A stretch of DNA of 64,000 nucleotides, taken from Candidatus Latescibacterota bacterium (GTDB lineage Bacteria; Latescibacterota; UBA2968; UBA8231). Positions 1 through 64,000 of the stretch are shown here, in pieces. Each line of letters begins with the position of its first letter. Positions within the stretch are counted from its first letter, which is position 1. Under the pieces are notes generated by a model. The model was not told the DNA's origin and did not search any database. It saw only the letters and a list, made by a program, of their open reading frames with translations. The stretch lies in assembly GCA_965215195.1 (NCBI GenBank), contig CBDCDC010000001.1, positions 608,001-672,000 on the forward strand, read 5' to 3'. A program made the translations under genes and the position numbers.

Positions 1-1741
1 GGGCGTCGTCGAGGGACAGCGTACCGTCGCCAGTGATCTCGCCGATGACCGCAAACAGGCAGCGCTCGCGAGCAGCCAACTCGGCAAAGCGTTCCAAATC
101 GGCGCGGCCCACCACCAGCACGTAGCGCTCTTGCGCCTCATTGCTCCAAATCTGCATCGGACTCATGCCCGGATCGTCGTTGTGAATGGCGCGTAAGTCA
201 AAGCGTGCGCCCACGTCTGCCACCAGTTCCGGGCAGGCGTTGGACAGGCCGCCGGCCCCCACGTCGTGGATGCTGACGATGGGGTTTTTTGCCCCGAGCG
301 CGATGCAGCGGCTGATCAGCTCTTGGCAGCGGCGCTGCATCTCGGGGTTGTCGCGCTGCACCGAGGCAAAGTCGAGGTCTTCGCTGTTGGCACCTGTGTC
401 CATGCTAGAGGCCGCGCCGCCGCCGAGGCCGATGAGCATGGCCGGTCCTCCGAGCTGGATGACGCAATCGCCCGCGGCCGGAGTTTTCTTCTCCACGTGC
501 GCCGCGTCGATGAGGCCAACGCCGCCTGCGACCATGATCGGCTTGTGGTAGCCGCGCCACACCCCGGTACTGTCGTCCTCCAAGGTGCGGAACATCCCCA
601 AGATGTTGGGCCGGCCGAATTCATTGCCAAAGGCCGCGCCGCCGATCGGCCCTTCGGTCATAATCGCGAGCGGGGAAGCCAAGCGGTCCGGGAAGGCCGC
701 GCGCTCTTTTTCCCACGGCTGGGCGAACCCGGGCAGGCGCAGATGCGAGGTGAAAAAGGCGCACAGGCCCGCCTGCGACCAGCCGCCGATGCCGGCTGCT
801 CCCTCGTCGCGGATCTCTCCTCCGACCCCAGTAGATGCGCCGGGATAGGGTGCGATGGCCGTGGGGTGGTTGTGGGTCTCGACCTTGATCAAGACGTGGG
901 TCTGCCGCTGGCGGTATCCATAGCGAAAGCCCTCGTCTGGGCCGAAGACCGGCACGGCAAAGCCCTCGATCGCGCCGGCGTTGTCGGAATACGCCTTGAC
1001 CGTACCTTGGGGGTGGGCGGTGTGCGTGTGGCGAATCATGTCGAAGAGCGAGTGCGTCTCGCGCTGGCCATCGACGATCCAAGCGGCATTGAAAATTTTG
1101 TGGCGACAGTGCTCGGAGTTGACCACCGCAAACATCATCAGCTCCACATCGGTCGGATCGCGGCCGGCAAAGGCGTGCAGCGCGTAGTCAATTTCCTCTT
1201 CCGAGAGGGCCAAGCCCATCTCGCGGTTGGCGGCCACGAGCGCATGCCGTCCCTCGGCCCGCACCGGGATGTGGACTAGCGGCTTGGGATCCACCCGGCG
1301 AAAGAGGGTCTCTAAGGAATTGAGCGGGGCCTCAGTCATGCGGTCGTAGAGCAGCGGCAAGACCGCGCTGGGCAAGGTATCGGCGGCAAAGGCATAGAGC
1401 GTACCGCGCTCGACGCGGCGCACGAATTCGAGGCCGCAGTTTCTGAGGATGTCGGTGGCCTTGCTCGACCACGGGGACGTCGTGCCCGGCCGCGGGCCAA
1501 TGGCCACCTCGTTGTGCGCCCGCGCCGGCAGGGCCGCATCCACCCCGAGGATGCGCATGAGCCGCGCCAACTCGTCATCGGCTAGGGCGCGTCCGCATTG
1601 CACGGCATAGAAGTACGTGGCGCGCAGATCCTCAATCTCGGGTGCGCAGCTCTGGCAGTGCGCTAGGAGCGACCGGCGGCGCAGGGACGACAGGGCCGGG
1701 GGGCCGACAAAGGCGAGTAGCGGGAATGGGTTAGCTGCCAT
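1..1741 (-). CDS. purL: Phosphoribosylformylglycinamidine synthase, large single-chain type (5' part; runs off window edge)
   Basis: Manual translation from ATG at 1741 gives MAANPFPLLAF...GPRPGTTSPWSSKATDI...LYDRMTE...MFAVVNSEHCRHKIFNA...KVETHNHPTAI...IHDVGAGGLSNA, all PurL motifs. Absent from the ORF track because no stop lies in the window. Confidence 0.95.
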   Translation of the reverse strand, partial: MAANPFPLLAFVGPPALSSLRRRSLLAHCQSCAPEIEDLRATYFYAVQCGRALADDELARLMRILGVDAALPARAHNEVAIGPRPGTTSPWSSKATDILRNCGLEFVRRVERGTLYAFAADTLPSAVLPLLYDRMTEAPLNSLETLFRRVDPKPLVHIPVRAEGRHALVAANREMGLALSEEEIDYALHAFAGRDPTDVELMMFAVVNSEHCRHKIFNAAWIVDGQRETHSLFDMIRHTHTAHPQGTVKAYSDNAGAIEGFAVPVFGPDEGFRYGYRQRQTHVLIKVETHNHPTAIAPYPGASTGVGGEIRDEGAAGIGGWSQAGLCAFFTSHLRLPGFAQPWEKERAAFPDRLASPLAIMTEGPIGGAAFGNEFGRPNILGMFRTLEDDSTGVWRGYHKPIMVAGGVGLIDAAHVEKKTPAAGDCVIQLGGPAMLIGLGGGAASSMDTGANSEDLDFASVQRDNPEMQRRCQELISRCIALGAKNPIVSIHDVGAGGLSNACPELVADVGARFDLRAIHNDDPGMSPMQIWSNEAQERYVLVVGRADLERFAELAARERCLFAVIGEITGDGTLSLDDA

Positions 1742-1789
1742 GAAAACTCTCAAGGATTGGTAGTGGGTCACGTTGAATTTTTACGCGAG

Positions 1790-2153
1790 TCTTGGGACGC
1801 CGCTCAGGGCGTCGACGCGGCGGGCGAGGTAGTGGCGTTGGACGCGGCCCTACGGGCGAGTCGACAAAATCGTGCTGCTATTGGGGGTGGAGGACTCGGT
1901 CGTGGTGGATACCCAAGACGCGCTATTAACCAATGGTGCTAGTGAGTTGACCGCGGTCAAGGTAGTTCCTACGCCGCGGGTATCCCACCTTCCAGCGAAG
2001 GAGCGTCCCATGACCACGGCCAAGTTTATAATAGCCCTCTTCTATCGGATCGACAACCCGATGGGCGATGTGCCCAAACACCCCAAGCCGCTTTATATCC
2101 CAGCGAAACGGTGCCGCTGGCGGTTTGGTTATTAGTGTGCGCGAAGGGGGCGG
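1790..2153 (+). pseudogene. Remnant of mannose-1-phosphate guanylyltransferase (ManC-like) C-terminus, interrupted by an IS remnant
   Basis: Reads KIVLLLGVEDSVVVDTQDALL | insertion | VCAKGA, resembling the ManC C-terminal ..IGVEDLIVVDTPDALLVC.K motif; frameshifted upstream. Confidence 0.6.
1929..2129 (+). mobile_element. Internally deleted IS982-like insertion sequence (201 bp)
   Basis: Begins ACCAATGGTGCTAGT, ends TTGGT, flanked by TATTA direct repeats (1924-1928, 2130-2134). Encodes a transposase N-terminal fragment MTTAKFIIALFYRIDNPMGDVPKHP. The uninterrupted allele is seen at 14240-14268. Confidence 0.65.
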
Positions 2154-2154
2154 C

Positions 2155-2198
2155 TTAGCATGGAGCAGCTAAAAGATTAGCATGGAGCAGCTAAAAGA
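2155..2198. repeat. 22 bp perfect tandem duplication TTAGCATGGAGCAGCTAAAAGA x2 at the island's left edge
   Basis: Direct reading. Confidence 0.9.
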
Positions 2199-2224
2199 GA
2201 AATATCGCTAGGCTTCTTAGGGCG

Positions 2225-2716
2225 TCATCCTTCCCGAGAATCGCTGCCCAGTTCCTCGTCGAATAGCCGTTTGGCTTGGGTAGCGGCCCATTGCTCGCAG
2301 GCGTGTGCTGCTTGGGTGGTCGGCTCGCGAACATCCGGGGGGACAGAAAGACCGAGTTTGCCAAGCGCGACTTCCACCGCTTTTTGGAGTTGTTGTTGCT
2401 CCCATCGCCATGCGTCGGAATCGAGATACAGAATCGGCATGGCCAGTACTTCCTCTTGGCCAGCGAGCAGCTTCTGCAAGACAGCCCGCGATGCCCCACG
2501 ACGGTTGCGTTCGAGCCCAAGCTCGTAGCAGAGCATCTCATCGCGGTAGGTCTCCACCCGCTGTTGGACGAAGGAGCATTGCTCTGGGGAGGGGGGATGG
2601 CTTATGAGATCTGGGGTTGGCGTACTAGTGCTACGACGCCTATAGCAATAGTATATAGCGCCGCCTGCAATGAGCGCAGTACCGGCGGCCAAAATCACGA
2701 GACTCGTCGTATTCAT
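2225..2716 (-). CDS. Hypothetical protein with N-terminal membrane anchor; last gene of the dynamin operon
   Basis: 163 aa, hydrophobic LVILAAGTALIAGGAIYY followed by RRR; start directly abuts the upstream stop (TAAATG). Confidence 0.75.
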   Translation of the reverse strand: MNTTSLVILAAGTALIAGGAIYYCYRRRSTSTPTPDLISHPPSPEQCSFVQQRVETYRDEMLCYELGLERNRRGASRAVLQKLLAGQEEVLAMPILYLDSDAWRWEQQQLQKAVEVALGKLGLSVPPDVREPTTQAAHACEQWAATQAKRLFDEELGSDSREG

Positions 2717-4705
2717 TTAGGCACTCCTCGCTGGTTCATATTCAGCTTTAAGTAGTTCTACTTGCAGTTTTCGCCGATCCAATTCCACAAGCTGATCGTC
2801 AATCTCTTGCCGCTTGTCCTCATCCGACGAAATTGTTTCTTGCAACTCTTCTAACACCTTCTGCTTCTTTTCGAGAATGTACTGACACCTCCCTTCCATT
2901 GTCCTAAGAGCCTCTTGTCCGTGATTATTCAACTCTCTACCAATGTGATCAGAGAGTTTGTCAAGCTCCTTTTGCAGAAGCGACTCAAGGTCAGAGTCCA
3001 ACTTCTTAACAGCATCATCTTTGCCTGCCTGCGTATCCCAAACCCTCTGCCACCAAGTAGTTGCAGCTTTCACAGTGTCCTGCAGAGTCTCAAAATTAAG
3101 AGCGATTTCCAGTTCCGCTTCTACACGCTTACAAATGGTATTAGCCGAGATCGGCAGTAAATGATACTGTGATCCCTGATCAAAGGAGAATCCACTTGCC
3201 AACAATTTCTCTGAGAGATCATTCTCTGTCTGATTGAGCGTGTCTTCGATTGTACGCACAATATCCCTGATAGCTTGTGCGAGAACGTTGCGATGCTTAT
3301 ATAGATGGTTCCCAATACCCATCGCCATTCCTGCCATATTAGCGATTTTCTTCACACTGCGAAGGTCGTCTTTGATCCCTTGCAAAACCTTACTAATCGT
3401 TTTATTGATGCTCTCTTGCAGGGGCCCTTGTGCTTCGTCAAGACTCTTCTCGAAATGCTTCCTCGCGTTCCTGACAACTGAAGCTATCGAAACAATGTTT
3501 GTTCTTATCCGAGCGAGTTCTTCGTTGCGCTCTTCTTGCGATGCGTTAATAGCATCGAGATTAGTCGTCAATATCGCCTTGTCTTGAGAGATGCCTACAG
3601 CGGCATTTTCAAAGACGCTGTCCAAACGCCTTTGATGTGCCTCGATAATACTATCGCCTTTGGTGGAGATGATTCGTTGTTCAATGACATTGCGAAGTCG
3701 TTCCATACCGTGCTGCTCCGGCTCCAGATAGCCCTTGCCGTCTAGCTCCCTTTCATACCATGTTAAATCATCGGACAGGGGGCGGCCTGCTTCCTGCATG
3801 GCAGCAATAAGCCCACCGAGGCTGCTGACGAGTACAATCTGGTCGTCATCTCCAAACAGTGCCTTCATCCTCAGGTCGTCACTATCCCGGATCTTCCGAA
3901 TGTGACTCCAAATGGCCTCTTTGTTGGGTTGACTGTCGCACTTGTTCACCGCGATGATGCGCCGCTGGGGATTGATGTGTGCCAAGTACTCGTCGATAAA
4001 TTTCACGTCCGAACCAGTCATGCCGGCTTGCCCGGCAAAAGTAACGTACACCACAGCGTCGGCCCGCTCAATCCACTCGCGAGTGATTTTGTCGCGCACC
4101 GGGTTCGGATCATTGGTTCCGGGGGTATCGGCTACGGTCACCTGATGCAGCCACGGACGATCCGCCCATAATCGCACAGAGTTGACATACGCACTGTATG
4201 TGCCCCCGCGGCTACATATCGCCGCAAACTGGTGCAGCTTATCGAGACCGTCCTCGGAAATGACGCGAGCCGGGTTGGTGAGCAGGTCGGATTCCTTGAG
4301 CCCTTCCGCACGAGCAGTTTCTCGCGCCTCAGCCAGTTCCTGCGCGGAGCGTTCATCTTGCTTGCTTCCTTCCTTCACTTGGTTAAACTCGTCACACGTG
4401 TACAGGGTGGCCTCAACTCGCTCTGCTTCACTTTCACTCCCTTCCATGAGTGCGATCTTGGCCGTCATGGTCGTAACGTGACTCGGTAGTATCTCCTCCG
4501 AGAAAAGCAGGGCGTTGAGCAGAGTCGATTTCCCGCTGTTCATCTCGCCACATACTGCCACGACGAAGCGACCTTCTTGTAGGTTGGATTTTGCCTCCTG
4601 AAGTGCCTCCACGTCTGCCGTTAGCAATTCATGGTTTTCAACGACGCGGTCGTACCACTCACAGATAGTCGCTTGGTACTTTTGGTACGCTTGGAAGTTT
4701 TTCAT
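2717..4705 (-). CDS. Bacterial dynamin-like GTPase (third in operon)
   Basis: G1 GEMNSGKS, G2 HVTTMT, G3 DTPG, G4 NKCD; long helical C-terminus. Confidence 0.9.
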   Translation of the reverse strand: MKNFQAYQKYQATICEWYDRVVENHELLTADVEALQEAKSNLQEGRFVVAVCGEMNSGKSTLLNALLFSEEILPSHVTTMTAKIALMEGSESEAERVEATLYTCDEFNQVKEGSKQDERSAQELAEARETARAEGLKESDLLTNPARVISEDGLDKLHQFAAICSRGGTYSAYVNSVRLWADRPWLHQVTVADTPGTNDPNPVRDKITREWIERADAVVYVTFAGQAGMTGSDVKFIDEYLAHINPQRRIIAVNKCDSQPNKEAIWSHIRKIRDSDDLRMKALFGDDDQIVLVSSLGGLIAAMQEAGRPLSDDLTWYERELDGKGYLEPEQHGMERLRNVIEQRIISTKGDSIIEAHQRRLDSVFENAAVGISQDKAILTTNLDAINASQEERNEELARIRTNIVSIASVVRNARKHFEKSLDEAQGPLQESINKTISKVLQGIKDDLRSVKKIANMAGMAMGIGNHLYKHRNVLAQAIRDIVRTIEDTLNQTENDLSEKLLASGFSFDQGSQYHLLPISANTICKRVEAELEIALNFETLQDTVKAATTWWQRVWDTQAGKDDAVKKLDSDLESLLQKELDKLSDHIGRELNNHGQEALRTMEGRCQYILEKKQKVLEELQETISSDEDKRQEIDDQLVELDRRKLQVELLKAEYEPARSA

Positions 4706-6660
4706 CAGAATGTATGCTCCTTCATTTTATTGATCCGTTCTTGGAGTCTGCTCAATTCTTCGGTTTTTTTCGCAACCTCCACTTCACTTCTTTCTGTGGT
4801 GCTGATGACGGCTCCCTTCAGTCCATCTATCACCTCCTGAATAACCAGAACACTGATGTTGTCTCCCCGAGACGCAAAATATTCGATTATACGTTCCAAG
4901 TGCTGGTCTCTAGAAACTTCGGCCTCATATTCGTACTGCCAGAATTTCCCTTTCCCTCTCTTTCTTTTTTTATGCTGCGTCCATTCATTTTCTTGAAAAG
5001 ATTGTACTGTTTCTTGAACTGCTTTGCGAATCAGATCGAGAAAATTTTCCTTCAGATGCTCAACAGCTTGTTGAGGCGTGAAGTCGAAGTTGATATCAAG
5101 AGATCGTTTTAAGTATGAAAGTAGCCCTTGATATATTCCATATATACGATGCCAATTATCGTGCTTATCCATTACGTCAGGTGCTATGTCTAAGTAAACG
5201 CGAACTTGATAATATACAGTATCCGAAAAAAACCCCTCTTCAGTGCGTTTGTTTTTGGTAGTTATTTCAATAGGTATATCTGAAAAAATCTCGTTGACAA
5301 GCTTAAGCGTATCGTACTTCGCTTTTTCGATAGCTTCAAGTGCGGTCTCTTGGCGTCTAGTTTCATCACCACCATCACCTTCTCCGGCAGACCCACTTAG
5401 TGCTTTCTCTAAATCAGAAAGCGTCGTTTGCCAGTCCTCTCGCAGTTGCAAGGTGTTGCGCTCAAATTGCTGTTCAAGCAAGACGTGTCGTTCTGCAGAC
5501 ACCTGCTTCACCATCTCGGCAAGTTGTTTGCGGGACGCCAGTCCCGAATTCGATGAGACGGGCACATCGTACACGTTGCCGCTGATATCGAGTCGGTAAC
5601 TCTGTATCGTCCGTTTGGCCGAGATATTTTCTCGAAATGACTGGCGCTCCTCGTATGCAGATCGCATACGCTGCATGGCGATGTCCAGCGGGTCAAGCAA
5701 TGCCTCATCTTCGGCTTCACTCAACTGCAACGCAGAGACAAGCACGACATCGCGAAAACGTTCGTCGTGTAACTCTTCGCATACACGCTTCACTTCGGTA
5801 CGTTGTGATGGCGGCAATCCTTCAGCCTTGTTGAGCAAGAGAAATACGGGTTGACGAGACTCATTGGTCGAATTTTGCGAAATCCGATCTAATTGGTCCA
5901 ACAGCGTATTTGATGGATTCCCCTTATTGGCATCCGTAAGTACGAACAGCACGTCCGATCCCTTGACTGCTTCTTCGGTCACTCTGGTATCATTCACATT
6001 TGGAGGTGGGGCATTAAACCCAGGCGTATCGACAAGCCGAATATGATCAAGAACCGGAGAATTTACCGCAATGCGAAAGGTATTCGGCTCGCTGTCGCCT
6101 TCTTTTTTATGCTGAGCCAACGCACGATACTTCGATTTATCCAGAGCGATCCACGTTCCGTCCGCCAATCCCTGCTCAAAACGTTCCTCGCCGCCATGGA
6201 CGAAGTGCGTTACGGATGCGGTCGTTGGTTCATCGCCAACCGGGCACATATCCATTTCCAAGAGTGCATTGATGAACGTCGATTTACCCGCATTAAAGTC
6301 GCCGACCACCGAGACGGTCAAACGACCGATACCGTCTCGATGCTCTCGTTGCTCAGCAAGGTGGTCAGTCAGGCTCCTCTCCAAGGAATCCAACTTATGC
6401 TCGAGCTCGCCGGTCAAAAGATTGAGTTCAGCATCTGCAAACTGATCTCGAACGGACCGCAAGGCGAGGAGACACTCAATCGTCTCGTTGAGCTCTGTCC
6501 CATCCGATCTCGCATTGGAGGCGACAAAGCCCTGCTTATCAGCAGATCGGGCTTTGGCTTTGGCCTTGGGTTTGGCCTTGGCCTTGGGCTTGGCTTTGGG
6601 CTTGGCTTTGGCTTTGACTTTGGCTTTGGCCTTGACTTTGGCTTTGGGCTTGGGCTTCAT
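4705..6660 (-). CDS. Bacterial dynamin-like GTPase (second in operon) with N-terminal Lys/Ala/Pro repeat tail
   Basis: G1 GDFNAGKS, EPTT, G3 DTPG, G4 NKAE; N-terminus MKPKPKAKVKAKAKVKAKAKPKAKPKAKAKPKAKAKAR; ATGA overlap with the upstream gene. Confidence 0.9.
   Translation of the reverse strand: MKPKPKAKVKAKAKVKAKAKPKAKPKAKAKPKAKAKARSADKQGFVASNARSDGTELNETIECLLALRSVRDQFADAELNLLTGELEHKLDSLERSLTDHLAEQREHRDGIGRLTVSVVGDFNAGKSTFINALLEMDMCPVGDEPTTASVTHFVHGGEERFEQGLADGTWIALDKSKYRALAQHKKEGDSEPNTFRIAVNSPVLDHIRLVDTPGFNAPPPNVNDTRVTEEAVKGSDVLFVLTDANKGNPSNTLLDQLDRISQNSTNESRQPVFLLLNKAEGLPPSQRTEVKRVCEELHDERFRDVVLVSALQLSEAEDEALLDPLDIAMQRMRSAYEERQSFRENISAKRTIQSYRLDISGNVYDVPVSSNSGLASRKQLAEMVKQVSAERHVLLEQQFERNTLQLREDWQTTLSDLEKALSGSAGEGDGGDETRRQETALEAIEKAKYDTLKLVNEIFSDIPIEITTKNKRTEEGFFSDTVYYQVRVYLDIAPDVMDKHDNWHRIYGIYQGLLSYLKRSLDINFDFTPQQAVEHLKENFLDLIRKAVQETVQSFQENEWTQHKKRKRGKGKFWQYEYEAEVSRDQHLERIIEYFASRGDNISVLVIQEVIDGLKGAVISTTERSEVEVAKKTEELSRLQERINKMKEHTF
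6550..6657 (-). repeat. Degenerate hexamer repeat encoding KA/KP/KV
   Basis: GCTTTG/GCCTTG/GGCTTG units in tandem on the + strand. Confidence 0.9.
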
Positions 6661-8375
6661 GCCTGACCAACCTTTCGGAGCCGGGCGATATCGGCGTCGA
6701 TGCGCGACACCTTGTCGGTGCGATCTTTGAGATCGTCTCGCCGCTCTTCTTCAAGCTGAGACAGCGTACTCTGTACTTCTTCAAGCTCGTGCTCTAGAGG
6801 TTGAAATAGTTCAGACTCAAAGTATGCCTCGATATTCCGCATCGCTTGCGTCGAAAATTCCTGGCGGATACGAGCCATTGGCTCGGCGAGGCGCTTGTTT
6901 TTCCACCACTCCCCCACAAAGTCGCTGGCGATGTTGGCCGGATTAATCTCATGCAAGGTGGTAAGAATCCTTCTTCCTACGCTCTTGAGCCCTTCGGAGG
7001 TTGCGACTTTTACCGCTGTTTCGGTCCCTGCCTTGGCCGCCGTTTTGGCGGCGGCGGCCCGCAATGCCGCACCGCCGGTCGCCTCCCCGGCCGTGGCAGC
7101 CAAACCAGCAGCGGGACTTATCGCGGTAAACAGGGCTGCCGTAGCCAAGGTGGCTCCCAAGCTCACAATTTTGTCAGTGTCTTTCAGTAAGGTCTCGATC
7201 TCCGTCATGTCAATCCCTGCGTCATGGAGATCCAGTTGTTGTCCCAGCTTAGCAAAGTGATTTCTAACCGTTGTTGCGAGTGCAGCGGTGAACTCGCCAC
7301 TGACCTGTTCTATGGCGAGATCGTCCGACGTAGCGGCGAAGCGCACCTGATATTGGTCGCATATTGCCCGCGCTTCCCGGCTAAGATCGTTGCGCACCTG
7401 ATCGAGACGTTGCTGGTGCTGATGTAGCTCTCGGTCCAGTCTCTTGCGTTGCTCATCCACATTTTTCTTACGCAACGCAAAATCTTCTTTCGACTCTAGC
7501 AAGCCACCGCGCATCTGCTCAAGCAGTGATATGGTACGCGGCACCAAGCGCACACTAGCCCGGTGTTGTCGTTCGGCCATAAGGGACGCCTTGCGACCTT
7601 CAAACACCTCTTGGATGGCGGTGCGTAAAGCACTGACGTCACGCACGGCCGCCTCTGGGCCAGCCCTGACGACCACAATGCGGCCCTCAGCTTCTGATTT
7701 CGCGCAGCCGATAGTCTGTGCCAGCGTGTCGGTAGTCTTCTCGGCTACCGTCGTATGCTCATGATCTGGAAGTTGGTCGGCAAATGTGAGCGCAATGAGA
7801 AAGCGATGCTGTAGGTGGCGGACGCCGGGAGAAGTGAGAAAGTCGGTGACGGTACTCGTCAAGCCGCCCTTGCGAATATCCATACAAATCACAGCGGCAT
7901 CTACGAAGGGGAGCTCGCCCAATGTGATTTCCGTGTGTTCCTCAATGAGGGTCGATAGTCCCGGCGTGTCGAGGAATACGAATCCTGCTGGAAACCCGGG
8001 ACGGGACGGTAGGCGGACGAGCGGACGTCCCGGCGTGTGCCCGCGGGCGAGATCATCGAAATCGGGGCGGTTGATTGCCGTCTGCGCACCCTCGTCGTCC
8101 ACGCGAAAATAGGCCGGCTCTTCAAGAGAAGGCACTGAAACCACCTGTCCGGCCCGCGCTGTACAGGGCTCAACCTGCGCGGGCATGAGATCTTCCATGC
8201 CTACCAACTCATTGATCAGCGTACTTTTACCACTGCTGAAGTCCCCCAGAAAGCCTATCTGCACCGCGTCATCGCTCGTAAGGCTCTGGATATCGTCGGC
8301 CAATATGTCCAAGTCCCACCGCGAGGCTACCTCGCGCAGTGTCTCCAATGCCGTTGAGCCACGTTGTTCTGTCAT
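6657..8375 (-). CDS. Bacterial dynamin-like GTPase (first in operon; LeoA/CrfC-like)
   Basis: G1 GDFSSGKS, PCTA, G3 DTPG, variant G4 TFAD; hydrophobic paddle LGATLATAALFTAISPAAGLAA. Start placed at ATG 8375 downstream of AGGAG (ORF track start 8456). Confidence 0.88.
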   Translation of the reverse strand: MTEQRGSTALETLREVASRWDLDILADDIQSLTSDDAVQIGFLGDFSSGKSTLINELVGMEDLMPAQVEPCTARAGQVVSVPSLEEPAYFRVDDEGAQTAINRPDFDDLARGHTPGRPLVRLPSRPGFPAGFVFLDTPGLSTLIEEHTEITLGELPFVDAAVICMDIRKGGLTSTVTDFLTSPGVRHLQHRFLIALTFADQLPDHEHTTVAEKTTDTLAQTIGCAKSEAEGRIVVVRAGPEAAVRDVSALRTAIQEVFEGRKASLMAERQHRASVRLVPRTISLLEQMRGGLLESKEDFALRKKNVDEQRKRLDRELHQHQQRLDQVRNDLSREARAICDQYQVRFAATSDDLAIEQVSGEFTAALATTVRNHFAKLGQQLDLHDAGIDMTEIETLLKDTDKIVSLGATLATAALFTAISPAAGLAATAGEATGGAALRAAAAKTAAKAGTETAVKVATSEGLKSVGRRILTTLHEINPANIASDFVGEWWKNKRLAEPMARIRQEFSTQAMRNIEAYFESELFQPLEHELEEVQSTLSQLEEERRDDLKDRTDKVSRIDADIARLRKVGQA

Positions 8376-8424
8376 CGTATTCCGTATTCTCCTGTTTGAT
8401 CCACCAATGGGCATAAGAATGCAG

Positions 8425-8509
8425 CGACCCAGCAGGGTGCCGGGCCATGTAGCCATCTCACAGGTTTTTCGGAGAAGTTCTGCCTATTCGCCGGGCTTCA
8501 GGGAATGGG
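8425..8509 (-). repeat. Conserved leader, copy A (upstream of the dynamin operon)
   Basis: Near-identical to 13000-13095, with a 28 bp identical core AGTTCTGCCTATTCGCCGGGCTTCAGGG (8476-8503 = 13052-13079). Confidence 0.9.
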
Positions 8510-8619
8510 CTTTCTCTCGCGGACAGAAAACACCTTGTGCGTTTCCCGTTCAAAACCCGCAAAGTGGTCTATAATAAGTTTTAAGAGCGTTTCTAAAGCT
8601 CAGAACAAGTCTTAATCTA

Positions 8620-8817
8620 CTAGGAAAAGACTGCAATCAACAAGACAAACAATACGAGGATGATTACAGACGCTATGGTTATACAACCCACTGCTTGGTT
8701 GATTCCTTTTGCACTCTCCTCGACGAATCCTTTAGCCTCTCTTTTTCCTCGAAAAATTCGCAGGTACACCGCTCGAATCCCTACGATAAGGACTACAAAG
8801 AGCAAGACTTCCACCAT
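8620..8817 (-). CDS. Small 2-TM membrane protein
   Basis: 65 aa with two hydrophobic segments; AGAGG RBS upstream. Confidence 0.6.
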   Translation of the reverse strand: MVEVLLFVVLIVGIRAVYLRIFRGKREAKGFVEESAKGINQAVGCITIASVIILVLFVLLIAVFS

Positions 8818-8867
8818 AGCTATACCTCTCTGGTTTTTTGGCCCTGATTGAGGCGTAAAGTCAGTTA

Positions 8868-9695
8868 TTAAAACACTTCGCCCACCATCAGCTTATAGAA
8901 CCGAGATTCCACGGCTCGCAAACGATCCTGATAGAGCTTTTTATCCGTTGGGCCAGTTGAATCAAAAACTCGCACGAAAAATCGGCATTTTTTCGATTTA
9001 GACCACTCAAACAATTCAGATGTTGCAGAGAGAAAAGACTGTTCCGGTATATCTTGATCCAAGACGATATTTTGAATGGGTAGCATCTGCCGTTCATCCG
9101 CTCGATGCGGTAGATTGGTTGCCCGGACGATCAGACCAGTGGGTGTTAGATTCACATCGTATATGTACTCAATAGTTCCATCGTCGAGCGTCCAGCAGGA
9201 CGGAACTTCGGTGCCTTTGCCTGCTGAGTATTCCCGCACCAACTCCAACAGCTTCTCTACATTCCTCTCGCCATCCGGTAGAAGCTCCCGAACGGTTGAG
9301 TACTCACGTCCCAATTCTAGCGTATTTACTATGGTTTCCGGTTCTGACAAGAATCCGGCCGCTTCTGCAGTACTCTGAAGCCTTGTAAGCTGTTGCTTGG
9401 CATCGCGGAGAAGTACTAGTTCCCGCTGCAATTCCTCGATATTCTTATCACCACTGGGCAATATCTCTTGAATAGCAGAAAACTGCTCCTCAAGTTGCTC
9501 CTCAAGTAGGGTGATTGTTTCTTGGCGTTCCTCTGCTACTCGCTCGGCTTCCTTCTGCTTGTCTTGTTGGCGCACCAACAAGGCGGCAAAGGCGAGCAGC
9601 AGAACGAAGATGATAAGAATGGCGATCTCAGCCATGGTGAGGCCGAGGATGAGACCTTGCCGATAGGCAGAGGTCTGCTTTTCAAGATTTGCCAT
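8868..9695 (-). CDS. MotB/ZorB-like single-TM protein with coiled coil and a non-OmpA C-terminal domain
   Basis: N-terminal GLTMAEIAILIIFVLLL has an acidic residue at the position of the MotB/ZorB YAD Asp; heptad region; C-terminal PSCW...CRFF domain; overlaps the MotA-like gene. Confidence 0.55.
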   Translation of the reverse strand: MANLEKQTSAYRQGLILGLTMAEIAILIIFVLLLAFAALLVRQQDKQKEAERVAEERQETITLLEEQLEEQFSAIQEILPSGDKNIEELQRELVLLRDAKQQLTRLQSTAEAAGFLSEPETIVNTLELGREYSTVRELLPDGERNVEKLLELVREYSAGKGTEVPSCWTLDDGTIEYIYDVNLTPTGLIVRATNLPHRADERQMLPIQNIVLDQDIPEQSFLSATSELFEWSKSKKCRFFVRVFDSTGPTDKKLYQDRLRAVESRFYKLMVGEVF

Positions 9696-10713
9696 CTTGA
9701 CGGGCTAGCCATGCTCCAAAACGGGCTAGCCATGCCCTAAAATGCGAGGAACTAGCGTGTAGTTCTTGTTTGTTCATGCTTGTCTCTGGGGATAGTATTT
9801 CTTTTGGAATCTGCACATTGTTGAGTCGGTTGGCGAGATTTTCTCCGGCCTTGCTGATTTGTTCAGCTCCGATTTCAAGGCTCTGTATGGAGGGACGTAG
9901 AAGTTGTTCAAGGAGGTCTTCGGGCACTTGCAAGTGGTTGATTTTATCAACGAGGTCGCTCGCGGCCACTGACTCCGAAACGGCTTGTATCGCACCTACG
10001 CTAGCAGACACTGCGTCCGAACTGGCTTTTAATGCACTGTCGAGATTCGACACTTGTGCGTTGAGATCGGATACGGTATTGACGAAACTATCGAGGTTGA
10101 CCTGCAACTGCTCGCGACTTTCTTCAACGGTTTTGGTGAAGTGAGTAACTGATGCCTCGAACTGAGAAATAGCTTTCTCTTGTCTGTCGCGGCTCTCTCT
10201 GAGAATTTGCGCTAGCTCTGTTCTAAAGTTTGAAAACTCTCCTAATTCACCCTTGAGTGTAGATATTCTCTCTCTGAGATCGGATACCGCATTGCCGAGA
10301 TCGGATACCGCATTGCCGAAATTGGATACCTTTTCTTTTTGGGCTTCGCCTTCTTCGGATTGGTTAAAAAAGACCCGGAAAAAGATGCCAAATATCGTCG
10401 AAGCGATAGAGATGCCGAAGTTCGTAATGATCTGGGTAATTTTTCCGATAGATTCGTCAATGAGGGAAAATTCAAAAAGCGATACCCCCAAGCTGACGAG
10501 GGTATATAAAAATCCAAGGTAATAGAGGTTATCGCCAGCTTTACCGCGCAGGGATTGCGGCTTGCTGCCATACGTTACTGCATAGACCAACATAATCGCA
10601 ACAGGAAAGGCGGTTACGAAAAACTGATTCACATGGTGTTGCTTGAGAATTATGATCCCCACTGCTCCTATCAAGAAGCAGAAAAAAAGAAATGTTGGAC
10701 TTAGTTTATTCAT
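9682..10713 (-). CDS. MotA/TolQ/ExbB/ZorA-like membrane protein with long helical tail
   Basis: GDNLYYLGFLYTLVSL...NFGISIASTIFGIFFR matches the TM-pair pattern with two conserved Thr of 5:2 ion motors; ~220 aa amphipathic helical tail. Confidence 0.6.
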   Translation of the reverse strand: MNKLSPTFLFFCFLIGAVGIIILKQHHVNQFFVTAFPVAIMLVYAVTYGSKPQSLRGKAGDNLYYLGFLYTLVSLGVSLFEFSLIDESIGKITQIITNFGISIASTIFGIFFRVFFNQSEEGEAQKEKVSNFGNAVSDLGNAVSDLRERISTLKGELGEFSNFRTELAQILRESRDRQEKAISQFEASVTHFTKTVEESREQLQVNLDSFVNTVSDLNAQVSNLDSALKASSDAVSASVGAIQAVSESVAASDLVDKINHLQVPEDLLEQLLRPSIQSLEIGAEQISKAGENLANRLNNVQIPKEILSPETSMNKQELHASSSHFRAWLARFGAWLARQDGKS

Positions 10714-11507
10714 CAGTCATTCATCCCGGAGGTTCTAAGTACGCGTACTACTTGGCCTCCGTGCTGCGAGAGCCAAGACTGGAAGAATTTCAAGAGGGGG
10801 CCGCCATCTCCCTGCTGCCATTGCCGTCTCTGAACGAGCCATAGCTCTATATCGACGCCGCGCAGATCAGGGTTTAGACCGCGAGATTCATGGGTGTGCT
10901 GGAAGCGGCTGAAATCGGGCGGCTCTCGATAGAACGAACATGCGTCGCTGTTTTGTAGAAGGTCTGAAATAATGATGAGACGCCGCGGGACATTGCGACG
11001 TTTGGTATCTTGAAAATGCGTTAGAGAAACCGACTGCACGGACTCCATAATTGGCGACGATGGTGCTTCCTTTTCGTCGAGCAGGGTTTGCAGCACTTCT
11101 TCCAGAGGCTGCCGGAACTTCTGCTGCCAGTTTCGACGAACTATTGCTTGGGATTGGATTAGCGGATCGACGTTTTCTGGATCGCCGGGATTGCAAACCT
11201 TAATGATCGGCTCAAGGCCATGTTCGTGCGTGGATTCCACCGTAAAAAGACTGATTTCGTGATTTTCTTTGACCGTACCTAACAGGTTCTGGATCTGAAC
11301 CTTCAGATCGTCCTTGGTCTGAGCACCAAAGGAATCGGTGCGATCGAGTAGAAAGGCCGTAATCGAATATGGCCCTTCGGTTCTGCAAAGGGTTACGGGA
11401 TCGCGGATGATAGGCTCGGGTTTTAATAATACAAGAGCAACCACAGCCCCTACACCTAGGACGATCATCCCCCCACCTGCGATGTAGTATAGTAGCTTTA
11501 ACGACAT
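10713..11507 (-). CDS. Membrane-anchored vWA-like domain protein
   Basis: N-terminal TM; LLDRTDS (DxSxS-like MIDAS), SPIMES, RRLIIISDLLQNS. Confidence 0.65.
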   Translation of the reverse strand: MSLKLLYYIAGGGMIVLGVGAVVALVLLKPEPIIRDPVTLCRTEGPYSITAFLLDRTDSFGAQTKDDLKVQIQNLLGTVKENHEISLFTVESTHEHGLEPIIKVCNPGDPENVDPLIQSQAIVRRNWQQKFRQPLEEVLQTLLDEKEAPSSPIMESVQSVSLTHFQDTKRRNVPRRLIIISDLLQNSDACSFYREPPDFSRFQHTHESRGLNPDLRGVDIELWLVQRRQWQQGDGGPLLKFFQSWLSQHGGQVVRVLRTSGMND

Positions 11508-11552
11508 GCCAGTTCTTTCCGCTTGTTTTTTGTCTCGGAGTTGGTAACTGGG

Positions 11553-12938
11553 CTATTCAGTTGGCGTTGGTAGGCGGTGCGGGGCCAATCTCCGCAAATC
11601 CCTACGGAGAACATCGTACTCTTTTTGCAACTCCTGTTCGCCGTTATTAACGTCTGTTGTCGCCTTAGAAATGATCTCTAAAATTTCTTCGCGTTTCAGC
11701 AATTCCTCCGGCAAGGTATCGTCTATTGGCGATAGTTCTTCCATTTCCCACTTATCATTGAAGCGAGCAGGTGCTTCTCCTCCTCGTCTCGCACGGTTGA
11801 CCTCTCGGTAGCGCTTGAGCAAATCGTTTCCTGCCCGCTCCAAGTGGTTGAGGTAATCCTCATACGATTTGATAACGTGCCTATGTCCGTCTAAGATAGA
11901 AGCGCGTTCCCTTTCCGAGCCCAAGAGTCCTTGCTTGATGCTATTTAGCTTTCCGACGGCTTCATTAAATATCGCTTTTAGTTCTTTTTCGTGATTGTCA
12001 TAAGCATCTTTGTATTTTTTATATTCACCATCTTTACCATGATAGCGAAAGAACACCTTGCTATAACCGGGGTAGGGATCGCCAGCCCATTTTATGCCAT
12101 CGATAAAGCTAATGATTGCAAACAGGAAACCCATGCAGAACAGCATCCACGACTGGAAGTCCCTTAGCCCCAATGGATTCTCGCGAAAAGCGGACATGGC
12201 GAGCTGCCCGCCTTCGTCGAGCATGGTCCCCGTTATTTCTCGATAGTGTGCAACCATTAGGTTAAAGAAGAATGCAAAGAGTATAAATGCAGTTGCAGCG
12301 AGGATGCCCGCAGACTTTCTACTCCACTCAACATGGTAACAGTTGGTAATGATCCGCCCGAGTAAGAAAGCGATGCCGAGATTGGCAAACGAAATAACAA
12401 CAGCCTCAGTATAGGCACCGAATAGGCCCAGTTCGTTGCCCTTTGCCAGAAAGGATGCGTTGCCCAAGGTCTCAATGAGAAAGAGCACGGCGATAATACC
12501 TGCAAGAAATATATTGTATCCATCGCCGTGCTTACTCGCCTCGCGACTCAGGTTATTCCTGTTCTGAAAATTAGTCAAGCGATCTTCTGCTTTTTTTAGC
12601 GGACTTTGCTTTGCTCGCAAATCCGTAGCAGCACTTTCAGCCTTCTCCTTGAGCTTTGCTTTACCATGGCGAACTTCGCCACCAATAGAGTGCTTGCGGA
12701 ATTCCGGGTCGAGGTCGATAAGACGCTTGCGGTATGAAGCTAATTCTTCATCGGCTCTATCCTTTACGTTTGACTGATATTCTTCGATCCGCCCGACAAT
12801 CTCGGTTTCGGTGTTATCGAGGTCTGTACTGTCTAGCGAAGGCAATCCTTGTTTCGCTGCTTCTTCAGCTTCTTCTACTATATGCACATTCTCTACTATC
12901 TTATCTATCTCGATTTTCTTAAACAGGTCAGTTGACAT
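11553..12938 (-). CDS. Four-TM membrane protein with N- and C-terminal coiled coils
   Basis: 461 aa; four hydrophobic segments in the middle; PYPGY motif; GGAGG upstream. Confidence 0.8.
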   Translation of the reverse strand: MSTDLFKKIEIDKIVENVHIVEEAEEAAKQGLPSLDSTDLDNTETEIVGRIEEYQSNVKDRADEELASYRKRLIDLDPEFRKHSIGGEVRHGKAKLKEKAESAATDLRAKQSPLKKAEDRLTNFQNRNNLSREASKHGDGYNIFLAGIIAVLFLIETLGNASFLAKGNELGLFGAYTEAVVISFANLGIAFLLGRIITNCYHVEWSRKSAGILAATAFILFAFFFNLMVAHYREITGTMLDEGGQLAMSAFRENPLGLRDFQSWMLFCMGFLFAIISFIDGIKWAGDPYPGYSKVFFRYHGKDGEYKKYKDAYDNHEKELKAIFNEAVGKLNSIKQGLLGSERERASILDGHRHVIKSYEDYLNHLERAGNDLLKRYREVNRARRGGEAPARFNDKWEMEELSPIDDTLPEELLKREEILEIISKATTDVNNGEQELQKEYDVLRRDLRRLAPHRLPTPTE

Positions 12939-12999
12939 CGCATGGTCCTCCGCATGGGTTTACTTAACTACCTAGTAGCGTCGTACATTAAAGATGAGA

Positions 13000-13095
13000 C
13001 GACCCCGCAGGGTGCCGGGCCAAGTGTATATCTCACAGGTTTTTTTAGAACAGTTCTGCCTATTCGCCGGGCTTCAGGGCGTGTGCAGGAATGGG
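13000..13095 (-). repeat. Conserved leader, copy B (upstream of the motor/vWA operon)
   Basis: Matches 8425-8509 in the same orientation. Confidence 0.9.
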
Positions 13096-13125
13096 TGAAA
13101 GCGAATCCACGATATATTTTCCGGG

Positions 13126-13698
13126 CTACCAACCGCAGTAGTGCAGGACCTTACCAGCCAGTTCCGTAACCCCTTTCAAGGGCACCTCGGCCATCACAAA
13201 GTCGCCATCCCACTTCGACATAACGCTGATGATCATACGGTCATAGAGCAAAAAGGGGGCGATCATGTCAGAATGAAGGCCCAAGAGGGTAGCCTTAGGT
13301 ATAGTCCACTGTTGGGACCCCTCCGTTTCGTACATACGACGCTCCTGTTGCCCCGTCTTGGGAAAGCCAATCACGACCGGGTAGTAGTCTAGTGGGCCAA
13401 CACGGCGTCTATTGGTTGAAAACTGGGGTGCCTTGTCAAAATCCAAAGACAGGGCGAGGCTTGTTGTCGGGTGGTCAGGATTGCAAGACAACATCACGGT
13501 CATCCGAGTCTTTATCCGATTCTTTAGCCAGTCTTCATGCTCTATGATGCGGACCGGGATGCCTTTTATCTGGACAACATAGTATTCGTTGTCTGTTTGG
13601 TCATCTCGGCCATGGGCTAAGTGCCAACCCGTCTGCGCAAGGGCCTCGGTGGGGCAGACGCCAAGCACAACGAGGACGATAATGCGTCCGTAGGACAT
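13126..13698 (-). CDS. Secreted hypothetical protein
   Basis: 190 aa with signal-peptide-like N-terminus ending ALA-Q. Confidence 0.65.
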   Translation of the reverse strand: MSYGRIIVLVVLGVCPTEALAQTGWHLAHGRDDQTDNEYYVVQIKGIPVRIIEHEDWLKNRIKTRMTVMLSCNPDHPTTSLALSLDFDKAPQFSTNRRRVGPLDYYPVVIGFPKTGQQERRMYETEGSQQWTIPKATLLGLHSDMIAPFLLYDRMIISVMSKWDGDFVMAEVPLKGVTELAGKVLHYCGW

Positions 13699-13793
13699 AG
13701 AGCCCCCTAAATTGGATGGGTGCTGGATATATTAAGACGGTGATGGAGCGGAAAACGCATCGACACTACCGCCTTCGGCTCCCGAGGGAGCCG

Positions 13794-13936
13794 GGCAGTG
13801 TCAAACTCGCGCAAGTTTTTGTGCGGGAATCCCTGCGTATTTACCCAAGAGTTGGGAGCTACCCAACCGCTCTTGAAACAGGCTATTGTATTCGGCAGGC
13901 CACCCGACAGGACGGTAGCACGAGTTTGACAGTCCC
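13794..13936. mobile_element. MITE-like element with IS256-like terminal inverted repeats
   Basis: GGCAGTGTCAAACTCGCGC versus reverse complement of the right end GGGACTGTCAAACTCGTGC (16/19 match); no target-site duplication seen. Confidence 0.45.
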
Positions 13937-14173
13937 AAGAAAATAGAGCAGGAAAAGATGGGATGCAAATTCTTTTTTTAGAACGCATACTAAGTACACG
14001 ACAGTAGGACCTTGCCCTCGATCCCGGACTCATCGCCCATCAACGACAAGTTATTGGTGTCGTGTAGTTAGAACGCATGAATAGAGTGCCCCAGCCTACG
14101 CGCTTGGTGCTCTATTCAACAAACCCTTGAAGAAATTTCAAAACGTACCGCTACCAAAAAATCGCCTGCCGAC

Positions 14174-14268
14174 GGACGCGGCCCTACGGGCAGGCCGACA
14201 AAATCGTGCTGCTATTGGGGATAGAGTGGATACCCAAGACGCGCTATTAGGGTGCGCGAAGGGGGCGG
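14174..14268 (+). repeat. Right-hand imperfect direct repeat of the manC remnant (island boundary)
   Basis: GGACGCGGCCCTACGGGC..CGACAAAATCGTGCTGCTATTGGGG...GTGGATACCCAAGACGCGCTATTAG.GTGCGCGAAGGGGGCGG matches 1840-1928 plus 2135-2153. Confidence 0.9.
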
Positions 14269-14292
14269 TGCAGCAGGTGAAAGACGCGGGGT

Positions 14293-15051
14293 TCACTCCA
14301 CGTCGAGGATGTAGCGCGCTAGCGGCGAGAGCCGCTGGGCAGTTGCCGGCCGCAAGTACTCGCGCTGGTTGGTCTGCTGCGGGTGCTCGCGGGCGATAAA
14401 GGCGCAGTGCAGGGTGCGGCGCGGGCTGCTGCTGAGGTTGCGATACGAGCTGTGCCAAAGGCTGCCGTTGAACACGGCGACCGAACCAGCGCGGCCCGTT
14501 AGCTGCACTTGCTCGGGGTAATCGGCCAAGCGGTCGTCCATGTAGTCGGCTACCCTGCCGGGTTTGCGGTGGCTGCCGGGGACGCAGCGGGTTGCGCCGT
14601 TGGCTGCGGTGAAATCGTCGAGCATCCACATGGAGTTGACGACGTGGTACGGCCCGCCGGGCGCAGTGGGCTGCCCCCAATCCGCGTGCAGGATCTGTAA
14701 ACCGCTGCCGGGCAGTGGATCGTGCCCGTTGAGCGAGTGCAGCTTAAACGGCCGCTGCAAGACGTGGAAGACCGCCGTCAGTAGTGCTGGCTGCAGGTAC
14801 ACAGCGTCGAAAACGTTCCCCTTGTTGACCAAATCGGCGAGGCGGCGCACGCCGTCCATCTGAGCTACCTCAGCGCCGGCTTGGTCGCCCTCGCGGGCAA
14901 AAATCGCGTCAAAAGCATGGCGCAACTCGGCCAGCCAGTCGGGCGCGATGACTTCTTCCAAGATGATAAAGCCGTTGGTGTCCAACTCGTTGTATTGCGC
15001 GAGCGTCAGCGACTGGGGGACGAATCCCCGTTGCAACAATTCAATGTCCAA
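14293..15051 (-). CDS. Phytanoyl-CoA dioxygenase (PhyH) family Fe/2OG oxygenase
   Basis: LHADW (HxD), NGATRCVPGSH, LWHS, R motifs. Confidence 0.9.
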   Translation of the reverse strand: MDIELLQRGFVPQSLTLAQYNELDTNGFIILEEVIAPDWLAELRHAFDAIFAREGDQAGAEVAQMDGVRRLADLVNKGNVFDAVYLQPALLTAVFHVLQRPFKLHSLNGHDPLPGSGLQILHADWGQPTAPGGPYHVVNSMWMLDDFTAANGATRCVPGSHRKPGRVADYMDDRLADYPEQVQLTGRAGSVAVFNGSLWHSSYRNLSSSPRRTLHCAFIAREHPQQTNQREYLRPATAQRLSPLARYILDVE

Positions 15052-15068
15052 AACGGAATTTCCCTCGC

Positions 15069-16232
15069 TTAGCTACCAACTTGTTGCGCGAACTCGCACA
15101 GGGTGGTCGCGCCGCGGCGGATGTGCTCTTCGGAGGCGGCGATGGAGATGCGCACGTGGTCGCGGCACATCCGGCCGAAGGTGCTGCCCGGGGCCACGGC
15201 CACGCGCTGTTCTTTGAGCAGCCGGACAGCGAATTCGCCGGAGTCCATGCCAGCCGCCGAGATGTCGATCATCAGGTAAATGGCACCGCCCGGGGTGTAG
15301 CGGTACAAGTCGTATTCTCGCAGGACTTGCAGGGCGATGTCGCGGCGGTGCGCATAGGCGCGGCACATGGCGGTCACCTCGTCTTGAGGGCCGTTGAGCG
15401 CGTCGGCGGCCGCTAGCTGGGAAAAGCCCGTGCCGCACGAGACAAAAGGCTCTTGCAGCTTGGCGGCCAGTTCAATGTACTCGGGATGGGCGCGCGTGAA
15501 GCCCACTCGGTAGCCGGTCATGGCGTAGCTTTTGGACATGCCGGAGACGACGATGGTGCGTCCGTCGGCATCGTGCGGCAGTGCGCTTTGATGCGGTTGG
15601 TCGAAGACGATCTGGCCGTAAATCTCGTCGGACAGCACCCACAAGTTGTGGCGTTGGGCCAAGTCCACGAGCTGGCGCATCAGGGCCTCGTCGTACACTT
15701 GGCCGGTGGGGTTGGAGGGCGTGCAGAGGAGCAGGAGCTTGGTGCGAGGGCTGACTAGACGGTCGATCTCGTCGAGGTCGGGCAGGAACTGGTTTTCCGC
15801 CCGCAGATTGTAAAAGACGGGTCGGCCGTGGGCGATGGAGACGGCCATCTCGTAATTGGGCCAGCCTGGGTCGGGCAACAGGACCTCGTCGCCCGGTTCG
15901 ACCAGGGCGAGGAAAGCGGTCGCCACGCTCATGACCGCGCCGGGGGTGACGAGGATGTTGTCGCTGGTGGTCGGTACGCCAGTGAGGCACTCGAAGTGGC
16001 GAGCCGCGGCCGCGCGCAAGGCATCGACTCCGGCGTTGGGCACGTACTTGGTGTGGCCGGCGCGTGCGTAGCGGCAGGTAGCTTCGACAATGGACGCTGG
16101 CGTGGCAAAATCGGGTTGCCCGACTTCGAGGTGGATGACCTCGCCCGTCTTCTCGACCTCCCAAGCCAAGTCCATGATCTCGCGGATGCCCGAGCGGGGA
16201 ATGGACGCGGGGATGCGGGCGAAGGGCTTCAT
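15069..16232 (-). CDS. PLP-dependent aminotransferase class I/II (aspartate aminotransferase-like)
   Basis: GQPDF, PSNPTG, SDEIY, SKSYAMTGYRVG. Confidence 0.93.
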   Translation of the reverse strand: MKPFARIPASIPRSGIREIMDLAWEVEKTGEVIHLEVGQPDFATPASIVEATCRYARAGHTKYVPNAGVDALRAAAARHFECLTGVPTTSDNILVTPGAVMSVATAFLALVEPGDEVLLPDPGWPNYEMAVSIAHGRPVFYNLRAENQFLPDLDEIDRLVSPRTKLLLLCTPSNPTGQVYDEALMRQLVDLAQRHNLWVLSDEIYGQIVFDQPHQSALPHDADGRTIVVSGMSKSYAMTGYRVGFTRAHPEYIELAAKLQEPFVSCGTGFSQLAAADALNGPQDEVTAMCRAYAHRRDIALQVLREYDLYRYTPGGAIYLMIDISAAGMDSGEFAVRLLKEQRVAVAPGSTFGRMCRDHVRISIAASEEHIRRGATTLCEFAQQVGS

Positions 16233-17026
16233 CGGAGGTGGATGCCCGGGCCGGTCGCGCCGATCATCTGTACGGTGTTGTAGATGGAGACCGGCGTCGA
16301 GGCGCCGGTGACCCCGGTGATTCCCTCACTGCGTGCGACCTTGAGGTCAAGGCCCGGGCCTTGGGCGTGGATTTCGACGATGGCTTCGCTCCACTCCGGG
16401 CTTACCAGCAACAGCGAATGCGTGCGGTCGAAGCCGATGCCGGCGTACGCGATGGTCGCGTGGGTGTTGACGTTGCGCGGGAAGAGCGGGCAGATGCCGC
16501 GCGTCGGGCCGTCGTAGAGGACCGTTTCTTCTTTGATGTCGTCCGGGTCGAGGCCAGCGGCCGCGCAATCGACGTTGTGCGGCGGCTTTTTCATTACCAC
16601 ATCGACCGACTCCCACACGTCGCGGTTTTCCAACAGCGCGTCCATGCCGACTACGCCTCCGTGCGGGACGAAGGCGCGGGTGCTAGCGCGGCGGGTCGTC
16701 TCCTCAAGGGCGGCTTCGATGGCTGGGTCGGCGAGGGCGGTCACCGAGATGAACATGTAGTTGGTTTTTTCGAGGATCGTCTGTCCCCACTGGCGGGTGA
16801 CGTCCGGGTGGGCCATCTCGACGACGAGGTCGGGCTGCCGCGACTCAAAGTTGCCCAAGTCCGCTAGACAGAGGTCGGCGGGGAGGTTTTGGACGGCAGC
16901 GGCCATTTGATCGTGGACAAAGACGACCTCCATGCCGTTGTCTGCGTCCGCGTCTATCATCTTGTGGACCGCTTGGCCGATCTGGCCGTAGCCGATCAGG
17001 CCGATGCGGGTCGGTTTTTGGCGCAT
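16229..17026 (-). CDS. L-aspartate dehydrogenase-like protein (DUF108/NadX family)
   Basis: GLIGYGQIG Rossmann motif, FPRNVNT; start at 17026 after GAGGAG. Confidence 0.75.
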   Translation of the reverse strand: MRQKPTRIGLIGYGQIGQAVHKMIDADADNGMEVVFVHDQMAAAVQNLPADLCLADLGNFESRQPDLVVEMAHPDVTRQWGQTILEKTNYMFISVTALADPAIEAALEETTRRASTRAFVPHGGVVGMDALLENRDVWESVDVVMKKPPHNVDCAAAGLDPDDIKEETVLYDGPTRGICPLFPRNVNTHATIAYAGIGFDRTHSLLLVSPEWSEAIVEIHAQGPGLDLKVARSEGITGVTGASTPVSIYNTVQMIGATGPGIHLR

Positions 17027-17164
17027 GGTCTGGCTCCTCAAAGGGGGGTGAAATCGGAAGTAGCGAATATATGCACTCGCCGCGGATGGGGCGAACATTT
17101 TCAACGCCCACTACGATCGTAGATTCAAGCCCTAAATGACCTTAGCTCGAAAGGACGCCAAATC

Positions 17165-17602
17165 GTGCAGGCCAAATACTACCCAGAGGTCGATATGCTC
17201 AACATCGACTTTTCCACTGCGCCGGGAGCCGATGCAGAAGAGGTGACGGAGGGATTCGTCTTCACTTACGACGCCCAAGGACGCGTCGTAGGCATTGAAG
17301 TTGATCAAGCGTCCAAGCGCGTGTGCTTAAAAGAAATAAAAAAGAACGACGCTTACGTCATCACCATGGGCGAGGTCTCTACCGTCTCCACGTTGGCCGC
17401 GGAACTAGGTGTCGGGGAGCGCTCAATTCAGAAAACGATTCAGGCGATGCGTGCAGCCAGCATAGAGGTCGGTCAGCAAGCGAGTCCTACCCATCCGATC
17501 CTGCTGACGGAAGCGGATGTATTGGCCGTCAAGCAATGGCGCGAGCAGCACCCTCGGGGTCGGCCGCGAGTGGCTGCTGAAGGACCCCACCGAACCGTTT
17601 AG
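17165..17602 (+). CDS. DUF2283-domain protein fused to an HTH
   Basis: KYYPEVDMLNIDF...YDAQGRVVGIEV (DUF2283 pattern), then TVSTLAAELGVGERSIQK and C-terminal RGRPR. Confidence 0.7.
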   Translation: MQAKYYPEVDMLNIDFSTAPGADAEEVTEGFVFTYDAQGRVVGIEVDQASKRVCLKEIKKNDAYVITMGEVSTVSTLAAELGVGERSIQKTIQAMRAASIEVGQQASPTHPILLTEADVLAVKQWREQHPRGRPRVAAEGPHRTV

Positions 17603-17621
17603 AAGCGCAGCGCGGCACCCC

Positions 17622-18638
17622 TCAATCCCGCCAATCGACGACCACCCCGACGATATCCCCATCCCGCTCCCGCTTAATGCGCTCGTACATCGCCGGCATC
17701 TCGGCGCACCCTATCCGCTGGGTAATGCAGTGTTCCCACTTGAGCACTCCCAGCGCCATGTTCTTGATCACAGCGCGACGGCAGGGCTGCCAGCCATCGT
17801 CGCAGGGAAAAAACATCTGTAGCCGCTTGCCGTGCGGCACAGGAAAGTTTAGGGCGAGCGGCTCGTCCCCGTAGTGGCCCTGCCAGACGAAAGACCCAAA
17901 CCGCCGACAGAGGGCAATCGCCGGATCGATGCACTGCGGATGCCCGGTGCATTCGAATACCACATCGGCCCCTTCGGGCGCGATCTCCCGTACTACAGCG
18001 GCCACGTCCTGCTTTTTGCCATTGATTGCATAATCCGCTCCCAGCGCCTTGGCGACTGCCAGCGGTTTTTCGTCGATATCCACCGCCACCACCATGCACC
18101 CCCGCTGGGCACAAGCCGCCACCACCCCCAAGCCAATCATCCCCACCCCATGCACCACCACCGCATCCCCCATCCGCGGATTGGCCATATCGACGCCATA
18201 GAGCCCCACGGCGGGCATCACAAACAAACTCGCCACATCCATTCCCGCCCCGGGCACCATCTTGGCCACGCCATGCGTGGTATTGGGCCGAGTCACGACG
18301 CGACTGCAATGCCCTCCAGAAACGCACCCAACCTCCGTCCCGTCGGCCAGCCTCATCGCGTCATTGCCGCGAAAGTACACTTCGTCGCCAACCGCAAAAT
18401 TGTCGATAGCGGCCCCGACAGCTTCTATGGTGCCCGTGCCCTGATAGCCGGTACACAACGGAAAGGGGTTGCGGTCCATCTTGCTGATCTTGCCGCTGAT
18501 CAGCCCGAACTCAGTGCCGATACTGACCCCAGTGAAATGCGTGCGGATCGCGACTTGGTCGGGGGCGGGATCGTTCAGGGCGACCGCAGTCAAGGCGAAA
18601 TTTTGCTGTTCGTCGCAGATAAGCGCTTTGGCATCCAT
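17622..18638 (-). CDS. Zinc-binding (MDR) alcohol dehydrogenase family protein
   Basis: GVSIGTE, GYQGTG, VHGVGMIG, GADVVFECTG. Confidence 0.88.
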   Translation of the reverse strand: MDAKALICDEQQNFALTAVALNDPAPDQVAIRTHFTGVSIGTEFGLISGKISKMDRNPFPLCTGYQGTGTIEAVGAAIDNFAVGDEVYFRGNDAMRLADGTEVGCVSGGHCSRVVTRPNTTHGVAKMVPGAGMDVASLFVMPAVGLYGVDMANPRMGDAVVVHGVGMIGLGVVAACAQRGCMVVAVDIDEKPLAVAKALGADYAINGKKQDVAAVVREIAPEGADVVFECTGHPQCIDPAIALCRRFGSFVWQGHYGDEPLALNFPVPHGKRLQMFFPCDDGWQPCRRAVIKNMALGVLKWEHCITQRIGCAEMPAMYERIKRERDGDIVGVVVDWRD

Positions 18639-18706
18639 GAGAACTCCTTTTGTGTTTTGCAGATTTGAGGGCATAAAGTCGCTTTGAACTTGGTATCGCG
18701 TAACGC

Positions 18707-21088
18707 CTATTTGCGCTCGGCGATTTTGCAGACCCAGATACTGATCTCGTAGAGCAGGAGCAGGGGTAGGGCCATGAGGAGCTGGGAGACCGGGTCGGGC
18801 GGCGTGAAGATCGCGCCGAGGACGAAGATGCCGATGATGGCATAGCGGCGGATGTGGCGCATCCGCGCGGCCGTCAGCACCCCGACTTTGGCCAAAAAGA
18901 GCGACAGCACGGGCATCTCAAAGACAATGCCAAAGCCAGCGATCAGCCGCAGGACAAAGCCGATGTACTCGTCGGCCGCCCATTGCGAGGTCATGTCGGG
19001 CGGCTCTAACGCGAGGAAAAAGCGCAGCCCGAGCGGGAGGACGATGTAATAAGCGAGCAGCGCGCCGACCGAGAAGCAGAGGACGCTCAGCGAGATAATG
19101 GGCAGCATGAGCCGTTTCTCGCGCTGCAAAAGCCCCGGGGCCACAAAGCACCAAGCTTGGTAGAAGATGGCCGGCAGCGCGAGCAGCAACCCGCCGACAA
19201 AGGCGATTTGCAGGCTGATGAAGAAGTAGGTCATGGGTCGCAGGGCTTGCAGCCGGCGCGCCGGGGGTAACTCGGCGCCTGGCGCATTCGGCTCCGGCAC
19301 AGCGTCGGGCTGGCCCAACCACTCGCTCACCAGCTTTTTGACCGCCCGCACCGCGCCCGAGGATTGCTGGCCCTCCAAGCTGAGGACGGCTTCTTCGTAT
19401 GGCCGGGTCAAGATCTGCACGATTGAGTCGGAGAGGGCGAAGCAGATCACCGCACCCACGGCGAGCGCGCCTAGGGCCTTGAGAATGCGCCAGCGAAGTT
19501 CTTCGAGGTGGTCGAGAAAGGGCATGTTGTCTGCTACGCGGTCCGTTACCGCTGGCTCGCGGGCGGGTCGCGGCTTGCGGAAACGGGCGGCGAGGGCGGC
19601 GAGGGCGATCAGCAGGCAGCCATAGGCGAAGAAGTCGCCGTGCCGAGTGTAGAAGGTCGCGGGCTGGCCGACCGGCACGGTGGCGACCGCGACCGCGGGC
19701 GTGAAGAGATCGGTCGCCTCGTAGGTGCGGCCAAACGGGTCGATGAACAGGGAGATGCCGGTGGTGGCAGCGCGAGCGATGGCCGTGCGGTTTTCAACGG
19801 CGCGCATGGCGTTGATGAGCGCGTGTTGGTAGGGCCCCGCGCTGCGGCCAAACCACGAGTCATTGGTGATGTTGACCAGTACGTGCGCCCCGGCCGCCAC
19901 GTGCTGGCGGACCAGATCGGGAAAAATGGACTCAAAGCAGATGAGCACGGCAAAGGGATGCCGGGGATGGGCAAAAACGGCGTGCTCGGTGCCGCGCGCG
20001 AATTCGGCCGGGCCGAGGTCGCCGGTCAGGCGGGTCCAGTCGATGTCGCGCAGCAGGGGGATGGCGTCTCGGTAGGGAGTCCGCTCGCCAAAGGGCACTA
20101 AGTGCATCTTGGCGTACGAGGGTAGGGCTGCGGCCCCGGGCTGGACGAAGAAGGCCGCGTTGTAGTTCGCGTGTGGTGCGCCGGTCAGCAAGGGAATGTC
20201 CAGTTCCTCGACGAGCGCTTGGACGCGGCCTCGGCAACCGGACCGGCGCACAGGATCGCACGGCAGGGCGGTTTCGGGCCAGACCAGCAGCTCGGGATCG
20301 CGCTTGGCCGCTTGGCGCGAGAGCGCGGCGAGGGCTGTGAAACTGCGCTCCAGCCCGTTGGGGCCCCACTTGTCGGCGTACGTGGTGTTCGGCTGTATCA
20401 GGCCGATGCGCAGGCCCTCGGCCGGGACGGCTGACGCCAGCGCACTCTGAGCGTGGAGCCAAGGCAAGAGATAGCCCAAGGCAACGCCCGCGAGGAAGAC
20501 GCGCCGTTCGACGAGCGCCAAGTAGAACAGGGCGTTGAGGCCGACGACCCAGCAGGAGACGCCAAAGACGCCGGTCCAAGTGGCGTACTGGATGAAGTGG
20601 GGCAGGGCTGCTTGGCTGTGCCCCAGCAAGAGCCAGGGAAACCCCAACTCCCCGAGGGAGAGCAGGTATTCCTGCCCGGTCCACAACAAAGGCAGCAGGG
20701 CGAGCGCCTTCGCGCCCCACCGCGCGGCGAGCGCGCTGAACAGCCCGATACAGAGGCCGGTAAAAAGGCCCAGATAAGCGGCCATCAGCCCGGTGCCCCC
20801 GACGACAGCGACCCCCCCACCTTGGGTATAGGCCACCCAGTACAGGGACAGCAGGTTCCAGACTAAGCCGCTGACCCAACCCGCGGCAAAGCCGGCTTTG
20901 AAGCCGCGGCTGTGCAGCGCGAGCAGTAAAGGCACCAGCGCACAATGGGCCCAGAGTGGATGATAGAGAAAGGCGAGGGGGTGAGCAGGGTGGCTGGGAA
21001 AGGCCAGCGCGAGCAAGGCCCCGCTCAGTGCGGCGAGCAGTAGGCGGTAAAGCGGGGTTGGGGCCAGAACAAAGCGCGGATTAGACAT
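18707..21088 (-). CDS. lnt-tatC: Fusion of apolipoprotein N-acyltransferase (Lnt) and twin-arginine translocase TatC
   Basis: Lnt motifs WPETA, YAKMHLVPFGE, ICFES, TNDSWFG, RAVENR continue in frame into TatC motifs MPFLDHLEELRWR, FVAPGL, FEMP, TPPDPVSQ. Confidence 0.9.
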   Translation of the reverse strand: MSNPRFVLAPTPLYRLLLAALSGALLALAFPSHPAHPLAFLYHPLWAHCALVPLLLALHSRGFKAGFAAGWVSGLVWNLLSLYWVAYTQGGGVAVVGGTGLMAAYLGLFTGLCIGLFSALAARWGAKALALLPLLWTGQEYLLSLGELGFPWLLLGHSQAALPHFIQYATWTGVFGVSCWVVGLNALFYLALVERRVFLAGVALGYLLPWLHAQSALASAVPAEGLRIGLIQPNTTYADKWGPNGLERSFTALAALSRQAAKRDPELLVWPETALPCDPVRRSGCRGRVQALVEELDIPLLTGAPHANYNAAFFVQPGAAALPSYAKMHLVPFGERTPYRDAIPLLRDIDWTRLTGDLGPAEFARGTEHAVFAHPRHPFAVLICFESIFPDLVRQHVAAGAHVLVNITNDSWFGRSAGPYQHALINAMRAVENRTAIARAATTGISLFIDPFGRTYEATDLFTPAVAVATVPVGQPATFYTRHGDFFAYGCLLIALAALAARFRKPRPAREPAVTDRVADNMPFLDHLEELRWRILKALGALAVGAVICFALSDSIVQILTRPYEEAVLSLEGQQSSGAVRAVKKLVSEWLGQPDAVPEPNAPGAELPPARRLQALRPMTYFFISLQIAFVGGLLLALPAIFYQAWCFVAPGLLQREKRLMLPIISLSVLCFSVGALLAYYIVLPLGLRFFLALEPPDMTSQWAADEYIGFVLRLIAGFGIVFEMPVLSLFLAKVGVLTAARMRHIRRYAIIGIFVLGAIFTPPDPVSQLLMALPLLLLYEISIWVCKIAERK

Positions 21089-21259
21089 CGGCAGTGGGGG
21101 GTAATGCGCAAAAATATAGGAGGGGGGCCGGGGTGGAGCAAGGTGCTGGCACAGATTCTGCTTAGTATGTCGGTTGCGTCTGTGCCCCTAGGCTCGTGGG
21201 GGCTAGACGCTACATTCGCGTGGTTTTTTGCTACAACTTTGCCTAAGGAGGAATGCGCC

Positions 21260-21979
21260 GTGCCAACACAAGCTCAACCTATTGACTACGACTTTGCCAC
21301 CCGCACTGTGGGCGAGGGGCTGCCGATCCACCGCGACGAACTGCCACGGGAGCGGCTCGCACGCTTGGGGCCGCAGGCGCTCAAGGATCAAGAACTGTTG
21401 GCCGTGGCCTTGGGGACGGGGTATCGCGGTCGGCATGTGATGGACTTGGCCGAGGGCATCCTCGCCGATTACCCCAAGGAATCGCTGGTGGATATGGATC
21501 TGGGGCAATTGAGCCGGATCAAGGGATTGGGCAAGGCCAAGGCTGGGGTCTTGGTCGCGGCGTTTGAGTTAGCCCGCCGCGGGTTGCACAAGGGCTTGGG
21601 GGTGCGGCCGGTGATTAGTTCGCCAAGCGACGCGCTGTCCATGCTTTCCGACATCAAGGATCAGCAGCGAGAGCACTTTCTCTGCCTGTATCTCAACGCT
21701 CGCAATCAGGTGATCCACAAGGAGGTCGTGTCCATCGGCAGCCTATCTTCGGCCATCGTACATCCGCGCGAGGTCTTTCGCACGGCTGTAGCGCAGGCTG
21801 CGGCCAGCGTGATCTTGGCGCACAACCACCCCTCTGGCGACGTGTCGCCCAGCCAGGACGACATCAACCTGACGCGGCGCTTGGTGCAGGCCGGCGAAAT
21901 CATGGGCATTGACGTGCTTGACCACCTCATCATCGGCAGCGACGATTTTCTCAGCTTGAAGGAGCGCGGCTTGATCTAA
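21260..21979 (+). CDS. radC: RadC (JAB domain) family protein
   Basis: PRERL, VHPREVF, HNHPSG, VLDHLIIG; GTG start after AAGGAGG. Confidence 0.93.
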   Translation: MPTQAQPIDYDFATRTVGEGLPIHRDELPRERLARLGPQALKDQELLAVALGTGYRGRHVMDLAEGILADYPKESLVDMDLGQLSRIKGLGKAKAGVLVAAFELARRGLHKGLGVRPVISSPSDALSMLSDIKDQQREHFLCLYLNARNQVIHKEVVSIGSLSSAIVHPREVFRTAVAQAAASVILAHNHPSGDVSPSQDDINLTRRLVQAGEIMGIDVLDHLIIGSDDFLSLKERGLI

Positions 21980-22042
21980 AGAAAATTGTATTTGCCCGGC
22001 AAAAGCCTATATTACTGGCGAGCACTGCAATTTATACGAGGT

Positions 22043-22714
22043 ATGCGAGCGATGAAAGCCGAAGAAAATCATCTAATTCCGGTGTACATTTTCGACATGT
22101 ACCCCTATCCAGACGCAGAGCAGGGCTTGGGCATACCACAGAAGTACTTGGTTTTGCTCAAGGGCACGGAAAACAGCGTGGTGCCCATCACGATCGGCCA
22201 CTTTGAGGGCCAAGCCCTCGCCATGGCCCTGCGCAAAATCGCCTTGCCGCGGCCCCTGCCGCACGATCTATTGTGCAACCTGCTCAAGCGAATCAACGCC
22301 GTGGTCCACAAGCTGGTGATTCACACCCTCAAAGAGGACGTTTTCCACGCGTACCTGCTGGTCCAAGCCGAGGGCCAGTCCTTCTACCTCGACTGTCGCC
22401 CCAGCGACGGCATGATCTTGGCCACGCTCTTGGGGGTGCCGCTGTTCCTGACCCCAGAGGTAATGGAGGCGGCCGGCCAATTGCTGGCGCACACCGATCA
22501 GCGCGAACAAGCCGCTGCGCCCGCAGAGGACAAAGCGGCCAAGCGCAAAAGTGCCGCGCAGAAGTCGGAGGCGTTCGTGGATCCGCAGACGGGCGAGCCG
22601 ATAAGCCAGTTGGAGCAGCTCAAGGCGCACTTGGACTGGCTCATCGCCCAAGAGGCCTACGAGCAGGCGGCCAAGGTCCGCGACCGCATCAGCAAACTAG
22701 AAGCCGAAGGCTGA
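22043..22714 (+). CDS. Bifunctional nuclease (DUF151) with C-terminal UVR domain
   Basis: PITIGHFEG, PRPLPHDL, DCRPSDG, EAYEQAAKVRDRI. Confidence 0.88.
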   Translation: MRAMKAEENHLIPVYIFDMYPYPDAEQGLGIPQKYLVLLKGTENSVVPITIGHFEGQALAMALRKIALPRPLPHDLLCNLLKRINAVVHKLVIHTLKEDVFHAYLLVQAEGQSFYLDCRPSDGMILATLLGVPLFLTPEVMEAAGQLLAHTDQREQAAAPAEDKAAKRKSAAQKSEAFVDPQTGEPISQLEQLKAHLDWLIAQEAYEQAAKVRDRISKLEAEG

Positions 22715-22806
22715 GGGTCGCACTCGCCGCGCCGCGCTTGGACGCTCTTGCACTGTTGTTGCCGTGCAGGGGCGTTTCTTATTTCGGAGTCTATTTAGAC
22801 GCCTCA

Positions 22807-24273
22807 CTAGTCCATCTTGTGCGGATACCCCCGCTCCCACCCCGCCGCACCGAATGTCTTATTGGACCACAGCGACCCACTTTCGGAGGCGTAAACCACG
22901 TTGTAGTCGTGCGAGGCCTGCACCGAGCGCATGACCTCGCGCCAGAGCGCAGCGTCCAAGTGGCGGTACTCGGCTGCGTGCGACGCGGATTCGGCGAGAT
23001 TGTGCTGTTCTTGGGGATCTTCCTGCAAATCGAAAAGCCCGGCCGCGCCGTTGCCGTATTTCACCAGCTTGTAGCGTCCGTCGTAGGCCATCCAGCCGGA
23101 TTGCAAGCCGCCGACTAGCATGTTGCGCGGCGCATCGCCAGCCAAGCCCAAGCCGGGCAGGGGCCTAGCGTCCATGTACTCTGGTACGCCGTGGCCAGAC
23201 GCGGCCAGCAAGGTAGCGGTGACGTCCGTGAGGCACACCATGTCGTCGCGCACCGCGCCGGCGGCACCGCCCGGCGGGCGCACCAGCATGGGCACGTGGC
23301 AACTGCCCTCGTAGAAGTTGCCTTTGGCGTTGACCCCGTGATCCCCGACCAAGTCGCCGTGGTCTGAGGAGAAGATGACGAGGGTATTGTCCAGCCGACC
23401 GCTTTCCTCCAAGGCCTCGAGGATGCGGCCCACCTCGTGGTCTATCTGCAAAATGAGCGCGGAATAGTGGGCGCGCACCTTGCGCTTCTGTTCGTCGGTG
23501 TAAGGGCCTTCGGTCTCTGGAGTCCATACCGGCACACCCGGCCGACGCCGGGGATGGATGCCCTCGCGGACATCGCGGTGGATGGGGTCGCCCGGGGCCG
23601 GAGCGGGAATTTTATCGACATCGACTTCGGCCAGAAACTCGGGCGTGGGGTCGTAGGGATCGTGCGGGCCGGGGAAGCCCACCATGCAGGCGAAGGGCTG
23701 CTCGCGGTCGTACTCGCGGATGAAGCGCACGGCCTCCTCGCCAACGAAGTAATCCCAGTAGCAGTCCCACGGCAAAAGCGACACACACGCCCCCCGGTTT
23801 TCGTCGTATCCGGGGTGCTCCTTGCCCATGTACTTGCGATGGCCGCGCTGTTGCAAATAGTGCCAATAGTCGTCTTGAATGTTGACCCACACCTTGTCCT
23901 CGCAGGCGATGCGGTGCTGGAAGCCAAAAGAGGCGTCCCACGGATAGAAGTGCATCTTGCCGATGGCCGAGGTGAGGTAGCCGTGATCGGTCAACATCTC
24001 CGCCCAAGTGCGGATGCCGCACGCAGCGTGGTCTGGGCGCAAATAGTTGCCGTTGGTGAGCACGTGGGTGCGCCAAGCATTGAGGCCAGTGAGCAGCGAA
24101 CAACGCGCCGGTACGCAGACCGGGTGCAAGCTGTACGCGCGGTCGTAGCGAATGCCTTCGGCAGCGATGCGGTCGATGTGGGGCGTGGCAATGTGGGGGG
24201 CACCATAACAACTGAGAAAGTCGTGGCGCATCTGGTCTGGCATGATGAACAGCAAATTGGGTCGGTCGCGCAT
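22807..24273 (-). CDS. Sulfatase (formylglycine-dependent, choline-sulfatase-like)
   Basis: PNLLFIMPDQ, CVPARCSLLTG, GKMH, PHDPY, SDHGD. Confidence 0.93.
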   Translation of the reverse strand: MRDRPNLLFIMPDQMRHDFLSCYGAPHIATPHIDRIAAEGIRYDRAYSLHPVCVPARCSLLTGLNAWRTHVLTNGNYLRPDHAACGIRTWAEMLTDHGYLTSAIGKMHFYPWDASFGFQHRIACEDKVWVNIQDDYWHYLQQRGHRKYMGKEHPGYDENRGACVSLLPWDCYWDYFVGEEAVRFIREYDREQPFACMVGFPGPHDPYDPTPEFLAEVDVDKIPAPAPGDPIHRDVREGIHPRRRPGVPVWTPETEGPYTDEQKRKVRAHYSALILQIDHEVGRILEALEESGRLDNTLVIFSSDHGDLVGDHGVNAKGNFYEGSCHVPMLVRPPGGAAGAVRDDMVCLTDVTATLLAASGHGVPEYMDARPLPGLGLAGDAPRNMLVGGLQSGWMAYDGRYKLVKYGNGAAGLFDLQEDPQEQHNLAESASHAAEYRHLDAALWREVMRSVQASHDYNVVYASESGSLWSNKTFGAAGWERGYPHKMD

Positions 24274-24291
24274 GGTTTTATTCCTCGTCTT

Positions 24292-24343
24292 AGAAACGGT
24301 CTGCTTCATCGCGCCTTTAGGCGTGACAAACCCCCGGGCGGCC
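24292..24343. repeat. Dispersed intergenic repeat with palindromic core CGCGCC-TTTA-GGCGTG
   Basis: Inverted near-copy at 43878-43932. Confidence 0.75.
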
Positions 24344-24462
24344 ATCGTGCGGGGGCAGAATTAGTGGTCAGTGGTCAGTCCGCGACCGCTCTTGGAGAGG
24401 GAGTTGTTGGGACTGGGCACAGGCCGCTGAGCGCGGCATTCTTAGTCAATGGTGCGCTCATA

Positions 24463-25863
24463 CTAATTCTCTTGGCCAAGATCAGCAAGTACCAGCCGTT
24501 TGAACAGGTCTCCCCGTGCGGCGTAGTTGGCGAACTGATCAAAGCTGGCGCAGGCCGGCGAAAGCAGCACCACGTCGCCCGCTTGGCCGAGCTGGCGGGC
24601 GGTGTCCAAGGCTTGGGCTAGGTCGCGGCAGCAGTGGGCGATCTCGCCAGCGCCGGCCCGCCGGACGGCAGCGGCAATGCGCGGGGCCTCTTGGCCGATG
24701 AGCAGGGCCGCGCGGACTTGCTCATCGGCGATGCAGGCACCCAAAGCAGTGAAGTCCGCGCCTTTTGCGGCCCCGCCGGCGATCAGCAGCACCGGGCCGT
24801 CAAAGGAGCGGAGGGCGGCCATGGTCGCTTCTGGAGTGGTGGCCAGCGAATCGTTGTAATAGGCCAAGCCATCGCGCTCGGCCACATATTCGAGGCGATG
24901 GGGAAGGGGCTCAAAGGCGCGGAGGGCCTCGGCCAAATGGGTCGCTGGCGCACCAAAGGCCAAAGCGCCGGCTACCGCGGCGGCCGCGTTGCTCCAATTG
25001 TGCCGGCCCCGGAGGGGAAGGTCGGCTACCGGACAAATGGCTATGGGCGGTGCCCCAGGGCAACAAGCCCACAACTGGCCGTCGGCAATCCACGCACCCG
25101 GAATGCTCGGGGCGGTTGTGCTAAAGGCCCACAGGGCGGCTGGACTCTCTGCGGCAAAGGTGCGGGCCGTGGGACAGTCCCCATCGACAATGAGGATATG
25201 GCCGGGCTTTTGGTAGCGGCACACTGGCTCTTTGGCGGCGACGTATTCGGTGCGGTCGGCGTGATAGTCGAGGTGGTCTTCGCTGATGGAGAGGACCACG
25301 GCGATGTGCGGACTTTGGTCGAGGTCTTGCAATTGGAAGCTGGACAGCTCTAGAACCACCCGGTCCGTCGGCTGCAACTCGTCAATAAATTCGAGCGGCG
25401 GCCGGCCAATGTTGCCGCCGCTGAACACCCGCGCCGCGGGGTCGGTGGCCAAGAGCGCATGTAGCAGCGCGGTCGTGGTCCCCTTGCCCTTGGTGCCGGT
25501 GACGCCGAGCACTGGCGCGGGGCATAGCTGTAAAAAGAGGCGGGTCTGGCTCGATACTTCGATGCCGCAACGGCGCGCAGCGCACAGGCGCGGGTCCAGC
25601 GCTGGCAGGCCCGGCGTGCGGAAGAGCAGGTCGAAGTCGGTCAGGTCGTCGAGGTAGCTTTCGCCGATGCGCCACTGTTGCACGCCCTCCACCGGGGTGG
25701 CCGGAGCGCGGGCGTCGCACGCGGAAAAGGGAATCTGGCGCGCGTGGAGAAAGCGGGCCAACGCGCGGTTTTCCACGCCGAGGCCGAGGAGGGCAATGCG
25801 CCGCTGGTGCAGGTGTTGGGTCGCGCTTGACTCTTTGGGGGCGAGGGATTTCTTTAGCGCCAT
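24463..25863 (-). CDS. murD: UDP-N-acetylmuramoyl-L-alanine:D-glutamate ligase
   Basis: GVTGTKGKGTT, GGNIG, ELSSFQL, YNDSLAT, LSPACASFDQF. Confidence 0.95.
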   Translation of the reverse strand: MALKKSLAPKESSATQHLHQRRIALLGLGVENRALARFLHARQIPFSACDARAPATPVEGVQQWRIGESYLDDLTDFDLLFRTPGLPALDPRLCAARRCGIEVSSQTRLFLQLCPAPVLGVTGTKGKGTTTALLHALLATDPAARVFSGGNIGRPPLEFIDELQPTDRVVLELSSFQLQDLDQSPHIAVVLSISEDHLDYHADRTEYVAAKEPVCRYQKPGHILIVDGDCPTARTFAAESPAALWAFSTTAPSIPGAWIADGQLWACCPGAPPIAICPVADLPLRGRHNWSNAAAAVAGALAFGAPATHLAEALRAFEPLPHRLEYVAERDGLAYYNDSLATTPEATMAALRSFDGPVLLIAGGAAKGADFTALGACIADEQVRAALLIGQEAPRIAAAVRRAGAGEIAHCCRDLAQALDTARQLGQAGDVVLLSPACASFDQFANYAARGDLFKRLVLADLGQEN

Positions 25864-26008
25864 TGAAATCGCAATACGCGCTCTAATTAACGGACGTTAC
25901 GCCCTTTGCGGTCGCCGGGGAAACGACGCCTCTGCGTTCATTGCGTTCATCGGCGGATACCCTATCGGGCGCAACATCACGAAGTAAATTGACTAACGAG
26001 AAGGTGCT

Positions 26009-26383
26009 GTGGCTGTAACAATTATGCGTACGGTGCGGCCTAGTCCGCAATGGCAAGACAGCTTGATCCGGCTAGAGAGCGGCCAGCGGGTCGTGGTGGA
26101 TGCCGAGGAAACTTGGTCGCCGGACATGCGCAACCAAATCGCTTGGTGCGGTGCCGATGGCGTGTACAACCTGCCCGCAGACTCGGGGTACTTACTGCCG
26201 GGGGCCAACGTCGGGGCACTCGTGGCCCGCATTGGCACCGGGCCGATCTTTGCCGTGGGCAGCCGCTGCGACTTTGTCGCCGACCGCGCCGGCATCCTGC
26301 ACTTGGCCATGAACGAAAACCCGGACTTCAACAACCAAGCCGGCAAAATCGTCGCCCAAATCATCGTCTTTAGCCAACCATGA
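26009..26383 (+). CDS. Small beta-sandwich protein, LecA/PA-IL lectin-like
   Basis: WQDS.I.L..G, GALVARIG, G.LHLAMNE..FNN..G pattern. Confidence 0.5.
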   Translation: MAVTIMRTVRPSPQWQDSLIRLESGQRVVVDAEETWSPDMRNQIAWCGADGVYNLPADSGYLLPGANVGALVARIGTGPIFAVGSRCDFVADRAGILHLAMNENPDFNNQAGKIVAQIIVFSQP

Positions 26384-27417
26384 GCCTCGCCGGCCGCACG
26401 GCGACCGCAGCCTATGTGCGCGCTGGGCATCCGCCCGTCCGCGCGCTCGCTCCGCTCGCCGCAGGAGTCTGGCGCATCGACGACGCAGCCGGTCGCAAGG
26501 TCGTGGTTAAACATCAGCTCTTCGGGCGGCTAACGCAGGGTACGGCTTTCGACCTGTTGGAGGTTGAGCGCGAAGTGCTCGGGTTCCTGCGTGCAGACGG
26601 ATGTCCGGTGCCCGCGGTCCTCGGCTTAGACCCAGACGCCCACTGCATCTTCTTGCAATGGGTCGGCGATCGCACCCTCGACGACGCCATTCAGGACGGA
26701 GACCAAGCCGCGACCACGCAGGCCATACGCGGGCTGTGCGCCATTGAGCGAACGTGCGCCCAACGCGCCGATCAGCTAGGGCCGAGGGTGGTGCCGAGCG
26801 CCAATCGCACGGCCCTCGCCGCTGCCTGGGACGAGGCCGGGGAGCGGGCATACGCTGGAATTGAGCAGTTGTGCAGCCGCCTCCAGCGGCCCTTGGACGC
26901 CGGAATGCGACCGCTGCTCGAAGCCATGCACGCCTATCTGGCGGCGCGACCGGCCGCGTTGGGCAGCGTAGATTACAACGCACGCAACGCAGTCGTTGAG
27001 CCGGGGGGAACGCGCATCTACTTCCTCGAATTTGCCAAAATTGGTTGGGACTGGACGGAACGGCGCTTGACGCAGTATACTACTAGCATGGGCAGCGGCC
27101 GGCAGGACGGGCGCATGTGCTCGCTGCTGGACGCGCCGGCCGCGCGTTTGTACGCCGAGGAGTCCGGGCGCAGCGATGGCGCACGGGCGCTCGATTATCA
27201 CCGAGTCTTTTTTCTTCTCAACAGCGCGGCCTTGTTGTGCGCGGCCCTCGATGGCGAGCCGCACGCGCTGGCCCTGCGTCAACGCTGGAAAAGGCCCTAT
27301 GCGCGGCTGCGGCAATGCGCGGCCATGCTGGCCGAGGGCCTGAGCACGGACCCAAGCGCGGCCGAGTTCAGAGGCCGGTTGCAATTTTGTACATCACCAC
27401 GCGGAGGTACCCTATGA
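26380..27417 (+). CDS. Aminoglycoside-phosphotransferase-like kinase with non-canonical motifs
   Basis: VVVK, EREVL..L...GCPVPAV, SVDYNARN (for HGDxxxxN), FLEFAKIG (for IDF). Confidence 0.65.
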   Translation: MSLAGRTATAAYVRAGHPPVRALAPLAAGVWRIDDAAGRKVVVKHQLFGRLTQGTAFDLLEVEREVLGFLRADGCPVPAVLGLDPDAHCIFLQWVGDRTLDDAIQDGDQAATTQAIRGLCAIERTCAQRADQLGPRVVPSANRTALAAAWDEAGERAYAGIEQLCSRLQRPLDAGMRPLLEAMHAYLAARPAALGSVDYNARNAVVEPGGTRIYFLEFAKIGWDWTERRLTQYTTSMGSGRQDGRMCSLLDAPAARLYAEESGRSDGARALDYHRVFFLLNSAALLCAALDGEPHALALRQRWKRPYARLRQCAAMLAEGLSTDPSAAEFRGRLQFCTSPRGGTL

Positions 27418-27680
27418 GCGAGTGGAACACGCTTGACTTCAAGCCCCGGGCCCGGGGTATGATCATCGGCGATATTCCCTGGCTGGCGCGCATAGCCGAC
27501 AAGGCGCGGGCGCACCAGCAAGAGCGCATCGGCGACTACGTATTTCCCTGACCGGCCGACATGCGCTTCCTGGAGGAAGTGGAGCTGACAGCCGCAGCAT
27601 TTGCAGAGATGGTGGCCGCATCCGCAGATGACGATGCACTGATCGAAAAGATGAAAGCGCACTTGGCCGGAAAGCACTAG
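27414..27680 (+). CDS. DUF5069-like protein with in-frame UGA at codon 46; putative selenoprotein (88 aa)
   Basis: GGAGG RBS and ATGA overlap; WLARIADKARA...IGDYVFP-TGA-PADMRFLEEV...DDDALI...-TAG, ending 1 nt before the next ATG. Confidence 0.75.
27564..27581 (+). promoter_or_regulatory. Candidate bacterial SECIS hairpin
   Basis: Stem CGCUUCC/GGAAGUG with loop UGGA starting 19 nt after the UGA at 27549-27551. Confidence 0.55.
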
Positions 27681-27681
27681 C

Positions 27682-28569
27682 ATGAGCACCCCAGCGCAAA
27701 CAGCGCGCAGACCAAGGCGGAGAGTGCGGGAGCTGGAGGTGGAGGTCGTCCACGTGCGCCGCGACACCCCAGACACCACCACGCTCTTTATGTCCACTGG
27801 CGACGAGCCGATCGAATACGAAGCCGGCCACTTCTGCACCATTGATCCCCATCAGTTCGGCGAGTTGGAGCACTTCACCGCCTATTTAGAAGATCAAAAG
27901 GGGCAGCGGGAAAAGCCGCGGGCCTATTCCATGGCTTCTGCACCGCACGAGCAGGACCTTGCCATCACCATCAAAGAAGAGCGCTACGAGAGCGGCCAGA
28001 CCCCGTACCCGCCGCTGCTGTCGCCGCTCTTGACGTACTACATCCAAGAGGGCCGGCGGCTGGTCATCAGCGGTTTTACCGGGGCGTACACCTTTCCCGC
28101 CGATGTCTGCGAGCGCACCGAGCACATTGTCCACGTGTGCGCTGGCAGCGGCATCGTGCCCAACAGGAGCCTGATCAAGGAGAGCCTGCACCGCGGCGAC
28201 CCGCTCAGGCACACCTTGCTGTTTAGCAACAAGACGCGCAGCGACATCATTTACTTTGAGGAATTCGAGGTGCTGCGGGCGCAGTATCCCGACCGGCTCA
28301 ACGTGATCCACTGCATCACCCGCGAAGACCCAACTGGCATTCGCGGCGCCCGCAACGGGCGCATCTCCGGGGCACTCTTGCGCGAAGTCGCACCCGATCC
28401 CTCCAAGGTGATGGCCTATAGCTGCGGCCCGGGCATCACGCCCTACGAGCGCCGGGCGGCCCGGGCCAAGGGCGAGGTCCCGGAGCCGCGCTTCGTCGAA
28501 AACATGGTCGCACTCTTGCGCACACACGGGTTGGACAAAAATCAGATCCGGCAGGAAAGCTGGGGGTGA
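27682..28569 (+). CDS. Ferredoxin-NADP reductase-like FAD/NAD(P)-binding oxidoreductase
   Basis: RAYSMAS, CAGSGIVP, YSCGP, C-terminal ESWG. Confidence 0.88.
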   Translation: MSTPAQTARRPRRRVRELEVEVVHVRRDTPDTTTLFMSTGDEPIEYEAGHFCTIDPHQFGELEHFTAYLEDQKGQREKPRAYSMASAPHEQDLAITIKEERYESGQTPYPPLLSPLLTYYIQEGRRLVISGFTGAYTFPADVCERTEHIVHVCAGSGIVPNRSLIKESLHRGDPLRHTLLFSNKTRSDIIYFEEFEVLRAQYPDRLNVIHCITREDPTGIRGARNGRISGALLREVAPDPSKVMAYSCGPGITPYERRAARAKGEVPEPRFVENMVALLRTHGLDKNQIRQESWG

Positions 28570-29520
28570 ATGAAGTTGATCGTGCAGATTCCCTGCTTTG
28601 ACGAAGAGCAGACCCTGCCCGCTGTAATCCGCGACATCCCGCGCCAAGTGCCCGGCATCGACCAAGTCGAAATTTTGGTCATTGACGACGGCTCCAGCGA
28701 CCGCACCAGCGCGGTGGCGCGCGAGTGCGGTGCCGAGCACGTAATTCGCTTTCCGCACAACCGGGGGTTGGGGCAAGCCTTTAAGGCCGGTTTTGACGCT
28801 TGTCTGCGGCTGGGGGCCGACGTCATCGTCAACACCGATGGCGACAACCAGTACTGCGGCGGCGACATCGGCAAGCTAGTCGCGCCCATCCTCGGCGGCC
28901 GGGCCGACATGGTCATCGGCGACCGGCAGCCGCAGGCCATTGCCCATTTCTCCTTCCTCAAGCGCTGCCTACAGGGCTTGGGCAGCCGGGTGATTAGCCG
29001 CCTCGCCGGCGTACAGGTGCCGGATGTGGCCAGCGGCTTTCGCGCCTTTAGCCGCGAGTGCGCACTCCAGCTTTCGACCTTTACCCATTTCGACCACACG
29101 GCCGAGCACGTGATCGAGGCCGGCTACAAAAACTTGGCCGTGACCTCGGTCGCGGTCCGCACCAACCCCAAGACGCGCGAGTCGCGCCTCTTTTCCAACA
29201 TCGGCAAGTTCGTCTTCAAGTCCGCGGAGATCAGTTTGCGCACCTATGCGCGCTACGCCGCGCTCAAGATATTTGCCACCTGCGGCATTTTGACCTTTGT
29301 CGCCGGCTTTTGCCTCGGCGTGCGCTTTCTCTACTTCTTCTTTTGTACCGACGAAGGGGGGCTGCACGTGCAGTCGCTGATTTTGGCGGCGATTCTGCTG
29401 TTGGCCGGGTTTCAGATGTTTCTCACCGGCGTCATAGCCGATTTGATCGCCACCAATAGGGACTTGCTCGAAGACGCGTTGCAGCGGATCAAGAAGTTGG
29501 AATTGCGGAGCAAAAAATAA
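28570..29520 (+). CDS. Glycosyltransferase family 2 (polyprenol-phosphate type, two C-terminal TMs)
   Basis: IPCFDEE, IDDGSSD, NTDGDNQY, SGFRAF. Confidence 0.92.
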   Translation: MKLIVQIPCFDEEQTLPAVIRDIPRQVPGIDQVEILVIDDGSSDRTSAVARECGAEHVIRFPHNRGLGQAFKAGFDACLRLGADVIVNTDGDNQYCGGDIGKLVAPILGGRADMVIGDRQPQAIAHFSFLKRCLQGLGSRVISRLAGVQVPDVASGFRAFSRECALQLSTFTHFDHTAEHVIEAGYKNLAVTSVAVRTNPKTRESRLFSNIGKFVFKSAEISLRTYARYAALKIFATCGILTFVAGFCLGVRFLYFFFCTDEGGLHVQSLILAAILLLAGFQMFLTGVIADLIATNRDLLEDALQRIKKLELRSKK

Positions 29521-29528
29521 TTTCCCCC

Positions 29529-30491
29529 ATGCAAAAACCTGCGATTTACATAGACGGCCAAGAGGGGACGACCGGGCTGCGCATTCGCCAGATGCTAGCC
29601 GGACGCGAGGATGTGGAGGTGTTGCTCATTCCACCGGCGCAGCGCCGCGATCGGCGCGTACGGGCCGAGTTTCTCAGCCGAGCGGACTTGTGCGTGCTCT
29701 GCCTGCCCGACGACGCGGCCGCCGAGGCCCTCGCCTTGCTCGAAAACCCGCAGACCAAGGTCATCGACACGAGCACGGCGCGCCGGGTCCATCCCGAGTG
29801 GGTCTATGGGCTGCCCGAGATTGCACCCGCGCACAAAGAGCGGATTCGCCGCGCACAGCGAGTCGCCAATTGCGGTTGTTATCCGGTCGGCTTCATTCTC
29901 GCCGTGCGGCCCCTCATCGCACAGGGGCTGCTCCTGCCCACTGCGCCGCTGGCCATCAACGCGGTGTCCGGCTATTCTGGCGGGGGGCGCACGATGATCG
30001 CCGAGTACGAAGGAGAGGGCGGGCACAAGCCTTTCTGCCTGTACGGCCTCGATGGCGCGCACAAGCACTTGCCCGAGATGTGGAAATTCAGCGGGTGCGA
30101 AAAGCAACCGCTCTTTGTGCCGGCCGTCGATCATTCGTTCTGCGGCATGGTCGTCAGTACGCCGCTGGCCGCGGAATTTTTCGCCCGTCCCCGCGTCAAT
30201 CGCCAAGCAGTGTACGAGGTCTGGCGCGCGTACTACGCAGACTGTCCCTTTGTGAAGTTGATCGAGCCGCAAGACGCCGTCCTGCGCGACGACAAGTTCC
30301 TCGACCTAACCGAGTTGAGCCACACCAACTTCGTCGAGCTATCGGTCTGGGGCGACTCGGAGCGGGGGTTGGTTTTGGTCGGGCGGCTCGACAACCTCGG
30401 CAAAGGGGCGTCGGGCAATGCCGTGCAGTGCCTCAACTTGATGCTCGGCTGCGACGAAGCCGCAGGGCTAGGGCTAGATGCTGGTCGATAG
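29529..30491 (+). CDS. argC: N-acetyl-gamma-glutamyl-phosphate reductase (type 2)
   Basis: IDGQEGTTG, ANCGCY, SGYSGGG, LDNLGKGASG. Confidence 0.93.
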   Translation: MQKPAIYIDGQEGTTGLRIRQMLAGREDVEVLLIPPAQRRDRRVRAEFLSRADLCVLCLPDDAAAEALALLENPQTKVIDTSTARRVHPEWVYGLPEIAPAHKERIRRAQRVANCGCYPVGFILAVRPLIAQGLLLPTAPLAINAVSGYSGGGRTMIAEYEGEGGHKPFCLYGLDGAHKHLPEMWKFSGCEKQPLFVPAVDHSFCGMVVSTPLAAEFFARPRVNRQAVYEVWRAYYADCPFVKLIEPQDAVLRDDKFLDLTELSHTNFVELSVWGDSERGLVLVGRLDNLGKGASGNAVQCLNLMLGCDEAAGLGLDAGR

Positions 30492-31227
30492 CCACTGTCA
30501 TCTCGACCAATTCGCCGATGCGGCCGCCGTGCTCGCAACGGCCACCCAAGCCGGGGTGGGGCAGGTCGTCGCCGTCAGCGAAAGTGCCCGCTCTATGCGC
30601 ACCGTGCTCGCGCTCAAGCGGCGGCACCCAGACCAAGTGTTAGCCGGGCTGGGCTTGCATCCAGCTTGGGTCACCCAAGCCACAGGCGCAGAACTCGCAG
30701 ACGCGCTCGCCTATCTGGCCGCGCATCTGCCCGAGGCCGATGTCCTCGGCGAGGTTGGCCTCGACTACAAATGGGCGACCAGCCCGGCCCAGCAAGCCCA
30801 GCAGCAAGACGTCCTCGCGCAACAGCTCGCGCTCGCGGCACAGTGCGGCAAGCCGATCAACCTGCACTCGCGTCGCGCCCAGCGGCAGACCTTGGAGCGG
30901 GCCGTGGAATTTCGCCGCCGCACCCAGCTCAACGCCCAGTTACACTGGTTCACCCAGTCTAAAAAACTCGTGCGGATCTGCCGAGCGGAGCGGATCTACG
31001 TGTCCGTTGGTCCGTCCGTTTTGTGCGACCCCCAGACCCAAGCCGTGGCCGCGACCATCGACCGCGAGTTGCTGCTGTTGGAGACGGACGCGCCCGTGGC
31101 CATCGGCGGGGCTGCGGGCCATCCGGCGCAGGTGGCAGCAGTCGCCGCCAAACTAGCCGAACTCATCGGGTTCACCGCGGAAGAGGCCGCCGCCAATTGG
31201 GCGCGCTATTTGGGCAAGCTGCCGTGA
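30478..31227 (+). CDS. tatD: TatD family deoxyribonuclease
   Basis: DSHCH, GLHP, GEVGLD, LHSR, ETDAP. Confidence 0.9.
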   Translation: MLVDSHCHLDQFADAAAVLATATQAGVGQVVAVSESARSMRTVLALKRRHPDQVLAGLGLHPAWVTQATGAELADALAYLAAHLPEADVLGEVGLDYKWATSPAQQAQQQDVLAQQLALAAQCGKPINLHSRRAQRQTLERAVEFRRRTQLNAQLHWFTQSKKLVRICRAERIYVSVGPSVLCDPQTQAVAATIDRELLLLETDAPVAIGGAAGHPAQVAAVAAKLAELIGFTAEEAAANWARYLGKLP

Positions 31228-31291
31228 AAACACGGGCTGCGGTTTTACCATAGTATCAGCGCACTTGCGACAATCGGTAACAGGAGGAACC

Positions 31292-33067
31292 ATGCCAACG
31301 AGCATTTTTGTCCTTGCTTTCGCCCTCGTCTTTTGCGGGCTAGCAGGACCAGTGAGCGCCCAACAAGGCCTAGGAAATTTGGAAAATCTGATCGATCTCG
31401 GCGGCGGCGGAGGCAAACTCCAAGCCCTTTCCACGTCCGACCTGCCGGATCTAAATCAGGATTTGATCTCCGGTAAGGCGCGCTTGCCCAGCAGTTTAAG
31501 CGCGGATAAGACGCGCATCGGCCAAGATCGCGATATAGACCCAGACACGTACATCGTCGGCCCCAACGACGTATTGCAGCTCTATATCTGGGGCGAATTC
31601 GACCAGCCCTATACGTTGCAGATCGATCCAGAGGGCAATGTCCTCATCCCCACTGTCGGCTCGTTCCACATTTCGGGCCTGTCCCTGACCGCGGCCAAAG
31701 AGCACCTCTCGACCGCAGTCCGAAACAAGTATCCCAACGTAGAACTCAGTATCTCCCTCGTGAGTATGCGCTTCTTCACGGCGTACGTCACCGGCGCAGT
31801 AATAAACGAGGGCAGCTTCACCATCCATCCGACCACGCGGGTTGCAGATATAATCAATCGGGCCGGCGGCTTTAGGGGCCGGTTGCAAGGGATCGCTTCG
31901 CCGGGTCAGGGCATCGATGAGCAGCTCCTGCGCGCGAATCAAGGCACGAACCGCGACATAGGCCGGCGCTCCATTGAGCTGATCCACCGCGACGGCACCA
32001 GCGAGCGCGTGGATCTCGACATGTTTCTCGCCACCGGCGATCTCGCGCACAACCCCTACGTGCGCATGGGCGACGTGGTCCACGTCTCGTTTCGCAAGCA
32101 TTCGGTGCATATCTTCGGCGCGGTCAACGAAGAGGGCGAATACGAGTTCCTGCCCGGGGACACCCTCGGCGACCTCGTGACATTGGCCAGGGGCTTGCAC
32201 CGCTCCAAGCCCCTGATCAGCGCCGAACTCTGGCGCTTTCAGGAGGGAACCGAGCAGGCCGAAGTCATCGAACTGAGCGGCGACAAAGAAGCAATGGAGG
32301 AGTTAGACTACGAGAAAATCCGCCACATTGCGCTACGCCCCAACGACGCGGTCTTCATCCGCGCACGGTCGCTGTGGCAGTCCACGCACACGGTCGTGAT
32401 CTCTGGCGAGGTCGCTTTCCAAGGCCGCTACCGCATCGAACCCGGCGTCACCCGCGTCAAGGACGTGGTAGCCGCGGCCGGCGGCCTAACCGGCGAGGCG
32501 TCGCTCATCGGCGCCCGAGTGATCCGCACCAAGGTACGGGCCGAGAGAGACCCCCAGCTAGAGCAGCTAAAGAGACAGAGCGAGGTGGCTGGCCTCATCT
32601 ACATGAACATTGAGGATAGGGCCTATCTCAAGACCAAAACGCGCGAGGAAAAGGGGCGGGTCGCCGTCGATTTCGAGCGGCTGTTTGTCCATGGCGACGA
32701 GGGGCAAAACATCCTGCTCGCCAGCGGCGACGTGATCTTTTTCCCCATGCAGCGGCACACCATCAGCGTCAGTGGCCAAGTGCAACGAGCCGGGCTGATC
32801 GACTACGAGCCAAGCCGCGACGTGCGCTACTACATAGCCAAGGCCGGCGGGTACTTATACGACGCCGACAAACGCAATGCCCGTCTAGTCCGGGCGCGCA
32901 CGGGTGTGCGCGAGAAACTCAAAGACAACCTGCTAGTTGAGGTCGGCGACGAAATATGGGTGCCCCAAAAGGAGCGCATCAACTACTTGGTATTCTTCCA
33001 AGAGACTGTGCGCACCGCCGCTAGTGTCCTCGCCCTCGTACTCGCGGTGCAGACGGTGTCGCGGTAG
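31292..33067 (+). CDS. Polysaccharide export protein with SLBB repeats (Wza/KpsD-like)
   Basis: YIVGPND, IPTVG, repeated V.G.V..G.Y SLBB units; signal peptide; AGGAGG RBS. Confidence 0.88.
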   Translation: MPTSIFVLAFALVFCGLAGPVSAQQGLGNLENLIDLGGGGGKLQALSTSDLPDLNQDLISGKARLPSSLSADKTRIGQDRDIDPDTYIVGPNDVLQLYIWGEFDQPYTLQIDPEGNVLIPTVGSFHISGLSLTAAKEHLSTAVRNKYPNVELSISLVSMRFFTAYVTGAVINEGSFTIHPTTRVADIINRAGGFRGRLQGIASPGQGIDEQLLRANQGTNRDIGRRSIELIHRDGTSERVDLDMFLATGDLAHNPYVRMGDVVHVSFRKHSVHIFGAVNEEGEYEFLPGDTLGDLVTLARGLHRSKPLISAELWRFQEGTEQAEVIELSGDKEAMEELDYEKIRHIALRPNDAVFIRARSLWQSTHTVVISGEVAFQGRYRIEPGVTRVKDVVAAAGGLTGEASLIGARVIRTKVRAERDPQLEQLKRQSEVAGLIYMNIEDRAYLKTKTREEKGRVAVDFERLFVHGDEGQNILLASGDVIFFPMQRHTISVSGQVQRAGLIDYEPSRDVRYYIAKAGGYLYDADKRNARLVRARTGVREKLKDNLLVEVGDEIWVPQKERINYLVFFQETVRTAASVLALVLAVQTVSR

Positions 33068-33112
33068 TAATGGACCAAGCCCGCCGCCATCTCGCCCTCG
33101 TACTCGCGGTGC
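33029..33112 (+). repeat. 22 bp direct repeat of the gene's 3' end (CTCGCCCTCGTACTCGCGGTGC)
   Basis: 33029-33050 is identical to 33091-33112. Confidence 0.85.
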
Positions 33113-33150
33113 GGTCTCTTTAGACAAAGAATCCCAAGGAGCACTACTGG

Positions 33151-34317
33151 ATGAATACCCGCAAAAAAGAAATCGACATCATCGATCTGCTAACGGCGCT
33201 CCACGCGGGCCGCTGGCTGATCATCGGCGGCACCTTGGCCATCTGCGTCTTGGCCGGTGGCCTCAGCTTCCTCTTGCCAAAGGAATACGAGGCCACCGTG
33301 CAAATTCTGCCCCCCCGCGAGGAGAAGCAGAGTTTCGGTTTTTCCAGCCTGCTCTCCTCCTTGCCCATACCCACCTTGCGCCTCGGGGAAAGGGGTACGC
33401 CGGCTGACATTTCGCTCGCGACCATCAAGAGCTTGACGACGCGGCGGCGGATGGTCGAGAAATTTGGCTTGATGCAGCGCTACGAGTCTCGCACCCTGAC
33501 CGACGCGCTCGAAACCCTCGCCGACCAAACCACGGCCGACATGACCGAAGAGGGCATGCTCGCAGTCTCAGTACTCGACCCAGATCCGCAGATGGCCGCG
33601 GACATGGCCAATTATTACATCGTCTTGCTCGATAGCACCAACAAGCACTTCTCGCACAAGACCGCTTCCGAGCGCTTGGATTTTATCCGCAGGCTTTTGC
33701 AAGAAGAGGATAAAAAGCTAGAGGACAAGATGAAGCGGCTGGAGCAGTTCCAGTCCGAGCACAACGCCATCTCGATCGCCGACCAAGCCCGCGCGGTGAT
33801 TCTGACTGCCACCTCCATGCAGACCGCCGCAATGGAGCTCGCAATTGAGCGCCAACGGCTTATGCAATCTGGTCTAGGCCGCGGCCACGACAAGGTCAAA
33901 AAGCTCGAGCGCGAAATTCTACTGCGGGAAGAGACCTTGGCTTTCTTGCGCGACGGCCTCAAACCCGCCGACAACAGCCTGCTGCAACTAAAGCTGGACG
34001 AAAACCTCTTCCTGCCGCTCAAGCAGATCCCGAGCGTGGCCCAAGAGTACGCGAACTTAGAAAAGGACGTGCTCGTGCAGACGTCCCTTTTGCTGGTCCT
34101 GCTGCAACAGGAGGCCCAAGCCCTGATCGAGGCCAAGGACGCCACTTCGACCGTGCAGGTGCTCGACCCGGCCACGCCGCCCGAAATCAAGGCCAAGCCC
34201 CAGCGCATGCTAATCGTATTCATCGCCGGCCTACTCAGCCTCATCGCCTCATTCTCCTATGTGTTAGGGGCAGTGTACATGCGAGATCTGCAACAGCGCT
34301 GGCGCGAGCGGCGATGA
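33151..34317 (+). CDS. Polysaccharide chain-length determinant (Wzz/GumC family)
   Basis: EIDIIDLL, two terminal TMs, VQVLDPATPP..KP.R. Confidence 0.88.
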   Translation: MNTRKKEIDIIDLLTALHAGRWLIIGGTLAICVLAGGLSFLLPKEYEATVQILPPREEKQSFGFSSLLSSLPIPTLRLGERGTPADISLATIKSLTTRRRMVEKFGLMQRYESRTLTDALETLADQTTADMTEEGMLAVSVLDPDPQMAADMANYYIVLLDSTNKHFSHKTASERLDFIRRLLQEEDKKLEDKMKRLEQFQSEHNAISIADQARAVILTATSMQTAAMELAIERQRLMQSGLGRGHDKVKKLEREILLREETLAFLRDGLKPADNSLLQLKLDENLFLPLKQIPSVAQEYANLEKDVLVQTSLLLVLLQQEAQALIEAKDATSTVQVLDPATPPEIKAKPQRMLIVFIAGLLSLIASFSYVLGAVYMRDLQQRWRERR

Positions 34318-34751
34318 CTATTCAAGTGAAGGTCATCAACAAGGGGGGCCAACCGCTGCCCACCTATGAGACGGCGCACAGCGCCGGCCTCGACTTGCAC
34401 GCGGCCTTGTCAAAAGCAGTGGTCTTAGCGTCCGGCGAGCGCACCCTCATTCCCACGGGCCTATTCCTCGAAATCCCCCCGGGCTACGAAGCGCAGGTCA
34501 GGCCGCGCAGTGGTTTGGCCCTCAAGCGCGGCCTGACCCTGCTCAACGCCCCGGGCACAATCGACGCCGACTACCGGGGCGAAGTCGGCGTCATTGTGGT
34601 CAACCTTTCGGCCGAGGACCAGCGCATCGCCCCGGGCGACCGCATCGCCCAGCTCATTTTCGCGCCGGTGACGCGCGGCGAGTGGATCGAGGCCGAGACG
34701 CTCGCTACAACCGAGCGCGGCCGCGGCGGCTTTGGCTCGACCGGGGTGTAG
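34314..34751 (+). CDS. dut: dUTP diphosphatase
   Basis: AGLDL, RPRSGLA, GTIDADYRGE, RGRGGFGSTG. Confidence 0.97.
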   Translation: MTIQVKVINKGGQPLPTYETAHSAGLDLHAALSKAVVLASGERTLIPTGLFLEIPPGYEAQVRPRSGLALKRGLTLLNAPGTIDADYRGEVGVIVVNLSAEDQRIAPGDRIAQLIFAPVTRGEWIEAETLATTERGRGGFGSTGV

Positions 34752-34781
34752 CTTGCCGGAAAGCATCTGTACCAATGAATT

Positions 34782-34815
34782 GGCCGCTGGGTCCCACAAC
34801 CCGGCGGCCTTTTTT
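34782..34815 (+). terminator. Rho-independent terminator after dut
   Basis: GGCCGCTGGG...CCCGGCGGCC stem followed by T6. Confidence 0.8.
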
Positions 34816-34866
34816 GTGAGCCGAGCCGACGCCCGGCCGCAAGAAAAGGGACGATGGGGCCTTTTA

Positions 34867-34903
34867 CCATGAAAATTCGGACTTGTATTCCGAATTTTCA
34901 TGG
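34867..34903. repeat. Perfect 15 bp inverted repeat with 7 nt spacer
   Basis: CCATGAAAATTCGGA-CTTGTAT-TCCGAATTTTCATGG. Confidence 0.85.
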
Positions 34904-35002
34904 GAGACCATCGAACAACTCAGTGTGCAGATGATCAATTCGCGTGAGCAGTAGCTAGGAGTCATCGCGCCGCGTCGTCCAACTACAATAAAAAAAACAA
35001 AC

Positions 35003-35597
35003 ATGGAACGCGTTTATTTTACGCCTTGGATCGGCGACAACTACCGGAGTGGTCGTCGTTTTGGAAAACGAGTACTCGTTCTTGGCGAATCGCATTATGA
35101 GTGGGACGAAGGTACGCCGCGATTACGACCCAATCTGACAATTCAGTGTATCGAAGAGCAGCTATCAGGTGAAGCAACTCATGCGTTCTGGACGAAAATT
35201 GCTATCGCGTTATTGAACAAGCATCCTTCCATCGAGGACAAAAGAGAGTTTTGGCATTCCGTTGCTTTTTACAGCTACATTCAGGAGAGCGTTGGTTTTG
35301 GAGCACACAAACCTCCCACCAAGGAGATGTGGAACAGAGCCCCTGAAGCGTTCAACAAAGTGCTTTCTGAACTTTGCCCTCAATTTATCGCAGTACTTGG
35401 CTATCGATTGTGGGAAAAAATTCCAGAAGATGGCTCACAAGGGCCGACGGTAAGCGATGCTCGCGGCAATGACGTACACATTTGGTGCTGGGAAGGCATG
35501 GGCGTTTCGGATGATGCATCCGTCGGGATCGTTCAGTTCTCGGAGTTGGCATACCCCTTTGATGCAAGCACTTAAGCGTACGCCGGGTTCACACTAA
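35003..35597 (+). pseudogene. Uracil-DNA-glycosylase-like protein, frameshifted near its 3' end
   Basis: VLVLGESHY motif in the ORF frame; the expected HPS motif (AFRMMHPSGSFSSRSWH) lies in the +1 frame and ends at TAA 35595-35597. Confidence 0.65.
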
Positions 35598-35714
35598 TGC
35601 GCTCTACCGCAGGCTCTCGACTACAATGGTGTCCAGAAGCATTGTCAAGAAGAATGACGATTTGGTAGTGGACCAATTTGAAACTCTAATGGTAATAAAG
35701 GAGTATCCATGTCA

Positions 35715-36068
35715 CTACCTACGATTTTGTTTGGGAAACAGATAATTTACTATGATGGCGAGCAATCCAATGACTTTGACCGTCGTACCTGCAATTAAAG
35801 CAATAAGCACTCCATCCGGGAGGGCAAAATCGCCTACGTTAAATCCAGAAAAAAAGAGAACTGTGGATAGTATCATGAGCCATCCGACAACGAGGAAGTA
35901 TATCAAATATCCGTATTTCTTGCGATTTTCTATATTTTGCTCATCGCTTCGATTGTTCAATTTTATACGTTCAAGTTCAGCCTCGGCAATCTGTTGTTCG
36001 ATGTTATCCTCGCCTGTGCTCTCTCCCGGGGGGATACGCCTTAATTTATTTTTTTCCTCGTCTGTCAT
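35715..36068 (-). CDS. 2-TM protein, putative toxin partner of the Panacea antitoxin
   Basis: 117 aa, charged N-terminus plus two TMs; ATGA overlap with the upstream gene. Confidence 0.7.
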   Translation of the reverse strand: MTDEEKNKLRRIPPGESTGEDNIEQQIAEAELERIKLNNRSDEQNIENRKKYGYLIYFLVVGWLMILSTVLFFSGFNVGDFALPDGVLIALIAGTTVKVIGLLAIIVNYLFPKQNRR

Positions 36069-36559
36069 AGAAGGCGTTCCTTATAGTATTTTTCTATAAG
36101 AGCATTATCTATATTAGCATTTTTTATTGGATCCACCTTTTTGCGTATTTGACTCCAAGGGCTACCTTCTTCATGTGTCATAGCAGACAACTCACCGGCA
36201 CTAAAGCGGCCATATAGTTCCCATATCCGGTTGAGAAAAGCAATGGTACGCTCATCATCAGGCTTGATGCGGGGTATGTGGCTATCCCATTTTTTAAGAA
36301 AATAAGTCCACGCTAATGCCGGTTCAAGGATTGGCCCTGAACCAAATCGCTTGAATTCGTGATAGATAGAGGGAAAGACCGGCCCATATTTCCATGCTTC
36401 AGCCAACTCATCTTGGACAAGGGGTTCCCCATAAAGGGCCAAATGCCAACTATGAGCAATATAGACCAACTTTTGAATCTTTAACGGCGAAATAGCCTTT
36501 TTGGCCGAAAGTTCGAAGAAGTAGTTGGCGATCTCCTTTGCTGAGTATGAGTATTCCAT
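36065..36559 (-). CDS. Panacea (DUF4065/GepA/SocA-like) antitoxin
   Basis: IANYF, LKIQKLVY, EAWKYGPV, LSAMTHEEGSPW. Confidence 0.9.
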   Translation of the reverse strand: MEYSYSAKEIANYFFELSAKKAISPLKIQKLVYIAHSWHLALYGEPLVQDELAEAWKYGPVFPSIYHEFKRFGSGPILEPALAWTYFLKKWDSHIPRIKPDDERTIAFLNRIWELYGRFSAGELSAMTHEEGSPWSQIRKKVDPIKNANIDNALIEKYYKERLL

Positions 36560-36667
36560 GTCCCTTTCTCCTATTCAAAGGATCATATAATGAACAAATG
36601 AATACCCTTTAACCGCGTCAACACGTTTCGTATGTATCTATTTTGCATATCTATGGAATAACGCGGT

Positions 36668-36937
36668 TTAAGCCGCGCCCCCAGCCAATGCCGGCAAGAA
36701 GTGGACCTCGCTTTGCGGCCCCACCTTGGCCCGCAACCCGGCCGCGACGATTTCGCCATCCACCGCAACGGCGATCTCGGTCTTGATGCGGTCGCCGTCG
36801 AGAATCCGCTCCTTGAACTTAGGGTAGCGGGCGTCGAGCGCGGCAATGACCTCGCGCACGGTCGCGCCCTCTACCTCTACTTGCTGCTGACCGTCGGTCA
36901 GCTTTTGCATCAGCGAAGGAATCCAAACTACGGGCAT
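36668..36937 (-). CDS. MoaD/ThiS family sulfur carrier
   Basis: VEGATVREVIAALDARYP...FLPALAGG, followed by AA. Confidence 0.85.
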   Translation of the reverse strand: MPVVWIPSLMQKLTDGQQQVEVEGATVREVIAALDARYPKFKERILDGDRIKTEIAVAVDGEIVAAGLRAKVGPQSEVHFLPALAGGAA

Positions 36938-36943
36938 GATGGG

Positions 36944-39223
36944 CTAACCGGCGGCCTGTGCGGCCCGTTCCTCGTGCGCCTGCAACGCAGCGACAATGCG
37001 GTCGGGCTTCATGGGCAATTCCTGTGGACGCACGCCCACGGCATCCTCAATGGCCGCGGCGATGGCCGCGGGCGGCGGGGCAATGTTGGCCTCGCCAACG
37101 CCGCGCACTCCGTAGGGATGGCCCGGGTTGGGGACCTCGACGATGATGGTCTCAATCATCGGCAGGTCGAGGCTGGTCGGGATCCGGTAGTCGAGATAGC
37201 TGGAGTTGTCGAGGTGGCCGTCGCGATTGTAGAAGTACTCCTCGTTGAGGGCCCAGCCAATGCCTTGGGCCGAGCCGCCCTGCATCTGGCCCTCGACGTA
37301 CGCCGGGTGAATGGCCCGGCCAGCGTCTTGGACGACCGTAAAGCGCACAATCTCGACCTTGCCGGTCTCGGGATCCACCTCGACATCGGCGATATTGGCC
37401 GCAAAGGAGCCGCCAACGCCCGAGTCTGGATTCACGGTGGCGCGGCCAATGACCGGGCCGCCGGTCTCTTCGAGTCGGCCGGCCAGTTCCTTAAAGGTCA
37501 GCGCGTTATCGCCAGCACGGAAGACGCCCTCGGCAAACTCGACTTGGCTTACTTCAACCTCCCAGAGCTGAGCCGCACGCTCGCAGAGCTGGTCCCGCAC
37601 GTCGAGGGCGGCCTTGTACGCGGCCCAGCCAGTGGCGTACGTCACCCGGCTGCCGCCGGTTACGTCCGTGTGGCCAATTGAGTCCGTGTCGCCCACCTGC
37701 GGTTTGACGTCTTCGGCCCGCAAGCCCAAGGTCTCGGCAAACTGCATGGCGACCGACGTGCGCGTACCGCCGATGTCGGTCGAACCCTCGACTAAGCTGA
37801 CCGTGCCGTCTGAGTTGACGCTGGCCGTGCAAGAGGACTTCAGCCCGACGTTGAACCAATAGCCGACCGAGATGCCGCGCCCTCGGTTGGGGCTAGCGGG
37901 TGCTGGACTCTGGTAGTGCTCCGAATTGGCGATGGCCTCCAACACCTCCTTGCAGCCCATCTTAGGATACACCACGCCGTCAATGCGGCGAGTGCCGGTC
38001 GTCGCGCTGTTTTTGCGCCGGATCGCCAGCGGCGCCATCCCCAATTCAGCGGCCAGCAGATCGACCACGTGCTCGGTGGCGAAGGCCACCTGCGTCGAAC
38101 CCGGGGCGCGATACGCAAAACTGCGCGGCTTGTTGACCACTACGTCATAGCAGTCGATCCGGCCATCGGGTATGTCGTAGCACGAGAACACGCACATCGC
38201 GGCCGCGCCGACCAAGCCGCCGGGATACGCCCCAGACTCAAAGGCGATGTAGGCGTCGGCAGCCACGATCTTGCCGCTTTTGTCAGCACCCATCTTGATC
38301 TTGATGTACGACCCGGGCGTCGGGCCGGTGCTCTCAAAGACGGCCGGCCGGGTCATCACCATCTTGACGGGTTGGCCGGTCGCCTTGGAGAGCAAAGCGG
38401 CGACCGGCTCCAAGTAAATCGGGATTTTGCCGCCAAAGCCGCCGCCGATTTCCTGGGGCACGACCTTGATCTTGGAAATGGGCATGTCCAAGACCGCGCC
38501 GACTTGGGCACGCGCGGTGAACGAACCTTGGGTGCTGGTCCAGATCGTCAGTTGGCCATCGGCGTTCCAACTCGCCGTGGCGTTGTGCGGCTCAATGTAC
38601 CCTTGATGCACGGTGGCGGTCTGGAACTCGCGCTCTACAATCACGTCGGCCTCGGCAAAGGCTTTGTGCGGGTCGCCGAGCTTGTGCTCAAAGTGAGTGG
38701 CGAGGTTGCTCTTGCGGCCCGTGTCTTCCCCAAACTCTTGGGTGGTCATGTCGTCGTGGAGCTGGGGCGCACCCTCCTGCATGGCCTCGCGCACGTCGAG
38801 CACTGGCTCTAGGACCTCGTACTCAACTTCGATCAGGTCGAGTGCCTCTTCGGCAATATGGACGCTAGTAGCGGCTACCGCGGCGATTGGATGCCCGCTG
38901 TACAGGGCCTTATCCGTGGCCAGCACATTGTCGCGCAGGTATTTGAGCCGGGCCGGGCCTTCGCCGAGATCGACGACTTGGTCTCCGGCGTCGGGCAAAT
39001 CACGGCCAATGAGAACGGCCTTTACTCCGGGCAGGGCGGCGGCCTTAGCAGTGTCTATGGACTTGATGCAGGCATGGGCGTGGGGCGAGCGCAGGACCTG
39101 TCCGTAGAGCAAGCCGGCCAACCGGGTGTCGCCGCCGTAAATGGCGCGCCCAGTGACCTTATCGACGCCGTCGTGGCGGATGGGGCGAGTGCCAATGACT
39201 TTATAGCCATTCGTGGCAGACAT
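36944..39223 (-). CDS. Xanthine dehydrogenase family molybdopterin-binding subunit
   Basis: KVTGRA.Y, IGGGFGGK, AYRAPG, VEGQMQGG, GVRGVGE. Confidence 0.93.
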   Translation of the reverse strand: MSATNGYKVIGTRPIRHDGVDKVTGRAIYGGDTRLAGLLYGQVLRSPHAHACIKSIDTAKAAALPGVKAVLIGRDLPDAGDQVVDLGEGPARLKYLRDNVLATDKALYSGHPIAAVAATSVHIAEEALDLIEVEYEVLEPVLDVREAMQEGAPQLHDDMTTQEFGEDTGRKSNLATHFEHKLGDPHKAFAEADVIVEREFQTATVHQGYIEPHNATASWNADGQLTIWTSTQGSFTARAQVGAVLDMPISKIKVVPQEIGGGFGGKIPIYLEPVAALLSKATGQPVKMVMTRPAVFESTGPTPGSYIKIKMGADKSGKIVAADAYIAFESGAYPGGLVGAAAMCVFSCYDIPDGRIDCYDVVVNKPRSFAYRAPGSTQVAFATEHVVDLLAAELGMAPLAIRRKNSATTGTRRIDGVVYPKMGCKEVLEAIANSEHYQSPAPASPNRGRGISVGYWFNVGLKSSCTASVNSDGTVSLVEGSTDIGGTRTSVAMQFAETLGLRAEDVKPQVGDTDSIGHTDVTGGSRVTYATGWAAYKAALDVRDQLCERAAQLWEVEVSQVEFAEGVFRAGDNALTFKELAGRLEETGGPVIGRATVNPDSGVGGSFAANIADVEVDPETGKVEIVRFTVVQDAGRAIHPAYVEGQMQGGSAQGIGWALNEEYFYNRDGHLDNSSYLDYRIPTSLDLPMIETIIVEVPNPGHPYGVRGVGEANIAPPPAAIAAAIEDAVGVRPQELPMKPDRIVAALQAHEERAAQAAG

Positions 39224-39243
39224 GGCGTTCCTCCTCGTTGGGT

Positions 39244-39723
39244 TCAGGCGCTTTGGCGCACTTCCTCAGCCGCGTCGAGGACGGCGCGGACGATCTTGTC
39301 GTAGCCCGTGCAGCGGCACAAGTTGCCAGCCAGCCAGTGCCGCACCTCGTGCTCGGAAGGGTTGGGGTTGTAGTCGAGCAGGGCCTTAGAGGCCACCAAA
39401 AATCCCGGGGTGCAAATACCGCATTGGAGCGCGGCGTGTTCGAGGAATTTCTGCTGTACCGGATGCAGGCTATCCGGGCGGGCAAGGCCCTCGACTGTGT
39501 CTATCGCCTTGCCCGCGGCCTCGACGGCCAGCATCAGACAAGAATCCACGAGGACGCCGTCGACGGCGATGGAGCATGCGCCGCAGTTGCCGTCGTTGCA
39601 GCCCTCTTTGGTGCCGGTGAAGCCGAGCGTCTCGCGCAATACTTCGAGCAGGCTTTGGCGCGGTTCGCAGAGAAATTCGGTCGGCTCTCCGTTGATCGTG
39701 GTCTGGACGTGTGTTTTGCTCAT
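39244..39723 (-). CDS. (2Fe-2S)-binding subunit (CoxS/XdhC-like)
   Basis: GTKEGCNDGNCGAC, QCGICTPG, NLCRCTGY. Confidence 0.95.
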   Translation of the reverse strand: MSKTHVQTTINGEPTEFLCEPRQSLLEVLRETLGFTGTKEGCNDGNCGACSIAVDGVLVDSCLMLAVEAAGKAIDTVEGLARPDSLHPVQQKFLEHAALQCGICTPGFLVASKALLDYNPNPSEHEVRHWLAGNLCRCTGYDKIVRAVLDAAEEVRQSA

Positions 39724-39779
39724 GTACCTTAACTCCGAATTTGGGCCGCCTGTTGCGGCGAGTGGACGTCTAATACCTT

Positions 39780-40688
39780 CTAGCCAGCCGCTTCCTGCAC
39801 GGCGTTGGCCACGAACTGGCCGCGGGCCCGGGCCACAGCACCCGCGAGTGTGCGCTTGACCAGCACCCCAACGAGGTGGGTGCGAAACTCGGCCGGGCCG
39901 CGCATATCGGAAATCGGCCGGGCCGCGCTCTGAGCCATTGCGGCAGCCGCTGCGATGGCCTCGTCTGAGACGGCTTGGCCCGCGAGGCTGTCGCCGGCCT
40001 CGCGAGCAAAAATCGGCGTGGGGCCGACCGCGGCGAGCGCAATGCGCACGGCCTTAAACTCCTTGCCGCGATTGGCCAAGCTGACATGGGAGGACACTCC
40101 GACGACGGCGATGTCCATCTCGTTGCGCGGAATGAAGCGCTGGTAGTGCGAGCCGGTGTTCTTCTTGGCAATCGGGATCTGGAGAGAGACCAAAATCTCG
40201 CCGGGTGCGAGTACGCTGCGGCCCGGGGCAGTGCAAAAATCCTCTACCGCGACTTGGCGCTTGCCGTCCGGCCCGGCGATGTGGCACACGGCCGAGTGGG
40301 TAATCAGGCTGGGGATCGTGTCCGCGCTGGGAGAGGCGTTGCACAAATTGCCGCCAAAGGTGGCGCGGCCCTGTATCTGGATGCCGCCGATAATGGCAGC
40401 CGAATCGACGAGCCCGGGATACCGCTCGACGATTGCCGGGTCATTGTACATGCGCCAGCAGGACACGGCCGCGCCGATGACCAAACCCCGGCGGGGGCCG
40501 TAGGAAAGCTCGTTGGCTTCGGGGACATTCTTGATGTCGATAATGCAGTCGGGCGCAAAACGCTTCCCGCGCAATTGGACGATCAAGTCGGTGCCACCGG
40601 CGAGGACGCGGGCGGCCTCGCCCTTTGCGGCCTTGAGGGCCACGGCCTCGCGCAACGTGCTAGGGGCGCAGTATGCAAAATCTTTCAA
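39780..40688 (-). CDS. FAD-binding subunit (CoxM-like)
   Basis: LAGGTDL, ATFGGNLCNASPSAD. Confidence 0.93.
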   Translation of the reverse strand: MKDFAYCAPSTLREAVALKAAKGEAARVLAGGTDLIVQLRGKRFAPDCIIDIKNVPEANELSYGPRRGLVIGAAVSCWRMYNDPAIVERYPGLVDSAAIIGGIQIQGRATFGGNLCNASPSADTIPSLITHSAVCHIAGPDGKRQVAVEDFCTAPGRSVLAPGEILVSLQIPIAKKNTGSHYQRFIPRNEMDIAVVGVSSHVSLANRGKEFKAVRIALAAVGPTPIFAREAGDSLAGQAVSDEAIAAAAAMAQSAARPISDMRGPAEFRTHLVGVLVKRTLAGAVARARGQFVANAVQEAAG

Positions 40689-40732
40689 GGAAAAGCCTCC
40701 TCGCTTGTAAGTGTTCGCTGCGTTCGCGCCTA

Positions 40733-40761
40733 ATTATGGAACGCTCCACCCCTGCTGTCAA
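40733..40761 (-). promoter_or_regulatory. Sigma70-type promoter of the molybdoenzyme operon
   Basis: TTGACA-N17-CATAAT on the minus strand, 45 nt upstream of the start codon. Confidence 0.7.
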
Positions 40762-40858
40762 GAGCGGCAAAAGAGGCTGGATAGCTGGATTTTTTTTCGG
40801 GGAAACCCCGTCGTGAGGTGCTTCAATCCGCGGACGACTGAGCCGACGAGGATGCACC

Positions 40859-42673
40859 CTAAGGCAGCTTCATCATCTTCTTGGCTCCCACTTGCCCATC
40901 CACCTCAACCCGATAGAGGTACACGCCGGCGGCCACATTCCTGCCCACCTCGTCGCGGCCATTCCAAGTAAAACGATGGCTCCCCGCCCCCAGTGGACCG
41001 TCCCACACCTGCCGCACCCGACGACCCAACACGTCGTACACCGTCAGCGACACCCCGGCCGCGTCCGTCGCCAAATCGAGGGGAATCACTACAGCCGGAT
41101 TAAACGGATTGGGATAGCTGTCGCCCAGCCGATGCTGCGCTGGTCGTGCTGCCGCCGCCATCACTGCCGTCGGCTGCCCAACCCCCGAATTCTCGAGCAC
41201 ATGTACGCCACCCAAGGCCGGATCCAACACCACCAAGTCCAGATCGCCGTCGTCATCCACATCGCCGGGCAGCACCCCAGTCCCATCGCCAGTCAAGCGA
41301 TGCGTCTCCCCTTCTCGGGTTGGACGCAAGCCCCCACCCCACTCGACAAACACCCCAAAGCCCGACGCCCGGTTGCCGCCGACAAACGCCCAATCATCTA
41401 CCCCATCGGCGTTCAAATCGCGCACCACCACTGGCGAGCGCAGAAATAGCTGCTCGTCGTACAGCACCTGCTCAATCCCTCCTTCGGACAGCCCTCGCAC
41501 AACGAGTCCCATGTCCCCTTCAAAGGGGTTGCGTTGGAGCGCCCCAACCCACTCCCACTGCCCATCGCCATCAAAATCGCCCCCGGGAATCTCCCAAGTG
41601 TGTTCGATCAAGTCCCAGAGGGCTTCGAGGTCTTGCGGACTCATAGTGAGCACCTCGATCTGGAGATCCGGCCCGATAGACCAAACCGCTATTTCGGAGC
41701 CTACCCTTATCACCAGCTCGTCTTGGCCATCGCCATCCATATCGCGGGCGAGTACATACCAAAATCCCGGCAGGTCTCGGGCATACCCGATGCGCGCACT
41801 TGCAAAGGCCCCGCTACCATCGTTGAGGGCCATGACCCAGCCCCAAGCGGGTCTCCAGCCGGAGGGGGGATCACCCGCATAAGGGGCATATCGAGGCGAG
41901 AAAAGATCTAAGTCGCCATCGCCATCTAAGTCGATCAAGACGCCGCTCCCCCCTACGTACCCTAAACCCGGGGCAATCGGATAAAACACCGGTGGCGCAA
42001 AAAGACCGGGATTATTAAAGGGAAAATACTTCACCGGCGGCCGGGCTAATTCACCCTGTGAGCGCTCTTCAGGGCCGGTCAACTCAACCCAGTCGAGCTC
42101 AAAATGCCCGACCAACTCATCCACCGCCCGAGGCTTCTCCGCTTCGTTTAGATCCAATGTAAAATGCAGCCGAATATCCCGTAAAGACCCCTCCCACACG
42201 ATCTCATCTTGGCCGGCGAGGATAAACTCTACTTCCTGCCACTCGGTAGTATAAGCGAGGTCTATGGAGGGGAGCCCAAATCGGCCCAGATGTTCTGGAT
42301 CGAGCCCTGGTGCCGCGAGGTTGTGCTCATTGGTCCAAGCAAGCCTAACGCGCCCGGCCGTAGGGCGATCATGCACGGTGCGGAACCGGACCCGCACCCG
42401 GTCGAACAGATGCGAATCGTAGCCAATGGGATAAGAAATCAAGGCCACATTTGGACCAGGATTCCTCTTCCCCACCACCGAGGGCGAGACATCAACCCTC
42501 CACACGCCGCCTTCAACCTCCCCCGGAAACAAGTAAAATTCACTTGGTCCACCCCATTCAAAAGCTCTTTTGGCGGACCACCCTTGCGCTGTTCCGTCGT
42601 CGAAATCCCACTTGATTGCCTCGGCGAGGCCGGGCCATAGCACTAAGCATCCAACAACGGCGAATTTCAACAC
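40859..42673 (-). CDS. Secreted FG-GAP/VCBS-repeat protein with FlgD-Ig/T9SS type A-like C-terminal domain
   Basis: Signal peptide; DLDGDGDLD repeats; SYPNPFNP...VYDVLGRRVR...WNGRD...GVYLYR. Confidence 0.85.
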   Translation of the reverse strand: MLKFAVVGCLVLWPGLAEAIKWDFDDGTAQGWSAKRAFEWGGPSEFYLFPGEVEGGVWRVDVSPSVVGKRNPGPNVALISYPIGYDSHLFDRVRVRFRTVHDRPTAGRVRLAWTNEHNLAAPGLDPEHLGRFGLPSIDLAYTTEWQEVEFILAGQDEIVWEGSLRDIRLHFTLDLNEAEKPRAVDELVGHFELDWVELTGPEERSQGELARPPVKYFPFNNPGLFAPPVFYPIAPGLGYVGGSGVLIDLDGDGDLDLFSPRYAPYAGDPPSGWRPAWGWVMALNDGSGAFASARIGYARDLPGFWYVLARDMDGDGQDELVIRVGSEIAVWSIGPDLQIEVLTMSPQDLEALWDLIEHTWEIPGGDFDGDGQWEWVGALQRNPFEGDMGLVVRGLSEGGIEQVLYDEQLFLRSPVVVRDLNADGVDDWAFVGGNRASGFGVFVEWGGGLRPTREGETHRLTGDGTGVLPGDVDDDGDLDLVVLDPALGGVHVLENSGVGQPTAVMAAAARPAQHRLGDSYPNPFNPAVVIPLDLATDAAGVSLTVYDVLGRRVRQVWDGPLGAGSHRFTWNGRDEVGRNVAAGVYLYRVEVDGQVGAKKMMKLP

Positions 42674-42773
42674 GATGGCACCTCCCTAGAAATTGCCAGA
42701 AAACGGCGTAGCGAAAAGAGGCCAATCGACTACCAAATAATGGCCAGCGACAGGCCGCATCAACAGCTTCTCG

Positions 42774-43670
42774 TCAATCGCTCCCTACCCCGGCCTCCAA
42801 GCTCCAATAGATCGTTTCGATCCAGCGCTGCGTTGGCACGAAAGACCACTCCCACGACGCCCATTGCGGGTTGAGGCCCTCTGCGCTGATCTGGTCGAGG
42901 GACAGGCCCTCTGCGCGGCGCGTGCGCACACTGGCCGTGGTTTCCACCAACATGCGGTGGTAGATCTTCAGCTCGTCAAGCGTGGCGAGCGGGCCGTGGC
43001 CGGGGATGATTTTCGCGTCTGCGGGAAGCTGGTCGATGAGTGTGGCGATGTGTTGCGTCAGGGTCTCGACATCGCCGCCGTACTCTAGATCGACAAAGGG
43101 GAAGAGGCCGTTAAAAAACAGGTCGCCAAGGTGGGCGATCTGGGCGTTGATGAAGAATACGGCGATGTCCCCGTCGGTATGGGCGCGGGGGAAGTGAACG
43201 GCGCGGATTTCCTCGCCGTTGAAGAACACGGACGCCGACTGGGCAAACGCAATTTTTGGCAAGGCAACGGCCGGCGCAGGTTCAATGAACCGCTTGCCAA
43301 ATTCACCGCCCGTCGCTAGGCGTTTGCGGACATTGGCGTGGGCCAAAATCGCGGCGTGCTGGCCAAAGGCGCGGTTGCCGCCGGTGTGGTCGGCGTGGAA
43401 GTGCGTGTTAAAGATGTACTGGGGCTGCTTCGACCTGAGCCCAGCCGCAGGGCCGGCAAAACGGGCTAGCGCGGCGCACACTGCATCGGCTTGCGACGCC
43501 AATTTGGCATCCACCAAAAGAATGCCATCATCGCCGACGCAAACCCCGACATTGCCACCGCCGCCTTGCAGCATGTACACCTTGTCACTGAGCTGGGAAA
43601 GCGACAGCTCGGCGGTCGCTGGCCCAGCAGCCAACAGCGGGGCACAAAGTGCCGCGATTAACAAGCGCAT
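42774..43670 (-). CDS. MBL-fold metallo-hydrolase (cyclase-like), secreted
   Basis: NTHFHADHTGGN, AHTDGD, IPGHG. Confidence 0.9.
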   Translation of the reverse strand: MRLLIAALCAPLLAAGPATAELSLSQLSDKVYMLQGGGGNVGVCVGDDGILLVDAKLASQADAVCAALARFAGPAAGLRSKQPQYIFNTHFHADHTGGNRAFGQHAAILAHANVRKRLATGGEFGKRFIEPAPAVALPKIAFAQSASVFFNGEEIRAVHFPRAHTDGDIAVFFINAQIAHLGDLFFNGLFPFVDLEYGGDVETLTQHIATLIDQLPADAKIIPGHGPLATLDELKIYHRMLVETTASVRTRRAEGLSLDQISAEGLNPQWASWEWSFVPTQRWIETIYWSLEAGVGSD

Positions 43671-43812
43671 GTTCCTTTTTCCTCCGTGATTAGGCTAACG
43701 GTGAAGACCCCGACCAGCACAGAGCCAGCCTTTCAAAAGTGTCAGGGCGGGAATCAGAGGGCCTCTTAGCAGCGGTCTGAAAACTCGCGTCGGGCCGTTA
43801 GGTCCTAGGACG

Positions 43813-43932
43813 GAGGGCGTCTCGCCCTCCACCCTGCGCGGGCAAGCTGCCCTCGCACCCAAGCTATGGGCCGCAGAGGACCGCACGACGGGTTTGGTCG
43901 CGCCTAAAGGCGCGGTGAAGCAGACCGCTTCT
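43813..43932. repeat. REP-like palindromes plus an inverted copy of the 24292 repeat
   Basis: GAGGGCGTCTCGCCCTC and GCGGGCAAGCTGCCCTCGC resemble 53531-53574; 43878-43932 is the inverse of 24292-24343. Confidence 0.65.
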
Positions 43933-45584
43933 TAGTAGCGCACAGGCCGGACGATGCGCAACGTCAGATTCCCTTCTTCGACAATGAAATACCGATTGAC
44001 CGGCAGGTCGGTAAAAATTTCGCAGTGCTGGTCGGGCCAGCGCACTTCGAGCGTATCGACCCGCCCGACGCGCCCCAGCCCGAAGTGGAGGCGGCGGTCC
44101 TCGCTGGAGAGGAAACTGCTGCCGCAGATGAGGTCGCGGATCTGCGTCCGCTTGCCAGCGACGAGTCGCGCTCGGGCACCAATGCCATCGCGGTTGCCGC
44201 GCGTACCAACCAAGCGCAGGCCCAGCCAATTCTGCCGGTTGCCTACATCGTTCCGCAACAGGGAGGGCCGATCGTCGAGATTGGCAACAAAAACATCCAA
44301 GTCGCCGTCGTCGTCAAAGTCGAGCACGTTGGCTCCGCGGCTGACGCGGGGCACCTCGGAGCTGAGCGCGATCCGAGTAAACGTTCCGTCGCCAACATTG
44401 GCAAAAAGATGATTGGGCTGGGCATACGCACTGCCGCTGCCGGCGCGGTCGATCTGCGGGTACACGTGGCCGTTGGCCACCAAAAGATCGAGATCGCCAT
44501 CGTTGTCAAAATCGCCGAAACCCGCGCCAAAGCCCACGTGCGCCCACCCGGTGCGTACCAGGGCCGCTTCCGCGCTGACATCCGCAAAAGTGCCGTCACC
44601 CTCGTTGCGATAGAGGGTATTGTACTCGCCTTCAAAATGCGTGGCGAGCAAATCGGGGCGGCCGTCGCGGTCGTAGTCACCCCAAGCCACGCCCATGCTC
44701 GCTTGGATTTGTCCGCTGCGGCCATAGGCCAAGCGGGCCGGGAGGGAGCGGTCGGTAAAGCGGCCGTCGCCGCGATTGCGATAAAAAAAGTTCGGGCTGG
44801 AGTCGTTGGCCACGAATAAGTCGGGCCAGCCATCGGCGTCCGCGTCCGCAAACAGCACGCCCAAGCCGTAGCCTGGGGAGGGGTGGTTGAGGCGCGCCCA
44901 AGCGGTGACGTCGGCAAACTCGTCCCCGTCGTTGCGATAAAACACGTCCGCAGCCCCCAGCAAGCCCCGCGGTCCGACGAAGACCTCCACCCCCTTCCAC
45001 TGCGCCCCCAAGCGCTCGACCGCAGCGGAATCGAATACCGCATAGCTCGCCACATACAGGTCGAGGTCGCCATCGCGGTCGTAGTCGGCCCACGCCGCGC
45101 CCGTGCTCCAACCGGGCGCAGCCACGCCAGCCGCTGCGGCCACATCGACAAAGCGGTCGCCGTCGTTGCGGTAGAGCAAATTCTCCCGCAATTGGGTCGC
45201 GTATAGGTCTTGATCGCCATCGTTGTCAAAGTCCGCGCTGGTTGCACCCATGCCCCAACCGCGGCCCGCGAGCCCGAGCACCTCGCCCACATCGACAAAG
45301 CCGGCCGGGCCATCGTTGCGGTAGAGCGCGTGGCCGCCGCCTTGGCCGTTGACCCAGTACAGGTCTTGGTCGCCGTCGTTATCAAAATCCAGCGCGGCTG
45401 TGCCGCCGCCTTTGGCCTCGGGGATATAGCCCTTTTCCGCGCTGCCGCTCGCGTGGACGCGGGTCAGGCCGAGTTCGGCGGCCACATCGACAAAGGGCGC
45501 AAGCGGCTCGGCTGCGGCCCAGCACGTCCACAGGATGGTCGCGCAGAGGCCGCTGACTATGTTTGGGGGAAACCTAGTACACAC
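43932..45584 (-). CDS. CRTAC1 family protein (FG-GAP repeats plus ASPIC/UnbV domain)
   Basis: DFDNDGDQD repeats, NRDGIGAR, LHFGLG, VRWP; start uncertain (GTG at 45584). Confidence 0.88.
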   Translation of the reverse strand: MCTRFPPNIVSGLCATILWTCWAAAEPLAPFVDVAAELGLTRVHASGSAEKGYIPEAKGGGTAALDFDNDGDQDLYWVNGQGGGHALYRNDGPAGFVDVGEVLGLAGRGWGMGATSADFDNDGDQDLYATQLRENLLYRNDGDRFVDVAAAAGVAAPGWSTGAAWADYDRDGDLDLYVASYAVFDSAAVERLGAQWKGVEVFVGPRGLLGAADVFYRNDGDEFADVTAWARLNHPSPGYGLGVLFADADADGWPDLFVANDSSPNFFYRNRGDGRFTDRSLPARLAYGRSGQIQASMGVAWGDYDRDGRPDLLATHFEGEYNTLYRNEGDGTFADVSAEAALVRTGWAHVGFGAGFGDFDNDGDLDLLVANGHVYPQIDRAGSGSAYAQPNHLFANVGDGTFTRIALSSEVPRVSRGANVLDFDDDGDLDVFVANLDDRPSLLRNDVGNRQNWLGLRLVGTRGNRDGIGARARLVAGKRTQIRDLICGSSFLSSEDRRLHFGLGRVGRVDTLEVRWPDQHCEIFTDLPVNRYFIVEEGNLTLRIVRPVRY

Positions 45585-48051
45585 TGGCGACGAGTTTGGT
45601 GATCGTAGTTTGCTCGCCTTCGGCATCGACTTCCACGCCAACGCGACACAAATACAGACCCGGCGGCAGCAGCCGACCCTGTCGGTCCCGTCCATCCCAA
45701 GTCAGCCGCTGCACCCCGGCGGCGATCGCAGCCGCCCGCTGCACGCGCTGCACACGCTCGCCGTCTAACCCATAGACCTCCAAAATCAACGCCTTGGCAC
45801 CTTGCACTTGGAACACCGGAAAGACCAATTCCACCACGTCGTTGATCCCGTCCCCATTGGGCGTAAACGGATTCGACGACGCGACCACCTCACCCAAAAC
45901 CGCCTTGGTAAAGGGCGTAAACACGGTCAGGCCGCGGCTCGCATCCACCCGCTGCCACACTGGGTCGGCCCCTCGACCGCGCCCAACCTGCACCTCAAAG
46001 GCATTGCTCACCAAGTAGAGCGCACCGGAAAAGCGCAGCAACACGAGGTCCTGTCCCTGCGCGACCGGCGCGGGCAGCCGCACCCACAGGGAATCCGCAC
46101 CGGTCGGCAGCCTCTTTAGCTGATCGCGTCCGTACTGTTCCGCGCCCACGGCCCCGTCGATCAAGTCCATGTGTCCGCCCGGCGGCAGCTCCACCAGCAC
46201 TTGGTCGAACCCGCTGTTGCCGTCTCGGAACGCGGGCCGCAGAAGCAAGGTAAAGGTCTGGGGCTGCCCGCGCCGCGTCCTACCGGGGGTGATCTCGCCG
46301 AGAATTTGGCTGGCGAGGGGCGCGTCTAGCCCGAGGCGCAGGGAGTGCAGCAGCGCGGCCGCGTCTGGATCGTCCGAGCGCAGGGTAGCTTCGATCATCA
46401 CGTAGCGGTGCGGACTCGGCGAGGTGATGGGCGCACCCGGGAGCGAATAAGGCGGACTCCAAGGACTCCAATCCGGGCCGGGGACGATGGTGATGGTCGA
46501 ATCGCCGCGCTGAAAGCTGAGCAGTTTGCGGTACTTGGCCTCGTTCACTTCTTGGCCCGTGTTCGAAAAGTAGCGAATGTTCTGGTCGAGCTGGTTCCCG
46601 CTGCGGGTGCGGATGCGCACTTGGGTGCCGGGCGGCGCGTTGGCCGTCCACTGCATGGCCGACAGAATGCGGGCCGTGCGCCCCAATTCAATCGGCTCAG
46701 ACGCCAGCGATACCTCGGGGAGAAAGCCGCGGCCGTAGAGCTGTATTTCGCGGATGGCCGGGCGGGCCGACCCCTTGATCAAGGTGTAGTCCATCCTGAA
46801 GTAACGCGCCTTGGTCAGCGGAAATACATTGTCCTGAAAGAGAATGCTGCGCTGCGCAGTCCCTTCTCCACCTTCCAAGCCACGCGCCGTCAATGCAACG
46901 TAACTCAAGCTGCCATCTGGTGCGCGGCGGCCATCGGAGAGCCCGATCGCGTAATTGGGGAACGCTTGGCTATACCGATCGCCAAAGACGATGGCAGCGC
47001 GGTTGACCCAATACCAAGTTCCCAAATCAAAATAGATATTGCGATGCGGATCCTGAAATACAACCGCCGGGTCGTTGAGGCTAAAGCCCACTTCCACGCT
47101 CCAAAAGGAGCCCCACTCGCCATCTACAGTTAGCTTTTCCGCGCCCAAGTTGCCGTAGCCGACAATCTCCCCGCCGCGGTCCAGTGCGCCGAGGCTAATG
47201 TTGTCGCCCATGGTCCACACCTCGACTTGGGTCAGCCGCGGCCTTTCCCGGCGGTAGTATTCGACCGGGCCTTGCCATTCCGCCGCAATGGCCTCGTATG
47301 CCGCTTGATCTACCGGCCGCAAAACGCCGGACGACTCGCGGCGAAAGTAGAGCACATCGCCGCGCTCTTCCTCCGGCAGACGGTTCCAGCGCCCGGCACT
47401 GATTTGCTCGGCTTGGCCCAAGTCGCTGGCCGTCCCCACCACTTGGAGGAACTGAACCAGCCGACCGGTGAGCCCGGGATCCACTTTTCGGGTAGGCTGC
47501 AACTCAAACTCATAGACGCGCTGGGATTTGTTTAACCCCTCGCTGTGGCCGGCTGGCAGGTAGTTGAAGGACTCGCTTTGCAGGAAGGCGGGATCGCCGT
47601 TGGCAGTGAGCACCTTGAACTGGAGGAATGGATCGCCTTGGCCTTCAGCCGCGAACTTCACCACCACCTTCTGCGCCCACACCAGCCGGCCCAAGTCGAT
47701 TTCGACCCACCACTTGTCGAGCGCGTCCGCCAAATCCGGTTCCCAGAAGGTATCCTCCCGGCCATCTAGGATGTTTGCGGCTCCTGCTAGGTCGGTTCCG
47801 GCACGGCGGATGCCGCCCTGTACCCCATCCGCATAGGTGAACGCGCTGGCGTCCAAGGCCGCGTTGACTTGATCGCGGACAAATACAGGCCGGACGCCCT
47901 CGGCGCTGAAGTCCAAGCTGCCCGATGGGAAGCGCCACGCCGACCAGTGCTCCGGGGCGACGCTCAACCCATTGTCGTCGAGTTGATACGCTTGGCACCA
48001 CGCTGGGGACGCTATCAGCAGAGCCGCGCCCACAATCGCAACGCTTTTCAC
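45574..48051 (-). CDS. Large secreted protein with discoidin-like modules and FlgD/CHU_C-like tail
   Basis: Signal peptide; WWVEIDLG; NPFTPNGDGIND...WDGRD...PPGLY; paralog of 56000-58504. Confidence 0.8.
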   Translation of the reverse strand: MKSVAIVGAALLIASPAWCQAYQLDDNGLSVAPEHWSAWRFPSGSLDFSAEGVRPVFVRDQVNAALDASAFTYADGVQGGIRRAGTDLAGAANILDGREDTFWEPDLADALDKWWVEIDLGRLVWAQKVVVKFAAEGQGDPFLQFKVLTANGDPAFLQSESFNYLPAGHSEGLNKSQRVYEFELQPTRKVDPGLTGRLVQFLQVVGTASDLGQAEQISAGRWNRLPEEERGDVLYFRRESSGVLRPVDQAAYEAIAAEWQGPVEYYRRERPRLTQVEVWTMGDNISLGALDRGGEIVGYGNLGAEKLTVDGEWGSFWSVEVGFSLNDPAVVFQDPHRNIYFDLGTWYWVNRAAIVFGDRYSQAFPNYAIGLSDGRRAPDGSLSYVALTARGLEGGEGTAQRSILFQDNVFPLTKARYFRMDYTLIKGSARPAIREIQLYGRGFLPEVSLASEPIELGRTARILSAMQWTANAPPGTQVRIRTRSGNQLDQNIRYFSNTGQEVNEAKYRKLLSFQRGDSTITIVPGPDWSPWSPPYSLPGAPITSPSPHRYVMIEATLRSDDPDAAALLHSLRLGLDAPLASQILGEITPGRTRRGQPQTFTLLLRPAFRDGNSGFDQVLVELPPGGHMDLIDGAVGAEQYGRDQLKRLPTGADSLWVRLPAPVAQGQDLVLLRFSGALYLVSNAFEVQVGRGRGADPVWQRVDASRGLTVFTPFTKAVLGEVVASSNPFTPNGDGINDVVELVFPVFQVQGAKALILEVYGLDGERVQRVQRAAAIAAGVQRLTWDGRDRQGRLLPPGLYLCRVGVEVDAEGEQTTITKLVASVY

Positions 48052-48058
48052 GGCAGCC

Positions 48059-49180
48059 TCAGTGCGGATCCCCCACTCGCCAGCGGTGCTTTGCCACCCC
48101 ATCCATGTCCAGTTCGATTCCCAAACCCGGCCCTTCCGGCAACACAATGCAACTGCCCTCCACCCGCAGCGGCTCGGCGATAATCTCGTCCCGCCACGCA
48201 ATGCCGGTTACGAACTCCATGGGGGCTACATTCGGTATGGAGGCCATCAAATGTGCGGCCGCTATGATGCCGACCGGGCCTTTGGTGTTGTGCGGCGATA
48301 TGGGGACGTGAAAGGTGTCGGCAATGGCCGCGATTTTGCGCACCTCAGTAATCCCACCGGCGTACATCAGGTCGGGCTGGGCCACGTCGATGCCGTCTAG
48401 GTCCAACAATTGGCGGTAGTGGCTCTTGGTGTTCAGCCGCTCGCTGCCCATGACCGGAATGGCGATTTCCCGCCGCACCTTGGGATAGGCGTACAGATCT
48501 TCCGGCGGCACTGGATCTTCAAACACATACAGGTCGTACGGCTCTATGGCGCGGGCCAAGCGGATGCACTGGGCCACCGTGAAGCGGCCGTGGCAATCGA
48601 TCAACAGCTTGACATCCGGCCCCACCGCTTCCCGCACTGCGGCAAAGTGCGCGGCCGTCTCGGCCGGATGGCCGTCGTCTGCGTACTGACCAAAGCTGTG
48701 CCCACTCCGCGACCGCGCTCCGCCCTTGAGCGCGGTGTACCCCTCTTCCACTTTTTCCTGCGCCATGTTCGCCGAATCCTCGGGCGTGGCCCCGCCAAAG
48801 TGCGTATAGACCTCGACCCGGTCGCGGAACTTGCCGCCCAACAGCTCGACCACCGGCAGGTTCGCCACCTTGCCCTTGATGTCCCACAGGGCTTGGTCAA
48901 TGCCGCTCATGGCGCTCATCCACACCGGACCTGCCATGCGCCAGATGCCGCTCAGGGAGGAGCGCAGATAGAGCTTGTGCCACAAGTACTCAATGCGCGC
49001 CGGGTCTTCGCCGATCAGCTCCTGTTTGAGATGCTCGACCGCGGCAACTACCACCGGCTCTTTGTTGGAATACGTGGCCTCGCCCAAGCCCACTAGCCCT
49101 TCGTCCGTAAAGACCCGCACAATCGTCCATTTGCGGCCCGGCGAGTCGATCAGAATGGTGTCGATATCGCGTATTTTCAT
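48059..49180 (-). CDS. Mandelate racemase/enolase superfamily dehydratase (galactonate dehydratase-like)
   Basis: GLGEA, SGIDQALWDIKGK, IDCHGR, FEDP, QPD, PGLG. Confidence 0.9.
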   Translation of the reverse strand: MKIRDIDTILIDSPGRKWTIVRVFTDEGLVGLGEATYSNKEPVVVAAVEHLKQELIGEDPARIEYLWHKLYLRSSLSGIWRMAGPVWMSAMSGIDQALWDIKGKVANLPVVELLGGKFRDRVEVYTHFGGATPEDSANMAQEKVEEGYTALKGGARSRSGHSFGQYADDGHPAETAAHFAAVREAVGPDVKLLIDCHGRFTVAQCIRLARAIEPYDLYVFEDPVPPEDLYAYPKVRREIAIPVMGSERLNTKSHYRQLLDLDGIDVAQPDLMYAGGITEVRKIAAIADTFHVPISPHNTKGPVGIIAAAHLMASIPNVAPMEFVTGIAWRDEIIAEPLRVEGSCIVLPEGPGLGIELDMDGVAKHRWRVGDPH

Positions 49181-49215
49181 CGGTTCCCTATTTTTCTTTT
49201 GAAGGATAGGCCAAC

Positions 49216-49320
49216 ATGGAAACGGATTTACTCAAGGCGTTTCCCGACGAACAAGCTTGTATTGACCATTTTGTCAAGCTGCGGTAGCCCGACGGCATAG
49301 CCTGCCCGGATTGCGAATTA
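49216..49320 (+). pseudogene. IS1595-family transposase N-terminal Zn-ribbon remnant
   Basis: METDLLKAFPDEQACIDHFVKLR*PDGIACPDC, with the RWP Trp codon changed to TAG. Confidence 0.7.
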
Positions 49321-49374
49321 GACAACTCTCTGCGTCGCGGCTGCTCTTACGTTGTGATGTTTTTATGAGTGTTT

Positions 49375-50436
49375 TCAATCAAACAGCGGCGACACTTCTT
49401 GCGCCACAGTGCGAGCTGCTTCTTGGTAAAAATCATCGAGAATGGACTCGTCGTCCGGTATGAAGTCCTCCCTGAAGGTCTTCTGAATGTTGAGTGCCTG
49501 CTCTAGCACCGTTTCGTCCTTGAGTACATCTTTCACTACCAACTGCACTTGGGCGTATAATCCCGCTTGTGGGGCATTAGAGCTATAGAAGCCGACCCTG
49601 TACCAGTTCACAATGTAATCCAAGGTGTAGGGGATGTCTTTGGCCGAGAGATCCATGGTGAAGCGGACGCGGCTGAACCGTTTGAGCTCGTCCAAGAGAG
49701 CCGGTCGAACCGACTCATGCAGTGCAAGGAGCTTTCTCTTAGCCTTCATCTTTTGTCGCGGGAAGATATTAAATATCCTAAAAAAGAGGTCATCATTTGA
49801 AAAGATGTCAGGATTTAGACCTTCGTATGCCTCAACTAGTTGATCAATCTGGTCAGACAAGCCCTCACTGTTGCGCGTCCTCACCAACACCTTAAAGGTT
49901 CCAGTCGGGGCATTTACCACGCCCTCCTCCTCGGACAGCTCTTCCGCCACCGGCAACCCGACGAATGGAACCAGCAGAGCCGCTGTATAATCTAAGGCTT
50001 GGAACTTGAGCAGCTTGCTTTTGCCCGCCGCTTTCGCGATCAGCGGTTCCAGCCCAACGTTCTTTTTTTTCTTTAACAGGTCGCCGGCCATATCGGCTAC
50101 CCGCACCAAGTACGCCTTGGCCTCGCGCTCAGAAAAATGCGCTCCGTGCAGCGCAAAGAGCCGTTCGCCGAGGGCCGTAGATTTCTTACAATGCGTCTTT
50201 AGGTCCCGCAACAATGAGACCAAGGAATCCCGGCTTGCGGCAGCAGACAATCCAGACGCCGCACTGACCTCCGCGACGAACTCGTCCAATGTTCCCTTGT
50301 CGTCCCGCTCCAAGCGGTCGCGCAACTGTTCCAAAGCCACGCGCACAAAATCCGCCTCTTGTGCAGAAGCGGCGACAGCACTCGCCGTCATGCAGAGAAA
50401 GACGCAAGCAGCAATATGACACAACATGTTATTCAT
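49375..50436 (-). CDS. Secreted hypothetical protein
   Basis: 353 aa, signal peptide, GAGGAG RBS. Confidence 0.75.
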   Translation of the reverse strand: MNNMLCHIAACVFLCMTASAVAASAQEADFVRVALEQLRDRLERDDKGTLDEFVAEVSAASGLSAAASRDSLVSLLRDLKTHCKKSTALGERLFALHGAHFSEREAKAYLVRVADMAGDLLKKKKNVGLEPLIAKAAGKSKLLKFQALDYTAALLVPFVGLPVAEELSEEEGVVNAPTGTFKVLVRTRNSEGLSDQIDQLVEAYEGLNPDIFSNDDLFFRIFNIFPRQKMKAKRKLLALHESVRPALLDELKRFSRVRFTMDLSAKDIPYTLDYIVNWYRVGFYSSNAPQAGLYAQVQLVVKDVLKDETVLEQALNIQKTFREDFIPDDESILDDFYQEAARTVAQEVSPLFD

Positions 50437-50591
50437 GGTATGTCTCCTCAGCGATGGCGGTAATCATCTACAGGGTTTGCCGCCGCCTTCGGATTAGTTC
50501 GGCCAAATGGACCGCTTGCGCCGACGGCAGGGCGCGACCAAACGCGGCGATGCCTGCATCAAGGCGGTCGGTTCTGTGAAGGGGGTTCCTA

Positions 50592-51899
50592 TCAGAAGAC
50601 AGGTTCGGCTGTTGACAATTCCGCGCCATTATACGCCCATTGCAAGTGTATATGGCTGGTCGAGAATCTTTGGCTGGTAGGCCCCCCCAGCATCTCCAGC
50701 GTCCGTTCCCAGCAATGGGGCGTCAACACGCCCTGCACTTCTTGGTAGCTATTGTAAGCCGTGCTCCAAGTCGGCGGCAGAAAGTCGGGATTGGCTTGCC
50801 TGAACCATTGCTCTTCCTTGGGCGTTAGCTTTTCTCTGGTCTTGGCCAAGAGTGCCGTGCCACAGTCAAAGAGCGCCTCGAAATAGTGCCCGAACTTCCG
50901 GTCGTCAACCAGCACGACCTCATAGCAAGTCCCGTCTCTACTACGCTCCTGACCGAGGTAATCCAAGGCCACGCCCTCGCCCATAAAGCGGTCAATGAAA
51001 TGCCAACGCACCGCTTCGCCCCGGTCGCGCAGGGCGGCCAAATCAGGGGGCAGGGCGTCTCTATACCGCCTCCAGCGATCGTTAAACAGATCCTCAAATA
51101 TCCCCCGCTCTCGCCCGGGATTTTTGCTCACATAAGACGGATTGGGGACCGCCGGGTCGAAAGAAACCTCTACCTTGTATCGTTCTTTTTTGGAGACAGC
51201 GCGATCTCCCCATCCCTCGTAGTGCCAAGTCGCCACCGGATACAGATAGGGGGTCACCGGAACCGCCGTTAGGCAAACGCCACCTTGGCAAACGGGCCTT
51301 TCTAACTCTCTTACGGTGGCCTCTATCCACACCATCGCGCTCATTGCTCGTATTGCGAGCAGACGCTTCCTACCGCCCATGGCCTCAATCGCACGCTCTA
51401 TCACCTTTAGGGCTTGATCGCGGTCTGCGCCCATATTGGCTAGGGGAAAGCGCACATAGTCCTCGCGAAAGTTTTCGTCGGCGGCCAGGTGCGCCAAGAG
51501 CAAGGAGTCGATATCTACATCGCCAGACCGCTCTATCCGCAGCCTCTTTTCGAGGTGAGCCATGTCGGCGCGCACCTCGGGCGGTAGCTGCTCCGCAATC
51601 TCGCCAAGACGAGGAGATTCGACCTGTTCCTCTGCAAGCTGCGGTAGCGCAGCCTCGACAACCAAACGCTGCATTTGTCGCTCGCTCAAAGCAGGTCTCG
51701 TGGGATCAAACGCCCGCGTTTCTAGTGCGCGCGGCGGCTGACGAAAAACCACCTCAAAGGCCGATTGGGGATCGGGTGTGGAAGGAGTCAACAAGACCAC
51801 AGCCAAATGCAAGAGGGCCGAAAGGAACAGGCAGACAGCCACTCTCTTGGTTTCGGTCGCAGACCAGTGCATGTCAATCTCCTTTCGTACTGTTTTCAA
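50592..51899 (-). CDS. Membrane-anchored protein with possible LolA-like domain, tandem copy 1
   Basis: TonB-like anchor LSALLH; VIERAIEAMGG..RL.AI pattern; highly similar to 52080-53360. Confidence 0.65.
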   Translation of the reverse strand: MKTVRKEIDMHWSATETKRVAVCLFLSALLHLAVVLLTPSTPDPQSAFEVVFRQPPRALETRAFDPTRPALSERQMQRLVVEAALPQLAEEQVESPRLGEIAEQLPPEVRADMAHLEKRLRIERSGDVDIDSLLLAHLAADENFREDYVRFPLANMGADRDQALKVIERAIEAMGGRKRLLAIRAMSAMVWIEATVRELERPVCQGGVCLTAVPVTPYLYPVATWHYEGWGDRAVSKKERYKVEVSFDPAVPNPSYVSKNPGRERGIFEDLFNDRWRRYRDALPPDLAALRDRGEAVRWHFIDRFMGEGVALDYLGQERSRDGTCYEVVLVDDRKFGHYFEALFDCGTALLAKTREKLTPKEEQWFRQANPDFLPPTWSTAYNSYQEVQGVLTPHCWERTLEMLGGPTSQRFSTSHIHLQWAYNGAELSTAEPVF

Positions 51900-52079
51900 G
51901 CAAACAGCAAGCTAAGTTATGGTACGGCCCTGATTTAGGTTTATTTGTAATTGATCTAACTACAAATCGCATCATGCTTATACATACGCTGCAAAAAACC
52001 CTCACGCAAGGGCCGCGGCAACGTACCCAAACGCGGCGACGACTGCATCAAGGCGGTCAGTTTTGTGAAGGGAGTCTTC

Positions 52080-53360
52080 CTATCGGACGGGCTCGGCTGT
52101 TGACAGTTCAGCGCCATTATACGCCCATTGCAAATATACAAAGATGGTATCCCACCCATCCGTCCGTTCCCAGCGATGAGGTGTCAACACGCCTTGCACT
52201 TCTTGGTAGCGATCGTAAACAGTGATCCAAGTCGGCGGCTTGGCATTGCGATTGGCTTGCCTGAACCAGTGCTCTTCTTTGGGCGTTAGCGTTTCTCTGG
52301 TCTTGGCCAACAGCGCCGTGCCACAGTCAAAGAGCGCCTCGAAATAGTGCCCGAACTTCCGGTCGTCAACCAGCACGACCTCATAGCAAGCCCCGTCCCT
52401 ACTGCGCTCCTGACCGAGGTAATCCAAGGCCACGCCCTCGCCCATAAAGCGGTCGATGAAATGCCAACGCACCGCTTCGCCCCGGTGGCGCATGGCGGCC
52501 AAATCAGGGGGTAGGTTGCCTCTAAACCGCCCCCAGCGATCGTCAAAGAGCGCTTCGAACATTCTCGGCTGTCGCTTGGGATTTTTGCTCACATAAGACG
52601 GATTGGGGACCGCCGGGTCGAACGAAACCTCTACCTTGTATTTTTCTTTGGCGAAAACCGCGCGATCCCCCCATCCTTCGTAGTACCAAGTCGCCACCGG
52701 ATACAGATAGGGGGTCACCGAAATCACCGTTAGGGCAACACCACCTTGCCAAGAAGGCATTTCTAACTCTTTTAAGTTGACCTCTATCCACACTCTCGCG
52801 CTCATTGCTCGTATGGCGAGCAGGCGCTTCTTACCGCCCATGGCCTCAATCGCACGCTCTATCACCTCCAAAGCCCGGTCGCGGTCTGCGCCCGTATTGG
52901 GCAGGGGAAAGCGCACATAGTCCTCGCGAAAGTTCTCCTCGGCAGCCATGTGCGCCAAGAGCAAGGAGTCGATATCTACATCGCCAGACCGCTCTATCCG
53001 CAGCCTCTTTTCCAAGTGAGCCATGTCGGCGCGTGCCCCGGACGGCAATTGCTCGCCAATCTCGCCAAGAGGAGCGGATTCGGCGAGTTCCTGAGCAAGC
53101 TGCGGTAGCGCATCCTCGACAACCAAACGCTGCATTTGCCGCTCGCTCAAAGCGGGCCGGGTGGGATCAAATGCTCGCGTTTCTAGCGCACGCGGCGGCT
53201 GATAAAAAACCATTTGGAGAGCCGGTTGCGGATCGGGCGTGGAAGGAGTCAACAAGACCACAGCCAAATGCAAGAGGGCCGAGAGGAACAGGCAGACAGC
53301 CACTCTCTTGGTTTCGGTCGCGGACCGATGCATATCAGTCTTCTTTCGTACTGTTTTCAA
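52080..53360 (-). CDS. Membrane-anchored protein with possible LolA-like domain, tandem copy 2
   Basis: Paralog of 50592-51899, including flanking DNA. Confidence 0.65.
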   Translation of the reverse strand: MKTVRKKTDMHRSATETKRVAVCLFLSALLHLAVVLLTPSTPDPQPALQMVFYQPPRALETRAFDPTRPALSERQMQRLVVEDALPQLAQELAESAPLGEIGEQLPSGARADMAHLEKRLRIERSGDVDIDSLLLAHMAAEENFREDYVRFPLPNTGADRDRALEVIERAIEAMGGKKRLLAIRAMSARVWIEVNLKELEMPSWQGGVALTVISVTPYLYPVATWYYEGWGDRAVFAKEKYKVEVSFDPAVPNPSYVSKNPKRQPRMFEALFDDRWGRFRGNLPPDLAAMRHRGEAVRWHFIDRFMGEGVALDYLGQERSRDGACYEVVLVDDRKFGHYFEALFDCGTALLAKTRETLTPKEEHWFRQANRNAKPPTWITVYDRYQEVQGVLTPHRWERTDGWDTIFVYLQWAYNGAELSTAEPVR

Positions 53361-53530
53361 GCAAATAGCTAAACACTTCTTGCGCCGCAGTGCGAGCTAC
53401 TTCTTGGTGAAACGCATCGAGAATAAATTCCTCGTCCTCTCAAAAGCCGCATTGCTTAGTACCCGACCCCTAAAGTAGGCGACCCTTACGTTGAGTACGC
53501 CTTTTCTGCGGTTTCCGCTGGGTGCGGGAT

Positions 53531-53574
53531 CGAGGGCGTCCCGTCCTCGCCGAGGGCAAGATGCCCTCGATCCT
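53531..53574. repeat. REP-like double palindrome
   Basis: CGAGGGCGTCCCGTCCTCG and CGAGGGCAAGATGCCCTCG. Confidence 0.65.
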
Positions 53575-53615
53575 TGGCAGGCTGAGGGCTGGTGTCGTGT
53601 AGGAAGGCCGCATTG

Positions 53616-55604
53616 TCAAATCTGCGTCAGAAAGCTGCCCCTGTGTCCGGTGATGTAATCGGCCACCAACCAGACGCCGGCTGCGACCACTTCCCCGAGG
53701 ATCAGCCCCAAAAAGAACGGACGCAGGTTCCGGTATAGCCGCGGCCCCCCATACTTGAGAATCACCAGCTTGAGCAGCCAAGCGATGAGCGCACTGGCAA
53801 AAATGTGGCCGGTCTTCCAGTTCGCGCTAATGGCGTAGCCGAGCGGATTGAGGGGCCACCACAGCAAATGGTGCCGCATCCACATCAGCGCAGCCATCAC
53901 CCCGCCGCCGACCGCCATAAACAGCCAAGCGTCAAGGCGCGGACCAGTCAATTCCGCGGCAATGCGCGGGGCCATGTCTTTGGGGCCATACGTGGCGGCC
54001 CCCCAGCCAAAGAACAGGCCGTTGAGGTTGATGCCGCCGTATTTGTACGCCAACGCCATGGTAACGTACGAAGAGCCGATCAAGCTGACCACAATGGCGA
54101 TGATCACCGCCCAGAACAGCCGCCGCTTCCCGCCCTTGATCACCTCGCTCATCTTCAGGCCATTGGCGACCGACGACATGACAAACGAGCGGATCTCCGA
54201 GTGCCAGCCATAGGAAAACCCCAAGGCCACCAAGCCCGAGGCCCCCACACTCGAAGCACCAGCACCGGAAATCACAAAGGTCGAGGTCATAATGGGAGGG
54301 CGCATCGCTGGAATGCCTCCTTCGGCCACCACCCGCGTCAGGCCCAAAAACAGCACCATGGCCCCAAAGACAAACAGGGCCGCGCCCAACGGCGGCAGCC
54401 CGGCCATCCACAGGCCCAACCCCACCAAGCCGAGCGACCCCAGCAAGCCGAAGGTGGCCTGCCGGTAAGACAGGATTTCGTCGGCATCTTCTACGTCTGG
54501 GTCGTCGCGCCACGCTTTGCACCACACGGCGCGCAAGTGCCCGCGCGACACCCACAGCCCGATCAGCACGAAGACGATCATCGCCCCCATGCCTTGATGC
54601 GCTAGGTACGGCTCCCGCGAGTACAGATCCATCCGCTCGGTGCTTTGCAGGCCGAGGACGTTGAAGACGCCCCGTTGCACTGTGGTGAGGAAATAGAATG
54701 CCCAGATGGACGCGGAAATATCCAAGTTGACAAAGTAGAAGAAGCCGATCCACGGCGGGCTAAACCACAAATCCAAGCGCACGCTATCGCGGAACAGGGG
54801 GAGCGACGCATTCCGCGCAATCCCGGGCACCTCCGGGAAATAGGCGTGCAGTCCATTGACGCTGAGCAAGACGAATGCGAACGCAAACCCCAGCCACATC
54901 GGCTTACTAGCGAAAAACGCCCGCCCAATCGCCCGCCCTTGCTCGCGCTGAATCATCGCCATCGGCACCTGCACCAACGGATACGCCAGCTTCTCCCGAT
55001 CTACCCATTGCTTGCGCAGGATGACCATCGTGCAAATCATGGCCGCGCTGAGCGCCAAGAAGAAGCCGTACCAATAGGTCAGCGGCAGCACCCACGCGCC
55101 CCAGGGAATGGCGGCCCCTGCGGGCAGCCCTTCAAAGAAGTAGCGCGCCACGTTTTCGCCGCGCGGGATCATCCACGTGGGAATGTACTGGTTGTATAAA
55201 AAGTCCCAGTTATTCTCTGGCGTCGCGTAGTACGTAGAGCCGACCAGACAGGGAATGATAAATTGGGTAAACCCCATCCCGGGAATGCAGCAGGCCACCA
55301 CCAACATGATGTAGATGGTAATCAGCTCGGATTGGGTCAGGGCCAAAGAGCGGCGCAGGCAGTACACGAGGCCGCTGGCCGGTACTAAAAAAAAGAAGAA
55401 GAATAAAGCGGCCGGCGTACTAAAATTTAAGGTCAGGTACGAGCCGCGAATGATGGTCGTCGCGTACGCGTCTAAACCATTGAGCAGCAAGGCGAGCACC
55501 GCGCCGATGAGGATGCCCCGCGCGGGGATGCCGGCGACATCCGGCGGCCCTTCCTCGGCCGAGTTTACCCATTCGAGATATGATGGAGGAATTCGCTTTT
55601 TCAA
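53616..55604 (-). CDS. Multi-TM putative transporter (DUF6785/DUF6784-like)
   Basis: Roughly 16 TMs; LRKQWVDREKLAYPL, RVVAEGG, WWPLNPLGY, PFFLGLILGE. Confidence 0.75.
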   Translation of the reverse strand: MKKRIPPSYLEWVNSAEEGPPDVAGIPARGILIGAVLALLLNGLDAYATTIIRGSYLTLNFSTPAALFFFFFLVPASGLVYCLRRSLALTQSELITIYIMLVVACCIPGMGFTQFIIPCLVGSTYYATPENNWDFLYNQYIPTWMIPRGENVARYFFEGLPAGAAIPWGAWVLPLTYWYGFFLALSAAMICTMVILRKQWVDREKLAYPLVQVPMAMIQREQGRAIGRAFFASKPMWLGFAFAFVLLSVNGLHAYFPEVPGIARNASLPLFRDSVRLDLWFSPPWIGFFYFVNLDISASIWAFYFLTTVQRGVFNVLGLQSTERMDLYSREPYLAHQGMGAMIVFVLIGLWVSRGHLRAVWCKAWRDDPDVEDADEILSYRQATFGLLGSLGLVGLGLWMAGLPPLGAALFVFGAMVLFLGLTRVVAEGGIPAMRPPIMTSTFVISGAGASSVGASGLVALGFSYGWHSEIRSFVMSSVANGLKMSEVIKGGKRRLFWAVIIAIVVSLIGSSYVTMALAYKYGGINLNGLFFGWGAATYGPKDMAPRIAAELTGPRLDAWLFMAVGGGVMAALMWMRHHLLWWPLNPLGYAISANWKTGHIFASALIAWLLKLVILKYGGPRLYRNLRPFFLGLILGEVVAAGVWLVADYITGHRGSFLTQI

Positions 55605-55641
55605 TGCCGTTTGCCTCGCTCATCAGTCGCCTCGGCTCTTG

Positions 55642-55971
55642 CTATTCGGCTGCAACCGCCTTTTCCAAGACTTCTTGAATGTAGCCATTCAAGTTGAGGT
55701 GACGACGAGCGGCGTTCAAAGCCATGCGACGATGTAGTTCAGGGCTTGCTTGAATCGCGATTTTGCCAGAGAAAGGTTCTTCCGGTTCCTTTCCTTGTTC
55801 TTGGCAAAACGCAAGGTACTCCTCAACTGACCGCTGCATCTCTTTTTTAAGTTCCGTTACTGATGATCCGTAAAACGCAATCACGTCATTTGTGTTGATC
55901 ACCGTTCCGTGAAATGTGTCAATTTCCGGATCAAACGAAACAACGCCCAGATATCCTTCGTATTCGATCAT
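55642..55971 (-). CDS. hicB: HicB family antitoxin (no adjacent hicA)
   Basis: MIEYEGY.G...FHGTV...DVIAFYG...SVEEYL..C...GKEPEEPFSGK...PELH. Confidence 0.85.
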   Translation of the reverse strand: MIEYEGYLGVVSFDPEIDTFHGTVINTNDVIAFYGSSVTELKKEMQRSVEEYLAFCQEQGKEPEEPFSGKIAIQASPELHRRMALNAARRHLNLNGYIQEVLEKAVAAE

Positions 55972-55999
55972 GGCATAACCCCTGCATTTTCGGCGCGAA

Positions 56000-58504
56000 T
56001 CAGTACGCGCTGGCGACGAGTTTGGTAATCGTCGTTTGCTCGCCTGCGGCATCCACCTCCACGCCGACCCGGCACAAATACAGGCCCGGTGGCATCAGGC
56101 GGCCCCAATCGTCGCGCCCGTCCCAAGCCACACGCTGCACTCCGGCCGCGTGTGCCACCACCGGGGCCATCTGCCGCACGCGCTGGCCGTCTAAGCCATA
56201 CACCTCTAGCACCAACGCCTTGGCACCCTGCACCGCAAATACTGGAAACACCAATTCCACCACGTCGTTGATCCCGTCCCCATTGGGCGTAAACGGGTTT
56301 GACGACGCAGCCACCTCGCCCAACAGGCCGCCGCCCAATGGGGTCAACACCTGCAAACCGCGTCCTGCGCCGGCATCTACCCGCTGCCACACCCGCTCGT
56401 CGCCTTCGCCCAACCCCACCTGCACGGCAAAAGCATTGCTGGCGAGGTAGAGCACCCCCGAAAATTGCAGCGCGACAAGCCCTTCTCCCTCCATCACGGG
56501 CGCGGGTAGCCGCACCCACAGCGAATCGGCCCGGGTCGGCAGCTTGGTCACGGGTACGCGCTCGGCCCCCACAAGCACTTCCTCCAAATCGACCGCCGCC
56601 CCCGCCGGCAACACCACTAGGACCTGATCGAAGCCGCGATTGTCGGCTTGGAACTGCGGCTGCAAAGACAGGGTGAAGACCGTGCGCTCCCCGCGCTGCG
56701 GCGTCTGCCGCGGCTGCACTTGGCCTATAACTTGGCTGGCCAAGGGCCAATCCAGCGCGATGTGCAGCCGGCGCAACAGGGCCGCTTGGCCGGGGTCGCC
56801 CGAGCGCAGCGTGGCTTCCACTATGGCGTAGCGGCGCGGGCTGGGCGAGGCAATCGGCGCGTCCGTGGCCGCGTAGAACGGACTCCAAGGACTCCAATCC
56901 GGGCCGGGAATGATGGTAACGGTCGAATCGCCGCGCTGAAAGCTGAGCAGCTTGCGATATCTGGCCTCGGTCACCTCTTTTCCGGCCGTGGTGAAGTAGT
57001 GGATTTCTTCGTTGAGCTGATTGCCGGTGCGCGTACGAAATTGCACTTGGGTGCCCGGGGGGGCGTCGGCTACCCAGTGAATGGACGACAGAATGCGCGG
57101 GTTGCTGCCCAGCTCCATAGGTGCTGATTGGAGCGTCACCTGCGGGAGAAAGCCGCGCCCGTAGAGCTGGAGCTCGCGAATGCCGGAGTTGGCCCAGTTG
57201 GGGACGATGAGCACACGGTAATCCATCTTGAAGTAGCGCGCCTTGGTGAGCGCAAAGGCATTGTCTTGATAAAAAATGTGGGGGAACAGCCCGCTAAAGC
57301 GGCCCGGCTCTTGGTCGGCGGTTTCCCGCGCGGCCAAGGCAATGTATGCCAAGCTGCCGTCTGGGTTGCGCTGCCCATTCGACAGGTTGATGGCGTAGTT
57401 GGGAAACGCGCCGGTAAAGCCGTGGGCGATGTTTTCGCGGTCAAAGCCGATGACCACTCGGCTGATCCAGAACCAAGTCCCCAAGTCGAAGAGAAGTTCG
57501 CGGTCGAACTCCACGTCAATGTGCTCGCCGCCGCTGACGCCCACTTGCTCGGTCCACACGGTCTTGTAGTCGCCGTCAATGGCCAAGCGTTCGGTCCCGG
57601 TGTTGCTCGTGCCCCCGATCAACCCGCCCCGGCTCAGCGCGCCCAAGCTGATGTTGTCGCCCTCAGTCCACACCTCCACCTCGGCCAGCCGCGGCCGCTC
57701 CCGTCGATAGTACTCAACCGGGCCGGCGCGCGACTCGCCCAGCGCGGCGTGTTGGGCTTGGTCGATCTGCCGCAAAACGCCCGAGGACTCGCGCAAGAAG
57801 TAGAGCACATCGCCGCGCTCTTCCTCTGGCAAGCTGTTCCAGCGGGCTTCGCTGACTTGGTGCCCTTGGCCGCGCGCACTGGCCGTAGCCACGATCTGGA
57901 CGAACTGGAACATGTCGCCGACAAACCCGGCGTCCGCTTCCTGCGAGGGCTTCAGATCAAACTCAAAGACGCGCTGGGTTTTGTTCAAGCCCTCGCTGCG
58001 GCCGGCTTGGGCGAAGCGGAGCGCCTTGCTCTGGGAGAAAGCCGGGAGCCCGTTGGACGTGAGCACCTTGAACTGGAGGAAGGGGTCGCCCATGCCTTCC
58101 GGGGCGAATTTCACCACGATTTTGCGCGCCCACACCAAGCGGCCCAAGTCGATCTCAACCCACCAATCGCGCAGGGGCGCGTCCAAGTCCGGCTCCCAGA
58201 AGGTATCCTCTTGGCCGTCTATAACGTGCGCGGCTTCGGCCCAGTTGACGCCCGCCGCCCGCACCCCGCCCGGCACGTCTTCGCCGTACGCAAAGTTTGG
58301 GGCGTCTAGCGCGGCGTTGATTTGCGCGCGGATGCGGTGCGGCCGCACCCCTTGCGGGCCGAATTGCACCGTGCCCGCGGCCACCTCCCATTCCGCCCAG
58401 TCGCCCTCGTCAACGGCGACTCGATCCGATTCGAGGCGGTATCCTTGGGGCCGCGCCGCAGCCGCGATCAGCAGGGCGCAAGCAACGAGCCACAACCGCG
58501 TCAC
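56000..58504 (-). CDS. Large secreted protein with FlgD/CHU_C-like tail (paralog of 45574-48051)
   Basis: Colinear similarity over its full length; GTGA overlap with the upstream gene. Confidence 0.8.
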   Translation of the reverse strand: MTRLWLVACALLIAAAARPQGYRLESDRVAVDEGDWAEWEVAAGTVQFGPQGVRPHRIRAQINAALDAPNFAYGEDVPGGVRAAGVNWAEAAHVIDGQEDTFWEPDLDAPLRDWWVEIDLGRLVWARKIVVKFAPEGMGDPFLQFKVLTSNGLPAFSQSKALRFAQAGRSEGLNKTQRVFEFDLKPSQEADAGFVGDMFQFVQIVATASARGQGHQVSEARWNSLPEEERGDVLYFLRESSGVLRQIDQAQHAALGESRAGPVEYYRRERPRLAEVEVWTEGDNISLGALSRGGLIGGTSNTGTERLAIDGDYKTVWTEQVGVSGGEHIDVEFDRELLFDLGTWFWISRVVIGFDRENIAHGFTGAFPNYAINLSNGQRNPDGSLAYIALAARETADQEPGRFSGLFPHIFYQDNAFALTKARYFKMDYRVLIVPNWANSGIRELQLYGRGFLPQVTLQSAPMELGSNPRILSSIHWVADAPPGTQVQFRTRTGNQLNEEIHYFTTAGKEVTEARYRKLLSFQRGDSTVTIIPGPDWSPWSPFYAATDAPIASPSPRRYAIVEATLRSGDPGQAALLRRLHIALDWPLASQVIGQVQPRQTPQRGERTVFTLSLQPQFQADNRGFDQVLVVLPAGAAVDLEEVLVGAERVPVTKLPTRADSLWVRLPAPVMEGEGLVALQFSGVLYLASNAFAVQVGLGEGDERVWQRVDAGAGRGLQVLTPLGGGLLGEVAASSNPFTPNGDGINDVVELVFPVFAVQGAKALVLEVYGLDGQRVRQMAPVVAHAAGVQRVAWDGRDDWGRLMPPGLYLCRVGVEVDAAGEQTTITKLVASAY

Positions 58505-59214
58505 GCGCGCTTTTCCTCCCTTACCTGCTGGCACGCCGCCATGAATTCCTCGGCCGTGGTCGTATAACCGATCAAATGTTCAAAGTTGCGCAGGGTGATT
58601 CGGTTGATCCAACCGCCTTCCGGCAGGCTGTCGTCTAGCGTGTCTGGCATCTCGATCGTGCCCGGCGCATTTGAACAGTCGCGCAAGAGAATGACGCGGT
58701 AATTCCTCCCTACGGCTTCGGCGCAAGTGTAGTGCAAGCAGGCCCGCCGGCTGTAGCCCACCACGAACAGCGTCTTAATGCCGTAGCTGCGCAAGTGCTG
58801 GTCCAAGAAGGTGTCGTGGAAGCCGCTCCAGATCCACTTGGGGAAATTGCGCTCGCCCTCGCCGGGGGCCACGCAGTCGAGGTATTCGGGTTTGTATTCC
58901 TGCCGCGCCCAGCTCGCAATGCCGTTGCCGCCGCTGCCGCCCTTGGTCTTGCCCCAGATCTCGCCCACGATGTTGCCCGGGTCGGCCACTAGGCGCAGGT
59001 CGTTGTGGACGTAGTTGACCAGCATCCGGCTGCTGCGGGCGGCTTGCAAAGCCGGCGCGATAAAGTCCTTGGTCGTTGGATTGGGCGAGCGCCCATCCAC
59101 ATCCACCAAGAGAAAGGCGCACTCGGCGAACTTCAAGGTCAGGGTCTCGTACCCGTAGTCGTACCCGCCGGGATAATCCTTGTAATAGCGAATGGGAATT
59201 TGAATGTTGGCCAT
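58501..59214 (-). CDS. Isochorismatase/cysteine hydrolase family protein
   Basis: FLLVD, K..WSGF.DT.LD..LR..GI.TL.VVG....C, Y.VILLRDC. Confidence 0.85.
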   Translation of the reverse strand: MANIQIPIRYYKDYPGGYDYGYETLTLKFAECAFLLVDVDGRSPNPTTKDFIAPALQAARSSRMLVNYVHNDLRLVADPGNIVGEIWGKTKGGSGGNGIASWARQEYKPEYLDCVAPGEGERNFPKWIWSGFHDTFLDQHLRSYGIKTLFVVGYSRRACLHYTCAEAVGRNYRVILLRDCSNAPGTIEMPDTLDDSLPEGGWINRITLRNFEHLIGYTTTAEEFMAACQQVREEKRA

Positions 59215-59227
59215 AGAAGCCTCCTTT

Positions 59228-61129
59228 TTAATAGACCACGGCGATGGTCCCCGCTAGCTGATCGCCGCCTTTTTCTGACTCCACTGATATGCGATAAACG
59301 TATAGGCCCGGGGGCACCCGCTCGCCGCTTTCGTCGCGGCCATCCCAAGCAAAGCGCAGGCCGCCGCTGTGCTGCTGCCCGTCGTGGATCACCCGCAGCG
59401 AGCGGCCAGACAGGTCGAAGACCGCAAGGCGCAAGGGCACTTCTTGGGTCACCTGCAACAGCTTAAAAGAGAAGTGGATCTGCTCGTTTACTCCGTCGCC
59501 ATTGGGGGTAGCAATCCTCGGCTGCACCGCTAGATCGTCCAGCAGGCGACGAGAAATTGAGGTGCGCACCGTGAGCACCTCGCTCGCTATCTCAGTGGCC
59601 GCATTGCCGCGATTGATGGGTTGCGCCAGCTCTAAGGGGCGCTGCGAGTCCCGCACCCAGCCGCGGAAGGTCGTGCCGTAGCGCAGCACTGGAGCGCGAA
59701 AAAACACCTCGATCACCCCGCCGGAATCCCCAGAGGTGCGCGGGGGAAACAAGGCGACCGAAAAGCGCAGCGAATCCGGCTCAATGTGAACGGCGAAGCT
59801 GTCCAAGCCGGTGGCCTGCACCGAATCCACGCTGGCCACGCCAAAGGGCGCGGCGATTTCCACCGCGTCAAAACCCGAATGCTGGGCGCGGATGATGGGC
59901 TGGAGGGCATACCTGAACGACGCGATCTCGCCCAAGGCGACCTCCGGGGGATGTATTTCGCCCAGCACCTCCTCGGCGAGGGGTGGCTTGGTGGCCGAGA
60001 ATTCAATGAACTCTAGCGCGCCGCCCTCGCTGCCTACGGGCAAAAAATCGACCCGCACTTGAAAAACCGAATTGGGGCCGGGCGAGACTATGGGGGTGCC
60101 GCTGCTGTCGGCGAAAGTGTATGGCGACGACCAGAAGCTCCAGTTGTCAAGGTCGTAGGTGATTTCGCCGGCCTCGCCCGGTTTGAGAAAGAGGTAGTCC
60201 GCCGCGTCGAGGGGCTGGCCGGCTTCGTCGAGCGATGTTACTTCATCGCCCCGGCCGGTGAAGCGCCAATACACGTTTGGATCGAGATCCTGCCCGGCGC
60301 GCGATTGGATCCAGACGCGGGCGCGGGGATCTTGGCGGCCGCGCCAGCGCATGTTGCCCCACACGGCCGGCTCGCCGAGGTCGATAAACGGGCCGACGTA
60401 CGATGCTTGGTGCGCGTACCCTACGCCATAGACCTCTACTTCGCCGATGCGCAGGGCCTTGGGCGATGCGCGGTAGAGCAACAGGCCCACGCTGCGAGCG
60501 AGGGCCGGGGGAAAGCGCACGTCTATGGTGTCCTGCACGTTTTCGGGTAGCTCAAAGACGAGCTGGCCGCCGATGCGGGCGGCGCCATACCCGGATACGT
60601 TGTCCTTCTTCTGCACGCCTAGGTCGGCGGTGACGTCCAGCTTGTCGGGATACAGGCCGCTCTCGGCCGCGACGATCCGCACCCTGTTCACAAAAAACAG
60701 GCCGCCGAGGTCCATGGTGACGCGCCGCGTCTCCAAGTAGCGCTGGCCGGTGAACCGGCTCTGAATGCCCTCCACCCATTCCCAGAACGTCGCGGGATCG
60801 GCGTCGATCATGTTCTTGGAGAGATCCGTGATGGAATAGCTCGCTACCCCGCTCACCCGCACGTAAGGTCCCCCGCGCCGATCGGCGCTGGTGAGGGCGA
60901 TATTGGTCGCTGGCGTCAAAAAGATCGGCCGCAGCGTTCCGCTGGCGAGGGCCTCGGCGTCGAGACTTTGCTCCTCCTCAAAGTCGCTCCAAGACAGTTG
61001 ATGGAAGTTCACCCCGGCCTCGCTCGGGCGGGGCACATCCTCGCCGCCGATGCGGTAAATCTCCACGGCCCCGCCCCTTTCTAGGGCGAGTGCTGCGAGC
61101 ACGAGGACCAGTAGCGTCCTTTTTCTCAT
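59228..61129 (-). CDS. Secreted protein with FlgD/CHU_C-like tail (more distant paralog)
   Basis: Signal peptide; MDLGG, WSFWSSPY, TPNGDGVNE, WDGRD, PPGLY. Confidence 0.8.
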   Translation of the reverse strand: MRKRTLLVLVLAALALERGGAVEIYRIGGEDVPRPSEAGVNFHQLSWSDFEEEQSLDAEALASGTLRPIFLTPATNIALTSADRRGGPYVRVSGVASYSITDLSKNMIDADPATFWEWVEGIQSRFTGQRYLETRRVTMDLGGLFFVNRVRIVAAESGLYPDKLDVTADLGVQKKDNVSGYGAARIGGQLVFELPENVQDTIDVRFPPALARSVGLLLYRASPKALRIGEVEVYGVGYAHQASYVGPFIDLGEPAVWGNMRWRGRQDPRARVWIQSRAGQDLDPNVYWRFTGRGDEVTSLDEAGQPLDAADYLFLKPGEAGEITYDLDNWSFWSSPYTFADSSGTPIVSPGPNSVFQVRVDFLPVGSEGGALEFIEFSATKPPLAEEVLGEIHPPEVALGEIASFRYALQPIIRAQHSGFDAVEIAAPFGVASVDSVQATGLDSFAVHIEPDSLRFSVALFPPRTSGDSGGVIEVFFRAPVLRYGTTFRGWVRDSQRPLELAQPINRGNAATEIASEVLTVRTSISRRLLDDLAVQPRIATPNGDGVNEQIHFSFKLLQVTQEVPLRLAVFDLSGRSLRVIHDGQQHSGGLRFAWDGRDESGERVPPGLYVYRISVESEKGGDQLAGTIAVVY

Positions 61130-61141
61130 GGCGTCGGCCCC

Positions 61142-63838
61142 TTAGTCGAGCCCGGCATAGACCGTCACAAACTGGGATGCGCCGGTAAAAGCATCCTCGC
61201 CCTTGCGGTCGATGCGGCTGACGCGCAGGCCCATCTGGGTGGTCAAGCTGTACCCTAAATACGCGCCGGTATTGGAGTATTGGACGGCGAGAACCGTCTC
61301 TCGGTAATCTGGCGGCAGGCCCAAGACGCGCACTTTTTTTGCGTCTTCGAGCTGGCTGAATAGGGTGTACTCCAACCCGGCCCTCAGCTCGGAGCGGGTC
61401 AAAATTGCGACCTCGCCGATCAAGAACAAGAGCAGGGCGTTTTCCTTGCGCACGGGATCGTTGCTCAGCAGCGGCGCTTCGCGGCGGTGTTCGTTCTTGA
61501 TCTTGGGGGCCAGCACCACGCGGCCGAGTGTGCGCCGGTACTCGGCCTTGTTGATCAGGCCGAAGAACTGGAAGTTTTCGCGCACGTCCGGCTGCCGGTC
61601 GTTTTGGTGCCAGATGTCGTATTTCAGCTTGTTGGTAAAGGTCAGGCCGGGTATAGCGGTGTAATCGAAACGGACAAAGGCCGAATTGATATAGGTATTG
61701 AGCGCGGCCAAGGGGTCTTCTATGCGCTGCAACGCGCCCGGGGCACCGGTCGGCTGCACCCACTGGACGACGTTGTCGGCGATCTCGTCCTCGACGCGCT
61801 TGAACATGTCGAAGACGCGGAGCCGACCCACGCCGGCTATGTCCTTGTCCCAAGTGACAACGCCGTACGCGGTTTTTTCGCGCTTCTTGGCCGAGAGCAT
61901 CCGCTCCTGTTTGTAGCCGGCGGTCAGCCGCATCGCGGGCGCGAGGTGCATCCCGACATAAGCATTGTACCCGCGGCGGTTGCGGTCATACGGATAATCC
62001 GGGTCTTCGTCGTTTTCAAAGCGATCGATCCAGAAGTTGTTGTTCATGTCCATGCCAAACAAAAACTCCGGGCGATCTACGTGATAGCGCAGAAAAGGCT
62101 CCTCGTAGTCCGGGACGAAGTTCGGCCGGAACTCGTTGTCGTTTTGGTTGAAATCAGAGATGAAGTCGAGGTTTTCGTCCCACCCGGGGAAAATCCGCAA
62201 ATCCGGCCCGAACTGGTTGAGGCGCAGCCAGTCGGGGATGCGGTCTTGATCGTCGTTGTCGTCGACAAACTCGTAGAAATTGGTCGTTGGATCGGTGTAG
62301 TCGATGTCGCCCGAAGGCGAGGCAATCAGGCTGGTGGTGCCGTAGTTGTAATCCATGCTATAGGTCTCGGCAAAGAGGAAATAGGGATAGCTCTTCTTCG
62401 ATAGATTGACCATATAGGCATTGGCTTGATCCGCAGCCGTGTGGTGGGTTGCAAATGCGCGGTTCGGGTACTTGCGATAGTGCCGGCTGCGGTCGAATTC
62501 CGCGTACAGATCAAAACCCAACACGCCCCGCGCCTCCAAGGTAAATCCATAGATGTCGTTCCCGGTGGGCAGGCCGTAGTCGAGGCGCAACAATCCCAAG
62601 TTGGACCCGTCCTGTACGTTGCCAGCCGCCCGCTTCATCGTCAGAAAAACGGGCTGGCCTTCGGGTATGTTGAGCTGGCGGTCCGAGCTCATCTCAATGT
62701 GGTAGTCGTTGGCTACCACCAACTCGATCTGGGCACGGCGAATGGTCGAAAGCTCCGGGCCGGTGTACGACGGGGAGCGAAAGTCGTAGGTCATTTCGAT
62801 GCGCTCGTCGCCATCGGCCGCGAGGAATCCGAGGCGTTGTAAGCCGCCATCGATGATCGGCTCAAAGCCGATTTGGCTGCCCCGCACCGTCTCCTTCTCG
62901 ACCTCGACGACGCGCTCGCCGGCTTCTGTTTCGCGCGCCACCTCGGTCTCGGATTCAATGATGATGTCCCACGAAAACAGGGCCGCCCCGCCCTCTCGGT
63001 CTTCGGGCGAATCATCGCTCAGGCGGACGAAAATTTGCCCGACGTGCTCTAGATTTTGCCCCACCGTCAGGGAGCCGGTCCACGGGTTGCCCTCAAAGCT
63101 CTCCAGCAGGGTTTGCGAGTTGTGCGCGTTGATGTAGAGGCCGCCCACCTCGACAAAGTCGCCGATCTGGGTCGTGCCGTAGAAGCCCAACAAATTGGTG
63201 CTATTGGTGGTTTCAACCGACACGCTCCGCGCCAGCCCCGGGGAGCTAATCCGCGACATCAAGAAGGTCAGGCTGTATTTGTCGGACTGGAAATCGGCTT
63301 GGATGCCGTCGAAGGCCGGCTTGGAAAACGTCATCGGCGTCAGGGTAGTGCGGATTTTGCTGCCGATGGTCAGGGCCAAGTTGTTTTGCCCCTTTTGGTC
63401 GGAGGCAATGACCAGCTCGTTGAACCACGCGCTGAACCTAGAGGTCTTGAATACCGTGCTGCCAAATTGCTGGGGCTGGTTTTGGCTCCAGTCGTAGATG
63501 AGCCAGCCGCGGTTAATAAAAGAGCCATAGAGATCGTAAAAATAATCGCCCTCTATGTCGCTGGAGACGTAGCGCTGGTACAGGTCGCGAGCGTAGTTGG
63601 TGTATTCCCACTGCTTCCAGCCGTAGAGCTGGTATAGCTCTTGGGGCGCGTACCAACGCCGCACGGCCGGGTCTAAGGCGTCGAAGAGCACCCCCGGCCC
63701 GATGGGTTCATACGAGACCTCGCCGCCCCGCTGCACCCCCAACCTACTGCCGTAGTCTTCCCTTCCCTGCGCGCCAATATCGCCGCCCGTCGCCGCGGCC
63801 ATCAGGGCTGTGAGCAAAAGCAAATTCCGTCTGGGCAC
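61142..63838 (-). CDS. Large exported protein, probable outer-membrane protein with Asp-rich Ca-binding-like loops
   Basis: GTG after AAGGAG; signal peptide; DDNDDQDRIPD and DMNNNFWID loops; alternating beta-strand pattern at the C-terminus ending VTVYAGLD. Confidence 0.65.
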   Translation of the reverse strand: MPRRNLLLLTALMAAATGGDIGAQGREDYGSRLGVQRGGEVSYEPIGPGVLFDALDPAVRRWYAPQELYQLYGWKQWEYTNYARDLYQRYVSSDIEGDYFYDLYGSFINRGWLIYDWSQNQPQQFGSTVFKTSRFSAWFNELVIASDQKGQNNLALTIGSKIRTTLTPMTFSKPAFDGIQADFQSDKYSLTFLMSRISSPGLARSVSVETTNSTNLLGFYGTTQIGDFVEVGGLYINAHNSQTLLESFEGNPWTGSLTVGQNLEHVGQIFVRLSDDSPEDREGGAALFSWDIIIESETEVARETEAGERVVEVEKETVRGSQIGFEPIIDGGLQRLGFLAADGDERIEMTYDFRSPSYTGPELSTIRRAQIELVVANDYHIEMSSDRQLNIPEGQPVFLTMKRAAGNVQDGSNLGLLRLDYGLPTGNDIYGFTLEARGVLGFDLYAEFDRSRHYRKYPNRAFATHHTAADQANAYMVNLSKKSYPYFLFAETYSMDYNYGTTSLIASPSGDIDYTDPTTNFYEFVDDNDDQDRIPDWLRLNQFGPDLRIFPGWDENLDFISDFNQNDNEFRPNFVPDYEEPFLRYHVDRPEFLFGMDMNNNFWIDRFENDEDPDYPYDRNRRGYNAYVGMHLAPAMRLTAGYKQERMLSAKKREKTAYGVVTWDKDIAGVGRLRVFDMFKRVEDEIADNVVQWVQPTGAPGALQRIEDPLAALNTYINSAFVRFDYTAIPGLTFTNKLKYDIWHQNDRQPDVRENFQFFGLINKAEYRRTLGRVVLAPKIKNEHRREAPLLSNDPVRKENALLLFLIGEVAILTRSELRAGLEYTLFSQLEDAKKVRVLGLPPDYRETVLAVQYSNTGAYLGYSLTTQMGLRVSRIDRKGEDAFTGASQFVTVYAGLD

Positions 63839-64000
63839 ACAATACTCCTTTTCAATAGGCGATGGCCACCGCGCTGCTGCTGCGCTCGGCACCGCTATCG
63901 GTCTCCACTTCAACTTGCAGGATGTAAACCCCTGGCAGCAATAGCTCGCCCTGTGCATCTCGGCCATCCCAAGGAAGCTGGAACCGCCCGCTCGACCGGC

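What the first reader, a model, noticed from the sequence alone, without database searches (positions are those of the whole stretch)
2225..13095. Candidate undescribed envelope defence system: ion-motor/vWA operon and triple-dynamin operon under one shared leader
Seen: an AT-richer island with two co-oriented, tightly coupled operons, each starting 50-62 nt downstream of the same ~85 bp sequence. Operon 1 encodes a 4TM coiled-coil protein, a vWA-like protein, a MotA/ZorA-like protein and a MotB/ZorB-like protein. Operon 2 encodes three dynamin-like GTPases and an anchored protein. Known: Zorya uses a ZorAB 5:2 motor as a phage sensor with separate nuclease/helicase effectors, and dynamin-like proteins (Eleos LeoA/LeoBC, Bacillus DynA) limit phage spread. 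Inference: here a motor-type sensor is paired with membrane-remodelling GTPases instead of nucleases. I do not recognise this combination from named systems.
Basis: partly seen in the sequence, partly recalled or inferred. Interest (0 to 1): 0.85.

Follow-up and report, generated by a model that had tools for sequence, protein, structure and literature searches.

The report
Two independent cassettes behind RNA leaders
The island is a hotspot where separate gene cassettes (a motor-like/vWA membrane module and an Eleos-type triple-dynamin module) have stacked up, each behind a copy or remnant of a previously undescribed structured RNA leader, rather than one new two-operon defence system.

Summary
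In detail: a low-GC island (about 1,800-14,300) carries two co-oriented minus-strand operons, each preceded by the same ~97-nt sequence. The gene calls are largely right. B has a vWA fold. C/D look MotA/MotB-like on weak but convergent evidence. F, G and H are dynamin-like GTPases that match the Eleos LeoA/LeoBC models.

The inference of one combined system is not supported. A-B-C-D is a self-contained cassette: all four genes in 77 of 80 loci from other genomes, contig cut in 3, and none of the 80 has a dynamin within 10 kb. F-G-H-I is a separate four-gene unit found elsewhere in sister genomes. In one sister genome it sits in this same hotspot with no A-D seen on its short contig.

The "leader" is the 3' third of a ~180-nt structured RNA with its own sigma-70-like promoter. 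It has 30 of 46 covarying pairs, hits 60 of 151 Latescibacterota genomes and has no Rfam match. It heads varied cargo: Mrr, HNH, secreted and membrane proteins. Both window leader copies lack the 5' half. A third, intact copy precedes gene J.

New here: the uncharacterised ABCD family, often next to a secreted SNase, and the RNA family.

The parts
14185..14289 (.). Right copy of the ~105-nt direct repeat that brackets the hotspot
   Evidence: The same repeat flanks the ABCD island in L017, L018 and L022. A third copy lies at G000:C2:4078190.
13753..13938 (-). Intact but diverged copy of the structured RNA element, heading gene J
   Evidence: Covariance model R1, 41.4 bits, E 1.6e-8 in the window. 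All helices form, including a perfect closing helix GUCAAACUC/GAGUUUGAC. The 108-aa ORF 13707-14033 overlaps it and is probably not a gene.
13126..13698 (-). J: 190-aa protein with an N-terminal signal-peptide-like segment; no family
   Evidence: No homologue in any fetched locus. Absent from L017, L018 and L022. Contigs in runs X1 and X5 join 13031 to 13704, which skips it.
12984..13086 (-). 5'-truncated RNA element (3' ~100 nt): the 'leader' of operon A-E
   Evidence: It starts at CCCTGAAG and lacks the promoter and the 5' strand of the closing helix.
11553..12938 (-). A: 461 aa, with a cytoplasmic coiled-coil N-terminus, 4 TM helices and a coiled-coil C-terminus; uncharacterised family
   Evidence: Sequence. 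No Pfam, NCBIfam or PADLOC hit. Atlas neighbours are unnamed clusters only. Present in 80 of 80 loci.
10713..11507 (-). B: N-terminal TM anchor plus a vWA-fold domain with two invariant Cys and a D-x-[TS]-D ... SP ... SD motif
   Evidence: AF2 model with pLDDT 86.3 and pTM 0.80. Foldseek against PDB gave 101 hits at E<=1e-3; the listed top hits are nearly all vWA-fold proteins. Alignment A3. One UniRef name reads 'VWA domain-containing protein'.
9682..10713 (-). C: 4-TM MotA/ExbB/TolQ-like core (residues 1-125) plus a long C-terminal coiled-coil tail
   Evidence: Invariant T71 and T106. hhalign register against the genome's own MotA_ExbB proteins, probability 3.7%, E 0.012. Foldseek top hits are TolQ, ExbB, PomA and MotA, but E>=0.14. 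Atlas rank 11 is a MotA/TolQ/ExbB cluster. ZorA hits cover the tail only. PF01618 does not detect it.
8868..9695 (-). D: MotB-like, with a single TM carrying an invariant Glu, a coiled-coil linker and a Cys-containing C-terminal domain
   Evidence: E23 is invariant in 24 of 24 sequences. 7 of 24 homologues carry an OmpA-type C-terminus instead (GHTDEQP ... RRRIEIR). Weak PF00691 hits. ZorB hit at 3.7e-5 over the TM region.
8620..8817 (-). E: 65-aa putative 2-TM protein
   Evidence: Non-homologous small membrane ORFs (three hydrophobic segments by my script) follow D in L017 and L022. Gene status is uncertain.
8409..8504 (-). 5'-truncated RNA element: the 'leader' of operon F-I
   Evidence: 95% identical to the ABCD leader of L017 and 94% identical to the full-length FGHI leader of G118.
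6657..8375 (-). F: dynamin-like GTPase, LeoA-like
   Evidence: PF00350 at 6.6e-10. PADLOC LeoA at 3.1e-19 over residues 130-565 against model positions 103-556 of 559. G1 reads GDFSSGKS and G3 DTPG; G4 is degenerate (TFAD), read.
4705..6660 (-). G: dynamin-like GTPase with a Lys/Ala/Pro-rich N-terminal repeat
   Evidence: PF00350 at 1.1e-20. LeoBC at 4.4e-13, GTPase part only. 12-nt tandem repeat at 6538-6675.
2717..4705 (-). H: dynamin-like GTPase, LeoBC-like
   Evidence: PF00350 at 6.1e-20. LeoBC at 1.6e-16 over residues 33-637 against model positions 65-562 of 601. NKCD G4 motif.
2225..2716 (-). I: 163-aa protein with an N-terminal TM anchor; conserved fourth gene of the dynamin operon
   Evidence: Follows H in L165-L169 and L171, and in the distant contig L204 (E 1.3e-12). 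No family.
1814..1924 (.). Left copy of the bracketing direct repeat (a further short piece lies at 2130-2160)

Best explanation
The region is a cassette hotspot, not one system. Three cassettes lie in tandem on the minus strand between ~105-nt direct repeats. Each is headed by a copy or remnant of one structured RNA element.

Cassette 1 is an intact RNA copy followed by J.

Cassette 2 is an RNA 3' fragment followed by A-B-C-D(-E). This is a widespread, self-contained and uncharacterised membrane module. I read it as an ion-driven stator-type pair: C is MotA/ExbB-like with a ZorA-like coiled-coil tail, and D is MotB-like with an invariant Glu in its pore helix and a periplasmic anchoring domain. 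These would work with a membrane-tethered periplasmic vWA protein (B) and a 4-TM coiled-coil protein (A). The complex is inferred, not shown. My committed guess for its role is envelope surveillance against incoming DNA or phage, often together with a secreted SNase nuclease. I put that at about 0.4. An envelope-homeostasis or force-transduction role is nearly as likely.

Cassette 3 is an RNA 3' fragment followed by F-G-H-I. This is a member or variant of the Eleos (LeoA/LeoBC) dynamin family, with three full-length GTPases and a small anchored protein. By homology it most likely acts through GTP-dependent membrane remodelling.

The RNA element consists of a sigma-70-like promoter, a ~135-nt multi-stem domain closed by a covarying helix, and a 3' hairpin. 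It most likely acts in cis as a regulatory leader. In this genome the copies before A and before F have lost the promoter and the 5' half. The 'shared leader' therefore reflects how cassettes are assembled or exchanged at this element. It does not show dedicated co-regulation of a two-operon machine.
For: ABCD is self-contained. A, B, C and D occur in the same order in 77 of 80 loci fetched through C. The other 3 are cut by a contig end after C. F, G or H homologues occur in 0 of 80. 369 stretches in 185,579 species genomes encode a C relative.

Sister genomes L017, L018 and L022 have leader-ABCD between the same flanks, with no J, E or FGHI.

FGHI is a conserved low-GC four-gene unit. It occurs twice in G136, once each in G133 and G138, and on two contig fragments of G118. 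G104 has G, H and I only. A 34%-identical metagenome contig, L204, keeps the same gene order.

G133 and G138 hold ABCD and FGHI about 1 Mb apart.

G118 has the full RNA element followed by FGHI, and its downstream flank is the one that follows ABCD in L017, L018 and L022.

Eleos HMMs hit the dynamins: F to LeoA at 3.1e-19, H to LeoBC at 1.6e-16, G to LeoBC at 4.4e-13.

RNA structure. On 15 intact copies, 97.4% of cells pair, and 12 pairs change on both sides against 5.3+-1.3 in shuffles (0 of 500 reach it; slid controls give 1-3). On 34 model-aligned copies, 30 of 46 pairs change on both sides against 18.5+-2.1 (0 of 500; slid controls give 8-17).

RNA distribution. BLAST finds the element in 14 of 30 sister genomes. 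Covariance model R1 finds it in 60 of 151 phylum genomes, with up to 9 copies per genome.

The cargo behind the RNA differs from place to place: HNH, Mrr (3 times), AAA+PD-(D/E)XK, LDL-repeat secreted proteins, WD40/metallopeptidase, Rce1-like proteases, an OMP barrel, another GTPase, and a 329-aa unknown protein (5 times).

SNase neighbours: 20 of 77 loci by clustering, and 19 of 141 nearest-neighbour ORFs by PF00565. RefSeq annotates a 'thermonuclease family protein' right after D on a Microvirga plasmid.
Against: The two operons are adjacent, co-oriented and carry the same RNA remnant in G000. Functional cooperation in this one genome cannot be excluded.

The MotA-like call for C rests on weak signals. 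PF01618 misses it. hhalign probability is only 3.7%. The best Foldseek E-value is 0.14.

Against a defence role for ABCD: most nearest neighbours elsewhere are housekeeping genes, and PADLOC hits among 141 neighbour ORFs are single-member families only. A 64-67% identical B paralogue is present in G000 and in 22 of 30 sister genomes. In G000 it sits among housekeeping genes with an A homologue but no C or D.

The 80 ABCD loci were selected through C, so 'always together' is conditional on C being present.

No RNA data exist. The cis-regulatory reading of the RNA rests on position and architecture only. The downstream-ORF tally looked at the same strand only, without a control.
Confidence: 0.75

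Rival explanations
1. One reading: one integrated envelope defence system. The ABCD motor senses infection and the three dynamins are its effectors, co-regulated by a dedicated shared leader.
For: The operons are adjacent, on the same strand and carry the same ~97-nt upstream sequence in G000. Both encode membrane-associated proteins. Zorya pairs a ZorAB motor with variable effectors (recalled knowledge; I did not read the Zorya paper).
Against: 0 of 80 ABCD loci have dynamins nearby. FGHI stands alone in G136 (twice), G133, G138 and L204, and sits in this hotspot in G118 with no A-D homologue on its contig. The leader also heads unrelated cargo. Both window copies are truncated remnants without a promoter.
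Confidence: 0.07
2. ABCD is not a defence module. It is an accessory envelope machine: a proton-motive-force-driven force transducer or envelope-homeostasis device, akin to Tol-Pal/Ton or to the TolQ-associated membrane-tethered vWA proteins proposed in PMC12204202. It merely happens to be carried on mobile DNA.
For: An A+B paralogue is near-ubiquitous in the genus and lies among housekeeping genes. Neighbours are mostly housekeeping. D variants carry peptidoglycan-binding OmpA-like domains. Passages of PMC12204202 describe inner-membrane-tethered vWA proteins syntenic with TolQ-like motors as putative force transducers.
Against: Distribution is patchy: 369 hits in 185,579 species genomes. The window copy lies in a low-GC island, in a hotspot that in sister genomes holds Mrr or HNH. 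There are plasmid copies between transposases. A secreted SNase is the recurrent neighbour.
Confidence: 0.4
3. The RNA element is not a cis-regulatory leader. It is either a free-standing small RNA gene or a recombination or target site of a mobile element, and cassettes simply insert next to it.
For: It has its own promoter and a 3' hairpin. It occurs in multiple copies per genome. It sits at cassette boundaries, and both window remnants are truncated at the same base, as a recombination joint would be. Contigs with cassette-level deletions exist.
Against: A same-strand ORF of at least 100 aa starts within 370 nt downstream in 22 of 30 loci (no control). The 3' strand of the closing helix abuts the 3' hairpin, as in riboswitch expression platforms. 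No integrase or transposase was seen next to the copies I examined. The 3' hairpin is not called terminator-like by the scan.
Confidence: 0.3
4. The repeat, or the tandem arrangement, is an assembly artefact of a metagenome-assembled genome.
For: The genome has 8.5% estimated contamination. Public contigs break exactly at the repeat copies, so none bridges them.
Against: The stretch is covered by contigs of runs from four studies: 30 of 30 depth bins in X1, X5 and X6, and 25 of 30 in X8. G118 independently shows leader-FGHI next to the same downstream flank. The two leader copies differ at about 15-20% of positions, so they are not a collapsed repeat.
Confidence: 0.03

Closest known systems
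Eleos (formerly the 'Dynamins' system; LeoA + LeoBC; the ETEC LeoABC operon)
   Same: Consecutive dynamin-like GTPase genes in a horizontally acquired island. F hits the LeoA HMM and H hits the LeoBC HMM over nearly their full lengths. The G1 and G3 GTPase motifs are intact in all three proteins (read).
   Different: There are three full-length dynamins (572, 651 and 662 aa) plus a conserved small anchored protein I. The described form has two genes, or a first gene split in two in ETEC (passages of bioRxiv 10.1101/2022.05.11.491447). G carries a Lys/Ala-rich N-terminal repeat. E-values are moderate (1e-13 to 1e-19), so these are distant relatives. No phenotype is known.
Zorya (ZorAB motor plus effectors)
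   Same: ABCD has a MotA-like subunit with a long C-terminal coiled-coil tail and a MotB-like partner. It is patchily distributed. A nuclease is a frequent neighbour, but it carries a signal peptide and so would be outside the cytoplasm.
   Different: ZorA and ZorB HMM hits are weak and cover only the tail (C, 2.1e-6) or the TM region (D, 3.7e-5). There is no ZorC, D, E, F or G homologue. The constant partners are a periplasmic vWA protein and a 4-TM coiled-coil protein. D has Glu where MotB-type proteins have Asp (the Asp is recalled and is also stated in the PMC12204202 passage).
TolQ-associated membrane-tethered vWA 'force transducers' (PMC12204202, passages read)
   Same: A single-TM-anchored periplasmic vWA protein is encoded with a MotA/TolQ-type motor gene.
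   Different: In that paper one class has TolQ plus two TolR-like genes and a TPR gene. In the other class the vWA protein itself replaces TolR. Here a separate MotB-like D is present, C has a long coiled-coil tail, and a 4-TM protein A is invariant. I did not test homology between B and those vWA proteins.
Riboswitch-type cis-regulatory leaders that occur in many copies per genome
   Same: Own promoter. A multi-stem junction with near-invariant loop and junction nucleotides. A strongly covarying closing helix directly abutting a 3' hairpin. Several copies per genome, upstream of varied genes.
   Different: No Rfam 15 family matches at E<=1. No ligand or signal is known. The cargo is dominated by envelope, secreted and defence-like genes rather than a metabolic pathway. 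The element also marks cassette boundaries.

Membership tests
Eleos (LeoA/LeoBC) | A LeoA-type dynamin-like protein detected by the PADLOC LeoA model | tested here: met
   F hits PDLC03839 LeoA at E 3.1e-19, residues 130-565 against model positions 103-556 of 559.
Eleos (LeoA/LeoBC) | An adjacent LeoBC-type dynamin-like protein | tested here: met
   H hits PDLC03841 LeoBC at E 1.6e-16, residues 33-637 against positions 65-562 of 601. G hits the same model at 4.4e-13 over the GTPase part only. PADLOC's own system-calling thresholds were not run.
Eleos (LeoA/LeoBC) | Two-gene architecture (or the first gene split, as in ETEC) | tested here: not met
   There are three full-length dynamins plus the anchored protein I. 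The four-gene unit is complete in 4 loci (L165-L168) and in the distant contig L204. G118 has it on two contig fragments (L170, L171), and L169 lacks F. I therefore file it as a variant.
Eleos (LeoA/LeoBC) | GTPase-dependent protection against phage | not testable with these tools
   G1 (GxxxxGKS/T) and G3 (DTPG) are intact in F, G and H. G4 is canonical in H only (read).
MotA/ExbB/TolQ (PF01618), protein C | Detected by the family HMM | tested here: not met
   No PF01618 hit at E<=0.1. A whole-genome PF01618 search finds 9 other loci but not C.
MotA/ExbB/TolQ (PF01618), protein C | Two pore-lining helices with conserved Thr (LGxxGT ... A.xTT.xG) | tested here: inconclusive
   T71 and T106 are invariant in 38 and in 21 sequences. 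hhalign places LGFLYT on GFLGT and ASTIFG on ITTATG of the genome's own MotA_ExbB proteins, but with probability 3.7% and E 0.012.
MotA/ExbB/TolQ (PF01618), protein C | Fold like solved stator A subunits | tested here: inconclusive
   Foldseek against PDB: ranks 1-3 and 6-8 are TolQ, ExbB, PomA and MotA, but the best E is 0.14 and TM-scores are 0.2-0.3. The model's pLDDT is 86-96 over residues 11-80 and 70.6 overall.
MotB/ExbD/TolR-type partner, protein D | A single N-terminal TM helix with an invariant acidic residue | tested here: met
   E23 is invariant in 24 of 24 sequences. It is Glu rather than the usual Asp.
MotB/ExbD/TolR-type partner, protein D | A C-terminal OmpA-like peptidoglycan-binding domain | tested here: not met
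   The window's D has a different, Cys-containing domain with no Pfam hit. 7 of 24 family members do carry an OmpA-type C-terminus, with sub-threshold PF00691 hits at E 0.006-0.009.
MotAB-type 5:2 complex (C with D) | The A and B subunits assemble 5:2 | not testable with these tools
Zorya | ZorA and ZorB detected over their cores, plus a ZorC/D, ZorE or ZorF/G effector | tested here: not met
   ZorA hits cover only the coiled-coil tail (2.1e-6). The ZorB hit covers only the TM region (3.7e-5). No effector model hits any island protein.
vWA domain, protein B | vWA (Rossmann-like alpha/beta) fold | tested here: met
   AF2 pLDDT 86.3. Foldseek gave 101 hits at E<=1e-3, and the listed ones are BatA/BatB, integrin I domains, vWF A1/A3, Sec23/24 and Rpn10. 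No Pfam vWA model hits.
vWA domain, protein B | Canonical MIDAS motif DxSxS ... T ... D | tested here: inconclusive
   D55-x-[TS]57-D58 is conserved, but the fifth position varies. S151-P152 and S181-D182 are invariant. Metal binding was not tested.
Any Rfam 15 RNA family (the leader element) | A covariance-model match | tested here: not met
   There were 0 relevant matches at E<=1 in window 1500-14600. The only hit was a plant miRNA model at E 0.25 on the opposite strand. There were 0 matches in 16 loci that contain copies of the element by BLAST.

The most novel reading that the evidence does not exclude
The 'shared leader' belongs to an undescribed, phylum-wide riboswitch-like RNA class. 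It gates, and perhaps helps to shuffle, exchangeable envelope and defence cassettes in Latescibacterota. One of those cassettes, ABCD, is a new Zorya-like family of ion-motor systems. It uses a periplasmic vWA protein as sensor and, in about a quarter of loci, a secreted SNase as effector against incoming DNA.
Probability: 0.2. Interest if true: 0.85.

Novelty: new variant of a known kind. Interest (0 to 1): 0.6.

Why it matters
The proposed motor-plus-dynamin super-system dissolves into modules, but three testable things remain.

1. A four-gene stator-like/vWA cassette is present in at least 369 species-level genomes across several phyla. No library names it. It would extend the range of 5:2-motor-based machines beyond flagella, Ton/Tol, gliding and Zorya.

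2. A four-gene, three-dynamin form of Eleos with a conserved membrane-anchored partner may help explain how bacterial dynamins are recruited to the membrane.

3. A strongly covarying ~180-nt RNA with its own promoter heads diverse envelope and defence cargo and marks cassette boundaries. It is a candidate new cis-regulator for a poorly studied phylum, and a handle on how defence hotspots are assembled.

Tried and rejected
Things tried that gave nothing usable, or that I rejected:

- Sigma-54 and CRP-like readings of the leader, done by eye. The spacings do not fit, so I dropped them.
- RNAalifold on the 3' fragment alone, using 18 copies. The covariation term was about 0. The structure only appeared once full-length copies were aligned.
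- The promoter and terminator scan of 1700-14400 found 9 promoter-like sites against 9.5 expected and 9 terminator-like sites against 14 expected. None lies at the leaders.
- Complex prediction with C(1-129) x4 plus D(1-70) x2 returned 'no answer' (score 0.16, mark 0.32). The stoichiometry was forced to 4:2 by the 6-chain limit. This is not evidence either way.
- The look-up of sequencing runs listed no RNA holder, so expression is untested.
- Read laying returned contigs only, and none bridges a leader copy.
- The profile of C against PDB sequences is dominated by generic coiled-coil hits. ZorA chains (8vvn_C, 8qyd_A) appear at about 2e-6 among them, so the result is not specific.
- The profile of B against PDB sequences gave nothing below E 0.7.
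- By eye, the ORF next to the second A-B locus looked like an S1/P1 nuclease. Pfam gives no hit, so I dropped it.
- The metagenome scan with the H alignment gave only 1 confirmed locus out of 269 pattern matches. The wider spread of FGHI is therefore unknown.
- The PADLOC tally on neighbour ORFs lists families with one member each. Several models may hit the same protein, so I could not turn it into a count of defence neighbours.
- Literature searches found no description of the ABCD cassette or of the RNA. Subscription journals are not covered.

Full report
OBSERVATION

The window has a low-GC stretch. GC is 0.42-0.58 from about 2,001 to 14,000, against 0.63-0.67 on both sides. All long ORFs in it lie on the minus strand:

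- J: 13126-13698
- A: 11553-12938
- B: 10713-11507
- C: 9682-10713
- D: 8868-9695
- E (small): 8620-8817
- F: 6657-8375
- G: 4705-6660
- H: 2717-4705
- I: 2225-2716

A ~97-nt sequence is repeated upstream of A (12989-13086) and upstream of F (8414-8510), at 80-85% identity. BLAST finds it nowhere else in the 6.13-Mb genome. J, E, a third RNA copy and the bracketing ~105-nt direct repeats (1814-1924 and 14185-14289) were missed.

THE PROTEINS

F, G and H each carry Dynamin_N, at E 6.6e-10, 1.1e-20 and 6.1e-20. They hit the PADLOC Eleos models: F to LeoA at 3.1e-19 over almost the whole model, H to LeoBC at 1.6e-16 over most of the model, and G to LeoBC at 4.4e-13 over the GTPase part.

A and B have no hit in Pfam, NCBIfam or PADLOC.

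B was modelled from 27 homologues (pLDDT 86.3, pTM 0.80). Foldseek against PDB gave 101 hits at E<=1e-3. Nearly all of the listed ones are vWA-fold proteins: BatA/BatB, integrin I domains, vWF A domains, Sec23/24 and Rpn10. B has an N-terminal TM anchor, two invariant cysteines and a partly MIDAS-like D-x-[TS]-D ... SP ... SD pattern.

C has four TM helices followed by a long coiled coil. The MotA/ExbB reading rests on several weak but concordant signals:

- T71 and T106 are invariant within LGFLYT and ASTIxG motifs.
- An hhalign register places these motifs on the GT and TT motifs of the genome's own MotA_ExbB proteins, but with only 3.7% probability.
- The top Foldseek hits are TolQ, ExbB, PomA and MotA, but E is at least 0.14.
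- An Atlas neighbour cluster is named MotA/TolQ/ExbB.
- The ZorA HMM hits cover only the tail.
- PF01618 itself does not detect C.

D has one TM helix with an invariant Glu (24 of 24 sequences). In 7 of 24 homologues it has an OmpA-type C-terminus. The window's D has a different Cys-containing domain.

I put C/D being a stator-type pair at about 0.7.

ARE THE TWO OPERONS ONE SYSTEM?

Using an alignment of C homologues, I fetched the 80 best of 369 related loci from one genome per species.

- A, B, C and D are all present, in that order, in 77 of the 80. In the other 3 the contig ends after C.
- None of the 80 has an ORF matching F, G or H at E<=1e-3 within up to 10 kb.
- The closest relatives, Latescibacterota MAGs L017, L018 and L022, share about 80% DNA identity and the same flanks. 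They have leader-ABCD only. J, E and FGHI are absent.

Conversely, H orthologues of 55-87% identity occur twice in G136, once each in G133, G138 and G104, and as fragments in G118. At these places the genes form an F-G-H-I low-GC unit. G104 has G, H and I only, and G118 has the unit on two contig fragments. A 34%-identical metagenome contig keeps the same four-gene order.

G133 and G138 have ABCD and FGHI about 1 Mb apart.

In G118, FGHI sits behind a full-length copy of the leader. Its downstream flank is the one that follows ABCD in L017, L018 and L022. No A-D homologue is seen on that contig, which ends 666 nt upstream of the leader.

The two operons are therefore exchangeable occupants of one hotspot, and in G000 they are stacked in tandem.

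THE LEADER

BLAST finds the ~110-nt leader in 14 of 30 sister genomes, at 1-3 copies each. It lies in front of ORFs unrelated to A-J: an HNH endonuclease, three Mrr-type restriction endonucleases, an AAA-ATPase with a PD-(D/E)XK domain, a DUF3368 protein and secreted LDL-repeat proteins.

Extending the copies upstream shows a larger unit:

- TTGACA-N17/18-TATCTT, a sigma-70-like promoter;
- then a ~135-nt multi-stem domain;
- then a 3' hairpin.

RNAalifold predicts 46 pairs. On 15 intact copies, 97.4% of cells pair. 12 pairs show changes on both sides, against 5.3+-1.3 in shuffles (0 of 500 reach it) and 1-3 in slid controls. 9 of the 14 pairs of the closing helix covary.

Covariance model R1 hits 60 of 151 genomes sampled from the phylum, with up to 9 copies per genome. 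In 34 model-aligned copies, 30 of 46 pairs show double changes, against 18.5+-2.1 in shuffles (0 of 500) and 8-17 in slid controls. That alignment is fitted to the model, which favours the structure.

Rfam 15 has no match at E<=1.

Further copies precede a 329-aa unknown protein (5 genomes, including G000 contig 2), WD40/metallopeptidase secreted proteins, Rce1-like proteases, an OMP barrel, a DUF6851 protein and another GTPase.

In the window, both copies before A and F begin at the same base (CCCTGAAG). They lack the promoter and the 5' strand of the closing helix. A third, diverged but complete copy lies at 13753-13938, in front of J.

The 'shared leader' is thus a remnant left at cassette joints. 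It is not a dedicated regulator of two operons.

WHAT ABCD MIGHT DO

The only recurrent neighbour elsewhere is a signal-peptide-bearing SNase (thermonuclease):

- 20 of 77 loci by clustering of the three nearest ORFs on each side;
- 19 of 141 nearest-neighbour ORFs by PF00565, plus 2 hits to Endonuclease_1;
- RefSeq annotates 'thermonuclease family protein' right after D on a Microvirga plasmid, where A-D are all 'hypothetical'.

Other neighbours are mostly housekeeping. PADLOC hits among them are scattered.

A second, 64-67% identical B homologue occurs in G000 (contig 2) and in 22 of 30 sister genomes. In G000 that locus has A and B homologues but no C or D, and it lies among housekeeping genes. 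I did not inspect the other genomes.

My best guess is a stator-driven, peptidoglycan-anchored envelope complex with a periplasmic vWA adaptor. It would act in surveillance against incoming DNA or phage (about 0.4), or in envelope homeostasis or force transduction (about 0.4).

COMPARISON AND NOVELTY

FGHI is a distant, four-gene variant of Eleos. The described system has two genes, and in ETEC its first gene is split in two (passages of bioRxiv 10.1101/2022.05.11.491447).

ABCD resembles Zorya in logic but fails the membership test. It also resembles the TolQ-linked tethered vWA proteins of PMC12204202 (passages) but differs in composition.

I found no paper describing ABCD or the RNA (search listings). 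Supplements and subscription journals were not seen.

CAVEATS

- The ABCD loci were selected through C.
- All MotA-like evidence for C is below conventional thresholds.
- No transcript data exist.
- Public contigs do not bridge the repeats.
- The complex prediction gave no verdict.

Noticed in passing
window 13753-13938 (-), and L174-L203: A structured RNA family of about 180 nt with its own promoter. It hits 60 of 151 Latescibacterota genomes, has strong covariation and has no Rfam match. The window holds one intact copy and two truncated copies.
   Followed up: yes
G000:C2:4613332-4614096 (L172 10327-12536): A second A+B pair (B 66% identical) with no C or D homologue within 10 kb, lying among housekeeping genes. 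A similar B paralogue is in 22 of 30 sister genomes.
   Followed up: partly
window 6538-6675: A 12-nt tandem repeat encoding a Lys/Ala/Pro-rich N-terminal extension (KPKAKAK...) of dynamin G. One public run shows a depth spike here, as expected for low-complexity sequence.
   Followed up: no
window 10276-10321: A 21-nt tandem duplication inside C's coiled coil (NAVSDLG repeated). A contig in run X6 lacks 21 nt at 10276, so tail length is polymorphic.
   Followed up: no
window 13031-13704, and 2194-14289: Contigs in runs X1 and X5 join 13031 to 13704 with 11 other letters between, which skips J. One X5 contig joins 14289 to 2194, which skips the whole island. These hint at cassette-level presence/absence variants in natural populations. 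They are metagenome contigs laid at 90% likeness and may come from relatives.
   Followed up: partly
L023 7369-7587; L026 5846-6079; L068 12183-12410; L076 11793-12035: In several non-Latescibacterota lineages a soluble ORF of about 75 aa with a shared ...NLRA.VL.R... motif overlaps the stop of D. It may be a fifth gene. It is unrelated to the window's 2-TM E.
   Followed up: no
window 1814-1924 and 14185-14289; G000:C2:4078190-4078307: A ~105-nt direct repeat brackets the hotspot here and in L017, L018 and L022. A third copy lies elsewhere in the genome. It may be an att-like or REP-like element.
   Followed up: partly
L170 4800-5304 (G118:C179): Upstream of the leader-FGHI unit in G118, an ORF begins MAEFDIVSKYLVHHYP... 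By recall it looks like an Rpn-family recombination-promoting nuclease or transposase. I ran no family search on it.
   Followed up: no
window 13707-14033 (-): A 108-aa ORF overlaps the intact RNA copy and is probably not a gene.
   Followed up: partly

Follow-up and report, generated by a model that had tools for sequence, protein, structure and literature searches.

The 64,000-nucleotide stretch of Candidatus Latescibacterota DNA analysed here (hereafter, the window) carries, at 27414..27680 on the forward strand, what we regard with high confidence as one gene for an 88-residue DUF5069 selenoprotein, whose in-frame UGA is decoded as selenocysteine (Sec) via a SECIS hairpin. The mechanism is ordinary bacterial Sec insertion, and the novelty lies in the protein family, which is widespread in Latescibacterota-type and Poribacteria-type genomes. 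In the proposed mechanism, the UGA at codon 46 would not be taken as a stop during translation. A hairpin 12 nt downstream would instead act as a bacterial SECIS element bound by SelB together with GTP and Sec-tRNA(Sec), and SelB would deliver selenocysteine to the ribosome at the UGA. The predicted product would be a small four-helix domain whose only Sec, in the motif Y-x-F-P-U-P-A-D, lies where helix 2 starts, at its N-terminal end. In the window's genus, a flavoprotein reductase encoded 1 nt downstream may donate electrons to the selenoprotein.

The open reading frame begins with an ATG at 27414, runs through an in-frame TGA at 27549–27551 (codon 46) and continues for 42 sense codons to a TAG at 27678–27680, so that read-through of the TGA as U gives an 88-residue product (88 codons plus the TAG). 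The ATG shares bases with the stop codon of the gene before it, a TGA (ATGA, 27414–27417), and the next gene starts 1 nt after the TAG. Apart from the ATG overlap, this layout had been described in an initial annotation made from the sequence, and every element of it is present. The same annotation had assigned the product to DUF5069, which is borne out by a match to the Pfam family DUF5069 (PF16798) with an E-value of 2.6e-12 and 47.5 bits, relative to a gathering cut-off of 27; a search of the raw DNA against PF16798 gave 45 bits. The match places residues 11–84 on profile positions 4–77 of 133, and the window protein thus lacks the C-terminal third of the full-length domain. This short form is also seen in the ~89-aa Cys homologues of the window protein. 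A search of the window protein against NCBIfam, including the selenoprotein models cited in the table of PMC13188914, returned no family at E ≤ 0.01.

The residue encoded by the UGA pairs with Cys in homologous proteins. A search of a collection of 5.8 billion proteins gave 47 matches, mostly of ~89 residues and annotated either as DUF5069 or as hypothetical, and 17 of the 47 were aligned. The TGA column is Cys in 16 of these 17 full-length homologues and Trp in the 17th (P0045), most likely a TGA that was translated as Trp by a gene-calling pipeline; by sequence, P0045 belongs to the type for which Poribacteria-labelled genomes have TGA. Across the homologues the motif reads Y-x-[YF]-P-[U/C]-P-x-D, followed by F-L, and the window protein reads Y-x-F-P-U-P-A-D. 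The DUF5069 protein of known structure, PDB 3omd, likewise has Cys at the Sec position (hmmsearch alignment, E 3.1e-14). The initial annotation had placed a Cys at codon 46 based on a DUF5069 motif, and the alignments with the homologues and with 3omd both confirm this placement; it had also named a Trp or unconserved column as grounds for doubt, and the column is neither.

Nor is the TGA unique to the window assembly, a further doubt raised at the outset. An orthologue (E ≤ 1e-12), 44–99% identical to the window protein, was found in 119 of the 168 genomes of the phylum, all 119 of which belong to four families of one class. Exactly one in-frame TGA is present in 104 of these 119 genomes, and the remaining 15 are without a stop. 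When the loci of 45 relatives were read, 42 showed TGA and three showed TGC at the same codon, with the frame intact to a later stop. A scan of one genome per species yielded 207 relatives, and among the best 80 of these, 77 fitted the motif pattern (the others being L101, L111 and L116), with TGA in 65, TGC in eight and TGT in four; many of these 80 records are from the same genomes as the phylum set, and the counts overlap. By record title, the gene-bearing genomes fall under Candidatus Latescibacterota, under Poribacteria and under bins with other labels, Gemmatimonadota among them. In RNA libraries of three studies there are contigs 90–95% identical to the window that span the gene, including the UGA. 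Since such libraries can contain DNA, and since the differences listed are only part of the total, we do not count these contigs as proof of transcription.

To examine how the Sec and Cys forms are related, a tree was built from 87 distinct proteins after masking the Sec/Cys column. On this tree the Cys state needs six changes, and the well-supported branches alone force at least two. The Poribacteria-labelled Sec forms (L125–L141) appear as one well-supported clade among Latescibacterota-type sequences, at an unresolved fork; gene transfer between the Poribacteria and Latescibacterota-type phyla is one possible explanation, the tree being built on only 88 columns. Three loci (L064, L075 and L083) come from bins titled Gemmatimonadetes or Alphaproteobacteria, with the gene and its neighbours showing 89–93% protein identity to the window's Latescibacterota-type genus, and the taxonomic labels of these bins may be wrong.

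A hairpin lies directly 3′ of the UGA, at 27564..27581 on the forward strand, comprising a 7-bp stem (CGCUUCC/GGAAGUG) and the apical loop UGGA (27571–27574). The hairpin starts 12 nt downstream of the UGA, and the distance from the UGA to the loop is 19 nt, in agreement with the stem length, loop sequence and distance given in the initial annotation. The bacterial SECIS (bSECIS) model, as outlined in the Fig. 2 legend of PMC13188914, specifies a loop of 3–9 nt on an upper stem of 4–16 bp, a G in the first two loop positions, 16–37 nt from the UGA to the loop and a minimum free energy (MFE) of − 7.5 kcal/mol or lower. The window hairpin falls within all four constraints as outlined there, with a 4-nt loop on a 7-bp stem, a G at loop position 2 that is followed by another G, a distance of 19 nt and an energy of − 8.0 kcal/mol. 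Folded alone, the hairpin has a z-score of − 3.31, and 0 of 200 shuffles folded as well. In wider contexts of 46–72 nt the fold energy is ordinary (z − 0.31 and z − 1.21). Fold energy in the wider context is thus insufficient by itself, and it is the comparative data that establish the hairpin.

Among 38 distinct Sec-form sequences, 93.1% of the pair cells are standard pairs, and the six inner pairs are formed in all 38. Neither this paired fraction nor the covariation score was reached by any of 500 shuffles or by any slid register. At pair 18/31, 26 sequences have C-G and the other 12 have G-C, and the pooled set shows A-U, G-U, G-C or U-A at pair 17/32 and C-G or A-U at pair 16/33. These pair changes alter the encoded amino acids on both sides (R/H/K/M/L and V/L/H/A), which means that the pairing is kept at the RNA level. 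The compensatory changes separate a few deep lineages and hence amount to few independent events. A possible lower helix, in which CGGC (27553–27556) pairs with GCCG (27591–27594), may enclose the upper hairpin (27553..27594, forward strand). Its support is weaker: 88.2% of its cells are paired and two of its pairs changed on both sides, and pair 6/45 is unpaired in 11 of the 38 sequences. An Rfam search over 27350–27800 at E ≤ 10 found no matching family, giving two chance-level matches unrelated to SECIS.

A tight contrast separates the Sec forms from the Cys forms. Counting contiguous pairs outward from the loop in 72 distinct Sec sequences, seven are found in 48, six in 21, five in two and zero in one; this last sequence (L121) is without the closing pair only. 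At least 5 bp are thus formed in 71 of the 72 Sec forms, whereas all 14 distinct Cys-form sequences have 0–4 contiguous pairs. The twelve bases TTCCTGGAGGAA are present in 65 of the 72 Sec forms vs. one of the 14 Cys forms, and the third-position entropy of the four stem codons is 0.00–0.17 bits in Sec forms vs. 0.59–1.20 bits in Cys forms. This contrast offers a clean natural example of a SECIS element that constrains the codons it overlaps, and even the amino acids (F-L-E-E).

The machinery for Sec insertion is present in the window genome: selA (472 bits), selB, selC as one tRNA-SeC with anticodon TCA, and selD were all found, answering the question raised by the initial annotation as to whether these genes occur there. 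The selD gene (L007, G000:C2:2617821-2621744) itself contains an in-frame TGA where one is expected (...ACGG-U-ASK), so that selenophosphate synthetase is also a selenoprotein in this genome. The hairpin after the UGA of selD shows no obvious sequence likeness to the DUF5069 hairpin, a comparison that is uninformative since bacterial SECIS elements differ between genes. A selB match above the TIGR00475 cut-off occurs in 128 of the phylum's 168 genomes, and 100 of the 104 TGA-form genomes have one. No selB was found at E ≤ 1e-60 in the remaining four, namely G024, G100 and G121, which are 75–84% complete, and G142, which is 98% complete. Of the 15 Cys-form genomes, selB is absent from three, and these belong to two genera that are wholly without selB, which fits a replacement of Sec by Cys upon loss of the machinery.

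If the TGA were instead a true stop, the gene would encode a 45-residue peptide, and the downstream 42 codons would be either untranslated or a separate small gene starting from an ATG at 27561. A 39-aa ORF with such an ATG is present at 27561–27680, and public gene callers do end the protein at the TGA, as in 12 of the best 150 cluster representatives matched by the family profile. However, this ATG is specific to the window genome, with AAG or CAG at the same position in relatives, and the P-A-D codons that separate the TGA from the ATG show in-frame conservation. The downstream part also aligns with the C-terminal half of 3omd and of Cys homologues that are single chains, and it varies in a codon-periodic manner. 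Based on 77 distinct Sec-form sequences, the entropies at codon positions 1/2/3 are 0.82/0.72/1.42 bits for codons + 11 to + 35 after the TGA and 0.53/0.37/1.29 bits upstream of it, showing that the sequence after the TGA is protein-coding and under purifying selection. We therefore consider termination at codon 46 very improbable. A similarly small probability attaches to read-through of the UGA without Sec, either by near-cognate insertion of Trp or Cys or by a general reassignment of TGA, a reading in keeping with two public protein records (P0045 and P0049) that have Trp at the site. TGA is nevertheless an ordinary stop in this genome, as it terminates 813 of the 1755 ORFs of at least 400 aa in addition to the gene directly upstream. 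TGG was found at the Sec codon in none of the 122 homologue loci read, and the two records with Trp fit TGA-bearing sequences of the Poribacteria type and the f2 type. Moreover, only sequences with TGA at this codon retain the hairpin that fits the SECIS model, and the co-occurrence of selB with the TGA form noted above likewise argues against insertion of an amino acid other than Sec.

A pseudogene or an assembly error is the least probable reading of all, with nothing in its favour beyond the stop codon itself. The same TGA recurs in the 104 genomes described above, over the full 44–99% range of identity and with an intact frame, and an independent DNA run contains the stretch at 99% identity or more, with no change at the TGA codon among the differences listed. 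Decoding of the UGA as selenocysteine, as the initial annotation had proposed, is thus the reading that the machinery, the Cys column, the spread of the TGA, the fit to the SECIS model and the covariation together support, all of these being lines of evidence drawn from sequence.

The same truncated and Trp-containing records bear on how the family appears in public data. When 1.84 billion cluster representatives were searched with a profile, 594 matched at E ≤ 0.001, and among the best 150 of these, the 12 that stop at the TGA end exactly at profile position 45, with sequences ending ...Y-[IV]-Y-P. Trp at the Sec site is seen in the top profile match and in P0045. In all, P0045, P0049, P0048, P0063 and ten further representatives are either cut right before the Sec codon or have Trp at the site, as though a genetic code in which TGA means Trp had been applied. 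Public gene catalogues thus systematically mis-call this DUF5069 selenoprotein gene, either by stopping before the TGA or by placing Trp there.

Compared with bacterial genes that have intragenic SECIS elements, i.e., those of the fdhF/selD type, the window gene is alike in that the in-frame UGA pairs with a Cys of homologues, in that a hairpin located just 3′ of the UGA has a G within the first two positions of its loop and a spacing within 16–37 nt, and in that the selA, selB, selC and selD genes which such genes need are all present in the genome. The difference lies in the family. PMC13188914 (2026) presents its Table 1 as the most comprehensive inventory, which covers 119 families and subfamilies of selenoproteins from prokaryotes, and unlike the listed families of the fdhF/selD type, DUF5069 (PF16798) is not among the 119 in that table and has no NCBIfam model. 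No mention of "DUF5069" or "PF16798" was found in the literature searched, and no such family is mentioned in the passages of the deep-Sep and BSepDB papers that the comparison covered. The statement in the initial annotation that DUF5069 is not among the commonly listed selenoprotein families agrees with the literature searched and with Table 1 of the 2026 inventory. Also unlike the listed selenoproteins, the window protein has a single Sec with neither a UxxC nor a CxxU motif, and its fold is not thioredoxin-like.

Two other comparisons are relevant. The window protein matches Pfam DUF5069 and PDB 3omd, an uncharacterised protein of 145 aa from Leptospirillum rubarum, in both sequence and fold; it differs from them in being short (88 residues) and in having Sec where 3omd has Cys. 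A "hypothetical protein GOS_A" was described in the 2008 ocean-metagenome selenoproteome (PMC2398784), with two Sec and 155 Cys members. As described there, GOS_A resembles short-form DUF5069 in being a predicted selenoprotein family with no domain recognised at that time and with many Cys homologues. This comparison is by description only and provides no positive evidence that the two are the same family, and GOS_A is not in the 2026 table. Judged by sequence comparison, and with GOS_A compared by description only, short-form DUF5069 is an unlisted selenoprotein family of which the window gene is the founding member. It adds a well-supported family to the prokaryotic selenoprotein catalogue, from candidate phyla that are barely represented there.

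An AF2 model built on the alignment, with a mean pLDDT of 88.7, contains four helices (24–35, 47–55, 60–68 and 73–87), placing Sec46 where helix 2 starts, at its N-terminal end. In such a position the helix dipole favours a reactive thiolate or selenolate, and Sec almost always marks a catalytic residue. Position 46 is therefore the place to probe in DUF5069, and this likely active residue, in the loop before helix 2, provides a first functional handle on a domain family that has a solved structure. The fold was matched only by PDB 3omd (Foldseek TM 0.75; VIA-align Z 11.5, rmsd 2.4 over 82 residues), and the other rows of the fold search, at Z ≤ 3.5 and mostly TetR-like helical proteins, were treated as non-informative. 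A search of the ESM Atlas using a natural Cys homologue returned only DUF5069 clusters.

Besides the Sec/Cys position, the invariant residues include several Lys/Arg (K10, R12, R14, R26 and K30), D29, Y42 and D49. The alignment of window-type DUF5069 proteins shows neither a further conserved Cys nor a UxxC or CxxU motif. As Cys forms exist, Sec46 most likely replaces a nucleophilic or redox-active Cys, and our best guess is that it would act as a nucleophile with one selenol, in a reaction of either redox or group-transfer type. The suggestion in the initial annotation of a redox- or metal-active site at this residue is likewise a putative assignment. The window genome also contains a 437-aa ORF (L011–L013, G000:C1:824487-825740, minus strand) made up of three tandem full-length DUF5069 domains without stops, and similar ORFs of 430–480 aa occur in most relatives. 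Only one of the three domains of this paralogue has a Cys near the Sec-equivalent position, showing that Cys is not universal in DUF5069.

The selenoprotein gene of the window follows two conserved genes on the forward strand, a 124-aa gene (26009..26383), which is the first of a conserved three-gene block, and a 345-aa gene (26380..27417). The former has no Pfam family and is found by tblastn at 68–100% identity upstream in the same loci, and the latter has no Pfam or NCBIfam match, its likeness to kinases (APH) coming from language-model features only. These two genes always precede the DUF5069 gene in the window's own family, whether the form is Sec or Cys. On the other side, also on the forward strand, is a gene for a ferredoxin-NADP-reductase (FNR)-type flavoprotein (27682..28569; Pfam NAD_binding_1, E 3.4e-14), which matches FNR-type reductases of NCBIfam weakly, in every case below cut-off. 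This flavoprotein gene adjoins the DUF5069 gene in the whole genus and in two Cys-form clades, and in these two clades the flavoprotein start and the DUF5069 stop share 4 nt in eight of the ten loci read. This adjacency and coupling make the flavoprotein a candidate reductant. In the other three families and in the Poribacteria-labelled records, all outside the window's own family, no common neighbour was found, and the gene has unrelated housekeeping genes around it (ABC transporter, glycyl-tRNA synthetase, UPF0182, prephenate dehydratase). Since the neighbours differ in this way, the context gives no general functional clue, and the suggestion that the flavoprotein reductase may be the electron donor in the window's genus is one that draws on part of the tree only.

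Taken further, a more speculative proposal can be made, which we consider unlikely. Short-form DUF5069 could be a new type of selenoenzyme with a non-thioredoxin four-helix fold, in which the single Sec at a helix N-terminus, in a protein with invariant Lys/Arg residues at other positions, would attack an oxyanion or a disulfide-like substrate and would then be recycled by the translationally coupled FNR-type flavoprotein and NAD(P)H. If so, the pair would constitute a previously undescribed two-component redox system of Latescibacterota-type bacteria.

Elsewhere in the window, on the minus strand at 18707–21088, we note a single 793-aa ORF that combines the domains of apolipoprotein N-acyltransferase (LNT_N and CN_hydrolase) with a complete TatC domain, as an unusual fusion or else through the in-frame joining of two genes.
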